From Andalucia godoyi And28 (lineage: Eukaryota > Protista > Jakobida): DNA of 64,000 nt. The notes below the pieces were generated by a model. It did not search any database, had not been told where the DNA came from, and saw only the letters and a list, made by a program, of their open reading frames with translations. The stretch is from NCBI GenBank assembly GCA_009859145.1, contig VRVR01000041.1, forward strand, positions 62,001 through 126,000. The letters are read 5' to 3'. Position numbers and translations under genes: made by a program. This document shows, piece by piece, positions 1 to 64,000 of this stretch (its first letter is position 1; every line of letters starts with the position of its first letter).

Positions 1-18
1 ACTGTCCGAAGGCAGGAT

Positions 19-1908
19 GTGGTGGCTGCAACGGTGGTCGGTGACGTTCGGAGCCTTGTGCACGCTGTTCACTTCTATGAGAATATGCATGCGAAGTGGG
101 TCAAGGCGGTGAAGAAGGAAAAACAAAGGAAATCAAAAGGGAAGTCAATTCCAAAAGTGTGGACTTTTCATCCATTCGACAGGGAGGAGGCACGCACGGG
201 ACTCGTTGTCGCCGATGCCGGTGCCACGCATCAAGCCGCGACCAGCCGCGACCAGCAAAAATCAGTCATGGTTTCCATGGTTCCAAGACGAGAGAATGCA
301 GTCGAGTTTTGGGAATACCGCATGAAGCTAGCTGCTGAAGCGGTACGCGAAGAACAGGCCAAGGCCCGACCGACGAACCGGACCGAGTCCGCGTCAGCAT
401 CCGAATCCGATGTCGCATCTGGGCATGGGTCTGCATCCCCCAACTCCGCTGGGCGATCGAGTCCGTCCCCTTCGGCCTCAACATCAGCGCCAGTTTCAAA
501 TCCAAAAACAAAAACAAAGACAAAGAAGGAGGAAAAGGAAAAGGAAATGGAAAAGGTGGCAGAAAATCCAAAACCAAAGGCGGCATCTCGCAACTCTGGA
601 TTCATCATCCTGTCGTCCGCTTCTCTGGCCGCGACGGTCCTCGAAGCGTTCCCAAACAGCGCCGTTTCTTCTGTGCTTCCACTCTCCATGCTGGCCTCCC
701 ATGCGAAATCAAAACATGTACGAATTCACCCAGCACCGGAACCAAGCGACATCGAATGGGGGCATATGGGCATTTCCAAGCGCGAGAAGGCCCTGCGTGT
801 CTTTGGAGTGCATTTGATGCTTGTTGGGCTTCTTCTCTTCTTTTCAACACCGCTTGCAATCTTGCACACCCTGTCAGAATTATTCGGGATTTCATTTGAC
901 GGCAGCAATTCTGGAGGCTCCGTCACCGGGCTTGGAATTCTGACGTCGATCGTGTTTTCCTTTGTGCCCTCGTTGCTTCTGTACTTGATTTCCCTCATTC
1001 TGCCGTCCCTCATTTGGTTTCTGACCACTCTGGAAGGCCATCGAACTTACTCGCAGATTCAGTACAAATCGAGTCAGCGAAACTTCATGTATATAGTCCT
1101 GTCGTCTCTCGTGCTTCCGACGGTTGCCATCTCCCTCGCAGATTTCATCCAAAAGTACCAGTCCAATGGCAGCAGCTTGGAATCAACGGTCGCGAATGCA
1201 TTTCTACCCGAATCGGGACTTTTCTTTTTCTTGTACGTAATGCAGGCTGCGTTTGTGGGCTCGTCTCTGGATCTCCTCCGCCTCGGAGACGCATTCGTCT
1301 CACTCTTTGAGGACCACGAAGGCGACGAAGAAGACGCCGGAGAAGCGGGCGAACTCAAACAAAAACTGCAACGCCCAGAACAAAAGGTGGAGTTCGAATA
1401 CCCAGTCTTGGTATCCATTGTTGCCGTCTGCTTGACGTATGCGTGGTTTACCCCGCTGATTGTTCCCGTTGGCCTCTTCTACACGGCTTGCAAACACCTT
1501 GTGGATCAGTACCATATTTTGCACATCAGTCAATCGTTCGACAAGGATGCGTGGTCTCCGCTGTCCGACACGGTCTCCAAAATTGTGGATCGCAAGCGGC
1601 TGTTGCTGTGCTGCCGGTTCCTTTTGGAATCCATGGCAATCGCGCTCGTGTACCTCTTCTTGTTTTTCTCTCTTCGATCCCTGTTTCCGCAAGCTTCCAT
1701 CATCCTGCTCGGTGTGTTTTCCACCTTTGCCGTGATTCTGCTTGTCTACTCTGGAACATGGAAATGGACGGCGGATTTCGTCCCGTTTTCGTTTTCCAAG
1801 AATGAAGAAGAGCCACTGCTGCACAGGGAATGCTGTTTGGATCCTATGCTTGCAAAGACTGCGTACGATTGCCCCTATCTCATGTATGAGCTCCATGATC
1901 ACTTCTAA
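19..1908 (+). CDS. OSCA/TMEM63/CSC1 calcium-permeable stress-gated cation channel, C-terminal part (5' end probably outside the window)
   Basis: Motif HPAPEPSDIEWGHMGISK followed by multiple hydrophobic helices (FFSTP, YVMQAAFVG..DLLRL, LTYAWFTPLIVPVGLFY..KHLVDQYH) typical of the RSN1_7TM region. The frame appears open from the window edge. Confidence 0.85.
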   Translation: MVAATVVGDVRSLVHAVHFYENMHAKWVKAVKKEKQRKSKGKSIPKVWTFHPFDREEARTGLVVADAGATHQAATSRDQQKSVMVSMVPRRENAVEFWEYRMKLAAEAVREEQAKARPTNRTESASASESDVASGHGSASPNSAGRSSPSPSASTSAPVSNPKTKTKTKKEEKEKEMEKVAENPKPKAASRNSGFIILSSASLAATVLEAFPNSAVSSVLPLSMLASHAKSKHVRIHPAPEPSDIEWGHMGISKREKALRVFGVHLMLVGLLLFFSTPLAILHTLSELFGISFDGSNSGGSVTGLGILTSIVFSFVPSLLLYLISLILPSLIWFLTTLEGHRTYSQIQYKSSQRNFMYIVLSSLVLPTVAISLADFIQKYQSNGSSLESTVANAFLPESGLFFFLYVMQAAFVGSSLDLLRLGDAFVSLFEDHEGDEEDAGEAGELKQKLQRPEQKVEFEYPVLVSIVAVCLTYAWFTPLIVPVGLFYTACKHLVDQYHILHISQSFDKDAWSPLSDTVSKIVDRKRLLLCCRFLLESMAIALVYLFLFFSLRSLFPQASIILLGVFSTFAVILLVYSGTWKWTADFVPFSFSKNEEEPLLHRECCLDPMLAKTAYDCPYLMYELHDHF

Positions 1909-1991
1909 GCCGTACTCGTCAACAACGGCTTTTTTCTTGACGTTCAGCGGAAAGAGTATCTCCCAATTCAGTGGCGGGAAAGAGAGTGAGA

Positions 1992-1994
<3 letters not shown>

Positions 1995-2028
<34 letters not shown>
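1995..2028. repeat. (GA)n microsatellite between convergent 3' ends
   Basis: Direct GA dinucleotide run in the sequence. Confidence 0.9.
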
Positions 2029-2031
<3 letters not shown>

Positions 2032-2208
2032 GGGGAATTTCTTTTGAACAATAAAAAGAAAACAAGAAACTTTTTAAAATTTAAAAATACAAATGATGAT
2101 GATAATAATAATGGTAATGTTCGCAAGCGCCGGTGAAAGAAAGGAAAAAACTGAGCAGCCAAAAAAGAAAAGAATTCGAAAAGAAGAGCAACGATACCTC
2201 CTTGCGTA

Positions 2209-3792
2209 TCACATGCCAAGTGGACGCTTGGAAGGGACAGGAGCAAAAGACGATGAATGTCGGTGTGGGTTGATTGGATTGGTCGCAACAACATGCTGGT
2301 GCTGCTGTTGTGGCTGTTGTGGCTGTTGAAATTGATGCTGCTGCTGCTGATGCTGTTGCTGCGTCGGCGGCTGCAGATCCAAGGTCTCAAGAGTTTGACC
2401 AGCCAGGACTTCACTGCCATCGAGCTGCTCGTGTCGATTCAGGATGCCAGAACCATTCGTGAACGTGATTCCAGTCTGGGACTTCAGCATTTCAATTTCT
2501 GCCCGTGCAAGTCGAAGCTGCTCTGCCAGCCGCGCATTCTCTTCAAGCAAGGACTGTGTTCTTACTTCGAGCTGCTCAACATACGCCTTCTTTCGCAGTC
2601 TGGACTGGTGTGCGGCTTCTCGGTTCTTTTGCAGTCTTCGAAATCTCTTCACCTCGCGATCTTCTTCTGCAGTCAGGCCCCGTTGCTCCAGCTTTGCCCG
2701 AGCCTCGATTTCTGCGGCTCTGTCAACTTCTTCTGCAGAGCCATGCTCGTCATCGTACTGCATATCCATCAGCGTACTCCCCGCTCCGACATTGCTCGGA
2801 TAAAGCATTCGCGGTGCTGCAAACGGCTGCTGTCGGCCGCATAACTCCAGCAATCCATTGACGCCCGATCTACCCATACCATGCGACGAAGAAACCAGTG
2901 GCAGTGGGGCTTCCGAGACACCGTTGCTGCCGATACCGATACCGATACCGTTGCCGTTGCTGATGCCGTTGGCAGTAATGATATTCTTTGGATTGCTAGT
3001 GCCAATTCCCAAACCATGCTGCTTTTCGTCAACTGGGTAAGAAGAGGGCGGAGACGGCGCCGAAGACGCGACAGCATCGCTTGCCAATCGCGCTCGCTTG
3101 GGCTTCGGATGCTCGATCGCAAGCGGAGCCGAGGTGGCTGATGATGCATCGAGGCCCGAAAGCAAGTAACTTGACGATCCGGCGAGGGGGGATGCAGACG
3201 GCGCACGCATCAGCGGGGTCGGCACATGCAACGGAGTCGATGATGACTGGTCAAACTCGGCATCTGCATCCACAGAACTCGAAACACTCTTTTTCGGTGC
3301 CTTTCCAGAATCCGTCTTTTCACTCTCGCCCTCTTTACCCGGAAGCGAAACGCCCCTGCTTGCCGCCGCCGACGACGACGACGACGATGATGATGATGAT
3401 GATGATGATGGAAGAGGCGGTGGTGGTGGTGGCGGTGGCGGCGGTTGCTGTTGAGCGAGAAAGGTGGACATGTCAACAGCTTCATCCATCCAGTTGTCGA
3501 AACCGAACCGGGAGATGCTTTCATCGTCAAACAGCGCGTCTGATTGTGGCACATCTTCCTTTTCTGCAGCTTCCCACAAGATGGACCGATAAATATCCTC
3601 GGTCGACATGTCCGGCCACTGCGGGAAAAGACCGTGACTGCCTCCATATGACCCTGACCCTGACCCCGACCCCGACCCTGATGCTGATGCTGAGGCTGAG
3701 GCTGAGGCTGAGGCTGAGGCTGAGCCAGAAGAAGAACGATAGACATCAGGCAGTGGATCAGTGGCTGTTGGATACGCCCTCGACGACGCCAT
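2209..3792 (-). CDS. bZIP transcription factor (ATF/CREB-like basic region), 527 aa
   Basis: RRLQKNREAAHQSRLRKKAYVEQLE basic region followed by a heptad leucine zipper. Low-complexity S/P/G/Q tracts. Start reassigned to ATG 3792 (MASSRAY); the upstream in-frame part is UTR-like and overlaps CFAP45. Confidence 0.9.
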   Translation of the reverse strand: MASSRAYPTATDPLPDVYRSSSGSASASASASASASASGSGSGSGSGSYGGSHGLFPQWPDMSTEDIYRSILWEAAEKEDVPQSDALFDDESISRFGFDNWMDEAVDMSTFLAQQQPPPPPPPPPPLPSSSSSSSSSSSSSAAASRGVSLPGKEGESEKTDSGKAPKKSVSSSVDADAEFDQSSSTPLHVPTPLMRAPSASPLAGSSSYLLSGLDASSATSAPLAIEHPKPKRARLASDAVASSAPSPPSSYPVDEKQHGLGIGTSNPKNIITANGISNGNGIGIGIGSNGVSEAPLPLVSSSHGMGRSGVNGLLELCGRQQPFAAPRMLYPSNVGAGSTLMDMQYDDEHGSAEEVDRAAEIEARAKLEQRGLTAEEDREVKRFRRLQKNREAAHQSRLRKKAYVEQLEVRTQSLLEENARLAEQLRLARAEIEMLKSQTGITFTNGSGILNRHEQLDGSEVLAGQTLETLDLQPPTQQQHQQQQHQFQQPQQPQQQHQHVVATNPINPHRHSSSFAPVPSKRPLGM

Positions 3793-3992
3793 TTCTCCTC
3801 GTCCTTTGAACTGTGAGTGGTGGCTCCTTCTGTTTATTATCACAATTGCAAGGCGGAAAACAAAGTTTGAAAACAATAAGAAGAAGAAGAAAATAATAAT
3901 AATAATAACCATCAAGGGAAAATATAATAAGGGGGAAAAAAAATCATGAAACAAAGGAGAGACACACGAATAAGCAAAAAAAGCTTTCGGGG

Positions 3993-4000
3993 TGACGTCA
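3993..4000. promoter_or_regulatory. Perfect CRE palindrome TGACGTCA about 200 bp upstream of the bZIP start codon
   Basis: The sequence is present at 3993-4000. Function is inferred only. Confidence 0.4.
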
Positions 4001-4006
4001 GCCGAT

Positions 4007-4045
4007 CGACACCTGGCGACACCTGGCGACACCTGGCGACACTGG
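4007..4045. repeat. Tandem 10-mer CGACACCTGG x3 plus one degenerate copy (each perfect copy contains the E-box CACCTG)
   Basis: Direct repeats at 4007, 4017 and 4027, and CGACACTGG at 4037. Confidence 0.85.
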
Positions 4046-4051
4046 CAGCTC

Positions 4052-5485
4052 TTACAGCAGCTTGTGCTTCTCGAGGGGTTTTGAGGCGATTTCGACGGTG
4101 TACTTCTCGGGGACGCCCATTTCTCGGAGCATGGCGAGCTTTTGCGCGCGGACGCTTTCAAGCTTCGCGCGGTGTTCGTCCTCGACTCTCCTGATTCTCG
4201 AGCCTTCTTCCATGAACTCTCTTCTGGCCTTGACACGCGACTCTCTCGTCTCGTCGATCTGCGCCTTGAGATCGCGATTGTATCTCGCGAGTCGTTCTCG
4301 CTCCTCTCTATCCTTCTCAGACTGCGCACCCTCTGTCTGCTTCTCGAGTTCGCGTCGCGCAGCCCACTCTTCTCGCTGTGCGGCCGCGACTGCCGCTAAC
4401 CGCCGTTCTCGCTCCAGCATTTGCATTTCCCTTGCGCGTGCAATCTCTGCCGCTTGCCTCTGCCGCTTCTCGCTTTCTTCTTGCTCGCGCGCTCTTGCCG
4501 CTCGTTCCTTTTCTTCCTGTGCCCGACGCGCACGCAACGCATCCTTCTCCGCCGCCTTATCCTGCGCCTTCTCTTGCATCGCACGCAACCGCGCCGTCTC
4601 CCGCTCTTTCTCCTGCCGCACGCGCTCCACCTCGGCCGCACGCGCCGCTTCCCGAGCATCCTTGGCAGCCAAGTACGCGGCAATCCGCAGCTCTTCTGCC
4701 GCCTCCGTTTCTCGCGCTGCCATCTTCAGTCGCATCTGCTCGGCATTTGCAATCCCGACCTCCACCATCAACGTCCGCGCCGCCTCCTTGCGCTGGGCTG
4801 CAAGCGCCGCGTCCTCTGCCTCCATCCGCGCCACGTGCGCCAACATTGCATCCTGCTCGCGCTTCTTGCGCTCCAATTCCAGCACGCGCGCCTTCTCCCG
4901 CGCATCAATCTGCGCCCGAATGACTGCCGCGCCCGCCTGACGCTCTTCCAGTCGGCGACGCTCGCGCTCCTCATACAACCGAAGCGCCTTCAATCGCTCA
5001 AGCTCCATCGCCGTGTCTGCATACGCCGCTGCCCGACTCTCCGCCTCTGCAAGCGACTGCTTCTCTGCCAACTGCGCCTCACGAATTGTCGCACACTGTG
5101 CATACAGCACAAGCTGGTTTAGACGCTTCACCGCATCGTCATTCGCAAGCTTTGCCTCTTCTGCCGCGCCTAGCGCCCCTGCAGAGGACGACAACTCGCC
5201 GCTGTGGTTCAACGGCTGTGACTGGGATAGTTGCTGCTGCTGCTGCTGGTGTTTGAGTGCATCAATTCGACGGATGCGGGACTTGCGATCCTCCGTCGAT
5301 GATGCCGTCGTTGTCGCTCCATTGGTCGGAGACTCGGAATGTGGAGCAAGCGACCGCGACAAAGTTGGGCTCGCATGTGTGGCGGCGGTGGAAAATGAAG
5401 CGAGTTTGGAAAGCTCATCACGCGTCAGAACAACCGCGTTCACAGTTGGTGCACTCGGCGCTGGCTTGGAATACGCTCGCACCAT
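4052..5485 (-). CDS. CFAP45: Cilia- and flagella-associated protein 45 (CCDC19), trichohyalin-plectin-homology coiled coil
   Basis: VKRLNQLVLYAQCATIREAQLAEK, MELERLKAL and the C-terminal LREMGVPEKYTVEI are characteristic of the family. Long E/R/A coiled coil. Confidence 0.85.
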   Translation of the reverse strand: MVRAYSKPAPSAPTVNAVVLTRDELSKLASFSTAATHASPTLSRSLAPHSESPTNGATTTASSTEDRKSRIRRIDALKHQQQQQQLSQSQPLNHSGELSSSAGALGAAEEAKLANDDAVKRLNQLVLYAQCATIREAQLAEKQSLAEAESRAAAYADTAMELERLKALRLYEERERRRLEERQAGAAVIRAQIDAREKARVLELERKKREQDAMLAHVARMEAEDAALAAQRKEAARTLMVEVGIANAEQMRLKMAARETEAAEELRIAAYLAAKDAREAARAAEVERVRQEKERETARLRAMQEKAQDKAAEKDALRARRAQEEKERAARAREQEESEKRQRQAAEIARAREMQMLERERRLAAVAAAQREEWAARRELEKQTEGAQSEKDREERERLARYNRDLKAQIDETRESRVKARREFMEEGSRIRRVEDEHRAKLESVRAQKLAMLREMGVPEKYTVEIASKPLEKHKLL

Positions 5486-5875
5486 TGTTTGTTTGATTAT
5501 TTTTTTGGTGTTGTTTTTGTTGTTTTTTTTCTTTTCTCTCCCCTTTCTGTTTTATGGCTTGCTTTTCTATCACTCACCAAATCCGGAATGTATATACCCG
5601 ACAACTGGAAAACGAACTGGAAAAGCCGAGAAGGAAAAGATGGAGAAAAGCAAAAAAGAAAAAACGGAAATAAAGGAAAGGCAAGAAACAGGATTCGAAA
5701 AGGACGAAAAGATCAGTTTGAAGACGGTTGGATGAAGTCGTAGTATCAAGTGATTCTTCACCAGTCCACTCGTGCAGCCTCAAGTTATTTTTGTTTTTCT
5801 GTTTTTGTTTACAGCAAGTAGGCTACATTTCTTATTTTTTTAAACGAGTGTCCAGCAATGAAAGCGAATGAAAGA

Positions 5876-6175
5876 TTATGACGGTTTTTGAGACTGTGCG
5901 AATTGCTGGGCGATTTTCATAGTTTCTTGCGAGACCTTGGTCATTGCATCTTTGTGGGCAGCCACGACGAGATCAGACACGATGATGGGGTCTCCTCTTT
6001 TCATGATTGCGGGGTCAATCTCGACTTTTTTAAGCTGATAAAGCCCGTTGAGCGTCACCTTGACTGCCCCTACTCCAGCCTCTCCAAGTGCCGAAATCCC
6101 ACTCAGCGCACTCTGCATCTGTCCAAGCTGCTTCAACTGCGATGCTCCAGACACAAGCGACTTCCAATCCACCAT
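5876..6175 (-). CDS. ybaB: YbaB/EbfC family (nucleoid-associated / STIC2-like) protein, 99 aa
   Basis: GEAGVGAVKVTLNGLYQLKKVEIDP...DLVVAAHKDAMTKV matches the family signature G.aG.G.VkVt.nG......v.Idp......lEDLi.AA.ndA..kv. The length is typical of the family. Confidence 0.88.
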   Translation of the reverse strand: MVDWKSLVSGASQLKQLGQMQSALSGISALGEAGVGAVKVTLNGLYQLKKVEIDPAIMKRGDPIIVSDLVVAAHKDAMTKVSQETMKIAQQFAQSQKPS

Positions 6176-6676
6176 GTTCTCCTCCTCCTCTTCTTCTTCT
6201 TCTTCTTCTTTTTTCTTTCTCTATTTTTTTTTTTTTAAATGTTTTTCCTTGAACAGCCTCGGCGTAAATATGAACACGTCTCTACACAAAATCAAAACAT
6301 GAATGCTATTTTAATGAATAATAAATAAATAAAAAGAGGAAGAAGAAGAAGAAGAAAACGAAAAGAACCCGATGTGCAGATTCAAGCGTCACAACGATAG
6401 CTGTAATAAACCGACTGTACATCGCACTTCTGCCCTGACTCTAATTATTTTTTTTTTAAAAATTGTTTTCTGACCCAACAAACACTCTTCCTCTTTCTCT
6501 TTCTCTTTTTTCAGCTTTATTTTTATGCGTCTTCTTGTTCATCGTTTTCCTGTTTTGATTTTCGTTTTGTTTGTTCTTTCTTTTGCCACTTGTCTTTTCC
6601 GCTTGTGTTGTCTGCTTTCGTTTTTTTTCTGGTGGTGGTGTTGTTGTTGTTGTTGTTTGGACTTGAACTTTGGGAA

Positions 6677-7489
6677 ATGCTTGCAGGTCGACTTTTGTCC
6701 CGGGCATTGCCGTTTGCAGCGGTTGTTCCAATGATGAGTGCGACTCTTGTAGCTTCGGATGATGCTGTTCCGGCACCGTCGTATCCGTGGGACCATTTGT
6801 CACCCTTTTCGTCGTTTGACCACTCGTCGATCCGCCGTGGACTCCAAGTCTACCGCGAGATTTGTGCGTCGTGCCACTCTCTCTCGCGTGTCGCGTACCG
6901 CAATCTTGTCGGCGTTGCAATGACGGAGGAGGAGGCAAAAGCGTTTGCTTCGTCGGTCGAGGTCCAGGACGGTCCAAACGACGCAGGCGAAATGTTCATG
7001 CGGCCCGGAAAGCTCTCCGACAAGTTTGTTGCTCCGTACCCGAACGAACAGGCTGCTCGCGCAATGAACGGAGGCTCGTATCCGCCGGATTTGTCGCTGA
7101 TTGTCAAGGCTCGTCCGCAGCATGAAGACTATCTTTTCGCACTGCTTACGGGCTACGGACATGCCTCTCCTGCTGGAGTTTCTCTGCGAGAGGGGCTCCA
7201 CTATAACCCGTATTTCGCGGGCGGAGCAATCGGAATGCCCCAGCCCTTGTATGACGGATCGATCGAGTACGAAGACGGAGTCACGCCGAACACCTTGCCG
7301 CAGCTCTCGAGAGACGTTGCAACGTTCCTTGCATGGGCGTCCGAACCGGAACACGACGAGCGCAAACTCATGGGTATCAAGTATATGGGAATCATGACCG
7401 TCGTTGCTGCAACTGCGTTCTTTTACAAGAGACACAAGTGGGCGCTGCTCAAGTCTCGTCGCATCGAATTCAGACAACCAGGAAAGTAA
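6677..7489 (+). CDS. CYC1: Cytochrome c1, heme protein of mitochondrial complex III, 270 aa
   Basis: [29 protein letters not shown] (CxxCH), [41 protein letters not shown] and a C-terminal TM. Start at ATG 6677. Confidence 0.97.
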
Positions 7490-7652
7490 AAAGACCAGCA
7501 ACGTACTCTGTGTGCTAAACCAGGGAGGGCAAGTAAAAGATGTTTGAAGATGAACAATTGAGCATGATGAACTGAGCATGATGATGAATCGTCAATAGAG
7601 GATCCAAATACTGTACATTACTATCGAGGAAGAAAATAAAACGCAACCGCCA

Positions 7653-8198
7653 CTATGTGGAAGGGTTCGCCGCGCATGCGTCCTTGTATTTTTGTGCGAG
7701 GACTTTCGCGTAAGCAATCTGGTCTTTCCAGAGCTGTGCTGCATGAGCGTTGAGTGGTGAGTCGCAGTTTGGATCCGCAAGCAGCGACTGAATCGAGAGC
7801 AAGATCGTCTTGATGTTGTAGACCGCAGACCACTGGTCCTTGAGAATGTCGAGGCAGATGTTCCCGTACGAATCAACGTTGGGGTGGAAGCACGGCGTCT
7901 CGAACCGGACAGTAGGAGCAGAGTAAGGATACTGTGCAGCGAACTGCAGATGGAGCTTATACCGATGTCCAGCATACGGCGTGTCCACAGACCCTTCAAT
8001 CGTCCCAGTCCACGAAAACAAGTTGTCGCCATCCGGAAATGCGCTAATGCCAGGTGTCTTGCTCGTCATCAGCGACATGAGCTCAGACTGCAGTCGCTTC
8101 ACTGTAGACTGTGCATCGTTCTGTGCAGACGCAGACTGACCATTCGACTTTGAAGTTGTGGTTCCGGAAACGGGAAATCCAGAAGCAATATGGTTCAT
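7653..8198 (-). CDS. UBE2C: Ubiquitin-conjugating enzyme E2 C (UBE2C/UbcH10-like), 181 aa
   Basis: [49 protein letters not shown] with the catalytic Cys. Start at ATG 8198. Confidence 0.92.
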
Positions 8199-8702
8199 GC
8201 TGATCGCGCGATACTGCTCCTCCAAAACAAAAAACAAAAAAAAATTGAAGATGAACAAGAAGAACGGTGGAACAAGAACGAACGAAAAAGTAATCAAGAT
8301 GATGATGATGATCGAAAAGTCAAACAAAAAAAAAACAGAGAAGAAAAAGAAAAAGAAAAAAGAAAAAGAAAAACACTCACAGCGCAAAGAGGACGTTATG
8401 TTTTTCACAAACAGTGAATTCCCGACAACGCACTTTAAACAAGAAAAAGGCCGCATATCTCTCTCTCACGCACACACTCTCTCTCTCTCTTTTCCTTCTG
8501 CAACAACAAAAACCCTACCCGTTCTCTTTTTATTTTATTTGACAGGACGGCTTGCATCAATTGAGTCTTCAGCATGTGACTACGGTGGTGGACGAAGCGA
8601 ATGGGTGCGGCTGAATTCATTTTACCATTATTATTACTAATATTATTTGTATGTTGTTGTGTTTTTGGTTTTTCTTTGTCCGTGTGCTGTGAGCAGGGCA
8701 TC

Positions 8703-10655
8703 ATGAAGACACGGAGTCGAGAGAAGAGATCAGAGAAGAGATCAGAGAATAGGAAACGTGAAGATGTGTCTGCGCCGCCACCGTCACCGCCGTTGCTGCT
8801 GTCTTTGAAACCGGGCAAGCTGGAAGACGGGCCCGAGTGGGACAATGAATTGCACATTTTGACGCTTTCGTCACCGAACGCCCAATTAGCATACTGCGGG
8901 CTTCTCAAGTTCAGATTGCTTGAAGGAAGCGTTGAAATTCAGGGAGTGACTATATCGGAGAGAAATGCATCGTTCGTGTCGTTTGTCGCTCCGCATCATG
9001 GCTGGTTTCTGCTGCGCGTTGCCATACACAAATCCAATCATGCAAAGTTGCTTCTCAGCTACCACCATACGTCTACGTGCAAGTCTCGATTTCCACGCAG
9101 GCCTCTTCCGGAATACTGCGAACTCCCCTTGCATGGTACGTTTTCTTCTGATTTTCCAAGCCTCCGACTCGTAAATCCCAAGAGCGCGGGGTGTGCAATT
9201 TCAACTCTTCGAGATGTCGACGAATGCGACGTTCGAGATCTTGTGCAAGTACGGACTCGCCTGAATTCGCTGGTGGTAAACCATGCCCCAGGACGTGTTT
9301 CACAAAAGATCGCGCCTGTGATCATGGTGATGGGACGTCGTGCGGTTGGCAAATCCACGTACACCCGGCAGCTTGTAAACTCCTTACTGATGTCACGATT
9401 GCACCAGGACCAGGAAAAGCCGGCACAAATGGCCCGCGTTGTTGTTCTCGATTGTGATCCTGGACAACCATTTGTTTCGGGACGTGTTGGATGCGTGACG
9501 CTCTCTGTGATTTCCCGGCCCATCCTGCACTCGGTCCCACTCTTGGATGCGTATTGCGCCGAGGACGTGGCGTCGGAGCATTACAGCCTTTTTTACGGAT
9601 GTTTGGCACCAGATGTCGATCCTTTGCGGTTCATGGCTCTGGTCAAGGCTCTCTTTCAAAGATATGTAGATCGCTATGCTTCAAATCCGAGTAGCAAATC
9701 CTGGACTCCGCTCGTCGTGCATCTGAGCGGGTTCCTACGAGGAATCGGTGTGGAAATGGCAGCCGAGATGTGCCAGCTCATGATGCCGGATCACATCGTC
9801 CACATTAGTCCGAGTCCCGCAGCTGACTATCCTATTCAGGTGCCGCTGCAGCCAATCGGAGTCTTTACGAGGGAAGTCGTGTGGTCGCTTGAAAGAGATG
9901 CAGCGGATGCTCAACGTGTGAGAGTGCACCATGTCGCTGCATGGAAAAGGCCTGTAGACGGCCCTGTTTCAATGGATGGCGGGTCGGCGGTCCAAGAAAA
10001 TGAAACTGGACTTGGCGATCCAGATGAAATGAACAGTCTCGTGAACTTGCCTGCGGAGGACAGCAAGAAAAAGCCCAGCACTGGCCGGATGGATGCTGGA
10101 TCACAGAGGCTGTGCATTCTTGCCTCGTACTTCCGAAGTTTGTACTTAGCCGACAGTTGCGATTCTCTTCCTGATGCCGCATCAATGGACTTGGCGGAAG
10201 TGTTCTGTCGCGCTGCCCCTTACTGTATTTCCCGGGTAGCAATTCGGAATCTGGGAAGCCATGTGCTGACCAACGGACAGATCGTCGGTCTGCTTGATCG
10301 CCATGATGCCTGTCTGGGGCTCGGTATTCTTCGTTCGATAAGCGTGACCAATGATTTGCTATTCATTCTCACTCCTCTGGACCAGGCACAGGTGTCCGAA
10401 TGCACGGCCGTTGCTGCGTCCACAGAGATGTCGATTCCCGTGCAATTTATGAGATCTCTCGATGAAGCAATCAGTGCAGCGGACTCCGTCGATCAACCGG
10501 TCTTTGAGCCTCCCTTTTCCTCCAAGTTCTGCGTTACGGGTGCTCTTTACGGGTCCACAATCATGACGGGTGGTCTGCGACCTTCTGGAGCAATTGACAG
10601 ACAATCAGGAGGCAAAGCGTCTTCTCGAAAGCGTCTTCTCCCTGACACTTCCTGA
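8703..10655 (+). CDS. NOL9: Polynucleotide 5'-hydroxyl kinase NOL9/Grc3 (Clp1 family), 650 aa
   Basis: P-loop variant GRRAVGKST, VLDCDPGQP, TPLVVHLSGFLRGIG, and C-terminal CLGLGILRSISVTNDLLFILTP. Confidence 0.85.
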   Translation: MKTRSREKRSEKRSENRKREDVSAPPPSPPLLLSLKPGKLEDGPEWDNELHILTLSSPNAQLAYCGLLKFRLLEGSVEIQGVTISERNASFVSFVAPHHGWFLLRVAIHKSNHAKLLLSYHHTSTCKSRFPRRPLPEYCELPLHGTFSSDFPSLRLVNPKSAGCAISTLRDVDECDVRDLVQVRTRLNSLVVNHAPGRVSQKIAPVIMVMGRRAVGKSTYTRQLVNSLLMSRLHQDQEKPAQMARVVVLDCDPGQPFVSGRVGCVTLSVISRPILHSVPLLDAYCAEDVASEHYSLFYGCLAPDVDPLRFMALVKALFQRYVDRYASNPSSKSWTPLVVHLSGFLRGIGVEMAAEMCQLMMPDHIVHISPSPAADYPIQVPLQPIGVFTREVVWSLERDAADAQRVRVHHVAAWKRPVDGPVSMDGGSAVQENETGLGDPDEMNSLVNLPAEDSKKKPSTGRMDAGSQRLCILASYFRSLYLADSCDSLPDAASMDLAEVFCRAAPYCISRVAIRNLGSHVLTNGQIVGLLDRHDACLGLGILRSISVTNDLLFILTPLDQAQVSECTAVAASTEMSIPVQFMRSLDEAISAADSVDQPVFEPPFSSKFCVTGALYGSTIMTGGLRPSGAIDRQSGGKASSRKRLLPDTS

Positions 10656-10798
10656 GGTGCACGATCCACCCGTAATTGTGGGCTCTGCATGATGACGTAA
10701 ATGTACATTCAGCTGGTGTTTATGATGTTTGAGGGTTCTGCATTCCAATCAAAAAATAGAAGAGAAAACACAGAAGTGCGCATGATACAATGCTAGTA

Positions 10799-11491
10799 CT
10801 AGGGACTTTCCTGTGCAAACGTGGCGATCTTGGGCTGTCGCGCTGCTTGAGGATTCCTCGCGTCTGTCGAAGACTGTTGCACCTTCTTCATAAACGTACG
10901 GACTTCGTCGAGGTTCTCGAATTCGACTCGAGTTCCCTGGCCGGCGCCTGCATTCTGCATCGCAATCGCCCGTTCCACAAGTCTGTTTAGTGTGTCCTTG
11001 AGCATTTCCTGGAAGTCTTCGGTGACTTGACCGATCCGCTTTCGGTGCTCCTCCAGCGTGCGCTCCTTTAATTCGAGCTCGTAAGCCTGGTCTCGCTTCA
11101 CCTCTTCGAGCGCTAGCCTCTGAAGCTCGATTTGATCCAGCAGTTCTGCTTTGGAATTCTCAAGACTGTTGATCTTGTCCACCAGTTGGTCTTGCCGAGC
11201 CTTGTAAAGCCGCGTGAAGTCCGTGCAAACTTCTTTCCGATCCACAAGCTGCTCCGCTAAATCCTGCTCGTGAACCAGGACTTTAGAGCGCATTTCAATC
11301 GCCTTGGCTCGTTCCACGCTCACTTCGGCAGTGCGATCATCAAGAATTCTTTCAAGACACTGTATCCGCGCTTCTAAACGCTGTAGCTTCTCATCGGAGG
11401 TGAAGTCCACTTGAAACACGGTGGGTCCAGAGATAGCTCCCTTCTTCCCCTTCTTCCCTTTTCCTCCTTTCTTTCCTTTCTTTGGTGGCAT
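10799..11491 (-). CDS. Coiled-coil flagellar protein, CCDC153/DRC12-like, 230 aa
   Basis: MPPKKGKKGGKGKK N-terminus, a coiled coil, and DFTRLYKARQDQL and FQEMLKDTLNRL segments resembling CCDC153. Confidence 0.65.
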   Translation of the reverse strand: MPPKKGKKGGKGKKGKKGAISGPTVFQVDFTSDEKLQRLEARIQCLERILDDRTAEVSVERAKAIEMRSKVLVHEQDLAEQLVDRKEVCTDFTRLYKARQDQLVDKINSLENSKAELLDQIELQRLALEEVKRDQAYELELKERTLEEHRKRIGQVTEDFQEMLKDTLNRLVERAIAMQNAGAGQGTRVEFENLDEVRTFMKKVQQSSTDARNPQAARQPKIATFAQESP

Positions 11492-11556
11492 ATTAAGTTG
11501 TGCACGGCGGTGGAGAACGTACGAGACAGAATTCCAAGAAACACACTCAATCGAAT

Positions 11557-11630
11557 TCGTTTCGTTTCGTTTCGTTTCGTTTCGTTTCGTTTCGTTTCGT
11601 TTCGTCGTGTCTCGTTTCGTTCGTTTCGTC
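11557..11630. repeat. (TTTCG)n pentanucleotide microsatellite
   Basis: About 9 perfect TTTCG units plus degenerate copies, upstream of the DRC12-like gene. Confidence 0.9.
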
Positions 11631-11974
11631 TTTCTTTCTTTCACAACGGACAAATGATTTTGCCCTCATACAAGACTGTCAATCGGCATCGCAAAAAAAA
11701 CACCCCCATGCGTATGAGCAGAAGACGTTACGTTTTGCAATCGCATTTTGTCTTGGGCAGCTATTGCGAGCAACGCTAAAAGACGAAGCGTGCAGGAAGC
11801 AGCGCGCTTTGAAAATGGATTTACAGCATACACATCAATGAGCAAGGCACCATCCTGCGTCTGCGACGTGCAGGCCTCGGGTCGTTGGCAGACTCTTCGC
11901 AGATGTGGCATTCCCGCATCGCGAGTATTGGCAACGAACTTCTCAATCGCCTACAATGATGCATCACTGGGACG

Positions 11975-14500
11975 TCACAGCAACGACAAGAGACCGGATA
12001 CTTGCGCTGACGCATCCTCCGGCACGCCAAACCCAGAATCGGCAAATCGCGAAAGAATGGAGCGGAGAGAAACGATGGATTCTCCCGGTAAATAGGAACG
12101 ATACGTGCTCGACAATACGATCCATTTCTGCAATGATGTACTGGTGATTGAAGAGAATATGCTGGAAACAAACGAGGGCGAGGCAACAACGAGGGACTGG
12201 AAAGATGGGCTTCCGCGAAGGAGAAATTGCGCAAACATCTCCAAGGAAGCGGCCGACAATTTTGCGGCTGAATCAACAAACAACGAAACCAAGTTGTTGT
12301 CCAAGAAGAACGGGCTTACTGCAGAAAACAACAAGCAAGTTCGCTCTGCTCCAGAACCAAGCGCAGATTGCTCCAAGATCGTCCGCAGCACTTCTGAATC
12401 GGAAGCCATAACACTGAACAAGCATCGACATATGTTGAAAAACTCCACTCCAGTAAAAGGCACATTTCGAAGAACGGAAACAATGAAGGAAAGAATATTG
12501 CTGGCATGGTCATCCGAAGAGCTGACCTGCATCGACAGACCGCACATCTCAAATAAATGTTCAAGAGCAGATGGCGACACAGGATGGCCATTCACAACGC
12601 TAGTAAAACTCTTCGCGACTGCTGTCATGAGTTCTTCATTCTTGAAAACATCGAGAAAGAACAGAACATCCACAAACAAACACTGCAGGGTTGCGTGTAA
12701 AGAAAGAAACGGTCCATAGATGTCCTTTCCTGTTTTGCGAGATTTGCAGTAAAAGAACGGCCCGAGTTTGGACAAAAACATTTGCGATTCCTGGACCGTC
12801 AACCGATGCGACCGCACCGTATCCAAAACGATGCGACCGATGAGAAGCGTAAAATCTGCGTCTGCAGCTCCCACGACGAACAGAAGCTTTGGCAGGTTCA
12901 CGATCCAAGTGCTCGGAAGCAGGCTGGAGTGCTGGGGGAAATCCGTGGCAATGGTATGCATGAACTGCAGCAGCTTCTTCTTGTGAACTGAGAGATGATG
13001 AACCTGCTGAAATCGCGACAAAACGGCATTGATCAAATCGACGGCTTGTTCGGATTTCAGGGAAGGTAAACAGAGAAACGAAAAGGCCATTTCCAAAACT
13101 TCCCCTAGCATCCACGACTGGTGAGATGCCATATTGTCGAATCCCGAAGCAAAGTACGCGAGAATGAACTGCAAGACGCGGTCATCCGAAGGAGACAGCA
13201 ACAGCAGAACTTTTGCGCAGACGATATTCCATTCAACATTCTGAGGATCAGAAGGAAAGTCGCAAAGAACATGTTTCATAATCTGTACAGGAAACTCCTT
13301 TCCGACTTCGTGGATGTGATTTTCCAGAATGTATAAAGCAACAACGACAATATCAATCTTGGAATCGCGTGACTCGGATTCCAAGAACATGCTGACGATA
13401 TACTTTGATATTGTCACCCATGGAACATGGTGTGTTGGGGATCTGCGAACAGCTTCATGGGATTTTGACGAACGTGTCGCGGCGTCTTCGGAGCTATCTC
13501 CAAACAAAGCATGCGACCGGCGTTTCAGGAACTCCCACGCGGTGGAAGGAGCAGAAGGCGAAATGGACGGGTGATCGAGATACAACGTGACAGCCGAAAC
13601 CTTGGAATTTTTGGAGACATGCAGCGCTGTTCCAGAGGATGCGGTCAAGCCTGTGCTTTGGATGAGAACATTCCACGGACTCGTGTGGTGTTCATCTTTT
13701 GCAGAAGTCACACCGGACATCAGCGCCTTGATGTCCACGAACCACCGCAGGATGGAAACAAAACACAGCATAAGCGATCTCTTTGTGGTTTTGCTCAACG
13801 TGAATAGTGTCTGTGCAATAGACGGCACAAGGACCTTCATGCAACTTTCCTCGAAATCAATACTTGAAGCCAAAGCATGAACCTGAGCACTGACATCCTT
13901 CTTCATTCCACTGCTCTGGGTCTTCGGTGCGTGGGCATCCTCTGTCACAGCAAGTTTGAACATCTTGCAGAAGTCGAGGAGGCAGCGAGAAGCATCGTTC
14001 TGAATTACGAACCCTTGACTTGTCACGCCGGAGTTCAGATACAGTATCCACAAAGAAAACAGCGATTGAGACGAAACGAACAGTGGGAAAAGATCTTTGG
14101 AGGCTGAGACCACAGCCGATCTTACGCTCATCTCGTCGTCTGAGAGTCGCCGGCCCAGAACATCGACAGCAGGCCGCAACAATCCCACATGAGACGGGTG
14201 CTCCAGATTTCCCTCCGGTTGCAGCAGCTCGCGGATGCCCAGAATTCCGTCTTTCCTAAAGTCCTTGTTAAAGTGAGATGCAGCATTCGTGATGCATTGT
14301 GACAGGCTCCATTGTCGATGGGTCACAGGGATGCTCGTCGACTGTGACTTGAGAATTGACTGCGTGATAATCGTTAGTTTCCGTGTCTTGATCGACAGCG
14401 GGTTTGCAGGCTGTGGCCGTTTTCCAAGTTTCACCTTGACCTTTTGAAAATCGGAAGAGCCCTTCTTCTTGGCTGACGACAGCCACGTTGATTTTCCCAT
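11975..14500 (-). CDS. TEX10: TEX10/Ipi1 pre-rRNA processing (Rix1 complex) protein, 841 aa
   Basis: N-terminal DFQKVKVKLGK..P, then HFNKDFRKDGILGIREL and DDEMSVRSA (Ipi1_N-like), followed by HEAT-like helical repeats. Start at ATG 14500. Confidence 0.82.
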   Translation of the reverse strand: MGKSTWLSSAKKKGSSDFQKVKVKLGKRPQPANPLSIKTRKLTIITQSILKSQSTSIPVTHRQWSLSQCITNAASHFNKDFRKDGILGIRELLQPEGNLEHPSHVGLLRPAVDVLGRRLSDDEMSVRSAVVSASKDLFPLFVSSQSLFSLWILYLNSGVTSQGFVIQNDASRCLLDFCKMFKLAVTEDAHAPKTQSSGMKKDVSAQVHALASSIDFEESCMKVLVPSIAQTLFTLSKTTKRSLMLCFVSILRWFVDIKALMSGVTSAKDEHHTSPWNVLIQSTGLTASSGTALHVSKNSKVSAVTLYLDHPSISPSAPSTAWEFLKRRSHALFGDSSEDAATRSSKSHEAVRRSPTHHVPWVTISKYIVSMFLESESRDSKIDIVVVALYILENHIHEVGKEFPVQIMKHVLCDFPSDPQNVEWNIVCAKVLLLLSPSDDRVLQFILAYFASGFDNMASHQSWMLGEVLEMAFSFLCLPSLKSEQAVDLINAVLSRFQQVHHLSVHKKKLLQFMHTIATDFPQHSSLLPSTWIVNLPKLLFVVGAADADFTLLIGRIVLDTVRSHRLTVQESQMFLSKLGPFFYCKSRKTGKDIYGPFLSLHATLQCLFVDVLFFLDVFKNEELMTAVAKSFTSVVNGHPVSPSALEHLFEMCGLSMQVSSSDDHASNILSFIVSVLRNVPFTGVEFFNICRCLFSVMASDSEVLRTILEQSALGSGAERTCLLFSAVSPFFLDNNLVSLFVDSAAKLSAASLEMFAQFLLRGSPSFQSLVVASPSFVSSIFSSITSTSLQKWIVLSSTYRSYLPGESIVSLRSILSRFADSGFGVPEDASAQVSGLLSLL

Positions 14501-15503
14501 CTTTTCACGCCCTCGAAAGAACGCAGAGTAGCAAGAAGAATCTGGCACCGACAAAGCAGGCGAAACGTCCTGAATATGCTGTGGTATTCGGTGAAGCGTT
14601 TGAAGCGAATGTATCTACAGTGGATTTTCCACCGAGAGAGATCCACGCGTGTTTGTTGTTGTTGTTGTTGCTGTTGTTGTTGTTGTTTTTAATGTGTTTA
14701 AATTAATCATAAAGAATGGGAACATGAAGTGTATCTTTCATGTTCGAGAGATAAATTGACCTAATGACATGCACTCGCGTACAGTGTCAGTTGAAAGAAA
14801 AAATAGAAGGGAAACAAAAGAAAAACAGAAGGGAAGCAGAAGAGGGATCGAACGGGTGAACAGATTGAAAAAGGAGCCACAAAGTGGGGTTGGTGGCAAT
14901 GTGGCATCAATTGATGCCGTCCGCTGCATCAAGTCGACTAGTGCCCTTTTTTTTTAACGCGAAAAAGGGGGAGCTTTCACTTTGTGTTTTTGTGTCGGTT
15001 TCCGTTTTCCTTCTCGTTCTCGTTCTTCTCTCGTTCTTCTTTCTTTCTTCTTTCTTTCTTTTCCTTGCCCCGAGTATCGTTCCACGTTGCGCCTTCTATG
15101 TAGGTCAAGGTGGTGGTAATTTTTTCTACCGGGCAGAAGCTGGGCTTTGTGCGACTCTGTGCATCATTTCTATGGATACGCAGTTACAAACTACTGAGCG
15201 AAATTTCTACGCTAATGCAATCTGCACTTATTTCACGTTAAAGAAATTCAGAAACTTCAAAACAAGGAAACACAAGAACGATCATGAGCATGAGCACGAG
15301 GTTGAACATGAAACACGGACGCAACATGCTGTTAGCGGTCTCCAACAAGACAAGACACCGCAGTGTCCGGAAATACGAACAAGAATGGATCTGTCGCGAA
15401 CAGATGCTCAAAAATACTATTTACGCTCACGCTCACATTGTAAAAAGACATTCCGATCGCAGTCTTTGCAACAAACGGAAAAAGGGGGGAAACGCACACT
15501 AAC

Positions 15504-17875
15504 TTAAAAACGCTCTGGAAATTTGGCATACCAAGGCGGCTGAGATCCGTCTGCTTCCTTTGCTCCCTTGGTAACTTCGATCCTCAGTTCTTTCAACGCC
15601 GCCGCAACCTTTGCCTTCCCTTCAGCATCATTCTTGTCCTTCAAAAAGTTCTTCATCACCAACCCGTACCGAACTTGCCCATTTTCCGCATGCTTGCCCA
15701 TGAACTCAAGCACTGTTCGCGCAAAAGGAGAAAGTGACGTAGAACTCAACATCGTCTCGACGTAACCTTGCTTTGGAGGCGACTCCGCCGACTGGCGGCT
15801 CTTCTTTGCTGGCCTGTCCGAGTCTTGGCCGTCCTCCTCGGGTTGCGGACGCTTTCGAGTTGTATCCTGCGACAAGTATTCCTCAATGGAAAGGTGGCTT
15901 GCCTCTCCGCTCGGTTTCGATGTGACATCGGAAGGCGATTTCTTCTCTTCCTCCTCGTCTTCATTTTCGTCTTCGTCTTCGGCGTTATCCACTTCTGAAG
16001 CCGCATCAGACCCCTCTCCAGAATCCTCTGCATTACTATCTTCCTCTTCGGCGGGAGATTCGTACTTTGCGTCATCCAGACCCTCTTCATCACCGGCAAA
16101 TCCTTCGAACACATCAAAATCCGCATCCGCGCCGCTTCGAGCGAATAAAGCATCGTCATTCTGCTGCTGCTTCTTCATGAATCCCGAAACTTGGCTTTCG
16201 TGTTTGGAAGATGCTTCCATAGCTGCCTGCAAGTTGGCCTGACTCTTCTTGAAAATGTGAAAATGGCCAATCCCCGGTTTGCGAGAAGAAAAGACTGTCT
16301 CAATTTCCTCCTGGTCGGTTGGGCGAGAATGGACCCGAGCAAATTGGAACCAAGAACCCGGAAAAAACACATCAACAACACTGCCCGTTTTCCTCGGACC
16401 CATCAAGACTTCTTCGCGTTCTCCCAACTCTCTTTTCCCTGCGTACCTTTTGGACTGTTGGAAACTGTCTCTACTGGAATTCTCTCTGTCCAGCGCTTCC
16501 TGAATGTACACCGATTTGAATTTCTCAGGGTTCTCACGGAAACTCTTCATTTTTTCATCTCTTTTCAGGTCAATGAATCGCACTCTTTCCATCCGCTTCT
16601 TCTGGTCTTTAGACAACTCTGGCTTCTCCGTCGCCAGCAGAGGAACCTTCAGTTTCACAAAACGCAAAAATTCGGCACCTCGAGAAAACGTCGCAAAGTC
16701 GATGGCGTCTTTGAAGTTTCCAACAATCCAGGAATCCTGATGGAAACTGTTTGGATCGCCTTCAACACGGAGTTCTTCGACTGCCTCAACGAAAACCGTC
16801 ATCAATCCAGGGTCCGCTCCCTGCAAACTCTGGGCAACTTGCGGGAAATGAAACTCAAAAGCAGATCGTAAGGACAAGTCATCATAGAGTTCTCTTTCAA
16901 GTTCCGTGTACAATACAGTACCGTAGCTACTCCGTTTCGTAAAGTAGTTTTCATCAACGGGTGGTGTATCATTCCACTTTGACGACGGGAAAACACGCAG
17001 CAACGAGGCCGCTTTTTCGAGCGCCTCTCTTAGGAGCATTTCATCTGCATGATCGGTGAACACGTCGTTCAGAACATTCAGCAGGTCCGAAAACGCCAGA
17101 ATGGGACGCTGGTGCGCAACAATCTCACAATTTTTCTGTGGAAAGTTCACTCCTCGATTGTTTTTCACCATCACAACAACTGGCAACGCGTGATGGGACG
17201 GCAACATGTGTTTGTCCGCTAAAATATGCGCTGACATGTGCAGGGAACCGTGATAAGGATTCAAGTGCATTTGTGTCACATGTCGGTCGAAATCACTCGC
17301 TGTAGGAACTCTGCCAATGCCAACAAATACTTCGCAAATGTCCTTCAGAGACTGTTCTCTTTCCTTCGGAAGAAGATAGTCCGGTGGATTGACGATCGCG
17401 AAGTCGATAGAAATGTTGTCCATGAGCCCATTTTCCAGAATGAAATAAGAGACCTCGTCAGTCAGGTCAAAACGAGTCGGCGAGCCTTCCGTCAACTTCG
17501 TGAAGTCTATTTCGAAAAGCGCTGTTAGCCATTTTTGAAGCAGAGCAAGACACGCACACACACACACACACACGAGAGAGAGAGAGAAAGAAAGGGAAAG
17601 GGAAACCCAGAGTGAAAAAAGAAGAAATGCATACTTAGATTGATTGCACCCAAAAGTTTAGATGCTGGTGCATACGAGGCAGACGGCTTTGTGTTAACCA
17701 CTACTTGCACTCCATGTTGTTCCAGAAGTGCACGTTGGACTACCTGCAATCTTTCTGGAAGATTGATCAAACGAAACAGAGCATCTTTAATAAGGCTGCA
17801 CTGCGCAAGTCCCTGCGCTTCCAAGAAAATGAGAAAGCGATCGTCAAAGAGCGACCGGCACGCAAGGATGGTCAT
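15504..17875 (-). CDS. Hypothetical protein, about 752 aa, two exons (17635-17875, 15504-17521); acidic low-complexity region near the C-terminus
   Basis: Long ORF. A phase-1 intron at 17522-17634 (GTATGC...GGCTAACAG) joins AINL-T-LFEIDF in frame. No recognisable family motif. Further upstream exons are possible. Confidence 0.7.
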
Positions 17876-17893
17876 CGTAGACGTCGAGAAAAA

Positions 17894-17948
17894 TGCAAAC
17901 GCAAACGCAAATGCAAACGCAAATGCAAATGCAAACGCAAATGCAAAT
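17894..17948. repeat. (AAAYGC)n hexanucleotide repeat
   Basis: About 9 tandem AAATGC/AAACGC units. Confidence 0.85.
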
Positions 17949-18254
17949 GAAACGAGAGAGACAGAGAGAGACAGAGAGCACATAGATACAAGAAAAAGAG
18001 AGAAGAAAGAAAAGAAAAGCAAATAGATACTCGACGGAGAAGAAACGTGGACGCTTCTGCTGCAATAAGACATCCTCAAGTGAGTCTCACCGCCATAGTA
18101 TTCCCACAGCTCTCGAATCGATGGTTGCAAAAGTCATGAAAAGGAAGGGTTAGGGAAGGGAAGGGTTCGCAGATGCACGTCTGCACCACGCAAGTCGAGA
18201 GGAAAACCAAATCGGGAGGTGCGAGCTGCTGCTTTTTTTGCTTTTGGTGAAAGA

Positions 18255-19862
18255 ATGAGCATTGTTAGCAGTACGGTAGACTTTTTGCAGCAGGAGCCGT
18301 TGTGGCGCATTGCGGAACATGCGGTAGCTGCAGCCTCCATCGTCGCTTCGGCCAAGTGGGCGATATCGAATGTGTCTGTCAAGTCCGTCTTGTCCGTCAT
18401 CCTAAACACGGTTCCGGGTGCGCGGAATGCAGTGAACAGGCAGATCGAATCTGAAGTTGAAAAGACTGTTGCAAATCTGTTTCCAGCGACCTTGGAGGAT
18501 AAGCTTCAGATCTCCGGTGTTCCTGCAACGGTAGGAATTCCTGCCGTGGGAGTGGATCCGACCGTGCTGTTGGAGCGCATGAAAGTGATTCATGAGGCGC
18601 TAGACATGCGTCCGGAAACTGGAGAATGCTTTGCGTATGTGTATGATCTTTCGGAGAAACACGATAAGCTCATGACCGACGTCTATGAGGTATTTGGTCG
18701 GCTGAATGCGCTGAATCCGTCTGCCTTCAAGTCGCTTCGCAAATTTGAGATCGAAGTTGTGCAAATGTCGCTTTCTCTTGTGAGTGCACCGACGACTGCG
18801 TGTGGAACCATGACATCTGGTGGCACGGAATCGATTTTATGTGCTTTGAAGACGTACCGAGACAGGGCCCGTGCTCTTGGCTGGCGCGGCGAACTGGAAG
18901 TTGTTGCTCCGGAGACTGTCCATCCTGCCTTCGACAAGGGCGCTCACTATTTTGGTTTGAAGGTTGTGCATGTTCCGATCGATCAAGTGACCATGCGACC
19001 AAAGCTCGCGGATTATGCAAACGCAATCAACAGACACACTATTCTTCTAGTGTGCTCCGCACCGCAGTATCCGCACGGTGTCGTTGATCCTGTGCAGGAA
19101 ATCGCAACGTTGGCGAGAAAGCACCAGTTGCCGCTGCATGTTGATGCATGCGTTGGTGGATTTGTCTTGCCGTGGGTTGAGCGATTGGGATATGATGTGC
19201 CGCTGTGGGATTTCAGAATTCCGGAGGTCACATCCATATCTGCCGATTTGCACAAGTATGGGTTTGCTCCGAAAGGTGCCTCTGTCATCTTGTACAGAGA
19301 TGACTCGATTCGAAGATTCCAGTTTTTCGTTTATTCGTCTTGGCCTGGTGGTTTGTTTGCGTCAAGCACCGTTGCTGGGACACGACCTGGAGGTCCGATC
19401 GCCTGCGCTTGGGCGACTTTGCACGAACTTGGACAGGATGGGTACATGAAGCAAATGATGTTGTTGATGGAAACTTCCAAGTATTTCCAACAGCAAATTA
19501 ACTCGATTCCACATCTTCGGGTCTTGGGTGTCCCTTCCATGACGCTTGTCTCCTTCGCGTCAGATTCAATGAATGTCCATGCAATTGCTGACGCGATGGA
19601 ATCTCATTTTGGATGGAAGCTTGAGAGACAGCAGAACCCTGCAGCAATACACATGACTGTCATGGCTCCTCACGTCCGAGAACGTGAAAGGATCATGAGT
19701 GATCTGAAGAAGGCTGTCGAAATTGTAGAGGCCAATCCCTCACTCCAAAAGGAAGGAAGTGCGGCGATGTACGGCATGGTGGCAACAATACCAGCTGCTG
19801 ACATTGTTGATTCTTTCCTGGCCTCCTTTTTGTCCCATGTGTACGGCGTTCGGAAATCCTGA
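18255..19862 (+). CDS. SGPL1: Sphingosine-1-phosphate lyase (PLP-dependent, group II decarboxylase fold), 535 aa
   Basis: GTMTSGGTESI, HPAFDKGAHYFG, SAPQYPHGVVDP, LHVDACVGGF, SISADLHKYGFAPKG (PLP lysine) and GTRPGGPIA. Confidence 0.95.
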   Translation: MSIVSSTVDFLQQEPLWRIAEHAVAAASIVASAKWAISNVSVKSVLSVILNTVPGARNAVNRQIESEVEKTVANLFPATLEDKLQISGVPATVGIPAVGVDPTVLLERMKVIHEALDMRPETGECFAYVYDLSEKHDKLMTDVYEVFGRLNALNPSAFKSLRKFEIEVVQMSLSLVSAPTTACGTMTSGGTESILCALKTYRDRARALGWRGELEVVAPETVHPAFDKGAHYFGLKVVHVPIDQVTMRPKLADYANAINRHTILLVCSAPQYPHGVVDPVQEIATLARKHQLPLHVDACVGGFVLPWVERLGYDVPLWDFRIPEVTSISADLHKYGFAPKGASVILYRDDSIRRFQFFVYSSWPGGLFASSTVAGTRPGGPIACAWATLHELGQDGYMKQMMLLMETSKYFQQQINSIPHLRVLGVPSMTLVSFASDSMNVHAIADAMESHFGWKLERQQNPAAIHMTVMAPHVRERERIMSDLKKAVEIVEANPSLQKEGSAAMYGMVATIPAADIVDSFLASFLSHVYGVRKS

Positions 19863-19991
19863 GGAAGGTCTGTGACTTCCATGTCCGTACCCAGTGCTGA
19901 TTCAACGATGAAATAAATGTTTCTGTGAGTGAGCGATCGAGTGAGCGAAAAAAAAGAAAGAAAAGAAAGAAAAAAGGAGCGAGTCAGTGAA

Positions 19992-21476
19992 TCACTGCCC
20001 ACAGGTTGAAGCCAGGTACTCTTCCAGCTGCTTTAATGCAGCAGTGTCGAGATCGCACTGTTTCATGTACCGTTTCAACGCTGACTCGTAAGCACGGAAA
20101 AACTGCGCTTCGGAACGTTTTCTTTCAGGAATACCATGCTTGGTGGAAATTGTTTTGGACGAAGGCGTACCCACAGACGGTAGCGATGTTGTTCTGAAAC
20201 AGAGTCCTTTGGAAACAGACGGATTATGTGATTCCTGAAGATGGCTGCGAGGAGCACTTTTGCAATCCACTTTCGGTAGGACTGATCTGTTGAAGTGCCG
20301 GAGATCCTCAGGGAGACTGAGCTGCGGCCCCAGCTTGAATACCAAACAATTTTCGCACACAACAAATCGAAAGGCATCCACGGATGTGAGATCCGTGGGT
20401 GTATCCTCTGCGTGGAAGACTTTGTAGCAAAGATCCTCGCAAACGTTATACAGAAGAGGAGACAAGCGCAGTTCCCTTCCGACAACATGAAATGATGGAA
20501 TCGTCTTTAACGACACCATCTGTTTTCTCAACTCGAGAATCGACTGCAGTCTGTTAGCAAGCGGTTTGAAATCGCAGTTCGTTAAGGAGAAGAGTTCTCG
20601 AACGGTTCTGTGGAGGATATCCTGGGCTGTCTTCGGCTCCTTGCAGATCACGCAGTGAGTGCTCTCGAACGAGATCGGAGCAGATTTTCGGAGCCAAGAC
20701 GGCGATGATACCTTGTCTTGCACAGGTCTTTCAGGATACTCAGCGGGTTTCGTCTTTAATTCCTCGCAGCACAGGACAATAATCCTATCGCGATCATCTC
20801 GCTGCAAAAAGAGGCTTATGCTGTGCAAGGAGCGTGGCTTATTAAGTAAACTATCAATTCTGTGCGAAATCGACTCACAAACCAGCGAAATTCTTTTTCG
20901 GAAAAAGTCTGAACGGACTGGCTCGCATTCGTACGATGCAGTGGGTGACACGCATTCCTCCGCTGATCCCTGCTCAGCTCCAGACGAAGGGGCAATGCGC
21001 TTTATGCTATCCACGAGTACCGAATTCGAACTCCACGTGCAGTGAAACAGCTCCAAACGGAGACGGGTGCTGTCCTCCACAGGTTTGATCAGTTCCTGTA
21101 CAACTGTATCTCCTTGTTTGAAATCTTTGAACAGCACGTCATGCAGCTGCAGTTTTGTAAGAAGTTTCGCGACGTACACAGCACTACCGTTACCGTTGAC
21201 CGCAGGGGAGTACTGAATGGCAACGTATCCGGCAAAACACTCGTGTACCCGCGCACTCACATGATTCCAGAACTCTGTCAGCGTTGCATTTTTCTTTCTC
21301 TTCTTCTTCAGAGTCCCCTCATGAGTCGATGTAAAGTACCATCCCATCGGAACATTGTTTCCAAACACAAAGGTATGTGGTGTCAGAAAGCAGAGATCTG
21401 TTTCCGTTCCTGACGTTTTCCGCCACACAGTTTCCAAGAAAGAAGCATTCAAGCGATCCAACGCGAAAAGAATCAT
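19992..21476 (-). CDS. Hypothetical protein with a WYFTS..G..KK motif and two CxxC pairs, about 494 aa
   Basis: Long ORF containing TPHTFVFGNNVPMGWYFTSTHEGTLKKKRKK, VVQELIKP, CVIC and CENC. Start uncertain (first ATG 21476). Confidence 0.65.
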   Translation of the reverse strand: MILFALDRLNASFLETVWRKTSGTETDLCFLTPHTFVFGNNVPMGWYFTSTHEGTLKKKRKKNATLTEFWNHVSARVHECFAGYVAIQYSPAVNGNGSAVYVAKLLTKLQLHDVLFKDFKQGDTVVQELIKPVEDSTRLRLELFHCTWSSNSVLVDSIKRIAPSSGAEQGSAEECVSPTASYECEPVRSDFFRKRISLVCESISHRIDSLLNKPRSLHSISLFLQRDDRDRIIVLCCEELKTKPAEYPERPVQDKVSSPSWLRKSAPISFESTHCVICKEPKTAQDILHRTVRELFSLTNCDFKPLANRLQSILELRKQMVSLKTIPSFHVVGRELRLSPLLYNVCEDLCYKVFHAEDTPTDLTSVDAFRFVVCENCLVFKLGPQLSLPEDLRHFNRSVLPKVDCKSAPRSHLQESHNPSVSKGLCFRTTSLPSVGTPSSKTISTKHGIPERKRSEAQFFRAYESALKRYMKQCDLDTAALKQLEEYLASTCGQ

Positions 21477-21755
21477 TATGGGTGCGCATTCTTCAACCAC
21501 ATGAAAAGAATTCGGTTATCGACCAGCGACATCACTCGCAAGTCGAAGCAGTACGAGCAGACATGTGCAGCAATGTTTCGAAAGAGAAAACTGCTGTATG
21601 AAAGAAAGAGGTGCTCGGGTGTTCTTTTCGACAGCTTCCGACAATCAACCCCTCACCCTTGTGTTGACAATTGAAGCTGATAAGTGCTGCTGGCCTTCTG
21701 GATTCCTGCATTTTCGATTCTATTTTCACGCTGAAAATGCAAAAAATACACACAC

Positions 21756-24638
21756 ATGTACTTCAAAAACATATCATGGCAACAGCCGCGAAAGCCAAAC
21801 GGTGATCCTCGCAATGCTCCGGACCGTCCAAATGGTTTGTCGAAAGCCGCAAGTTTTTCAAATTCAGGAGATAGGTTTGTGGTGGTTATCTCTCCCTCAG
21901 ATTCTGAAGGTGGGAGTAGCGATGATGCAAGTGAACCTGCTTCTACTTCTGCTTCTTGCCGTCGTGCTACTGACAACATAGAAGATGCTGCTCAATTATC
22001 TGGAGGAGATCATCTTTCCCCTTCCGACGCGCAGTCTCGCCTCGCCGCTGCAATCGAAAAGGAAATGCAGCGAGTTCGTTCCATGGATGATTCCGCAGAT
22101 CGAGAGCGTTCAACTTCTCCAGTTTCAGCACCGCCATTGTCGGAGCGAGAACACAGATACCGGAATGACTCCAATAGACCTTCCTATTCCAGAAAACGAC
22201 AGTTCGTGAGAAATCACTATCCTTCACACAAATTTCGGCGCGTCCCTTCCGACTTTATCCGCAGGCCGTCTTTGCTGTCGGTCATTCAGCTAAATGGAAG
22301 TTCTGCAGTATCGGACGAATACACAAGATTAGAAGAACGACTGAAATTTCTGTATGAAAGGGAGGACCGCGTTGGAACACTGCTGAAATCTATTCAGGAC
22401 GAAATCAACGCAGTACAATCCTCTGTGGACGAACTTGAGAAACGTGCCTGGTCTGAGTGGGATCGAAAAGAACATGGCGAGAAACCTGGGTCTTCTACAA
22501 CCTTTTTGGATGGGCATGCTTCGAGTGATTCTACCGCTGCTGCCTTAATATCTCCAAGTGTGGACGTGATGCAGGATGTCATGGTCGAACCGGATTTGAT
22601 CCTTGCTCAACTCCGAGAGCTGAAAGGACGAACTGATCGCGCAGCGAAAATTTGCGTCGAGGATTCGAATCTCATAGGTTGTGCAGATCCTGAGGGTCGA
22701 TCGCGGATCAATGATGAACAGCTTGACAATGGGTTATCACCGGGCTCGGTTGTGATGGATACTGCGCAGGATCTTGTGACGCAACAATCCACCCTTGTGG
22801 CTCCACAAGCCCACCCTCTGAATGATGGGCCTTCCAAGAATCCGGAACGCTTCCAAGGTCTTCCTGTTGCCCTTCACGAACTGCAAGCAGAGTTGAGATG
22901 TTTATTTGACAATCATGCGAATTCCCTTTGTCACCGGATATTTTTGTTCGACGAAATCGATTTAGTGTCGCTTACATCGTTTTCTTCGAGTTTCTCGAAC
23001 AGCGTTTCGACATCATGCTTGTCCGTTCTCACAGACAGTCAAGTTCCTCGAACCATCCCGTCCGCTCCATATTGCCCATTGACGCTGCGAACACATTGCA
23101 ATCCTTCTTCTTTTTTGGAACGCCCGTTGTGCAAGTTTGAGCACATTGGAACGTGCTTGAGCTCATCTTGCAAAAGTTTGCATAATCGAGAAATCAGCAA
23201 TGAGGAACTTTCGTGTCCTCGAACATTCGGATGCGACACGTCAGCAAAAACTGTTCGCGATGGAGATGATCTTCGCTCGTTTTTGATTATGCTTGCTTCT
23301 GTGCTGAACTCCGGGTGTTCAGATGGTAGTATATGGTGTGCATATATTGATCTTTTGCATGTGAGTGGGGATCCTGTAATGTGGGACATCGTCCTTGACC
23401 GCGCACTCCAATGCACGGGTTTTGATCGGCGGGTTGTTCTTCGAGCGTTCTTTCACGATGCTTCCAAGTACCACGATTTGATGGTCTCCACATTCTCCGT
23501 GTGTCATGTGTTTGTGATCCAGAAGTGGAACGCCGAGCGTCGCATGCTGGGCAAATCGTTGTTGGAAGCAGTGTTGCTGGAATGGGACAGAAGCGACTGG
23601 TCATCGTCTGTCGACGTCAGACATCTTGTTTGGGCATGCCTTGTAGCCACCTATCTGGACCTTCAACATCCCTCGACATTTCCGTTTGATGTCCAGTTAG
23701 ATAGTTTTCCTTTCATTCTTCCGTCGTTTCCGCCCTCTGAGTCCGGTTCTGATGTTCATGATTTCCTCTGTTCTTGCTGCGAGAGGATATTCAAAGTCTG
23801 CCGGACTGATGTGGCGCTCATCCTAGCATGCTCCATTTTCGTTCTGCTGTGTCATGTTCGGCCACCCCTGTCTTTCCGAGAACGCATTCGGGGTCTGCTG
23901 CATTCCTGCGCTGGCCTGGCTTCCCTTCCGCAGGCGTGGCTGGCATACGTCGAGTTGGAAGGCTTCTGGGGCATGACTGCATCTTCTTCCAAGCGGTTTA
24001 TGGATCATTTGCATGGATGGTTCATGTTTAAGGAAGGAGAACACATTTCGGCATCAGATATTCGTGTGACCCTCGTGCTTTCCGGCATCGCTCAGCAGTT
24101 GCAAGACGTGGATGCAAATCGAGAATCTCTGCTGGTTTTGATCTCCTCTCTACCTTCTTGCGAAAATCTGTGTATCAGACTTCTTCGAGAGGTAGTGTTT
24201 GCTGTTCTTAGTGGTGCGAAGGAGGAAGATGCGGAATCAAAGTTCATCAGTTTGCTGAGGGCAGCATCGCCCCTGGAGAAGCCATGGGTGCATTTTCAAA
24301 TGAGTTTGTTTTATTGGACATCATCGCGACTGCGTAGTGTGGCTCCAGTGTCATTGGCTCCGTCTCTAGCCGTGTCGGGAAATCATGAACTTACAGACTC
24401 GGCTAACAAATTTCTGCCAATTCAGGGTTCGTGGATTTGCAGGGCGTTGGCCTCTCGATTTTCTGGATTTCCGTTTTATGAATACTTTTTGTTTGCAGAG
24501 CATGCTATTGGTTTGCTGCAACGGGAGTGGTGGCTTTCGTTGGGGAATGCGTGGGCCTCTCGTGACCGCATTCGAATGGGCAACACTGCTTCGCCTCAAT
24601 ACGAAAAGTTGTTGCGGTTTTTGCAGGAATCATTTTGA
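21756..24638 (+). CDS. ZFC3H1/Red1-like protein (putative C3H1 zinc finger plus helical repeats; PAXT/NURS exosome adaptor-like)
   Basis: PLCKFEHIGTCLSSSCKSLH matches the zf-C3H1 pattern. Disordered coiled-coil N-terminus. Helical C-terminus with IWCAYIDL and PQAWLAYVELE HAT-like segments. Confidence 0.65.
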   Translation: MYFKNISWQQPRKPNGDPRNAPDRPNGLSKAASFSNSGDRFVVVISPSDSEGGSSDDASEPASTSASCRRATDNIEDAAQLSGGDHLSPSDAQSRLAAAIEKEMQRVRSMDDSADRERSTSPVSAPPLSEREHRYRNDSNRPSYSRKRQFVRNHYPSHKFRRVPSDFIRRPSLLSVIQLNGSSAVSDEYTRLEERLKFLYEREDRVGTLLKSIQDEINAVQSSVDELEKRAWSEWDRKEHGEKPGSSTTFLDGHASSDSTAAALISPSVDVMQDVMVEPDLILAQLRELKGRTDRAAKICVEDSNLIGCADPEGRSRINDEQLDNGLSPGSVVMDTAQDLVTQQSTLVAPQAHPLNDGPSKNPERFQGLPVALHELQAELRCLFDNHANSLCHRIFLFDEIDLVSLTSFSSSFSNSVSTSCLSVLTDSQVPRTIPSAPYCPLTLRTHCNPSSFLERPLCKFEHIGTCLSSSCKSLHNREISNEELSCPRTFGCDTSAKTVRDGDDLRSFLIMLASVLNSGCSDGSIWCAYIDLLHVSGDPVMWDIVLDRALQCTGFDRRVVLRAFFHDASKYHDLMVSTFSVCHVFVIQKWNAERRMLGKSLLEAVLLEWDRSDWSSSVDVRHLVWACLVATYLDLQHPSTFPFDVQLDSFPFILPSFPPSESGSDVHDFLCSCCERIFKVCRTDVALILACSIFVLLCHVRPPLSFRERIRGLLHSCAGLASLPQAWLAYVELEGFWGMTASSSKRFMDHLHGWFMFKEGEHISASDIRVTLVLSGIAQQLQDVDANRESLLVLISSLPSCENLCIRLLREVVFAVLSGAKEEDAESKFISLLRAASPLEKPWVHFQMSLFYWTSSRLRSVAPVSLAPSLAVSGNHELTDSANKFLPIQGSWICRALASRFSGFPFYEYFLFAEHAIGLLQREWWLSLGNAWASRDRIRMGNTASPQYEKLLRFLQESF

Positions 24639-24802
24639 ACAAAGTATAATGTTTTAAAAATCTTGCAGGTAAATCAAGGAAAACATTGTCACACTCTAAC
24701 TTCGCTTGCTTTGCTTTTCTTTTTTTTTAATACTGCATCAGACAGAGGCGGGGAGAAAGAACCACTTCGTGGTGCCAGAATCAACGAAAGGATATCTTCC
24801 TC

Positions 24803-25277
24803 TCAATATCCGGCGAGAAACTTCTGAAGAAATTCGCTTCGACGACGTTCAGTCTCGCGCATTGGAGCCGAAAGGGTCTCTTCAATTGGGAAATACTTCA
24901 AAAGAGTCGTTCGCGGCTTCCACTGGCGAAGAGTTTCTTCAACTTCTTGCTTACCTTTGAAGACCAACATATCCACAACGGCTGCATCACGAATACCTGG
25001 ATGTTTCCGGAACTCCTTTCTCAGCAGGGCGCGCATGTCGGACTCGGGGAGGTCCACCTGATAGATTTTTCTGACATATGGAACGCATCGCATCACCTAC
25101 GAAACAAAAAACAAAAAGGATAGAAAGGGAAAGGGACGAAAAGGAAGAACGATGGGGAAAAAAATGAGTTCATGAACTTCACAAGATCGACGTTTTCAAA
25201 TTTGAGCATACTTCTCGATACAGCGATCGCACATGAGTTTGCGCTTCCGATAGAGACGACGAAAGTCTAGTGGCCAT
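24803..25277 (-). CDS. NDUFA6: NADH dehydrogenase 1 alpha subcomplex subunit 6 (B14, LYR family), 119 aa, exons 25212-25277 and 24803-25096
   Basis: The spliced product MATRLSSSLSEAQTHVRSLYREVMRCVP...VVDMLVFKGKQEVEETLRQWKPRT...FLQKFLAGY matches NDUFA6. The 115-nt intron is GTATGC...TTTCGTAG, phase 0. Confidence 0.92.
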
Positions 25278-25636
25278 TCTCACCAACTATGATGAAAGTA
25301 AAAAAATCGGATTCAAGACGACGGAAGAACCAACTCGCTGGGCGCAACAAAAGTGAAAAATGAAAAGGAGCCAGACAGAAATCAAAAAGAAAAACAATGC
25401 CTGCGCAAATCCACACAAGTTCACTCGGCAACAGCCAGACTACGATCGATGTTGTCGTCAGGTCGAAAGATCGAATAGTACCACCAAAAAATTAAAGATA
25501 ATGACAGGAAAACAGTGGGCAAACACCGAAAGGAATGCTCGTTTACAATATAACCAGAAGCAGACCAACTTGGAGAAACACAGGATGATCCGACCACCAG
25601 TGAATGGCATAAATAAAGTGCAGACAATTCGGAATC

Positions 25637-26134
25637 TCACTGTATTCCGTGCAAAACAGAAGAAGCATCCGTGCACACAAACTGACCGGGATTTTCGATG
25701 TTGAAGCACACTATTTTTCCAGACAAAACCTGAATGGCAAAGCGGCGGCATCGAGTACCCATTCCATACGCAGAGGAGTCATTTGACACTCCGAGGAATC
25801 GAGTGAATACCGCGTTTCCGTCAGAAAGGAACTGGATTGACGAGGCTTCAGCACCGAACGTCTGCTTCCAAGCATCCATGACAAACGGATCATTCACGGA
25901 GACCACCGCAACCTTGATCCCCTTGTCCTGAAAATCCTTCAAGGCAGAAATGTAACCCGGAACGTGTTTGCGAGAACACGTAGGAGTAAATGCTCCAGGA
26001 ACACCAACAACGACAACAGAGGAATTTGCAGGGAACAAGTCGCCGGTCTTCACCTCGCAGACTCCAGCATCAGTCAGTTCAAAGAGCACAATGTCTCCTG
26101 GAATTTCAGTTCCAACAGCAACAGGCGTAGACAT
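25637..26134 (-). CDS. PRDX5: Type II peroxiredoxin (PRDX5/Ahp1-like), 165 aa from ATG 26134
   Basis: VVVGVPGAFTPTCSRKHVPG (peroxidatic Cys), VSVNDPFVMDAW, FLSDGNAVFT and GMGTRCRRFA. Confidence 0.93.
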   Translation of the reverse strand: MSTPVAVGTEIPGDIVLFELTDAGVCEVKTGDLFPANSSVVVVGVPGAFTPTCSRKHVPGYISALKDFQDKGIKVAVVSVNDPFVMDAWKQTFGAEASSIQFLSDGNAVFTRFLGVSNDSSAYGMGTRCRRFAIQVLSGKIVCFNIENPGQFVCTDASSVLHGIQ

Positions 26135-28181
26135 CCCAAACCAGTTTCTTACAACCCTGAGTGGCTGCTTCAATACAAGGGTGCTCAAAACCAACGCAAA
26201 GTGCTCGCCACTCCACCAGGCCTCTTTCGCACGCACGAGGATTTCGCAACCGTCAAACATGATGCTATGAAGTGATGCAAGAATGTACAGAGTCGATTCG
26301 TTCTTCGTGGGAATACTACGGCAGCAGAACGAAACGCGTTTCATTAGTGTCGACAATCTCACTTGCAAGAGTATCCACGGAACACACAAGGCTGACGTCC
26401 CAACTGGTGATTCGAGAACAGTGGGGAAATCGTTTCAGGAAGAGACAAAATTCTTTCGATAAACAAAGGGGGGAATGAACGAGAGCCGCTGCAGTCAGAA
26501 AGAAACGAACAAAGACTGGGCGGTGATTCGAAAGTCAACGGAAGAAACACAATCAACAAGAGAATCAGGAAAGTACAAAGGGTTTCTGGTGCATTTCAAA
26601 CCGGAAGCTGTGAAGCTCGGTCGTGAGGACAAAATGCAAGACAGTACCAGAAGATCTTGAAAAGCACACAGCTGGAGCATACTTAAAAATAATCACCTAT
26701 TTGTATTTTTAAAAACGAGAAGAAAACAGTAAAACGCTCGCGTCGGGCTTGCTAGGAGTGCAGAAAACAAAGGAGAGGGCGAAGAATGAAACGGGAACCT
26801 CATCACAGTTCATACAATTCTTGAGCGCTCCTTGGACGCGACTCTCTAACAAAAACAGAGAAAACCTGACAGACTGCATAGTTGTCAGCTCACTGGACAT
26901 TCTCCTAAACATATCTTTCGGGAATTAAAACAATGCGATTTATCACGAATTACAGGGACGAATGAAACGCTGTCTGTCTGAGGAGTGATGCATCTTTTCC
27001 CTTAGAAAATTTGGTGGAACCCAGGGAGACGGACCACGGATAGCCAACAGGTGTCTTTTATGCGATCCAGAACTTTCGCGGAAGTGGCAAACAGAGGCAG
27101 TCTTGACAGCGACCACTTGGTGTGCCACTAGCAATGGAGAATGGAGAGGCTTCAGGGTGTGTCCGGATGCGAAGAATCCAAAACTGCGAAAAGCAAACAC
27201 GGCGACCGATGCTCAGTGAGAACAGGAAGATAAGCACTTAATTTCGACTTCCACAAGTCACGACGAGAAACTGGAATTCGACATCGGCGCAATCCGAAGG
27301 AGCCTCTATAATGAAGATTTGAGGAACCGCCACGACAAAGAGGATCGGCAACAGTTTTATGAGGGTCACTGGGCCCGGGAGTTCGCAGTGTGATGCAAAG
27401 TCCACCACAGCAGAATATCTGTATGAGACAGTGTACGGTGCCACCCAGTTTGATCAGTCAGCATTTTTGCAAATTTCTTATCACGAAACCCTTTCTGCGT
27501 TAGATCATGCGCAGCTTAATTAACAGGAGCGATCCACAGAGATTGTAGTGGTATTAAACATACCGTCTTTGATTCGCTGTACAAATTTCAAGATGGTCAT
27601 TTCCGTCTGATGACTGAGTTCTGGATCTCGTGAGCGGTTCTGGACAATTCAGGTGAATGGGAATGCGGATCGACAACCGTCTGCTGAAGTTTGAAAGACC
27701 ACTGATCATCGAACTTCTCTTCTGTGAACGTGTCGATGTGCAGATGACGTTAAATATTCGTTCATCTGTTTTTCTTTTTTGAAAAACAGTCTTGACGGAG
27801 CTCCCTTCATTTCATGCACCTTACGTCGCTCTCGACAGCATATTGGATGTATTTGATAAAAAAGAAAAATGATAATACTGTCTGGCAACGGAATTTTTAT
27901 TGGACCGAGTGTTTCTGGCGGCCAAATTATGTTTTTTGAGATTTGCTCTCGCCCTCCCCTGCTATTCCGTATGAATCAACGAAATGCATGCTGCTTTTTT
28001 AAATCAGGTGCATCAGCAGTTTTTGTATCACGAGGATCTCTGATGGAAGCTCGTGTTCTTACACGACATTCGTTTCCCTCAGGATATTGTCCGGTTCGCT
28101 CCCTTGCTACAGCTTGAATTTTTTTTTGCCTTCCCTCCCGCTTTTTTTTTGAACTGATGTTTTCCGAATTTAGTAGTTGCC

Positions 28182-28475
28182 ATGTCGGCGCGTTTGTATA
28201 ACGCCTGGCGCCTCGGTTTTCGCTCTGGATCCACTGTCCCGTCCGTCCTAATGCACAGGTGCATTGCTGAATGGGCAAGCTGCAGTTCTTCCGTGTGCCT
28301 TCCGTGTGCCTGGACTGAACTGTCTTTTTCTTTTGTTCCCTTGTTTGTTAGTTGTTTCCTTTTGGACCATTAGTACTGCTGGTCTTATCCGCTCGCCTTG
28401 GCATGGATGGCGGTCTCACATAAGCTTTTTTTCGAGACTGGCATTGGCGGTCGCGGTTATTGGAGTCGCTCGTGA
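28182..28475 (+). CDS. Putative 64-aa mitochondrial microprotein, exons 28182-28274 and 28374-28475, joined by a GC-AG intron
   Basis: Exon 1 has an Arg-rich, acid-free N-terminus. Donor TGG|GCAAGC, pyrimidine-rich 99-nt intron ending CATTAG, in-frame exon 2, and AATAAA about 45 nt after the stop. Confidence 0.45.
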
Positions 28476-28587
28476 TTTCTCAGCAAAATTCTATTTACAA
28501 GATTTACGGCACCAAAAACCTAATAAAGTCAGTACAAACGGCGCGCCAGTTGGCGTGTTGCGAACCTGTACACAAAAGCGTAGTGAA

Positions 28588-29763
28588 TTACAGCTTTGAT
28601 GCGAGTATTTCCGTTAATTTAGATGTGTTCCATTTCTTAATGCGATCGATGAGCATGAGGTCAAGGTTGGTATCATTCGGATCAGTCATGGAGTAAAGAT
28701 TAGGAGTCAAGCATGTTGCGATGGCTTGCGGATTCATTCGATTCTGAACTTCGTATGAGCACACAAATGCCATGAATGACATCAAGTAGTAAAACCACGA
28801 ATCGTAAGTGAGTCCCAACAAATCCCATCCGCGTTCCTCATACATGGCAAAACGGTTCCGATCAAACAGGCCAAGAGGTTTTGCATCCATAGGGAGTTCT
28901 CGTAGCCACAATTTGATCAGCCCCGGCACGATGTGGGGATCCTTGGCAATGCACAAGTCAAACTGCGGATTCGGTAACCCGCTTTCAAGGAGTAGTCTGG
29001 CTTCCTGCATCATGTCTCCCGAGGCAGACTTTCGAAATGTACCCTCAAACTCATACATTTTTGATGACGTGTACGTCTTACATAAGCTAGAGAGCACGAC
29101 AGGAACCCTGCACTTATGGAGTGTCACCGGAGATACCTCAATAGTTGAATCCAAAAATTCAGGAGAAACGCCAAAAACCGAAGGAGCAACCGAGATTTTG
29201 CATACCAAAAAGAGGTGAATATGTGTATCTAATGTAAGCACAACAACGTCAGACAATGTCCCACCCTTCAATGCTGTCACGCCCACAAGAAATTTTTCTT
29301 TTGCGGCCCTTTTCAAGCATGCAGACGAAGGGATTGAAAAGGAAATACCAGAAGGAGGAATACAGTTATCTTGAGTGGGGAGAGTATCTGATAATGCTCG
29401 GACAGTGAATGATACGGACCTCTTGGACTTGTTGCTAACATGGACCTCGTCGGTGAGGGAACATCGAACAGAGTGACAGCTAGAATCTCCAAATAACGAA
29501 TAGCTCTTGCATTTGATAACTGGCATTCTCGACGATGTTGCCGTCTGGGAAGTCGTATGGCCATGGCGAGTAAACGTCACTCCTGTGTACTCCGATAGTG
29601 CTCTGTCCTGGTGCGCTTCTAACTCGGCAGGAGAAAGGCCAGTAATGACTTCTCTCAAGCGCTGAGCTAACTCGCAAGGGATGAAGGAGTTTCCATAAGA
29701 TGCGACCAACAGCGACACCGGCGGCGACGGAAGCACGCGTCTGATTTCAGTTCCCGATAACAT
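28588..29763 (-). CDS. RhoGAP-domain protein with an upstream Ig-like (MSP/ASH-like) beta domain
   Basis: EGTFRKSAS (arginine finger), DPHIVPGLIKLWLRELP and NRMNPQAIATCLTPNL, preceded by a beta-rich region ending SVFGVSP. Confidence 0.85.
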   Translation of the reverse strand: MLSGTEIRRVLPSPPVSLLVASYGNSFIPCELAQRLREVITGLSPAELEAHQDRALSEYTGVTFTRHGHTTSQTATSSRMPVIKCKSYSLFGDSSCHSVRCSLTDEVHVSNKSKRSVSFTVRALSDTLPTQDNCIPPSGISFSIPSSACLKRAAKEKFLVGVTALKGGTLSDVVVLTLDTHIHLFLVCKISVAPSVFGVSPEFLDSTIEVSPVTLHKCRVPVVLSSLCKTYTSSKMYEFEGTFRKSASGDMMQEARLLLESGLPNPQFDLCIAKDPHIVPGLIKLWLRELPMDAKPLGLFDRNRFAMYEERGWDLLGLTYDSWFYYLMSFMAFVCSYEVQNRMNPQAIATCLTPNLYSMTDPNDTNLDLMLIDRIKKWNTSKLTEILASKL

Positions 29764-30281
29764 GGAGACACATCCAGCTTCCCACAGGCTGCCTATCAGG
29801 GGTTGGCAGATAAATAAGACCGATAGACTGGATTAATATCAGCGCCGTGGAGGGTCAGAGGTAATCGCGAACGTGCCAACAGAAGGGAAAAAAAACAGTG
29901 CTAGCGGTAGTGCAGTGATGTGCAGTTTTATTTTGTGCACTTGGTTAGGTACCTGTTCGTGTCCGGATGGGGTTCACTCCTTCAGCCTTCCTGATTCATC
30001 CGTGATTCCTCTCTTTTCTTTTCTTTCATTACGTCAGGACAATTCTCGGGTCGATGTTTGTCGAATCTTCGGATCGGAAGCTCGGCCCAAGCGAATTGTC
30101 GAATGACCGAACTGAAGTTCAAGTCAACAGGCTTTCCATTTCCCACGAATTTGGTTTCCATTATTTCGGCTTTCTATTCCCCCACACACAAACGCCACGT
30201 CTTGCTTTCTTCAGATTTAAGCTCTGGATAGCTTATCGTCTCCTGTCAAATTCCTTGTAACCTCTGCGAGTGAAGTCCACC

Positions 30282-31709
30282 ATGGAGAACCAAGAAAGTT
30301 TATTTGTGACTGTGAAGGTCAAGAGCTCTTCCGGAGATTTTGAAGTCACCGGAGTTGAGCTTCACGGTCTTGTGTCGTCTTTGAAGGAAAAGGTTGAAGC
30401 GGCGACGGGGGTTCCTGCTGCTGTTCAGCGTCTTATTTACAAAGGGCATGTGCTCAAAGACGCCGCGGAGCTTTCCAGTTACAATTTTCAAGATGGCCAT
30501 GCCATCCATCTGGTACGCGGGTCATCCTCTGCCGCTGCTGCCGCTCCGTCTGTTGCCGCCGCTGCCTCGACAGGAGCAACTGCGTCTTCGGTTCCCACGG
30601 CAGTCCCTTCTCAGACAAGCGGTGCGAGACCCGCCGCTCCTGCCGCCTCGGCTGCAAATCCTTTTGCAGCGCCTTTCGCTCTCCCGACTGCGGCTGCTCC
30701 AGGTGGCAATCCCTTTGCCGCACCTTTCGGGGGTGTGGGACAGATGCCCGACATGGAAGCCATGATGCGGTCTCCTATGATGGATGCCTTGCTCTCCAAT
30801 CCAGAGTTCATGCGCAGTATGATTCAATCGAACCCTCAGTTGTCGCAGATTGTTCAACAGAATCCCGAGCTTGGACGAATGATGACCGATCCTCAAATGC
30901 TTCGACAGACGATGGAAATGGCTAGAAATCCCAGCCTCATGAGGGAGATGATGCGCAATCAAGACCTTGCTATGAGCCAAGTGGAAGGTATTCCGGGGGG
31001 ATTTGACGCACTTCGCCAGATGTACCAAAATGTCGCCACTCCGCTGTTTGAGGCGACGACCAATCCAACCCCAGAACCGTCTAATGATCAGCCGGCTGCG
31101 CAAAATCCCCCTCAGAATCCCCCTTCATCTGGAACCTTTCCCAATCCGTTTGCTGCGCCTGCTGGAGGACCGAACGCTGCGAACCCCTTTGCTGCCGCTG
31201 GAGATCCTTCAAATCTTTTTGGAGCCGCAGGCATGCCTGCTGGAATGGAGCAAATGATGCGGAATCCAATGATGCAACAAATGATGCAACAAATGATGTC
31301 CGACCCGCAGTTTATGGAATCAATGCTTCGTTCGAACCCTGCAATGGCGCCTTTGATTGATCAGAATCCGGCTGTCTTGGAGCAACTTCGAAACCCACAG
31401 TTTCTTCAAGCGATGTCTGACCCAGCAAATCTACAAGCTCTGGCCCAGTTGCAGCGGTCCGGACTTTTCCCCAGCGGCGCAGGTGGTCTGGGTATGGGGG
31501 GGTTGGGAGCGCTTGGCTCTGGAGCTCCACAATGGAGTGTTCCGGCGCAGACGACTCCTGCAACTCCTCCCGCGAATCCCGAACAGCATTATGCCTCTCA
31601 GCTTTCCCAATTGGAGGAGATGGGATTCTTTGATCGTGAGGCCAACATTCGAGCATTGGTGGCGTCGCGCGGTAATGTGCAGCTCGCAATTGAGCGCTTG
31701 TTGCAATAA
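30282..31709 (+). CDS. UBQLN: Ubiquilin/Dsk2 (UBL - STI1 - UBA), 475 aa
   Basis: N-terminal UBL (QRLIYKGHVLKD), M/P/N/Q-rich STI1 repeats, and C-terminal UBA (QLSQLEEMGFFDREANIRALVASRGNVQLAIERLL). Confidence 0.95.
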   Translation: MENQESLFVTVKVKSSSGDFEVTGVELHGLVSSLKEKVEAATGVPAAVQRLIYKGHVLKDAAELSSYNFQDGHAIHLVRGSSSAAAAAPSVAAAASTGATASSVPTAVPSQTSGARPAAPAASAANPFAAPFALPTAAAPGGNPFAAPFGGVGQMPDMEAMMRSPMMDALLSNPEFMRSMIQSNPQLSQIVQQNPELGRMMTDPQMLRQTMEMARNPSLMREMMRNQDLAMSQVEGIPGGFDALRQMYQNVATPLFEATTNPTPEPSNDQPAAQNPPQNPPSSGTFPNPFAAPAGGPNAANPFAAAGDPSNLFGAAGMPAGMEQMMRNPMMQQMMQQMMSDPQFMESMLRSNPAMAPLIDQNPAVLEQLRNPQFLQAMSDPANLQALAQLQRSGLFPSGAGGLGMGGLGALGSGAPQWSVPAQTTPATPPANPEQHYASQLSQLEEMGFFDREANIRALVASRGNVQLAIERLLQ

Positions 31710-31781
31710 ATGATACGGTTCTCTGGATGTATGTGTGTGTATACATCTTTTGTTTAAGAATATTACGAATGCGGCGTCGAC

Positions 31782-33482
31782 TCATCGCGTACCGGACGAT
31801 GATGCAGTAACCACTCGGCGACCTCGAATAAGAGCTGGTGTCCTCGACCGGTTAGCACGATATGGGTGAACAACACTCCCTCGATCAGCTGTCACTTTCC
31901 GTTGAAACGATTTCTTTAACTGCGGCGACTGGGATTGTTCATCAAACGGTTCTTCACGTTCCACCTCCGTTCCCCCAATCAAATCTGGCGGCAATTCAAG
32001 ACAAGGGCACCTTTGTCGGTAGGCCTTGTACGATTCTCGGATGAATTGCAGATTCTTTTGGACACCCGGTGTATGTGGTTGACAATTGAATGCTTTGAGA
32101 GATTTCAACTGCGAGATAGAGAATACGTCACAAAGAACAGGAACCGAGCATGATGTGGAAGACACATCCAAGATTTCTACAGCGACGAAAGCTTGCTTAA
32201 TAACAGCAAGCACCGCATTAGTGACATTAACATTATTGGAAACGTCAAAACTGATCAAACACTCTAAATTCAAAAGAGACGACAATCTTGCAACCATTGT
32301 ATCATGAATTCCACAAGATTTCAGTGAAACATGCGTGAGATTTTGTGAACACATGTCTACCAAAGAAAAATCCAGCAAACAATTAGAAAAACTCAACTTT
32401 CTGCACTGTGGTAAGAATTGAAGCAGATCGCGGACATTCTCCTTCGAAAAGTTCAAAAAGCAATCAAAAAATACAACTTCCAAGCGATTTAAAACACTGG
32501 ATTGCAAAGCTGATACGACAGAAGAAGCATCAACAATATCAGATCCGTTAACCTCTAGCCGAGACATCGAGACAGCTGAATCACGAGGAAACACAAAGAA
32601 TTCTGGACACACGGGTGTGGACAAGCACGCGACTCCGTGTTGTCCATGGTCTCCGTTTCCACAAACAGTCAGGAACTGTATCCATGACGAAACTGCATAG
32701 AATGAACAAGAGGTACCATTCAAATTAAGAAACCGAAGCCGGGAAAACAGAGACGGAACAAGAGAGAAGTCCTTCCCGAACAGATACCACAAGAAATCAT
32801 CCCCAATGAAGCTGTTCTTTGACATGTCCAATTCCACAAGGTGCTCTGCAATACATTGAATGAGAGCACGGTTTTCCACAATCGTATCTCTGTCCACACT
32901 TGACAAGTTCAAAGAAAATGGCTTGCAAATTTGGACATAGTCTGTTAGTGCCAGTTCTCCGTATGATTGGATTCGAGAGCCCTTCCGAAGCCTCACCTTC
33001 GACACCATGGTCAAAAAATGTTCTCGGAAAAGAGGGATTGATACTGCATTTTCCTTGAAGTGAACTATTGCAGCAACAGTGCATATCGCTTGCATGCTTG
33101 TCAAGCCGCACAGCTGTTCCAGGACTCCAATGAATGGGTCGGAAGCTGACATGCACAAGTGCTGCGCACAAAGGCCTTGTAAAGATTGGCACGGCAAATG
33201 CCTATCAAGGGAAGCGCTTTCGGAGCCTAATCTGGAGGGTTGGCCCCGATGAGTTTTTGCCGTCCTCGCCGTCCTCGCAACCACTTCCGTTTCCTGTCTC
33301 TCCAACTGTGGAACAACAGTACTGACGCCGCTGGAAGACGGCTTCGATTTTGGGGACATCCTCCGAGGAGACCCAATTGTGATGTAAACACCCTGCGATG
33401 GACGCGGTTGAATGGATGCACGAGCTAGCCGATAGCTGTCAGAAGGAGGGTTTGCAACACCTCGGACCGAAAGTGGGTTCAT
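31782..33482 (-). CDS. RNI-like leucine-rich-repeat protein with a candidate BC-box
   Basis: Repeated LxxLxLxxx/c units (LVELDMSKN, LRFLNLNGT, LTHVSLKSC, LISFDVSNN, VEILDVSST), with SLQGLCAQHL upstream. First ATG 33482. Confidence 0.75.
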   Translation of the reverse strand: MNPLSVRGVANPPSDSYRLARASIQPRPSQGVYITIGSPRRMSPKSKPSSSGVSTVVPQLERQETEVVARTARTAKTHRGQPSRLGSESASLDRHLPCQSLQGLCAQHLCMSASDPFIGVLEQLCGLTSMQAICTVAAIVHFKENAVSIPLFREHFLTMVSKVRLRKGSRIQSYGELALTDYVQICKPFSLNLSSVDRDTIVENRALIQCIAEHLVELDMSKNSFIGDDFLWYLFGKDFSLVPSLFSRLRFLNLNGTSCSFYAVSSWIQFLTVCGNGDHGQHGVACLSTPVCPEFFVFPRDSAVSMSRLEVNGSDIVDASSVVSALQSSVLNRLEVVFFDCFLNFSKENVRDLLQFLPQCRKLSFSNCLLDFSLVDMCSQNLTHVSLKSCGIHDTMVARLSSLLNLECLISFDVSNNVNVTNAVLAVIKQAFVAVEILDVSSTSCSVPVLCDVFSISQLKSLKAFNCQPHTPGVQKNLQFIRESYKAYRQRCPCLELPPDLIGGTEVEREEPFDEQSQSPQLKKSFQRKVTADRGSVVHPYRANRSRTPALIRGRRVVTASSSGTR

Positions 33483-34034
33483 GATTGTTTCTTCAGATGC
33501 ATGTATATGGGAAAAAATATTTTTGAGACGACGCACAGGAGGAACTCGACGGATTACAATTATTCCTTTCTTGTGGAATAGCTACGTACAATGCAAAAAA
33601 ATTAAATCGTACTAGACTACGTGAAATTCGATCTGCACTCGGGGTTTCTGCCGTTCTGGCACCAGGGAAAGGATTCCAAGATGTTTTTAGAATTATTATT
33701 TTATATGTGAAACTGGGAAATTGAAGTTCGAAAAAACGTTTGCGTATTTTATTTTTTCTGATCCGACAAGCTGCGGGCTTGCTTCCACCGACGTGAAACG
33801 TGTGATTTTAACAGCTGTAGTTCTCCCCTCCCCCCTGCGTTTCTCCTTTTCCCTTTCGCTCATCGCAGTTCACTGCCGTGTGCGTCATTTTCTTCCAGTT
33901 TCAGTTATCATTATCTTTTTTTTTTTTTTTGCTTGGTTTTCAATTTTTGTTGCAAGAGAGTCGGTATTGATATCTTAATTATAACTGTTGTCATTAGCAT
34001 TCTCATCATTATTTATATATATACTCTCAAAGAT

Positions 34035-36044
34035 ATGGATATCACAAATTTCAATGGCGTCAAGGTCTACAATGTGACGAGCGCAGCATCAAAACTTCTT
34101 CCTGCCTTTCTCAAGGCCCGGGGGGAGAAAATCAAAAAGGTGTCGCAAACAGATTCGATCGATCTGTTGCAGGAGTTTGAGTTTCCAAGTGCGTGTAATT
34201 GCATCACAATGTCAGAAGATCTGCAAACTGTCATTGCTGCTGGTTCATACAAGCCACAGATTAAAGTCTGGGAGACGGAAGAACTGACCATGAAGTTCAT
34301 GCGGTCAATGGATTCGGAGGTCATGAAAGTCCAACCACTCACTGAAGACTGGAAGAAGTTGGTTACTCTTCACGCGGATCGCTATGTTGGCTTCCACGCC
34401 CAATTCGGCTTGTATCATAGTTTGCGACTCCCAGCTTTCGGCCGGGACTTGGCATACGATTGCAGGACTTGTGATCTGTTTGCTGTTGGGATGTCATCCG
34501 AGGTGTATCGGATAAATCTCGAGGAAGGCAGATTCCAGACTCCGCTATCTTCTGCTTCGGGTGTATCTTGCGAGTATCTTCTTTCTTGTGACCGCCAGAA
34601 AATGGGTACTGGAGTTTTGTTCGCGGCCGGCGGGGATGACGGTTTGGTGCAGTTCTGGGATCTAAGGACCAAGGCTGCGGTGTCGTATCTCAAAGTTTCT
34701 GAACACGATGTCTCTCGTGTCCGATTTTGCCCAGCCAACTCCGTCCACATGGCTGCAGGAGACGCATCTGGAGTAGTGAGAATATTTGACCTTCGCATGT
34801 CTGAGCCTATTTTAACAAAGGACCATAATTTCGAAGTTCCTATTGTACAAATACATTTCCACGAAGGCTCGAACAAGTGGATATCTGCCTGTGAGCGTGC
34901 AATCAAAGTCTGGGACGCACAAACCGGAGATGCATTTACGTCTATGGAACCGTATTCTGCTGTACCTTCTGGTCGGGGTTCCACTGTAACGACGAATTTG
35001 TCGATTGCGAAGAAGAAGAAGAAACTGTTCAAGAACAATTCAGTAGTGGACGGCGCATTCTCTGGTGCAGCCGTGCATTCCGACAGCACAAATGACTTTT
35101 CTGGTAGAATTACCGATTTTTGCGTGGCTGCAGGAGACAGAGGCCTCCTATTTGTTGGAGGAGATTGCCCCCACATGCAATCCTACTTCATTCCAGAACT
35201 CGGCCCTGCTCCCAGATGGTGCTCGTTTCTGGATTCCGTGGCGGAAGATTTCAGCGAACAGGTTCCGACGTTTTATACAGACTACAAATTTGTTACCCGC
35301 GCAGAACTGGATGCTCTTGGTTTGACTCATTTGATTGGAACAGACATGCTGCGAGATTACATGCATGGCTTTTTCATGGATATTCGGCTGTATAAGAAGG
35401 CAAAATCTGTCGCGGATCCATTTGAATTCAAGAAATACCGTGAAGAACAGGTGCAGTCCAAGATCAAATCGGAAAGAGCATCGCGTGTGGGACTTGCGCA
35501 ACCGACTGCGGGCGCGGTGGACAAGCCTGCAGTCTCACAGAAGGTCTTGAAGGATAGCAGGTTTGCGCAACTTATCGATGGTAATGCAGATTTCGAAATT
35601 GATGAAGAAAGCGCAGAGTTCAAACGCGCCTTCCCTGGTGGACGTCAGAAGCTGCTTCGCAATGGCGGCGATGACAGTGAAGACAGCGAAGCTGAAAATG
35701 AGACGAGACCTGTTGAAGAATCCGCTATTTCGAGTGAGCGCAGCGAGGAAAATGAAGGCGACGACAATGACTCGGAAGATGAGGACGTTATAAACCGAGT
35801 TTATCTTGATCCTTTGGCAAAGAACAAAGCGTCCCGCGCTTTGCGTCAAGCGGAGAAAGAGCGAGAGCTTGTTCGGAAGCGCGAAGTAGAAGATGAAGAA
35901 CAGCGTGCTCGCAAGAAAGCCCGAAAGCAGCCAATGGAAGATCGTTTGGCGTTAGAAGACAATTCCAGCAAAGGCTCTCGGCCTATTCGATCCGCGTCTA
36001 CTGACAAATTCCGAGACAGAAGACGCATGAACTTCCGCAAATGA
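34035..36044 (+). CDS. NOL10: Nucleolar protein 10 (Enp2; WD40 plus NUC153), 669 aa
   Basis: NGVKVYNV, DLLQEFEFP, AAGSYKPQIKVW, YFIPELGPAPRWCSFLD, YKFVTRAELDALGL, YMHGFFMDIRLYKKAK and DSRFAQL..NADFEIDEES. Confidence 0.95.
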   Translation: MDITNFNGVKVYNVTSAASKLLPAFLKARGEKIKKVSQTDSIDLLQEFEFPSACNCITMSEDLQTVIAAGSYKPQIKVWETEELTMKFMRSMDSEVMKVQPLTEDWKKLVTLHADRYVGFHAQFGLYHSLRLPAFGRDLAYDCRTCDLFAVGMSSEVYRINLEEGRFQTPLSSASGVSCEYLLSCDRQKMGTGVLFAAGGDDGLVQFWDLRTKAAVSYLKVSEHDVSRVRFCPANSVHMAAGDASGVVRIFDLRMSEPILTKDHNFEVPIVQIHFHEGSNKWISACERAIKVWDAQTGDAFTSMEPYSAVPSGRGSTVTTNLSIAKKKKKLFKNNSVVDGAFSGAAVHSDSTNDFSGRITDFCVAAGDRGLLFVGGDCPHMQSYFIPELGPAPRWCSFLDSVAEDFSEQVPTFYTDYKFVTRAELDALGLTHLIGTDMLRDYMHGFFMDIRLYKKAKSVADPFEFKKYREEQVQSKIKSERASRVGLAQPTAGAVDKPAVSQKVLKDSRFAQLIDGNADFEIDEESAEFKRAFPGGRQKLLRNGGDDSEDSEAENETRPVEESAISSERSEENEGDDNDSEDEDVINRVYLDPLAKNKASRALRQAEKERELVRKREVEDEEQRARKKARKQPMEDRLALEDNSSKGSRPIRSASTDKFRDRRRMNFRK

Positions 36045-36430
36045 GCGAGAATCACTTTTATCCGTCCACCCGCTGTATGTAAAATGTTCTCGCCTTTTGG
36101 TATGCAGTATTATTCTATTTCTGCCTTTTTTGCATCCTACATGACGGCATGCAGCATACCCGTCCTCGATGCCGGGAACGGCAGGGTTCGCAAGTCGCGC
36201 AGTCGCAGCACACACTCTTGGTGAAAAAAAATAGTTAAAATCAAAAAAAAAAAAACAACAACAAAAAAACATCGTCGGCTGTAACCGCGCCCTTCTTCCT
36301 GGAATGCATCGGATTGACGTTCTTCTCGCCACTCCCTCTTTTTTTGCTGGCTGCGGCTTAGGTGCAACGTTTCCGTCCATTCGCTCATTTCCTTTCGTTC
36401 AACTCTGGAACACATCCAGCAGGCCACACA

Positions 36431-37321
36431 ATGGGGAAGTATGCGCAGTTCATCATCGGACCTGCAGGGAGTGGCAAATCTACCTATTGCGCGGAGTTGT
36501 CGCGTTATTTAACCGAAAAACATCGAAAGGTTCACTGCGTGAATCTCGATCCTGCAGCGCACCACCTTGCCTACGAACCATCGATCGATATTCGTGAACT
36601 CGTCACAACCGAAGACCTCGCTTCCGAGCTGTCCTATGGTCCGAATGGGGCGCTTTTAGCGGCGTTCGAGTATCTGGGGAACAATATGGATTGGTTTGAA
36701 GAGGAAGTGTCGGATTTTTCGGACGACTATTTGTTGATTGATTGTCCTGGGCAAATCGAGCTCTACGCTCACATCCCGGTTATGCGGTCCATTGGAAAAT
36801 GTTTGCGAGATCGCATGGGCTATTTTGTCTGTGCCGTATGTTTGATTGATGCTTCATTCGTTGCCGATATCACAAAGTTTGTAGCGGGATCGTTAGTTTG
36901 TCTGTCAGCCATGTGCTCTCTGGAGCTTCCCCACATTAACGTCGTTTCAAAGTGCGACTTGTTACCAAAAGGTGTGGAGAATGAGGAGCTACAGCGATTG
37001 TTGTCGCCAGACAAGTATGAAATTGCAGAAATGCTGGATCAGTCGTCGGTTAGTCATGCCCCTGGGCTGCGACGACTGCATGAGCAGATGGCTGGATTAT
37101 TGGATGAATTCTCCCTCGTTTCTTTCATTCCGCTAAACATCAGAGACGATGAGTCGGTTGAACACGTGCTTTATCAAGCGGATCAGTGTGTGCAGTTTGG
37201 AGAAGACGAAGAGCCGAAGGAGTCAGACTTCTTCCCTCCCGAGCGAGACGGTGACGACGGCGATGACGCGGGCCAGATGGATGCAGCAGCGCAGTTTATT
37301 GGTGGCGGCGGATTCCCGTAG
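36431..37321 (+). CDS. GPN3: GPN-loop GTPase 3, 296 aa
   Basis: MGKYAQFIIGPAGSGKSTYC, VNLDPAA, YGPNGAL, IDCPGQIELY, LELPHINVVSKCDL and QFGEDEEPK. Confidence 0.93.
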   Translation: MGKYAQFIIGPAGSGKSTYCAELSRYLTEKHRKVHCVNLDPAAHHLAYEPSIDIRELVTTEDLASELSYGPNGALLAAFEYLGNNMDWFEEEVSDFSDDYLLIDCPGQIELYAHIPVMRSIGKCLRDRMGYFVCAVCLIDASFVADITKFVAGSLVCLSAMCSLELPHINVVSKCDLLPKGVENEELQRLLSPDKYEIAEMLDQSSVSHAPGLRRLHEQMAGLLDEFSLVSFIPLNIRDDESVEHVLYQADQCVQFGEDEEPKESDFFPPERDGDDGDDAGQMDAAAQFIGGGGFP

Positions 37322-39176
37322 AAACGGGCTGATCTCGCGTTTAAAAAAAAAAGAAGAAGAAAAGAAATATGACGGGTAACCTGATTTTGCTGCGTGTGTC
37401 GGTTCATCGAAACGGCGTCTGCGTTGTTTTTCAGCTCCCGCGTTACGTCTATGCAAAATCCACAAGGCCTGCAACGCTCCCCTTCGCATTGCAACTTCGC
37501 AAGCAGCTTCTATCAGATGCGGCGCCTGCTCTGCATACACTTGAATATTGATGAAGAAGTTTCTTCGTTTCCAGAGACTGCCGCGGCTGCAATTTGATTC
37601 CGCATAGGTGCTTGTCCGGCGTATTGCCGTTTTCCTGCCGGTTCTGCTTTTTCTTGGCTTCCTTTCTTTGTTTTTTTGCTCTAGAGCGTCATAGGTGTGC
37701 AATATTTGAATCGCAGCGGAATAATCATACGACAGTAGCGGAAATTCGAACTCCATGCACGGTGAGACTCGGAACTGTAAATAAACTCAGTTACGGTTTT
37801 CATCACCGAAGCACCAGGATTCTGCCGAGTACAACTTCGTCCGCAAGCCCGACAGTACAAAAAGTGGGGAGCGAAATTAAACAAACCCGTAGTGACGCTC
37901 CCCCCTCCAAGTCTCAAACTTTGAGAGGAACGCGACATCATAGTTCTCGCAGAAAACTCGCAAAAAAATTTGGGCGTCGTTGTGGAGTCGTTGGTAAGAA
38001 GTGCGGATGCACTGCAACTCTTCAACAAGCCCGAGTTGTGGACGACGACAACAAGTAAATCAAAACGAAATAAGAACAAGTAAACCGCGAGATCGTGGAA
38101 AAGAAGGAGATATTTTAATTTAGCTAAAGCCAGATCGGAAATACTCTTCGTTAGAATTTCAGGCATTGTGACAAGACGATGAAAACGAAAATTACATGCG
38201 GGACGAACAGTTCAAAAGTTGCCCAGCGCCTCGTTCCAATGCTAATCACTGTTGAACAGTACTGGCAACACTCACGTCGCTTTCATGAGATTTATGCGTA
38301 CAACTCCTCACAGGAGAAGGCGCTCAATATGATTGAACAATGCTTCAAACATGCATTTCGAGAAGCAAAGTCAATCTCGATCCATTTCGAACTCCACAGC
38401 GTTTGTACTCTTCAGTTGCTTTGTCGTGGACTACCACAGCTTCTTCGACGTTTCCGCTCCGCCATCGTCTTTAAGATCAGGGCGGTTGAAGTTGCTCCCG
38501 AACGCGATTTTGCCGTTTGAAGGGTCTTGGACTTGTCGTTTCGAGATCAGGCCGTTGTCAATCGCTGGAGACTCCCGCGCAACAGATCGTCTTCTCTTTG
38601 CATTCTTTTTTCCGTGGCAGTTGTGACGGAGCGGCTTGCGAGGTCCTTTCGGATGGGATTCAATGGAATACAGGCGTCCACGATATACCCGATCTTGCCA
38701 GAGGAAGCCCCATCATCTTCTGAGCGTCATGGAAGAGAGATATCAAAGTGTTTTGGCTTTAACCGCGCTCGCTTCGAGATACATTTTTTTAAAAATACGG
38801 ATTCCGAATTTTGCATCTCATTTGGGTTCCTTTTTTACATTATAAAAATCTCAGTTCGAAAAGCAGCAAAGCCATTTTTTAATTTTATTTAAGAGCCGCC
38901 TTCAAGGAGAAAAACATGCCTTCCAACGGTTTCTTTTTTCGTCCTCAGTGTGAGGTCCGGCGCACTCGTTCTCGGTTTTTTTTGCTGCATTGAACTTTGA
39001 AACCTTTCGTCTTCGATTGAGTGGAAACGGGTCCTCATTTTATTTTATTCTTTCTTCTCGTATCCAATCAGTCCAGGACCGTCATTTTCTCTTTGCTTGT
39101 GGCATTCATTCCCCCCACTCTTTTGGTTGTATTGCATTGTTTTGTTGTTGGTTATTATTATTGCGTTTTTGCATAA

Positions 39177-41792
39177 ATGGAACAGTTGCAAGCACAGCTT
39201 CATGTGCAGCTGGATTACAACAACCAGCTTCTGCAGCAATTACAGTCTCTTGAACGAGAACATTTGGACACTCGTCGTGAACTGGCTTCCAGGGATGCTG
39301 CAATCCGCAGGCTGCAGTCAGCTCTTTCAGAAGCCGAGCGCGGTGCCAATTCTGCGGCGTTGAACGCAGAATCAGCAACACGTGGCAGAGATGCTCTTGC
39401 TTCGCAAACAGAGTCTCTGCGAGCCGCGCTTTCGGGAGTTGAAAGATCGCTGCAGGACACTGCAAGAGAGCGCGATGGCTTTAAATCGGAGAATGAGAAG
39501 CTGCAACATCAGATGGTGCTAATGAGATCTGCTTTGGAGGATCTTCAACGAAGCAGCAATGAACAAGAAGCAGCTCGTTCAGAACGTGATACGGAAATTG
39601 CAAGACTCCGAGACGAGATATCTCGGACAGGAAATCATTTGCATAATGTGCAGCGTGATTGTGAAAATTGGCAACGACAGGCCAACGATGCAAATACAAG
39701 AGAGAGCATGTTGAAGGACGAATTGTGGCGTGAGCATCAGGCGCTGGAGTCTCTTCGTAATGATATGCGAAATCAGGTGTCCAGAGATGCGCAGGCGCGA
39801 CGGGAAGCAGAGGAGAGCCTTCGTTCGGAGCACGAAACTCAAATGGCTACTTTGCGGAACACGCTGGAGGTTGCGGAGCGCGAAATGCGCAGAGCCCAGG
39901 CGGAGGCTGCTGATCTGCATGGCACTTTACAACGCATTCAGAACGAACAAGCAATCACCCTGCGAAATGTGGCGGAGAATCGAGCAGCAACGGACGACCG
40001 TGTCCGTGCTGCTGAGGCGTCTCTCCAGGGTGCTGAGGTTGCCCTTGATAACCTTCGCCGTGAGGCAGACACCACCCAGCGGCAACTGATGCAAGCTATC
40101 GATTCATTGAGGCTGCAGTTGAACGACCGCACGGAGGCCATGTGCCAAATTTTGGAAGTGGTGCGGACCGAGCTGCGCACAGTGCACCACGATGAGTTTG
40201 TACAGAGAAATGCACAACAGCTCGCACGCCTTGAAACAGCCGTTGCGGCGTCTCTTCAGACGCTGTCGCATCTCGAACATGAATCTCATCAGTTGTTCGA
40301 AAGCATCTTTATGCCGGCATTCCGCACCGTTTGTGAGGAGCGTGATGGAATTTTCCGTGATTTGGCAAACCTCAACGAGAATCACGAAAGATTGGGTCTT
40401 GCAGTCGAGGAAGAGCGTGCAAGAACACTTGCTGCAGAACAAAAGGTGGCGTCTCTTGAGCAGCGGATCCGGGATATTCAAGAAGAGGCGGCGCGAAACA
40501 GCGAAACCTTGAGGAAGGACTTCTCACGGCACGCTGTGGATCTGGAACGATCTGTTCAACAAGCCGTTCAAGAAGCCGCAACTCGCGGGGCGATGGCAGA
40601 TGAAGCACGTGCGCAGCGCGAACTGGTTGCCCAGCAGCTAATGACTTGCGAAGGCGATCGCGATCGATTGCGTGCGCAGTTAAATGAAGCGCAGAATGCT
40701 CTTCGGAATGCCGTCCGAGAGGCAGAATCGAATGCTCGTGATCGAGATGCAGCCCGAAGGGATTCGGTTGAAAAGGAAGCAGAGCTTTCGCGACTTCAAA
40801 TGACATTGGTTGCACGTGAGCGAGAGCTCGATTCAGTTCGAAGAGAAACGGCTGCTGAGGCTGCAAGGATGGAAGATGCGTTGAGACAGGCAAGACAGGA
40901 TATTGACAACTCTCGTCAACAATGGGAAAGAGATAGGGAGAGGGACCATGAAGCTGCTCGGAAGACGCAGACGCAGCTTGCACAGACACAAGCGCTTCTG
41001 CTTGTTGTACAAGAACAGAGAAAGGCTCTACAGGATGAGAACTCGATGCTGCGAGCCGATCTCGAGGGAATATACAAACCAGTATCTAGCTCCGGTTCCA
41101 GCTCCAGCTCATCGACACCAACACCAACGTTTTCGCAATCGCAGACCTTGCCGCAAACAGCGGCGCAAGTGAACGCCCAAAAGGCTGTGCAGTCCATCTT
41201 TAGCAGTTCGAAGTCCATCCTTCAGGCGCCCAATACAGGAAACGCAAACGCATCCAGTACGCAGTTAGGATCTAACTTGACAGCGAATGGCACGACTGGC
41301 TTGCCTCGGAGGGATGCGTCTCCGATGGGCCGCTATGGGTCCTGGACCTCGGGTTCGCTGACGGCTGCTTCTTATTCATCCGGAATTCCAACTGCAACTG
41401 CAACTGCGACTGGCACTGCATATGGTGGCCCAGCGACGTCCACTTCTGTCGGCCGCACGTCGAGACCGTCGTCTCCGACGAGTCTGGCGAGGCCTGCGGC
41501 CCCGAGCAATTTTGCTGCATCCAGTTTTGCTTACCAGGCTCCGTCGTCATCGGTTGGGTCGGCTGGATATGGCGGGCAAAGTTCATATGGATCGCAGTCC
41601 CATTCGTCCAATTATTCTTCCTCGCAACCGGTATATCAGCCCTCAAACTCGGTGAACAGCTCCTCTGCAATGAACAGCTCTGCCAATTCGTCGGCATCTC
41701 TGATACAGTCCATTCTTGAGCGAAACCAGGAGTTGGATTCCAAATTCCGTTCGCTGAGTTCTGTGAATGCTTCTGCAGGGCCACGGCGCTGA
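39177..41792 (+). CDS. Large coiled-coil protein with a Ser/Thr/Gly-rich disordered tail, 871 aa
   Basis: About 620 aa of E/R/Q/A/L heptads, then a low-complexity region and a short terminal helix. No family signature recognised. Confidence 0.75.
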   Translation: MEQLQAQLHVQLDYNNQLLQQLQSLEREHLDTRRELASRDAAIRRLQSALSEAERGANSAALNAESATRGRDALASQTESLRAALSGVERSLQDTARERDGFKSENEKLQHQMVLMRSALEDLQRSSNEQEAARSERDTEIARLRDEISRTGNHLHNVQRDCENWQRQANDANTRESMLKDELWREHQALESLRNDMRNQVSRDAQARREAEESLRSEHETQMATLRNTLEVAEREMRRAQAEAADLHGTLQRIQNEQAITLRNVAENRAATDDRVRAAEASLQGAEVALDNLRREADTTQRQLMQAIDSLRLQLNDRTEAMCQILEVVRTELRTVHHDEFVQRNAQQLARLETAVAASLQTLSHLEHESHQLFESIFMPAFRTVCEERDGIFRDLANLNENHERLGLAVEEERARTLAAEQKVASLEQRIRDIQEEAARNSETLRKDFSRHAVDLERSVQQAVQEAATRGAMADEARAQRELVAQQLMTCEGDRDRLRAQLNEAQNALRNAVREAESNARDRDAARRDSVEKEAELSRLQMTLVARERELDSVRRETAAEAARMEDALRQARQDIDNSRQQWERDRERDHEAARKTQTQLAQTQALLLVVQEQRKALQDENSMLRADLEGIYKPVSSSGSSSSSSTPTPTFSQSQTLPQTAAQVNAQKAVQSIFSSSKSILQAPNTGNANASSTQLGSNLTANGTTGLPRRDASPMGRYGSWTSGSLTAASYSSGIPTATATATGTAYGGPATSTSVGRTSRPSSPTSLARPAAPSNFAASSFAYQAPSSSVGSAGYGGQSSYGSQSHSSNYSSSQPVYQPSNSVNSSSAMNSSANSSASLIQSILERNQELDSKFRSLSSVNASAGPRR

Positions 41793-41990
41793 GATATTCT
41801 GCCACTCTATGCATTTGTTCATACATTTTGCATTGCTTGTTGAATAATGTAATGATTTTAATCAAAATATTTCGGTAAATCACTGCACACATGATATGAA
41901 ATCCAGATTCGTGATGCACAACAATAGCTTCATTGTGATTTCAGCAGTGATGGCATTTTTGGGAGAGGCGTCCACTATATTACTTACAAT

Positions 41991-42950
41991 TCATTGATCT
42001 TCCAGTCTTGTACCTCGGTGTCTATTGCGCCACGATATTCTGCGTCGAATCCACCACGCGATTCCCATGACTGCAGCAATAAAGACCGACACAAACACCA
42101 CTGCAATAATCACAGATGCGACGGGAGAAAGGGCTTCGCTGTCAGACTTATCGCAGGATGATTGTTGAGAAGGGTCATTGAGACCGTTAAGAACATACGA
42201 TCGCAAAATTCGATTCAGCTTCGGGAATTGCTGAACCAGATAGTCATTTCCGTAATACTGAAGGAGAGACAAGCTCGGACCAGTGCAGTTCTTTTGCGGA
42301 TTGTCTACGCAAACCTCCTGGACCTCGCCGTACGAAAAGAACAGATCGACAACTCGAGTCATATCAGAGAGAGAAACAAATCCAATAGGAGTAAAGCCAT
42401 GTGCATCCAGTCGTGAATTGTTTCTGTAATTGATGTATAATTCACTCGTTCGATTGACAGCCATCTGCGTCGTCGGTTCGTACTCGCAAGAATATGACAC
42501 AACACCTCGGAGATTAGATGTTCCTGGCACCAGTGGCTCGTCAGGCAAGATCGTGTGGTACCGATCTTCATTTTCCCATCTCCACACCTCAGTCAGCGCA
42601 GGCGATCCAGACGTCCCAAACTGCGCTACCCAGTCGTGAAGGACTCGATAGAAGTACGCATCATCGTAGAACCCAAGCGAGGCGAGGGCCCAGAAACGAT
42701 CTACTCCATGTGGACTCCAAGAGCGAACCGCATTGATATCAAAAGTACCAACATCCGTCTCCACTCGAACGACAAATTCCGCGGGCGCCTGCTGCCCGAA
42801 CAGACCGTGCGCCGGACAAAGCAGAGGCATCCGAGAGCACGTCGCAGGAATTCCGTTGTCTGAAATGTGTCCCTGACCGTACGTAGGAACACACAGATAT
42901 AGCCACACGCTTCCCAGTAGCAAAACAACCCACATTTGGATGGGTTGCAT
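41991..42950 (-). CDS. Cyclophilin-like PPIase with signal peptide and C-terminal TM (type I membrane), 319 aa
   Basis: WSPHGVDRFWAL..LGFYDDAYFYRVLHDWVAQFGTSG, SNLRGVVSY, RTSELYINY.NNSRLDAHGFTPIG. Hydrophobic N-terminus and TM VIIAVVFVSVFIAAVMGIAWWI. Confidence 0.85.
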   Translation of the reverse strand: MQPIQMWVVLLLGSVWLYLCVPTYGQGHISDNGIPATCSRMPLLCPAHGLFGQQAPAEFVVRVETDVGTFDINAVRSWSPHGVDRFWALASLGFYDDAYFYRVLHDWVAQFGTSGSPALTEVWRWENEDRYHTILPDEPLVPGTSNLRGVVSYSCEYEPTTQMAVNRTSELYINYRNNSRLDAHGFTPIGFVSLSDMTRVVDLFFSYGEVQEVCVDNPQKNCTGPSLSLLQYYGNDYLVQQFPKLNRILRSYVLNGLNDPSQQSSCDKSDSEALSPVASVIIAVVFVSVFIAAVMGIAWWIRRRISWRNRHRGTRLEDQ

Positions 42951-43305
42951 TCTTTCAAAAGAGAAAATAAAAAATATTATTAAAATCAACAACAGCAAAC
43001 CACCCCACCAACCAAACAAGCAGCCAAACAAACAGACCAACAAAAAACGAAGACCGAGTTTCGTGTGTGTTTTCGCAAATTGGCTTCTGGGGCTTGAGTC
43101 AACAACAGGCAGACTGGAATGCTGTAATAGTTGTGTCATTTGGAAATAATTTTTATTGTTCAATGTTTTCCGCATTGGGATCTGTCGAAGAAAGCAACAA
43201 CAACAAACAAACGAGAAACTGTGAGTAAAAATGCATTCCGCAACAACACAACACAATTAATAAAATTAAAAAAAAAAGAAAAAGAAAAGGAAGTTCCGTA
43301 TGGCG

Positions 43306-44363
43306 TCAGTGAGGGGCGCTTAACTTCACGGTGTAGTTTTTGGTAAAACTCAGAAGCAGAACTGGATGAAAAACCCTAGTCATCATTTCACACACGGGAA
43401 CTGGAAAAAACAACAACAACAAACAACGGAGATATAATGGAAAGGAGAGACTGATAAGACCAAAAACATACCTGATAAATTAAGAAGTGAAGAAGAATCA
43501 CGCGCCACCCCATGAACATCTTCGGGGCCAAATGCAATCGACACATGCGGACAGAACATGTGATTCCAGCCACAAATTCTCCCAAAAGGCTCCCTGATTT
43601 CAGTCAGCCAGTCCCACTTGTACACGAGGAATAGCGCTACACACTGCACATTCGATTGATGTACGGCAGAGGAGCACGCAGACCCAACACCAAGACACTG
43701 CAGTGATCGGATTCCTTCATCAATTTGCCGTTCTAGAAACTGCAGCAAATGCCATGAAAAGATGACTTTCGAAGTTGTCAGTTCTGTCTCCAGACCGGAG
43801 AGCCCAAAGACATCCAGACAGATACTTTTTCTGTAATCCCACATATTTGCCAGCTCCTCTTTGGAAAAGACACACATCTGGAGGAACGGTCCGTCGCGAG
43901 CCACTCTCGTTTGCTCCAGCTTTGCACTTGGCAGCACTTCAGCAGGGATTCGTTGTCTGAAATGCTCCCAATCCAATTCAAACCGGGTAGCAACCAGAGC
44001 GACAAAAGACGGAGGACATCGGAGTGAGAAACCAGCAGTGCGATATTTCTCCCAGTCCGCTGATATTGTCCTTGTGACCACTTCTGCCAAGCTGCCGACA
44101 CGTCTGAAGTGCAACCCTTTTGCAAGTGTAATCTGCACTGCCGGTTCGGCGGCTACCGCAGACATTGGCGTTGTCAAGGATGAAGACGATGCATTCGCGG
44201 ACGGAAGATCAACGGTAGACACCTCAGCATCTATCCTGTCTGCAAGCGCGTACACAAACAACCGAGACTGGCGGTCCGTAAAAGGACCAAGTTGCAGGGT
44301 CTTTTTCGCCGGATCTAGGACAAAATCATGAATCTGGCGTGATACACAAGACAAGATATCCAT
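43306..44363 (-). CDS. R3H-like domain plus Swiss-Army-Knife-type 2H phosphoesterase-like domain; possible 3' intron 43401-43471
   Basis: N-terminal LQLGPFTDRQSRLFVYALAD resembles R3H. RDGPFLQMCVFSKEEL and PHVSIAFGPEDVHGV resemble the two SAK 2H motifs. A GTATGT donor is present at 43471. The unspliced ORF ends at 43383. Confidence 0.55.
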
Positions 44364-44858
44364 TGTATGAAGAGAGAAGGAAGGAAAAAGAAAGAGGGGG
44401 GGAAGGAAAGGAAAGAAAGAGAAAACAGAAGAGGACAGACAAAAGCACCATAGAAAAGTCTTCGAAAAGAAACTGAGCCGAAAGCGCGATGTGCGAGCGA
44501 GCTGACAATTGACAAGCGCTCTGGCACGCGATGATGACACAAGTGACAGGTCAGTGTCGCCTGTCAGACTTACAGCAGACGACGACGAGGCGCCCATTCC
44601 TCGCGAGTGCGACGTGCAAGGGACGCCTTTCCCCGAAGACATTTCCTGATCACGCTGCATTGTTATCCAACGCCTACCGGAATGCCATTCGAATTCCTAC
44701 TGCGCTTGCAACAAATGCAAAGGAGGCATCCTGGAGAAAGATGCGAGGAGGCACACGGTGGAACCACAAAATGCTCTGTTCTCACCGTCTGGGGACGGCA
44801 TTGCTCTGAGGACCGAGGGGTGCAATCGAAACTCAGTTCATCAATTCAGTTCATCAAT

Positions 44859-45410
44859 TCAGTTGGTCAATTCAGCATCTTGGTCCATAATCATTTGCAC
44901 CTCCTTTTTGCGCTGCTCGATTTCCTTGAGTTTCTTTTCATACACGCCGGGTGGCACAAACAATTCAATAAACTGTTGGTCCAGCATTCGCACCTTCGTT
45001 CCTGCAAATCTCCGGTACTCGTCGAAGATGGCGGTGAGTGACCAGTTCTGCGTCTTTCGCAGAGCGCCAACCATCACACCCGTTCTATGCTTACCCTTGT
45101 TGCAATGGATGAGAATCGGATGATTCGAGGGATCTACAAGCTGCACCAAGGCGGCGCGGATCACATCATCCGGAATATCAATAAATGGCTCCTTGTTTCC
45201 TTCTACGCCATACTGCAGAATCTGAATTCCATGGCGGTCTGAAAACTCCACATTTGCGGGCAAGTATTCTTCAGGACACATGAACAGGACCGATCGCAGT
45301 CCAAGTTTTTTCAGGAACGGAAAGTTCTTCTTTTGCGGATAGCCAGACCGGTAAATGCCAGGGCACACCATTGAGAAATTGGGTGGCGGAACCAGAGACC
45401 TTTCACTCAT
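44859..45410 (-). CDS. Siw14/PFA-DSP atypical dual-specificity (inositol pyrophosphate) phosphatase, 183 aa
   Basis: VPPPNFSMVCPGIYRSGYP, GVEGNKEPF, HPILIHCNKGKHRTG (CX5R) and IFDEYRRFAG.K.R.LDQQFIELF. An in-frame upstream ATG lies at 45668. Confidence 0.93.
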   Translation of the reverse strand: MSERSLVPPPNFSMVCPGIYRSGYPQKKNFPFLKKLGLRSVLFMCPEEYLPANVEFSDRHGIQILQYGVEGNKEPFIDIPDDVIRAALVQLVDPSNHPILIHCNKGKHRTGVMVGALRKTQNWSLTAIFDEYRRFAGTKVRMLDQQFIELFVPPGVYEKKLKEIEQRKKEVQMIMDQDAELTN

Positions 45411-45797
45411 AACCCTCTCGTTTCTATCCTTTAGCAATGACCTGCCGTTCTTCTCAGGAAAAATAAATAAAAGGGCGACGACTTCTTTCTCCTTTTTTTT
45501 GTTTTTTTGTTTTTTTGTTTGTTTTGTTTTTGTGTGTATGTGTATGTGTTTTGAAGATGCTTCGACGACATTTCGTATCAAAAAAGAAAAAGCCTTGAAG
45601 TGTGTTTTCTTCGAATGCCCAGTCTCCAGCACTCCGTCCCAGTCTTCCTCCGTAGCATCAAAGTCCATTACGGCGGGCAAGCCATCTCCTTTCGATAAAC
45701 CGGCGAATGCGTGACAAATTTTCTCCGCTGCAGGTTTTCTCTGAGTTTCTTCCCTTTTGCTTTCCCTTCTACGTAAAGTGCATTATTTAACAACAAG

Positions 45798-47525
45798 ATG
45801 ACGCTGATGAAGAAGGCAGTCATTGCAGTCGCGTCGGTGTGCGTGCTTCTACGCCTCGTGTCAGCTGGAAGTACACCGGGGTACACGACTGCGACGGTCA
45901 CTTCGTATACAACACTGGGAAAATCGGGCCAATCGGTTCTTTTGCAAGCGCATCTTTCCCCGCTGACTCCTTCGTCATCCTCTGGAAAAGAGCAGGCTTA
46001 CGAATCGAGCCCTGTGTATGTAGCTGTTTTACGCGGCAGTCCCTCTGCAATCGGCTTTGACTATGGAGCCATGCTTGCCGCGTATCTTCCACCTATGTAC
46101 ACAGCCTTTATGAAACACGTTTTACCATCCACTCTTGAGCTCGATGTGTTGGAGGGTCTTGTGGACTGGCAGTGGCGCGAGTTCCTCAGCCGAAGAGTTC
46201 CCAAAGAGCAGCTGGATGAAATTGCGGGGATCGAAGCTGGTTGCAAGTCAGCGTCTGTACTGGAGAGTCATGACGCCTTCACCTCGAATAATAACGCGAG
46301 TCTCTCGTGCTCAACGATTGTTGCCAGAATCCTTACTCTCGCAAATGCTCCGGGCGACCTGAGCGATTTCAAGTATGTCTTGGAAGACGAGCTTCTGCAT
46401 CCCTTTTCCTCTGTTTCCTCGACGCTCTTGTCGACGACGCCCGCTCTTCGTCGATTGAAGATCACCGCAGCGTACATCGACGACATTCTTATTCCTGCAC
46501 TGCGCGAAGTTGCGGAAAAGGTCCGAGGATGCTCCATGTTTGGTGTATGGGGCCAGCGCACTGTGGACGGTTCGCTGTATTCGGGAAGAAATCTCGATTG
46601 GACCAAGGATTCTGGTATCAATCAGTACAAGCTCATCACCGTATACGTTCCAGACCAGGAGATGGCCATCACCAGTGAGGACACTCGAGTGTCGCGGAGT
46701 GAAGCAGATGGTCCCCGCCGCCGTGATTCATCCCCGTCCCCGCCCCCACCACCCTCACCATCGACTGCCACGTCTCCATTTGCTACAGTGGGCTTTATGG
46801 GATTTGTTGGTGCGCTTGCTGGCATGTCCAAGAGTGGATTGACCGTGCACGAGGCGAACCTCGAGACTCGTGCAGAAACCTTTCGCGGTTTCCCTTGGGC
46901 CATGCGTCTGCGGTGGATTCTGGAACGTGGCGGACCTTCATTGTCGACCGTGAAGGAAATGTGGGCCGCAACGAACAACACCGTTGGATTCAATCATCAG
47001 GTGTGCTCAGCCTCTGACCGACAGTGCATGTTGCTGGAGACGATGAAAGAGTATTCGGCATATTTTGGACCGATGGATCCCAGAGAAGACGGTGCCACCT
47101 TTGTTGACCCAGTTAGTGGAAAGACTGTAGTATTCGGATTCCCCTCCACGGACGCGGTGTATCGCACCAATCATGGATACGACCCGCGAATCCGAGAGCA
47201 ATACAATTGGCCTGCTACCACGGGCGCCTTCAAGGACTCTGTTGTGCGATACAATCTTCTTGCGAACCAAGTGCAGATTCCAGGGATGATCTTCGGGGTC
47301 GAACAGGCGCTTAATATGACTTCCATTCCAGGATCCAAGGGCGGGCTCGACGATTTCTACAAGTGCAATCCTGTTGCATATCCCAAGGGTTCAAACATTC
47401 TCTCTGTCATGTTCCATCCAGCATCACAGACTCTGTGGGCTGCCTGGGAAGACGGTACGGGAGAGTCGTGGGTGCCTGCGGCATGTGCAACGTATGTACA
47501 GATTGATCTATCCAAGCTTTGGTGA
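45798..47525 (+). CDS. Secreted/lysosomal Ntn-hydrolase, peptidase C45 / acid-ceramidase-like family, 575 aa
   Basis: Signal peptide; alpha-chain GFDYG; internal RG|CSMFGVWGQRTVDGSLYSGRNLDW with Cys nucleophile; GALAGMSKSGLTVHE; NNTVGFNH. Confidence 0.8.
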   Translation: MTLMKKAVIAVASVCVLLRLVSAGSTPGYTTATVTSYTTLGKSGQSVLLQAHLSPLTPSSSSGKEQAYESSPVYVAVLRGSPSAIGFDYGAMLAAYLPPMYTAFMKHVLPSTLELDVLEGLVDWQWREFLSRRVPKEQLDEIAGIEAGCKSASVLESHDAFTSNNNASLSCSTIVARILTLANAPGDLSDFKYVLEDELLHPFSSVSSTLLSTTPALRRLKITAAYIDDILIPALREVAEKVRGCSMFGVWGQRTVDGSLYSGRNLDWTKDSGINQYKLITVYVPDQEMAITSEDTRVSRSEADGPRRRDSSPSPPPPPSPSTATSPFATVGFMGFVGALAGMSKSGLTVHEANLETRAETFRGFPWAMRLRWILERGGPSLSTVKEMWAATNNTVGFNHQVCSASDRQCMLLETMKEYSAYFGPMDPREDGATFVDPVSGKTVVFGFPSTDAVYRTNHGYDPRIREQYNWPATTGAFKDSVVRYNLLANQVQIPGMIFGVEQALNMTSIPGSKGGLDDFYKCNPVAYPKGSNILSVMFHPASQTLWAAWEDGTGESWVPAACATYVQIDLSKLW

Positions 47526-48882
47526 TTTTCTTGTGCTTTCTTGTTCTTCTTGAAATAATAAACATTCCCTCCTTTTTTCTTCTTTTTGATAAAACAGAGT
47601 TACTTTTCATAATTTATTTTTAGTTCTTCATTTCCTCTTCTGCAGGGGGGTTTTTTTTTGTTGAACAGTGTGTATGAACATCAAACAATACCATACCGAA
47701 AGTTTTTTTAAAAGCACAAAGATTTCTTTTCAGAATTTTCTTCATTCTTCACTTCTTTTTCTTCTTCTTTCTATTATTTTCTGTTTGTATTATTTTTTTA
47801 AATTATCGAACCCTCAAGCAGCACCTCTTCAAAGACAAAACAACATCTCATGGCTCCAAAGAGGGATCTCCCCAACAAACTCAAACCGGCCATGCCCGAC
47901 GATACTGAGACCCAAGAAACCTGTTGATTCTCTCTCATCGGAGGCGGAGAGCAAGAAGAAGCGATGGCCCTTTGATGCAGAGCAGTCTACATTGAAAAAG
48001 TCGGTGTTCGACCCAATTAAAAACACGTGGCTTGGATCTGTCTTCGGTGACAGCTTAGCGAATCATGACCAACAAGGATTCATGTTTTGGCGAGCGGCTC
48101 TTTGGCCCAGTCCAATATTCTCAAATCGCAGAAATGAGAATAAAGGGCCAAAACCCAAATTGGGCAACTTCTGGCGTCTCCCCTCCAAAATGGAAATAGC
48201 GATCGGAAACCGCACGCATCCGAGCCGGATGTTGGACCGTGACTTGAAGCTGGACGTTGCACAAGAATTCCAAAGGGGTACCTGTCCTGCGCCGTTTGAC
48301 GTCACCGATGGCTCCATAAGGAATTTCCGATACGGACTATTTTGGAAAGTGCTTCACGACTACCCGGACCATCCGAACCGCTGCTGATTTCCCCCTCCCT
48401 CTCGACGCCTTCTGCTCGTTCACCCCTTTCCAGTGGAGCTATTGCATTGCGCCCATTCACTCCATATTTCCTCCGTTGTCATCATCGCTGCATGCTTCGT
48501 CGTCGCTGATTCTCGGCTCTTGCAGCGCTCTTTACAATTTTCTTCGTCTCGTCTGGCGTCTCTTATCTTTCTAAATTTTCTTATTATTATTAAAACAGAC
48601 TTCTGCTTTTCCCTTCTGTCCTGCTTTTCCTTTGTCTCTGCATTTCATTTCGTCTTCTCACCAATCCTTTCTTGCATATCCAAGGGAGCGCGTCCCCAGC
48701 CCGCCTCTTCCGTCCAGGACTTCTTTCGTGTCGCAAATAGCCTGAATTGTCGTCTCTTCTTCTTTCCTCTCCACACTGATTTGATCCGTTTTCCTTCTTC
48801 TCTCCCCCTTCTCTCCCTCTCTCTGTCTCTCTCTGTTATAATGGTTTTGGTTTTGGTCGATTTCTGAATTCTTTTCCCAAAA

Positions 48883-50341
48883 ATGAGTGTCGTAGAGAGC
48901 CTCGGCACGGAAAGCGCACAACGGCAGCAGCCGCCGCCTATCTCAGTGTCGACGGCCAAGCCTCGGATTCTGCGCGTTCTGGTAGGGTCTCAAGTGTATC
49001 TCGTTCCTTCTGTGGTTGGAAAACGAAAGCTATCAACCTGGAAGATATTTCCATCTCTCACACGCATGGTTGCTTCTTCTGGCCAGTATGATGGGCCTAA
49101 CGTACCCTTCGCTGAAATGGGACAGTCTGTGATGCGCGAACAACAACGAGCGTTGGAAGAGCAGCCGCCGAACCCAAAGCCAAAGGATCTCGTTGCAGAT
49201 CTCGAAACAAGGGTATTTGAGAATTTCAAGAATTCGCATCGTTCTTCTTCACATACATCAACTTCATCATCATCAGGTTCGGGTTCGGGCTCGGGCCCAT
49301 GTTCTGCGAGAACCGCGGATGTCGCAGCAGCAAGTGTGCGTTCTGGATCAAACTCAAATTCGAATTCTCGTTGTGACAATCATGGTCTCGTCAGTACAAG
49401 TGGCTGCAGTATTGTGCACAGTGTTAATGATGGTGCCAGTGGTAGTGGTAGTGGTAGTGGTAGTATCAGTGCAAATGGCAGTGCTCCTTTTAATGGAGTT
49501 CGTGGAGTGGATTCGGCAGCGTCGTTTCCTTCCCGGATTGCTTCTGGAGGAACGACATCACACAGCAATCCTTCAGTGTCAGAGTCAACACACTCATCTG
49601 TGACCTCGTCATCGAATCGTGGAGAAGGAACGAACGGTGCGATACCGCAATTCGCCGGAGTGAAATCGGGTCTTTTCGACAGCAGTGTGAGCAACAAAAC
49701 GGAATCGGAAACGCGCGACAACGAGCTTTCTTTTGTATCCTATGACTCCACCAGCCAGCAATTCATTGTTTCATCTAGAAATCCTGAGGTTTATGCGGTT
49801 CTGTTTGACTGGCTGTTGAATGGTGTGTTTTTCGTTCCACATTACGTGTCTGTAGAAGACATTTTGAACGAACTGCAAGTTCTTGGGGCTCCCACTTCTG
49901 TTCTTCGAGAATTCAACCAGTCTGTGGCAAATTCCGACAGCCTGGGTTTGTCTTCAGCGCCCACAACAACGACCGACGAATCTCACCGAAGCACTGCCAC
50001 AAGACCTGGGATGTCGAATGCAGTCACAGATCGCAGAAATCCGCTTCCACCCTCAGCCGAGCTTGTCCACGATGTCGCGGATTCCATCCCGTATCGAGGG
50101 TCTGCATCATCTGGCAATCAAGCGTATCCCATCGAACAACAAACTGCCGGGGAATCGCGCGGCCCACCAAACTGCCCAGAATATTCGTCTTCATCGCCAT
50201 CCTCGCTCCGAAAGTCATTCTTGGTTGTTTCTGGTCATGAGTTTGTACCTGGTTCGGGACTCTCCAGTGGTGAACATGGCGAAAAGGCTCGACGGCCCAA
50301 TTCTCCGTCTGCTGCTGCTGTTGCTACTGTCTCGTGTCATC

Positions 50342-50380
<39 letters not shown>

Positions 50381-53223
50381 GTCAGCAGCAACAGCAACAG
50401 CAGCAGCAACAGCAACAGCAGCAGCAACAGCAACAGCAGCAGCAACTCCTGGATGCAAGCCTCGCCGACCGCGCTCTCAACCACGCTTCGCTTCATGGAC
50501 CCAGCGGACAGTTGACTCGACGCAGTCTGATGGAACAAACGGAATTGCTTGACAAATCGAGTGCTAGTAGAGATGGAAGGAGAGCTGACGGGTCGTCTGT
50601 CATTCGGAAAGAGTGGATTGCGCAGCAGCTCATCGAGTCCCACACAGCGGATGCCCGGTTTGACAATCCAGTCCCCAATGAATCCCCTCCAACGTCGAAT
50701 GAAGACCCAAAACATGTCGACAGTAGTCTGTCAGATGAAATGATCATGTACTCTCGTGACAGTTCCGAGCTGGTCTTGCAGCCGAATATTCCGCGGCCGC
50801 CGTCCAGTGAATCGGAACAGTTCGAGAACGTGAATTCAGCTTCTGGTAGTGGGCCTGACAGCCGTGCGAGCACGAGTGGATCCGCAGAAGACGGCGTCGC
50901 CAACGTTGGCCCAAAGGCCAAACGTCCTCGACTTGCCCAGACATCGCAAGCGGAGGCAACTCAGCATGTTTTTGAAAACGGCGATTTTCAAAATAAGATT
51001 GTCTGTGCCCGAATCGGCTCATCAACAGCGACAATGCAGACGTCTGCAGATTCGAGGGACAATGATGTCGAAGCGTCTCCTGTTCCGATTCAAGCAGTTG
51101 CAGCAAATCACTTTCTAAACAATGACATGGGTCTTGGAGATCACGATCTTTCTCTCGATCTGTGTGACAGCGGATCTTCCGGCGATTTCAATTTTGGTAT
51201 GACTGCTGCTGTGGCAACGTCGAGAAACGCTCAACAGAGAATTCAAAATGCAGTGTGTCAGGTGTCTTCTTTTGATTTGCCTGCATCTCGCTCGGAGGCG
51301 TGCATTCCTCTATCCAAGCACATTCCTGAGAAAACCCGCACGTCGTTTCAATGCCAGAACAGCTCGAATCGAAGTTCGCACTCGGAGTCTGCTGCACCGA
51401 TGACGGCATCTCCAAGCCGCCAATGCCCCACCGTAGGTAGCCGCAAGCAGCCGAAGAGCCAGTCTCCAAATTCTTCCCGCGATCATGTTTACCCGCAGGT
51501 CCCTTTATACGGTGGCATGTGTGTGAATTCGGATAGGAATTTATCCAGGGGCAGTGCCGTTGCGACAACAGCAGTGACAGCGCCTCTTCCGAAGCGCCCA
51601 CTGAACGCGTTCAATTTGTTTGCTTCTATACAGCGCGAAGAACTAAAGGATCTCTTGCCGTCGACGGATTTGAAGTCAACGAACAAGCACATAGGCAAGT
51701 TGTGGAAAGAACTCTCGCAAGACGAAAGAGAAAAGTACAGAAATATATCGGAGGAGAAAAACCGTGAGTTTTCTGTGCAAATGGAGAACATGAACATCTT
51801 GCAAGACATCACTGCTGCCGATGATGCCAGTCGAATTCCGTTGCGGATCAAGACTGTCAAGCCAAATGCTTACAACGAATTTCTTGCTACGCGGACCCCT
51901 GAAATCAGAGAACAGAATCCGAGCATGGATTTCCGAGAAATCATGAGAATCCTTTCCGATGAATGGAAGTGTCTGTCAGAGGAGGAAAAAGAGAAATTCC
52001 GTGAATCGTCAATGGAAAAAGCCCGTGCCCGCCGCGTTCGTCGTATTGAAGTAGCACAGAAGAAGATGTGCGAGGATCGTGAGCGCAGAAGCCAGCACGT
52101 CTATCAGCGGCAGGAGCAATTTGCGCTTGATTATCAGTTAGCAGCGGCAGCCGCTGTTGCCGAGACTGCTGGTGGTTCAGCGGCCATGCATCCGTTTTCC
52201 ACTGCTTCGTCTATTCAGCTTGATGGTACGTCTCGCGATCGGTTTGGATCGTCAGAGGGATCGTGGATGCATTCTGATTCCCAGCGTCACCATGCTGCAC
52301 CAATGTTTCCCAATCGCCAGCTGCAGGATGGCTTTGCTTCATTGGGAAGTAGAGTTTCTGAATTTCGTCATCGTCCAGGGGCACAGTCTTTTCAGGTTGT
52401 TGTGGACAGTTCTGGCGGATCGAAAACAACTTCTATTCCTCAGGATGGAGCACAGCCTAATGCTTCGAATGCACTGAATGCTGCGACGAACGCTCTGGCT
52501 TCATCATTGTCTGTGGCGTACGGTCTGTGGCCGCAGTTTAATTCCAGCCTCGCGAGTACGTTGTCATTGCCCGAGTTGGCTAACAAACCTTCTCTTATGA
52601 GCAACATTCCTGGATTCCCAATGATATCGACTGTGACACCGGATCAACAGACGCAGAATTTTGCTGGAACGGCTTCTTTTTCCAGTTTGGTACAGATGCA
52701 ATCACAGGCAGTTGAAAACCAGCAATTCCCGGTGTGGTCTGCGTCTTTTGGAACCTCGGGAAGTCTGCAAAGTTTGAACCAGTCTGCTGTGTCACATTCT
52801 GGAAAAGCCATGCCGAATATGCAAATGTTCAATGCGCCATTCGGAGCATCGTTTGCAATGGCTCTGCCATCGACGCAGGATGCACACAGTCACCACTTTG
52901 GGCACTCCAATAGCAATGCCAACTCCAGCTCTCTCAACCCAGCAAATGTCGACGATCATTTATCTTTTTCGAATTCATTTAGCTGCGGCATGGGCAGCGG
53001 ACCATTTTATACCAATTTGCAGCAATTCGCAGGTTACCCGTCTTCGTCACTGCCGTTCTCAGGAGCCCCTGATATCACTGGCACCTCATCAAGCTTTACC
53101 TCAACATCCAATGGTGGTGGTGGTGGGTCTGCTGCGGCTCCTTCCTTCCCTGCATGTTCTGTTCATCCTTCGTATGACACCCCTGCAAGCGGAAATTCTA
53201 TTCCGCATGCGCGACCATACTGA
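48883..53223 (+). CDS. Tandem HMG-box protein with a split BTB/T1-like N-terminal domain and polyHis/polyGln tracts, 1446 aa
   Basis: PKRPLNAFNLF...IGKLWKELSQDEREKY and KPNAYNEF...IMRILSDEWKCLSEEEKEKF are two HMG boxes. BTB-like halves lie at about 48967-49075 and 49727-49893. Confidence 0.85.
50341..50445 (+). repeat. (CAT)n and (CAG/CAA)n coding trinucleotide repeats (polyHis then polyGln)
   Basis: About 12 His codons followed by about 21 Gln codons. Confidence 0.9.
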
Positions 53224-53513
53224 TTCTCGGAATGCGGCCTCTTTCCCATCGCTCTTTCCAGTTCTGTCTTGGTGTTCTCCTCCTTCCTTTCCCCATTCTC
53301 ATTCTGATTCGTTCATGTTCCCAGTTCTTGATGTTGCATGTTTTCTGTACGCCACTGTATTGTATTTGTATTGTATTCTTTGGTACTGTACTTTTCTGGC
53401 ATCCGTTTCGATTATCATGTATTCTATAGCGCACTTCGCACGTTCGTCGCAATTCACAAAGTGCAGTGTGTCGTCTTATTTTGCAAGTAAATACATTTTT
53501 TGTTGCACCAACC

Positions 53514-54833
53514 TCATGCTTTCGAAGGAGTTGATGATAGCTGATGGAGAAATGGGGAAATCGTGGAGGTTCGCACCCACAACCCCCAATCTTCATCTGA
53601 TACCCATTTTGGGGGAGGAGCCTCGTAGACAATATTTTCCTCGATTTCATATTTCCAAGCATGCAGACAAATGAACAAGGATGCGGGATCGCTAATCAGA
53701 AGCCTTTTCCGACACTCACTGCAGCCTTCAAACACCGGTGAAAGAAACGCTCGGCACTCGTCCGATATTCCAGCCAGATCGAATGCAGCGTTCCGCATGC
53801 GCTTGGACGGCCTTTCGGCTTCCGCTGAATCTCCTGCAACAGAATGACGATCGTAGTGAGAGGGCTGCTGCATTCCATAGTCGGGGTCGTTCACAATGGG
53901 ATGTCCGATGGCTTGCAAATGCACGCGTATTTGATGAGTTCTGCCTGTGTACGGCTTGCACGCCACGATGCTTTGATCACATGCTTCAAAGTACCTGACA
54001 AACCGGACCTCCGTGCACGCCTCCACGCCGAGAGTTGGGTCATCCGTGCAGCCGTGCACTCCGTCCTTTTCATTGAGTGCCACCATGCGTTTTTCAATCC
54101 GCACTGGTTCCATCTTTTGCGAATTGAATTCTCCGTGCACACGCGCGTAGTAAACCTTTTGCATTGTGCGATCGCGCAGCTTCTTGTTGATTTTCTCTGC
54201 AACAACCGAGGTTTTTGCAAATACGACGACACCCGAGGTCAGCCGATCCAGTCGATTGACGGAGTACAGCTTCTTTCCCGGATAGAATTCATGTTCAGCA
54301 ATGTACAACAGCGAATTCTTGAAAAACCTGCCGCAGGGATGGACAGGAAGCGACGGCGGCTTGTTAAACACAACGTAGTCCACTGTTTCACCAATTTTGC
54401 AGATCGGGATATCCAATACTTGCTTTTCATGTCGGTGCATCTTGTGCTCAATGTGATGCTTGTCCATCAGCACAAGCTGCGGATCCGGTCTGGAACCGTT
54501 CACTGTAATGAACCCGTTTTCAATCGCGTTCGGAAAATACCCATCGTCCTCGCAAAACTCCGTCTCCAAGACATTGATAAGTGATCGGCCGACCCACCTT
54601 CGTTTCACCCATGCCTTTCGAACGTCGACGTACGGGAACACATGGCGGAGACCGCAAAGATATGCATAGTCACTGTCCCTTCTGTGGATTTCCAAAGGTG
54701 CAGACGGCAGCGGTTGTAATAGCATTGATGTTGCAGCACTGGCGGCAGGAACTTGCTGCGGTTCCATTTCCATGGTCCTCGGCTCAAGATGGCAGCGATC
54801 TTGCTCCTTCGCCGCGACGACGCACGCGTCCAT
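53514..54833 (-). CDS. RluA-family RNA pseudouridine synthase (RPUSD2/Pus8-9-like)
   Basis: LRHVFPY, S4-like region, HRHE, NKPPSLPVHPCG, NRLDRLTSG (catalytic Asp), KVYYARV.G, PYTGRTHQIRVHLQAIGHPIVND and LHAWKY. Start at 54833 or 54773. Confidence 0.92.
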   Translation of the reverse strand: MDACVVAAKEQDRCHLEPRTMEMEPQQVPAASAATSMLLQPLPSAPLEIHRRDSDYAYLCGLRHVFPYVDVRKAWVKRRWVGRSLINVLETEFCEDDGYFPNAIENGFITVNGSRPDPQLVLMDKHHIEHKMHRHEKQVLDIPICKIGETVDYVVFNKPPSLPVHPCGRFFKNSLLYIAEHEFYPGKKLYSVNRLDRLTSGVVVFAKTSVVAEKINKKLRDRTMQKVYYARVHGEFNSQKMEPVRIEKRMVALNEKDGVHGCTDDPTLGVEACTEVRFVRYFEACDQSIVACKPYTGRTHQIRVHLQAIGHPIVNDPDYGMQQPSHYDRHSVAGDSAEAERPSKRMRNAAFDLAGISDECRAFLSPVFEGCSECRKRLLISDPASLFICLHAWKYEIEENIVYEAPPPKWVSDEDWGLWVRTSTISPFLHQLSSTPSKA

Positions 54834-55095
54834 TCGTCCAACCGCCACTGCCTCTCCAAATGACGACGCCAATACTCGATACCGGTAGCAAACACAGAAC
54901 CCGTACTACGGTCCTGCGATTTTTTAATGGTGCTGTAGGTATCGGGGTAATGGGAGTCGTCCAATACTGCATGTCGATGCCTGTCGATCACGCATTGCTC
55001 CTCTGTGATTTGCTGACATCCTTCCAGTAAAAAATTCCGTAGTCGGGAGCACCAAGCAACGACGTCCGATTCCTTCTTTTTCCTTTCCTTTCTTT

Positions 55096-55105
55096 TCTTC
55101 TTCTT

Positions 55106-55135
<30 letters not shown>
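55096..55135. repeat. (CTT)n microsatellite in a divergent promoter
   Basis: About 13 CTT units. Confidence 0.9.
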
Positions 55136-55138
<3 letters not shown>

Positions 55139-55235
55139 ATCGTTCTGTGCGTTTCCTGGGCTACTGCAGAAGAACAAAGACTACCAGTTCAGAAGAAGCA
55201 GAACCAGCAGAAGCAACAGAAGAAGCAGAAGAAGG

Positions 55236-56296
55236 ATGGCAGACGATCTGTATGATTCGAGGAATCTCTTCTTTATTGGAGAGTATGCACAGGCTGTTGC
55301 GCTGGCCACCGGTGTGGCAGATTCCCGACTTTCCGACACTTTGCGAGTATGTTGCTTCCATCCCTCTCTCATTTCCTCATTTCCTCATTTCCTCATTTCC
55401 TCATTTCCTCATCTCTCCACTTGTCATTCCCGAGACACAGCATTCTAATTGTATGTCGAGGTCGGTGGGTTGACTAATACTGACAATGATGTTGACGATA
55501 GACTGAGAAAGAGTATATTATTGCGCGGTCTCAAATTGCACTGGGTCAAGCGGATCTCGTGTTGGCGGAGGCAAAATTCAAGTCGAAGAACGCGTCGATT
55601 GCGTTTCAAGCATTGCGAGTTTTGGCTTCGTTTTCTGCGCTTCCTGTGAGCCATCCTGAGAGATCAGCGCTGGTCGCGCAGGTTGAAGAATGGGCCTCGG
55701 GAGATCTTATGCTGCTCGGGCCGTTTGCTTCTGTATGTTGTGCTGTTGTGTTTCTTGCACTTGAAAAAGTGGATCGCGCCCTCCATGTGCTGCACAAGGT
55801 CCAGTCTCTGGAGATGAGTGCTATGCTTGTTGAGTGCTTCTTGGCAATTCAGCGAGTCGATCTTGCCGAAAAGGGTGTCCAAAGAATGCAGCAGGTCGAC
55901 GACGAGCATGTCTTGACGCAGCTGTCGCTGGCCAAAGTCAGACTGGCGAATGCACCGGCTGCGAATGCAGTGAATGATGCAGTAATGATCGTTGCGGAAC
56001 TCGGAACAAAGTATGGCGACTCGGTTGGGTTGATGAATCTGCAGGCAGTCGCTTCCATGCATCAAAACCGATTCGAAGATGCAGAAAAGTTGTTGTTGAA
56101 AGCGCTGGCAAAGCGGTCAAACGACGTCGAAACGTTGGTGAACATGGCAGTAGTGGCAGTGCATTTAAACAAGTCTCGGGATCTCGTCCAACGGTACGTT
56201 GCCCAAGTCAAAACCATTGCTCCTCAGCATCCATGGGTTCGTGCTCTTGCTGCAAAGGAGTCGCTGTTTGACGAGTCGGCACAGTCTGTGATGTAA
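55236..56296 (+). CDS. COPE: Coatomer subunit epsilon, 301 aa, exons 55236-55346 and 55502-56296
   Basis: MADDLYDSRNLFFIGEY joined through a phase-0 intron (GTATGT...GATAG) to TEKEYIIARSQIALG. Then IQRVDLAEK..MQQVDDEHVLTQL, TPR helices and PQHPWV..KESLFDE. Confidence 0.92.
55368..55407. repeat. (CTCATTTC)5 octamer repeat inside the COPE intron
   Basis: Five perfect tandem copies. Confidence 0.85.
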
Positions 56297-56795
56297 TGGG
56301 AAACGACGGTCGCTTCCGGTGCGTTGCAATTCTCAGAGCGCATGTAAATGAAAAATGACAAGCACTGATGCTGATGCTGATGATGATGATGAAAATGTTT
56401 TACAGGATTTCATGTCGAAAGAACTCGAGTGCATAGAACCGGTGCCGCGTTCACTGGAAAATTAAACATGCTTTTGCTTTCATGAAAAATACAATTCAAA
56501 TCCAGTTTGCAATTGAAAGAATACAGAAGAAGCACACAGCAAGCCATACGCAGAAAGCAGGGGGGAAAAGAGACCGCAGGCGGGGCAACCCGGGAGATAT
56601 CAACAAAGTAACGGGGGGAAAACAGGACAAAACAAAAACAAACTTCGATTCTTCTATGAAACAAGGAAGGCAAGGAAACAAACAGAAACAACAGACACCA
56701 AAATCCAAATCAAAAATCAAATCACAGCAACTTGTTAACACAGTCTCCAAATAGAAAACACAACTCGGTGTCACCCTAAGGTGAATAAATCTTGT

Positions 56796-58415
56796 TTAGA
56801 CTTTCGGGACACAAATTCGCACAACACTGTCTCCGCCAGACGTTTCAAAATGGATGAAAACATGTCTCGGAACATTGGTGACTCCATCAAGCAGATTCGA
56901 AAGAGAAATTCCAGCAAGGTCCTTGTATGTTTTCGTCTCCAGGATGTTAAAGATGCGTTCAAGAGGCTTTCCGAAAGCAACGACCTCGTCTTCCTTCACT
57001 CGCGACGCAAGCAAAGCCAAATCGTCTTCAGAACCGAGCGAACGGACAGAGGCAGAAATAACCTGATACCTATACTTTGGAGCTGAGATCAACAGGACGA
57101 GAGTAGAAGACTCGTACGCGGAATACCATTGAACGAAGGTGTTAACAATCTCTTCTTCTCGCTCCTTTTCTTCCTCTGTTTGCGGAACTTGCGACGGCTG
57201 CTGTTGTTGCTGCGACTGCTGTTGGCCATCAGTGGAGGTTCTCCAATTGCTTCGACGCTGCGCATACGAATCGAACGGTCTGACATGCTTTTCAAAGTAT
57301 GCCTTCACAACATCACGTTCAAGAGGAGTTCCTGAAACAAGAGCGTGGGGAGCAACCTGATGCAACCACATAGCAATCTTGTGACTCCCATCGTCGGATT
57401 TGACAAACGAAAAGTCGAAATCCATGTAAACCCCGTGTTGATCGCCGTGCGCAAGAGAAAACAATGCACCCCACGTAATACCATGTGTGACGGCGACGGC
57501 CAGCACAACTTGCATCAACGGCGACTCAATCATTTCTTGAACCCAAGCAAGAACTGTGGAGTACGTCACGTTTGCGGGCCAGAACAGGAATGCATCAGAC
57601 GACGGCTTACGGAACATGGAATCTACGCCGTGGTGCAGCGCCTCGGTGACGAGGCCATTTGCAAAGAAGCGGGTCTTCAAGAAGCGCTCAGTTCCTGGGA
57701 GCGTCCATGGTGAATCCTTGTTCGGACACATGTGGGGCTGCACAGAGCCCAATGGAACAACGGGCAGCTTCTCGGAGTTGAGAATCGAAATTTTGTTTCC
57801 ACTCAGCACGCGGTGCAGCGGTTCCAGGAACACAGAGGTGTGAACCGCAGCCGACTTCTTTCGTTCCTTGGCTTCGGTGACATTGCGCACCGCATCCAGA
57901 ATTCGCGACTTTCTCTGGAAATCCATGGAATCCACAAGAGACGGGCACGCATAGAGGACGCCAAGGATGGAAAAGACGCCAGAAAAGCCATCCGAATGAT
58001 CGCACTGCATCAAAAGCTCATCCAAAAGCACGGTTGCCGACGCTGAGGAAATACGGTCCGTCGATCCGGCAATGTCCGCCCACGCAACCTGCTCAATTGA
58101 CGACGATGCAAGTTCTGAAGGCACTGGGATGGACTCGGGGCGCTGTGGAACAACACGGCTGGTGGGTTGCACAGTCGCCATCGCCGTCGGAGACAGAGAG
58201 ACGCTCGGAGGTGCTGAAGTCGGAGCAGGAGCAGGAGATGCACCTGGAGTACCAGGCGCAGGGTTCAGCGCAGGCGTAGGGCGAAGCGACGCAAAGCGCT
58301 GGTTCGGAGCAGCGTTCGGCGACGGAACAGCTGCAATCGTTGCCGGAACCTTTTTCACAACAGACCGTTTCGTGTCCTTGCGACGATTATCAACTACCTG
58401 CCAGTCGTCATCCAT
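56796..58415 (-). CDS. Hypothetical protein, 539 aa
   Basis: Long ATG-initiated ORF with a Pro/Ala-rich linker and globular-looking segments. No family recognised. Confidence 0.7.
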   Translation of the reverse strand: MDDDWQVVDNRRKDTKRSVVKKVPATIAAVPSPNAAPNQRFASLRPTPALNPAPGTPGASPAPAPTSAPPSVSLSPTAMATVQPTSRVVPQRPESIPVPSELASSSIEQVAWADIAGSTDRISSASATVLLDELLMQCDHSDGFSGVFSILGVLYACPSLVDSMDFQRKSRILDAVRNVTEAKERKKSAAVHTSVFLEPLHRVLSGNKISILNSEKLPVVPLGSVQPHMCPNKDSPWTLPGTERFLKTRFFANGLVTEALHHGVDSMFRKPSSDAFLFWPANVTYSTVLAWVQEMIESPLMQVVLAVAVTHGITWGALFSLAHGDQHGVYMDFDFSFVKSDDGSHKIAMWLHQVAPHALVSGTPLERDVVKAYFEKHVRPFDSYAQRRSNWRTSTDGQQQSQQQQQPSQVPQTEEEKEREEEIVNTFVQWYSAYESSTLVLLISAPKYRYQVISASVRSLGSEDDLALLASRVKEDEVVAFGKPLERIFNILETKTYKDLAGISLSNLLDGVTNVPRHVFIHFETSGGDSVVRICVPKV

Positions 58416-58514
58416 TGTGGGAAATAGATCAGAGTAAGTGATTCAAAAAGAAAGATGTCAACGGTAATCACGTTTCTAGATTGAAAGGAGACAAAAAAGA
58501 AAGCAAGCGCAGAT

Positions 58515-58543
58515 TAGGAATAGGAATAGGAATAGGAATAGGA
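58515..58543. repeat. (TAGGAA)n hexamer repeat
   Basis: Four perfect copies plus a partial copy. Confidence 0.8.
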
Positions 58544-58816
58544 TTGGGAATTAGAGTGATGGAAGATATGAAGGAATGAAGGAGTGAAGGAACGAAAAGA
58601 AAAACCAATGGAGAATCGGTTCATTCGGACTTTCCGCACAAAGCAAATGGACAAATGCACGATAAGAATGAGTGATCCTCGAGCGAAATTGGGGCATCTT
58701 TTGGAATGCACGATAGCCCCCGTCGTCTTTTACCATTACTATTTTTTTCTAATATTTTTTTTTTGTATTCTGCCCAAAGGAGAGGCCCCGCCTTCCAGCA
58801 AAAAGACCCTCAGCTC

Positions 58817-58931
58817 GACAAGTGACAAGTGACAAGTGACAAGTGACAAGTGACAAGTGACAAGTGACAAGTGACAAGTGACAAGTGACAAGTGACAAGT
58901 GACAAGTGACAAGTGACAAGTGACAAGTGAC
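58817..58931. repeat. (GACAAGT)16 perfect heptamer tandem repeat upstream of DPP4
   Basis: Sixteen identical units at 58817-58928 plus GAC. Confidence 0.95.
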
Positions 58932-59046
58932 ACTTCCTTTTTTAACTATCTTTCTTTCTTGTTGCTGCTTGCTGCGCTTCTTCCACGACGTTCAGTTCAT
59001 TGAAGCAGCGCGTCTGTTGAGAGTCCCTGCAGCCGTGCACTTGACC

Positions 59047-61416
59047 ATGGAATACTCTCCGCTGGAGAACAAGCGCTCTGGCGAACACGAGCTGGAGGCC
59101 GGAGACCCAAGCGGCGCAGATTTGGACTATCGAGCTGCGGAGGCGCTAGCGGTGCACAAGAAGCGCACGAAGATTCTTATTGGGCTTGCAGCGCTGGTCA
59201 TTATTGCGGTGGTGATTACGCTTCCACTGGCAATCATCGCACAGTGGCCTTCGTCGTCCCATTCAAACAACAGGGTATTCGGGTTTGAAGATATATTCTC
59301 CGTGAATGCAGTCGTCCCTAATGTGCAGTTTAATGCGGCGGGGGATGTCTACACGATGGATGCAGCATCCGGCAACATCTATTCCGTGTCGACGAATGGA
59401 AAGCGCACGCTGGTTGCTGAGTTGGATGCGTCATTCACCGATTTTTCAGTTTCAGACGATTCCAAGTTCTTTTTGCTTGCCCGAAATACCTCGGCTGTTT
59501 TCCGTCACTCGTCGAATTCAAAGTATTATCTGTACGAAGTTGCAAGCAAAGCCCTCACAAAGGTCTTTGCGGACGATCTGATTGACGAGTCGCTTGCTGT
59601 CTTCACGCCCGGAACTCAGCCAGCGCAGCAGGTCCGTTTTGCCATTGTCAAATCAGGGGAGATTTTCTCATGTGCTTACACTTCTGGAGCCGCCGCGGTC
59701 GTTTCTACGCGCGTAACGAATTCTGCACTGGATTTCCGAGTCCGCAACGGAATTTCCGATTGGTTGTATGAGGAGGAGGTTCTCGCATCACAAGTATCCA
59801 TGTGGTTTTCGCTCTCTGGTTCAAAGCTTGTCTATTTGGAGTACAATGATACATTGATCCAAGATTTCCAATACCCGTTCTATGCTCCTGCTGATCCGAT
59901 GCCCGAGATCTCGCATATCGCCTATCCTACTCCAGGATACACCAACCCTACTGTCAAGGCCTTTGTTGTTGACTTGTCCGCGAACCCACCGTTTGCGCCA
60001 GTCCAAGTCTACTCGAACGAGCAGGATGATACAATCATTTTTGGAGCGTCCTGGGTCGACGATGCGACATTCGCTCTTCGCATCATGAACCGAATCCAGA
60101 CCTACACAGATGTTCGTCTGTTTGGCATCGACGGCTCTGCAAAGGGTCTTGCGTCCCCTGCGGAGACTATCCCCGATGGCTGGGTGATTCCGCGAACCGC
60201 TCCCGTGTTTTTGGATGCGAATACGTACGTGGACATTCGCTGGACAAATGATTCCTACCAGCATGTTGCACTTGTTGGCGTGAATGGAATCAACCGGTTC
60301 CTGACATCTGGAGCGTACAATGTGTACGAGATTTTGTGTGTCGATTCTGTATCGGGCTCTGTAGTCTTCCGCGCGCCTGGACCGACTGGGGCCGCCTGGG
60401 ATAGTCATATTTGGTCCGTGAATGCGAAGGCTGCGTCACCTGTGCTGGTGCAACTTGACAAGAGCGGCTATTCATACGCGACGGCCACCTTCGGCACTTC
60501 ATGCGGGTCGTATTTGCTTGCGGAACAGAGTGTCTCTCAAGTTCCTGTGTACACGTTTGTTTCTGCGACAGCGAATCCGTTTGTGGTGGAGTCGAATTCC
60601 GCGTTCCAAGCAGCGCTTGCTCCGCTGAACTTGCCGACTCGTGAGTACATGCAGATTGCAGGGTTCAATGCCTATCTCACGTATCCCCCGAATTTTGACC
60701 CCAAGAACAAAAAGTATGCGTTGATCATGCATCCGTATGGAGGTCCTGGATCGATGATGGCACTGTCTAAGCACATCTTGAGCGATGCCTGGGAGGCATA
60801 CTTTGTCTCGAACCACGATGCCGTTATCGCAGTCGTCGACGGCTATGGAACCGGCGCACAGACGCGCGAGTTTCTGTACAAGGTATACAAGCAGCTTGGA
60901 ATTTTCGAAGCACAATCTCAGGCCACGGCCGCATGGGCACTTTCGGAGAAATACCCCTGGGTAGATTCCTCTCGTATTGGTTTCTTTGGTTGGTCATTTG
61001 GAGGCACGCAAGCCTTGAACGCAGCGTCCTATAACGTTTTCGACGCAGCAAACCGTTCACCGTATCGTGCGTCGTTTGCAGTAGCGCCTGTGACAGACTG
61101 GCGATACTACGACACCGCATATACAGAGCGATATATGCAGACTCCAGCGATGAACCCAGACGGATACGCAGCCACGTCGTGCATGCAGCGCGCCGGCGCG
61201 ATTTCCGCGTCTCTGAGCATCATGCATGGGTCCTGGGATGACAATGTCCACATTCTGAACAGCATGAACTACATGAATGCGGTTATTAAGGCACACAGGA
61301 CGGATGTTGACTTCTATGTGGTCCCGAACAGGCAACATTCCATCGGCGACCAAGACGCACGTCGCATTGTTTGGACCCGTGTAACCAACCATTTTGTGAA
61401 CGCTCTCGACATGTAA
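59047..61416 (+). CDS. Dipeptidyl peptidase IV family (S9B), type II membrane protein, 789 aa
   Basis: N-terminal TM anchor, NGISDWLYEEEV, YPTPGYTNP and PYGGPGS. Catalytic triad motifs GWSFGG (Ser), DDNVH (Asp) and NRQHSI (His). Confidence 0.95.
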   Translation: MEYSPLENKRSGEHELEAGDPSGADLDYRAAEALAVHKKRTKILIGLAALVIIAVVITLPLAIIAQWPSSSHSNNRVFGFEDIFSVNAVVPNVQFNAAGDVYTMDAASGNIYSVSTNGKRTLVAELDASFTDFSVSDDSKFFLLARNTSAVFRHSSNSKYYLYEVASKALTKVFADDLIDESLAVFTPGTQPAQQVRFAIVKSGEIFSCAYTSGAAAVVSTRVTNSALDFRVRNGISDWLYEEEVLASQVSMWFSLSGSKLVYLEYNDTLIQDFQYPFYAPADPMPEISHIAYPTPGYTNPTVKAFVVDLSANPPFAPVQVYSNEQDDTIIFGASWVDDATFALRIMNRIQTYTDVRLFGIDGSAKGLASPAETIPDGWVIPRTAPVFLDANTYVDIRWTNDSYQHVALVGVNGINRFLTSGAYNVYEILCVDSVSGSVVFRAPGPTGAAWDSHIWSVNAKAASPVLVQLDKSGYSYATATFGTSCGSYLLAEQSVSQVPVYTFVSATANPFVVESNSAFQAALAPLNLPTREYMQIAGFNAYLTYPPNFDPKNKKYALIMHPYGGPGSMMALSKHILSDAWEAYFVSNHDAVIAVVDGYGTGAQTREFLYKVYKQLGIFEAQSQATAAWALSEKYPWVDSSRIGFFGWSFGGTQALNAASYNVFDAANRSPYRASFAVAPVTDWRYYDTAYTERYMQTPAMNPDGYAATSCMQRAGAISASLSIMHGSWDDNVHILNSMNYMNAVIKAHRTDVDFYVVPNRQHSIGDQDARRIVWTRVTNHFVNALDM

Positions 61417-62139
61417 TTAAAGAAGGTAAAACATTATTTGAAAAAACATTTTAGGTTAACAATTAATAATAAAAAACAGACAAAAACACGACCCGCTCGA
61501 CGGACTATTTGTCATCGAGACTTGCGATTTCTTTTTATTTCCCCCTCTGTCTTTGCTGCTTGCAAGACGACGAAAGGAGCATCGCTAATCGAATGCTTTG
61601 GCAGCTTCCTGCATACCGAAGACCGCCCTGCAACAGGGTCGTGCGACAGCAAGGAAACATGCTGTTCAGCTGCGAACTGCCTTCGGAACATTTCTTGACG
61701 AAGCAGATCCAAGGGTTGCTGCGACGCGGCAAACAGCAGTGTTGGCTGGGCTGCGACTAACGATTGGTCCAGACGTCTCGTGTAATCAACATGGAACGAG
61801 CAAACCCCGTGCAAGAAAGAAAAAAAAAAGAAATTCGTCAAGAATTCTCCTTCATCACCTTTCGCTCGAATCACAAAGAAAGTCAGTGGTGAATTCTTGA
61901 GGGTTCTTTTTGTTTTTCTGCTGTTGTTGTTGTTGTTGTGTGTGTGTTTGTACATTGCTCGCTCACTGTCCTGCTGCACAGTTGCGTTATTAAGATTGTT
62001 CTTGGCTCCGTGCCCAAGTTTGTTCCAGAGCTGGTTGGATCTGTTACTGTCTGACTGTCTTATTTTTCTTTTCTTTTTTGTCGCCCCTCCTCCTGAATGG
62101 GGTGGCCCTTTATAGACACATAAGTATCTTCACTAGCAA

Positions 62140-64000
62140 ATGCTCAAGTTTCCCATCTGCATCGCCATTTTGGTGTCGTTGCTGCTACTGTTGTCTTCTC
62201 CAAGGACTGTCACACTCGTTGTCGGAGCCGACATCACCGTGTCTCCTGCTTCGGATATTGCTTCAGTGGCGTCACTAGCGGCATCCGGAGACACTCTTCT
62301 GTTTTCCCCAGGCACCTACAACCTGACCGCTCCCATTGTCGTTACATCAAAAACCTTGATCTTTCGAGCACAAGGGCCGTCGGCAAAGGCGTCTCACCTG
62401 CTGGTCGCTGTGAACGCGGATGTATCCATCCGCATTTCTGGAAGTTCAGCGTCTCTGACGATAGTTGGGCTCTCGTTTACTGGGGCAGTGGCCTTTCCTG
62501 TGATTCAAAGCAGTGCAGATGCGTCGCTTAGCGTTCAAGATGCTTTTTTCTATGAAAATGCTGTCCCAACTTCATTGTTTGGATCTGCTGTTGATTTTTC
62601 TTCCTTTTCGTTTCTGGGTTCGTTGGCCATTTCAAGCACATTTTTTGAAGGCCACATTGCTCAAACTGGCGGCACTGTTGCGGTGCGGGGTGCATCACAA
62701 GTGCAAATCACAGGAAACACGCTGTTTTCACAGTCGTCAAGTTTAGCTGGTTCCGGCGGTGCCTTGTATGTTCAAAACGCGTCATCGTTCGAATGGTCCT
62801 TGACGCCATATCCCGTGTTTCCTGCGACCTCAGATGAAGTGACTGTCGGAGCGATGAACTGTTTTGCGGCCGGATCCGGTGGAGCAGTGTATCTGGAAAA
62901 TGTGAAAAACGTGTCGCTCTCTGGCGGAATGTTTACTGGGGCAAATGCAACGGTCTTTGGAGGATTAGTCGCCATTGCCGTCAAGTCCGATCTTCCGAGC
63001 TCACTACCATTTTCCCTTTCCATTCTGCAAACCGCATTTGTGAACAGTACTGCGTTATTTGCGGGCGGCGCGGTATTCGTGGGGCCTGTTGAAGCCTTCC
63101 GTCTCACGGATGTATCGAGCGGCCTAAACTGGGTTGTCCCGTCCATACTTCAGAGCGTAGCATCGCTCGGTGCTTTTAGCTCCTCTGCGGATGCAATTGT
63201 TACAATCGCATCGTCCAAATTTTTTAGTTCGCTTACCACGGACGCTACAAATGGAACGGCAGGCTCTTTTGCAGTACTGATGCCCTCCACACTTCGCATT
63301 TCGTCCTCATCCTTTGTTCGAGGACATGCGCCCCGGATCGGTGGCATGTTTGCGATTGCGCCGTATTCCACAGTTTCTGTGTCCGGATGTTACTTTGAAG
63401 CTGCAAATTACTTTGGACTTGTTTCCACCGTGTACACACCAGATAACAGTGGCGGTGTTTTCTGGGTCGGGAAGCACAGCTCCATGAACATTTCGAATTC
63501 AGATTTCTTTCTCACTGGTGCGGTGTACAGAGGAGGGACGATTTTTATGGACAGCAACACCACGATTAGGATTTCGTCGGTGACGAGCAAGAATTCATTT
63601 ATCCATGCTCAATACGAGTCTGCCATTGTTCAAGGGAAATCCTCGGGAGGGTTTCTGTACATAGGACCGGGGTCTGTTGCGTCGCTGGATAATGCAACGA
63701 TCAGTGTTGGCTTTGCTGTCGCAATGGGTGGGGCAGTGTTTGCAGATGCAGACGTTTCGCTTGATATCCGAAATTCGCAGTTTCTGTACTTCCAGGTTGC
63801 CTTGTTTGGAGGAGGCGGTGTGGCGGCCTACAGCTCCGCCTCCGTTTCCATCCAAAATTCACTCTTCTTCAAGTGCAGATCGAATGCCGGTGCGGGTGGT
63901 GTTCTTTTGTACATGGTGACAGGCAACATCCTCGTTTCGGGAAACACGTTTCTGGAAAATGCAGCCTCGAACATTCAGAGAGGAATTCTGCGTGGATATG
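62140..64000 (+). CDS. Secreted/surface beta-helix protein with Pmp-like GGA(V/L)/FxxN repeats, 3'-truncated by the window (not in the ORF track)
   Basis: Manual translation from ATG 62140 is open to 64000. It shows a signal peptide, GDTLLFSPGTY, and repeated GGALYV, GGAVYL, GGAVFV, GGTIF, GGFLY, GGAVFA, FVNS and FLEN. Confidence 0.85.
   Translation, partial: MLKFPICIAILVSLLLLLSSPRTVTLVVGADITVSPASDIASVASLAASGDTLLFSPGTYNLTAPIVVTSKTLIFRAQGPSAKASHLLVAVNADVSIRISGSSASLTIVGLSFTGAVAFPVIQSSADASLSVQDAFFYENAVPTSLFGSAVDFSSFSFLGSLAISSTFFEGHIAQTGGTVAVRGASQVQITGNTLFSQSSSLAGSGGALYVQNASSFEWSLTPYPVFPATSDEVTVGAMNCFAAGSGGAVYLENVKNVSLSGGMFTGANATVFGGLVAIAVKSDLPSSLPFSLSILQTAFVNSTALFAGGAVFVGPVEAFRLTDVSSGLNWVVPSILQSVASLGAFSSSADAIVTIASSKFFSSLTTDATNGTAGSFAVLMPSTLRISSSSFVRGHAPRIGGMFAIAPYSTVSVSGCYFEAANYFGLVSTVYTPDNSGGVFWVGKHSSMNISNSDFFLTGAVYRGGTIFMDSNTTIRISSVTSKNSFIHAQYESAIVQGKSSGGFLYIGPGSVASLDNATISVGFAVAMGGAVFADADVSLDIRNSQFLYFQVALFGGGGVAAYSSASVSIQNSLFFKCRSNAGAGGVLLYMVTGNILVSGNTFLENAASNIQRGILRGY

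Follow-up and report, generated by a model that had tools for sequence, protein, structure and literature searches.

A Nucleus-Encoded YbaB/EbfC-Family Protein of the Jakobid Andalucia godoyi Is a Candidate Mitochondrial Nucleic Acid-Binding Protein

Andalucia godoyi, a heterotroph without plastids whose mitochondria are strikingly bacteria-like, is one of the jakobids, a group whose mitochondria serve as a reference point for the nature of the first mitochondrion. Why would the nuclear genome of such an organism encode a protein of the bacterial YbaB/EbfC type, and in which compartment might the protein act? The question is raised by a short gene in a 64,000-nucleotide stretch of Andalucia DNA (the window). 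A first-pass annotation described it as an intronless gene for a 99-aa YbaB/EbfC protein and offered two accounts, a mitochondrial factor kept from the endosymbiont or a laterally acquired protein of the cytosol or nucleus. Bacterial members of the family bind DNA as dimers. The Andalucia mitochondrion retains a bacterial four-subunit RNA polymerase, GreA, RnpA, RecA, TatABC, and tmRNA-SmpB along with further bacterial traits, and a homologue of mtTFA is absent (PMC7050145). YbaB is not included among the ten retained bacterial traits listed for these mitochondria (PMC7050145).

The gene is on the minus strand at positions 5876-6175 of the window, stop codon included, and begins with an ATG. 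The assignment draws on the open reading frame list, Pfam, PDB matches, an AF2 model searched with Foldseek, and codon usage. Contig positions are obtained by adding 62,000 to window positions, which places the coding sequence on the complement of VRVR01000041.1 67876-68175. This contig of 271 kb (271,106 bp) is from assembly GCA_009859145.1. Accession VRVR00000000 stands for the nuclear genome of Andalucia godoyi published by Gray et al. in 2020 (PMC7050145), and the lineage record places this jakobid in the Discoba.

Eukaryotic genes are found directly on both sides. The downstream neighbor, on the same strand at 4052-5485, encodes a CFAP45/FAP45 homologue with a TPH domain (Pfam TPH E 4.2e-65; PDB FAP45/CFAP45 E 1.7e-50). 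Divergent to the YbaB gene, on the plus strand at 6677-7489, is the gene for cytochrome c1 (ANDGO_06165, 270 aa, Pfam E 2.9e-91), a mitochondrial protein whose presequence is typical. Its product is identical to the GenBank gene call on VRVR01000041.1 and is listed in Table S1 of PMC7050145. The 390 bp that separate the YbaB stop codon from the CFAP45 start (5486-5875) must contain the YbaB 3' UTR and the CFAP45 promoter. The 501 bp separating the head-to-head YbaB and cytochrome c1 genes (6176-6676) are presumably a divergent promoter. This spacer is AT-rich: its GC content is 0.34, whereas the window as a whole has about 0.49. Immediately before the YbaB ATG (window 6176-6240) are a (GAA)n(GAG)4 purine tract and an A13 run, in agreement with the homopolymer-rich spacers described before. 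Beyond cytochrome c1, Pfam recognizes an E2 enzyme, a NOL9/Clp1-like protein, a bZIP factor, and an RSN1-type channel; farther along the window are genes for ubiquilin, NOL10, an HMG-box protein, a cyclophilin, and DPP-IV, among others. Two HMG boxes are encoded in a reading frame of 1446 aa at 48883-53223 on the plus strand (Pfam E 3e-24), and no Pfam domain is present in several other long reading frames of the window, including 15504-17573, 21756-24638, and 39177-41792.

Neither dnaX nor recR is near the YbaB gene, its neighbors being those for CFAP45 and cytochrome c1, also as first annotated. Absence of the dnaX-ybaB-recR neighborhood is expected for a nuclear gene. The usual bacterial arrangement was seen at a control locus (L006), a ybaB-recR pair.

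Given the bacterial-type family, could the gene be an assembly contaminant, a chimera, or a decaying pseudogene without function? GenBank has no gene call at its position. However, the contig is 271 kb long with eukaryotic genes on either side, and when 99-codon windows from host genes with Pfam support are ranked by codon score, the YbaB gene falls at the 45th percentile. Its GC3 is 0.57 compared to 0.53±0.07 for those host genes. The eukaryotic neighbors and the host-like codon usage together make contamination or a chimera very unlikely. The reading frame is intact and encodes all family-conserved residues, an identical 99-aa product is already in the protein collection (P0001), and an independent eukaryotic relative described below (P0123) keeps the same start and length class. 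We therefore regard an artefact or a pseudogene as highly improbable.

The GenBank gene index for VRVR01000041.1 58677-79489 has only cytochrome c1 within ±10 kb, in a region with at least eight clear genes (window 1-17500). GenBank annotation of the contig seems restricted to the published mitoproteome. If the annotation follows that set of 864 proteins, the missing call would fit absence of the YbaB protein from it. In the main text of both Andalucia papers, and in Table S1 outside its sheets G-J, we found no mention of YbaB/EbfC, PF02575, the neighboring gene identifiers, or the peptide.

We then asked how securely the protein belongs to the family. It matches Pfam PF02575 (YbaB_DNA_bd) over residues 15-94 of 99 with an E of 8.7e-18 and 64.7 bits, well above the 25.5-bit cutoff. 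Sequence searches of the PDB matched E. coli YbaB (E 2e-12) and H. influenzae YbaB (E 2e-11). For the NCBIfam equivalog TIGR00103, the score was marginally below the cutoff (48.1 versus 49.45 bits). On these sequence matches the Andalucia protein is a YbaB/EbfC member, as first annotated, but one whose functional equivalence is uncertified by TIGR00103. An AF2 model built from 44 homologues (mean pLDDT 89.3) has the topology a1-b1-b2-b3-a'-a2, with predicted helices at residues 4-25, 55-60, and 63-96 and strands at 28-33, 38-43, and 48-53. With this model, Foldseek retrieved 1j8b and 1pug as top matches (E about 3e-6, TM 0.65-0.8). Taking positions conserved in 90% or more of 254 homologues, with the core pattern G-x-x-G-x-G-x-V, D-L, and A..A, all nine are kept (G31, G34, G36, V38, G44, D68, L69, A73, and A77). 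The DNA-contact residues of the Borrelia protein vary even among bacterial members (PMC9610160).

The fold begins almost at the initiator Met. Residue 7 of the Andalucia protein aligns with residue 10 of E. coli YbaB, leaving no N-terminal extension. An in-frame stop is found 16 codons 5' of the ATG, and the 501-bp spacer on that side has three ATGs, all out of frame. The protein thus has no long presequence, as previously described.

The chemistry of the protein is another matter. We compared it and its closest relative, P0123, to 251 single-domain homologues. The pI is 9.35 for the Andalucia protein and 9.30 for P0123, compared to 5.20±0.83 for the homologues, only 2.4% of which have a pI above 9. 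The Andalucia monomer has a net charge of +3. Mainly the C-terminal helices account for the shift: residues 55-96 carry a net charge of +1 in Andalucia and 0 in P0123, versus -3.1±1.9. Helix a1 has a single acidic residue in the pair where the homologues have 4.0±1.3, with just one of the 251 as low. Its fraction of Ser, Thr, Ala, and Gly is 0.41-0.42 compared to 0.21±0.07. Both proteins also lack the Gly-rich C-terminal tail of the PPGxKLPF type common in homologues. Judged from sequence, this change from acidic to basic would fit a nucleic acid-binding organellar protein, with import putative.

Does the N-terminus encode an import signal? The Andalucia protein has no cleavable Arg-rich presequence, with its fold starting at residue 4, and as the first Arg is residue 60 there is no site of the MPP type. 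The first-pass annotation had suggested a cryptic amphipathic N-terminus. The depletion of acidic residues agrees with that suggestion; the modest hydrophobic moment (0.25-0.32) and the absence of Arg before residue 60 do not, leaving it weakly supported. Despite losing acidic residues, helix a1 has a net charge of +1, within the bacterial range.

These features are compatible with a second explanation, in which a bacterial YbaB was acquired laterally and is now a small basic DNA-binding protein of the cytosol or nucleus unrelated to mitochondria. Such a protein would need no presequence and no Arg among its first 59 residues, its basic pI would be equally suited to nuclear DNA, and it would be unnamed in the published mitoproteome, as is the case outside sheets G-J of Table S1. 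However, among the mitochondrial candidates published for Andalucia, about 16% likewise have no predicted presequence. The distribution of the gene bears on this explanation as well.

Searched exhaustively with phmmer, 1.84 billion representative proteins yielded 1039 matches with an E ≤ 1e-3, and only four of these were at E ≤ 1e-10. A word-indexed search with the Andalucia protein retrieved just the protein itself and one weak, actinobacterial-looking match. The closest relative is a metagenomic protein of 106 aa, P0123, with 48% identity and the start MVD[WF] common to both. P0123 is the reciprocal best single-domain match of the Andalucia protein, and the two cluster in 78% of 500 neighbor-joining (NJ) bootstraps. 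P0123 is encoded at positions 1268-1588 of contig L002 (JGI metagenome 3300042934, Ga0456364_0046635), between a gene for an ADP-ribosylglycohydrolase and one for Erg28. The contig spans 2.7 kb (1-2681) with a GC content of about 0.49 and closely spaced genes. Erg28 is, we assume, a eukaryotic marker family, which makes the contig eukaryotic. The Andalucia gene would then belong to a small eukaryotic clade and not be a singleton. There is no synteny between L002 and the Andalucia locus.

Beyond this one metagenomic relative, phmmer detected no wider eukaryotic distribution of the Andalucia-type YbaB among the 1.84 billion representatives. A metagenome scan with P0123 gave no match, and one with a three-sequence eukaryotic alignment returned only the bacterial ybaB-recR locus L006. 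Scanning genome contigs with the Andalucia protein yielded only two Puniceicoccaceae loci at 29% identity, uninformative on the donor. A single eukaryotic relative, with four matches below 1e-10 in a collection of this size, is what lateral acquisition might leave. On the other hand, the gene has the codon usage of its host, and the low identity to the eukaryotic sister, only 48%, implies long residence in eukaryotes.

The best bacterial matches have 35-45% identity to the Andalucia protein. Those named among the top matches are mostly from Alphaproteobacteria (Phenylobacterium, Marivibrio, and an alphaproteobacterial MAG), and none is cyanobacterial. As few of the top matches are named and one Spirochaetaceae cluster also ranks high, an alphaproteobacterial source is only a lead. 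The first-pass annotation had proposed an HMM search across eukaryotes and a phylogeny to trace the origin; the phmmer search and NJ tree revealed a eukaryotic sister and did not settle the donor. On the reading favored below, the Andalucia YbaB is of bacterial ancestry and probably came from the mitochondrial endosymbiont. The top matches also include two-domain YbaB proteins of 178-241 aa (metagenomic P0124, P0139, and P0144), which are tandem duplications or fusions.

Is any protein of this family at work in a mitochondrion? The PDB sequence search also retrieved mS60 of the Leishmania major mitoribosome at an E of 0.1, with the family motifs recognizable. A 78-residue aligned fragment of mS60 scored just under the Pfam YbaB_DNA_bd cutoff (E 3.4e-5, 24.4 versus 25.5 bits), and a 44-sequence YbaB profile matched the L. 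major and T. cruzi mS60 chains with an E of 1.1e-3. For a metagenomic mS60 fragment, the precomputed annotation gives PF02575 as a weak match. Foldseek aligned the Andalucia model with the mS60 chains 7ane_an, 7aor_an, and 6hiw_DM over 102 columns (E 7e-5 to 2e-4), ranking them directly behind the bacterial YbaB structures. Aligning the mS60 alignment to the YbaB alignment with hhalign gave a probability of 94.5% (E 7e-8). By these profile and model comparisons, the N-terminal part of mS60, about residues 41-123, is a YbaB/EbfC-like domain. In the literature searched we found no published link of YbaB with mS60, Trypanosoma, or mitoribosomes. A YbaB-derived protein is therefore at work in the mitochondria of another Discoba lineage.

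We also considered whether mS60 is a specific relative, or orthologue, of the Andalucia protein and rejected this. By phmmer ranking mS60 is no closer to it than to bacterial YbaBs, and the two group in 0.2% of NJ bootstraps. Homology at the level of the family is retained, while common descent within the Discoba is unsupported.

Two other observations concern mS60. A second small-subunit chain weakly resembles the Andalucia model (6hiw_DK, 7pua_DK, 7pub_DK, 6sg9_DK, 7aor_ak, and 7ane_ak; Foldseek E 0.02-0.1, 61-86 columns) and might be a YbaB-like partner of mS60; the YbaB sequence profile did not detect this chain. On a trypanosomatid-like metagenome contig (L003, ENA ERZ12593147), a lone in-frame TAG at codon 141 (5260-5262) interrupts the mS60 gene (4840-5262). 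Each of the two halves matches mS60 of L. major (E 2e-84 and 6e-82), and the adjoining 1245-aa reading frame is uninterrupted. The TAG may be a sequencing error, a sign of a pseudogene, or a codon that is read through.

With mS60 included, the eukaryotic YbaB proteins of known location are all organellar, the others being the plastid proteins STIC2 and LTA1 (PMC11480477, PMC9610160). This also speaks against a cytosolic or nuclear protein of lateral origin, which we consider somewhat unlikely.

The mS60 result suggests another role within the mitochondrion. The Andalucia protein could be linked to translation, either as a loosely bound mitoribosomal protein ancestral to mS60 or as a STIC2-like helper handing nascent membrane proteins to Oxa1, a role also raised in the first-pass annotation. 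In mS60, the YbaB fold is built into the small mitoribosomal subunit. In a four-sequence alignment, the Andalucia protein (QKPS), P0123 (FKPK), and mS60 (LKP) all have a KP where the domain ends on its C-terminal side. Plant STIC2, modeled as a YbaB-like homodimer, binds ribosome-nascent chain complexes and the C-termini of Alb3 and Alb4 (PMC11480477). The YbaB of Streptococcus pyogenes was an RNA-binding candidate in a screen (PMC12234827), and co-expression of E. coli YbaB increases the yield of membrane proteins (PMC9610160).

Other evidence does not favor a role in translation. The Andalucia protein is not listed in the mass-spectrometry composition of the small mitoribosomal subunit of Valach et al., nor among the six top candidates that the paper describes. 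mS60 is three times as long as the Andalucia protein and is not specifically allied to it in sequence. It has been described among proteins that face the solvent on the body of the small subunit (PMC8784144), whereas a helper of nascent chains would be expected at the exit of the large subunit. Ffh, FtsY, and SecY are also missing from Andalucia (PMC7050145). Of the bacterial-type insertion factors that the first-pass annotation proposed to look for, only Tat, as TatABC, is present (PMC7050145), and nothing specific favors the Oxa1 helper. We think a translation-linked factor rather improbable.

On balance, a mitochondrial location is favored for the Andalucia YbaB because of the eukaryotic sister gene, the acidic-to-basic shift, and the presence of mS60 in kinetoplastid mitoribosomes. 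The evidence thus leans to the first of the two accounts offered at the outset, though the choice between them is unsettled. To us the chances appear about even that this native, functional gene encodes a mitochondrial YbaB dimer that binds mitochondrial nucleic acid and is imported without a cleavable presequence. The 11-kDa protein would be made in the cytosol and then imported into the mitochondrial matrix, directed by its de-acidified N-terminal helix or by an internal signal. In the matrix, it would form the "tweezer" homodimer usual for the family. Being basic (pI 9.35, +3 per monomer), it could be expected to bind nucleic acid. The likeliest target would be the bacteria-like mitochondrial DNA. 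There the protein would serve as a nucleoid-associated protein, in an organelle whose RNA polymerase is bacterial and which lacks mtTFA. Alternatively, the putative dimer might bind mitochondrial rRNA or ribosomes.

A broader scenario can be drawn from the same data, though we hold it tentatively and think it doubtful. YbaB/EbfC may have been part of the ancestral mitochondrial toolkit, with a near-bacterial form kept in Andalucia and at least one uncultured eukaryote as a factor for packaging or expressing mtDNA and the same lineage giving rise to mS60. If true, jakobid mitochondria would gain one more primitive bacterial trait and mS60 a bacterial origin.

As Andalucia has no mtTFA, a mitochondrial YbaB would be a testable candidate for the factor that packages its bacteria-like mtDNA. 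The YbaB domain in mS60 means bacterial ancestry for a mitoribosomal protein supposed to be lineage-specific, and it fits the hints from plant STIC2 and the S. pyogenes screen that YbaB contacts ribosomes or RNA. If the Andalucia protein is instead cytosolic or nuclear, it records an old lateral transfer of modest significance. The relevance to mitochondrial evolution is moderate and would be greater if a mitochondrial localization and a wider distribution in the Discoba hold true.

The YbaB family and its plastid members, including rice LTA1, a plastid YbaB-domain protein (PMC9610160), were already known. In the literature searched, we found no description of a form that is basic, lacks the tail, and is encoded by the nuclear genome of a eukaryote without plastids, and nothing linking YbaB/EbfC with jakobids, Naegleria, LECA, or mitochondrial nucleoids. 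The form is new in this sense, and the first-pass annotation was right to call such a eukaryotic system little described. It had also allowed for a plastid-bearing host in which the gene would group with STIC2; this does not apply to a jakobid, plastid-lacking by established knowledge. To our knowledge the Andalucia YbaB, if mitochondrial, would be the first eukaryotic member of the family outside plastids.

Like plastid STIC2 and LTA1, the Andalucia protein is a nucleus-encoded member of the YbaB family, and those two are organellar (PMC11480477, PMC9610160). It differs from the STIC2 type in having no transit-peptide-like extension and no cyanobacterial member among its named top matches. 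With mS60 it has in common a YbaB-like domain whose fold aligns over the 102 columns, a basic character (pI 9.6 for the N-terminal domain of mS60), and, if the location proposed here is correct, a place in Discoba mitochondria. However, mS60 is 293-302 aa in length, with about 40 extra N-terminal residues and a C-terminal extension of ~180 aa, whereas the 99-aa Andalucia protein has no extension. Identity between the two is ≤27% in structure-based alignments and 34% for the 78-residue fragment in MAFFT. Compared to the bacterial YbaB/EbfC nucleoid-associated proteins (1pug, 1j8b, Borrelia EbfC, and Caulobacter YbaB), the Andalucia gene is nuclear and apart from dnaX and recR, and its product is basic with an acid-poor helix a1 and no tail, yet it has the same Pfam family, length class, fold, and conserved residues as these bacterial proteins.
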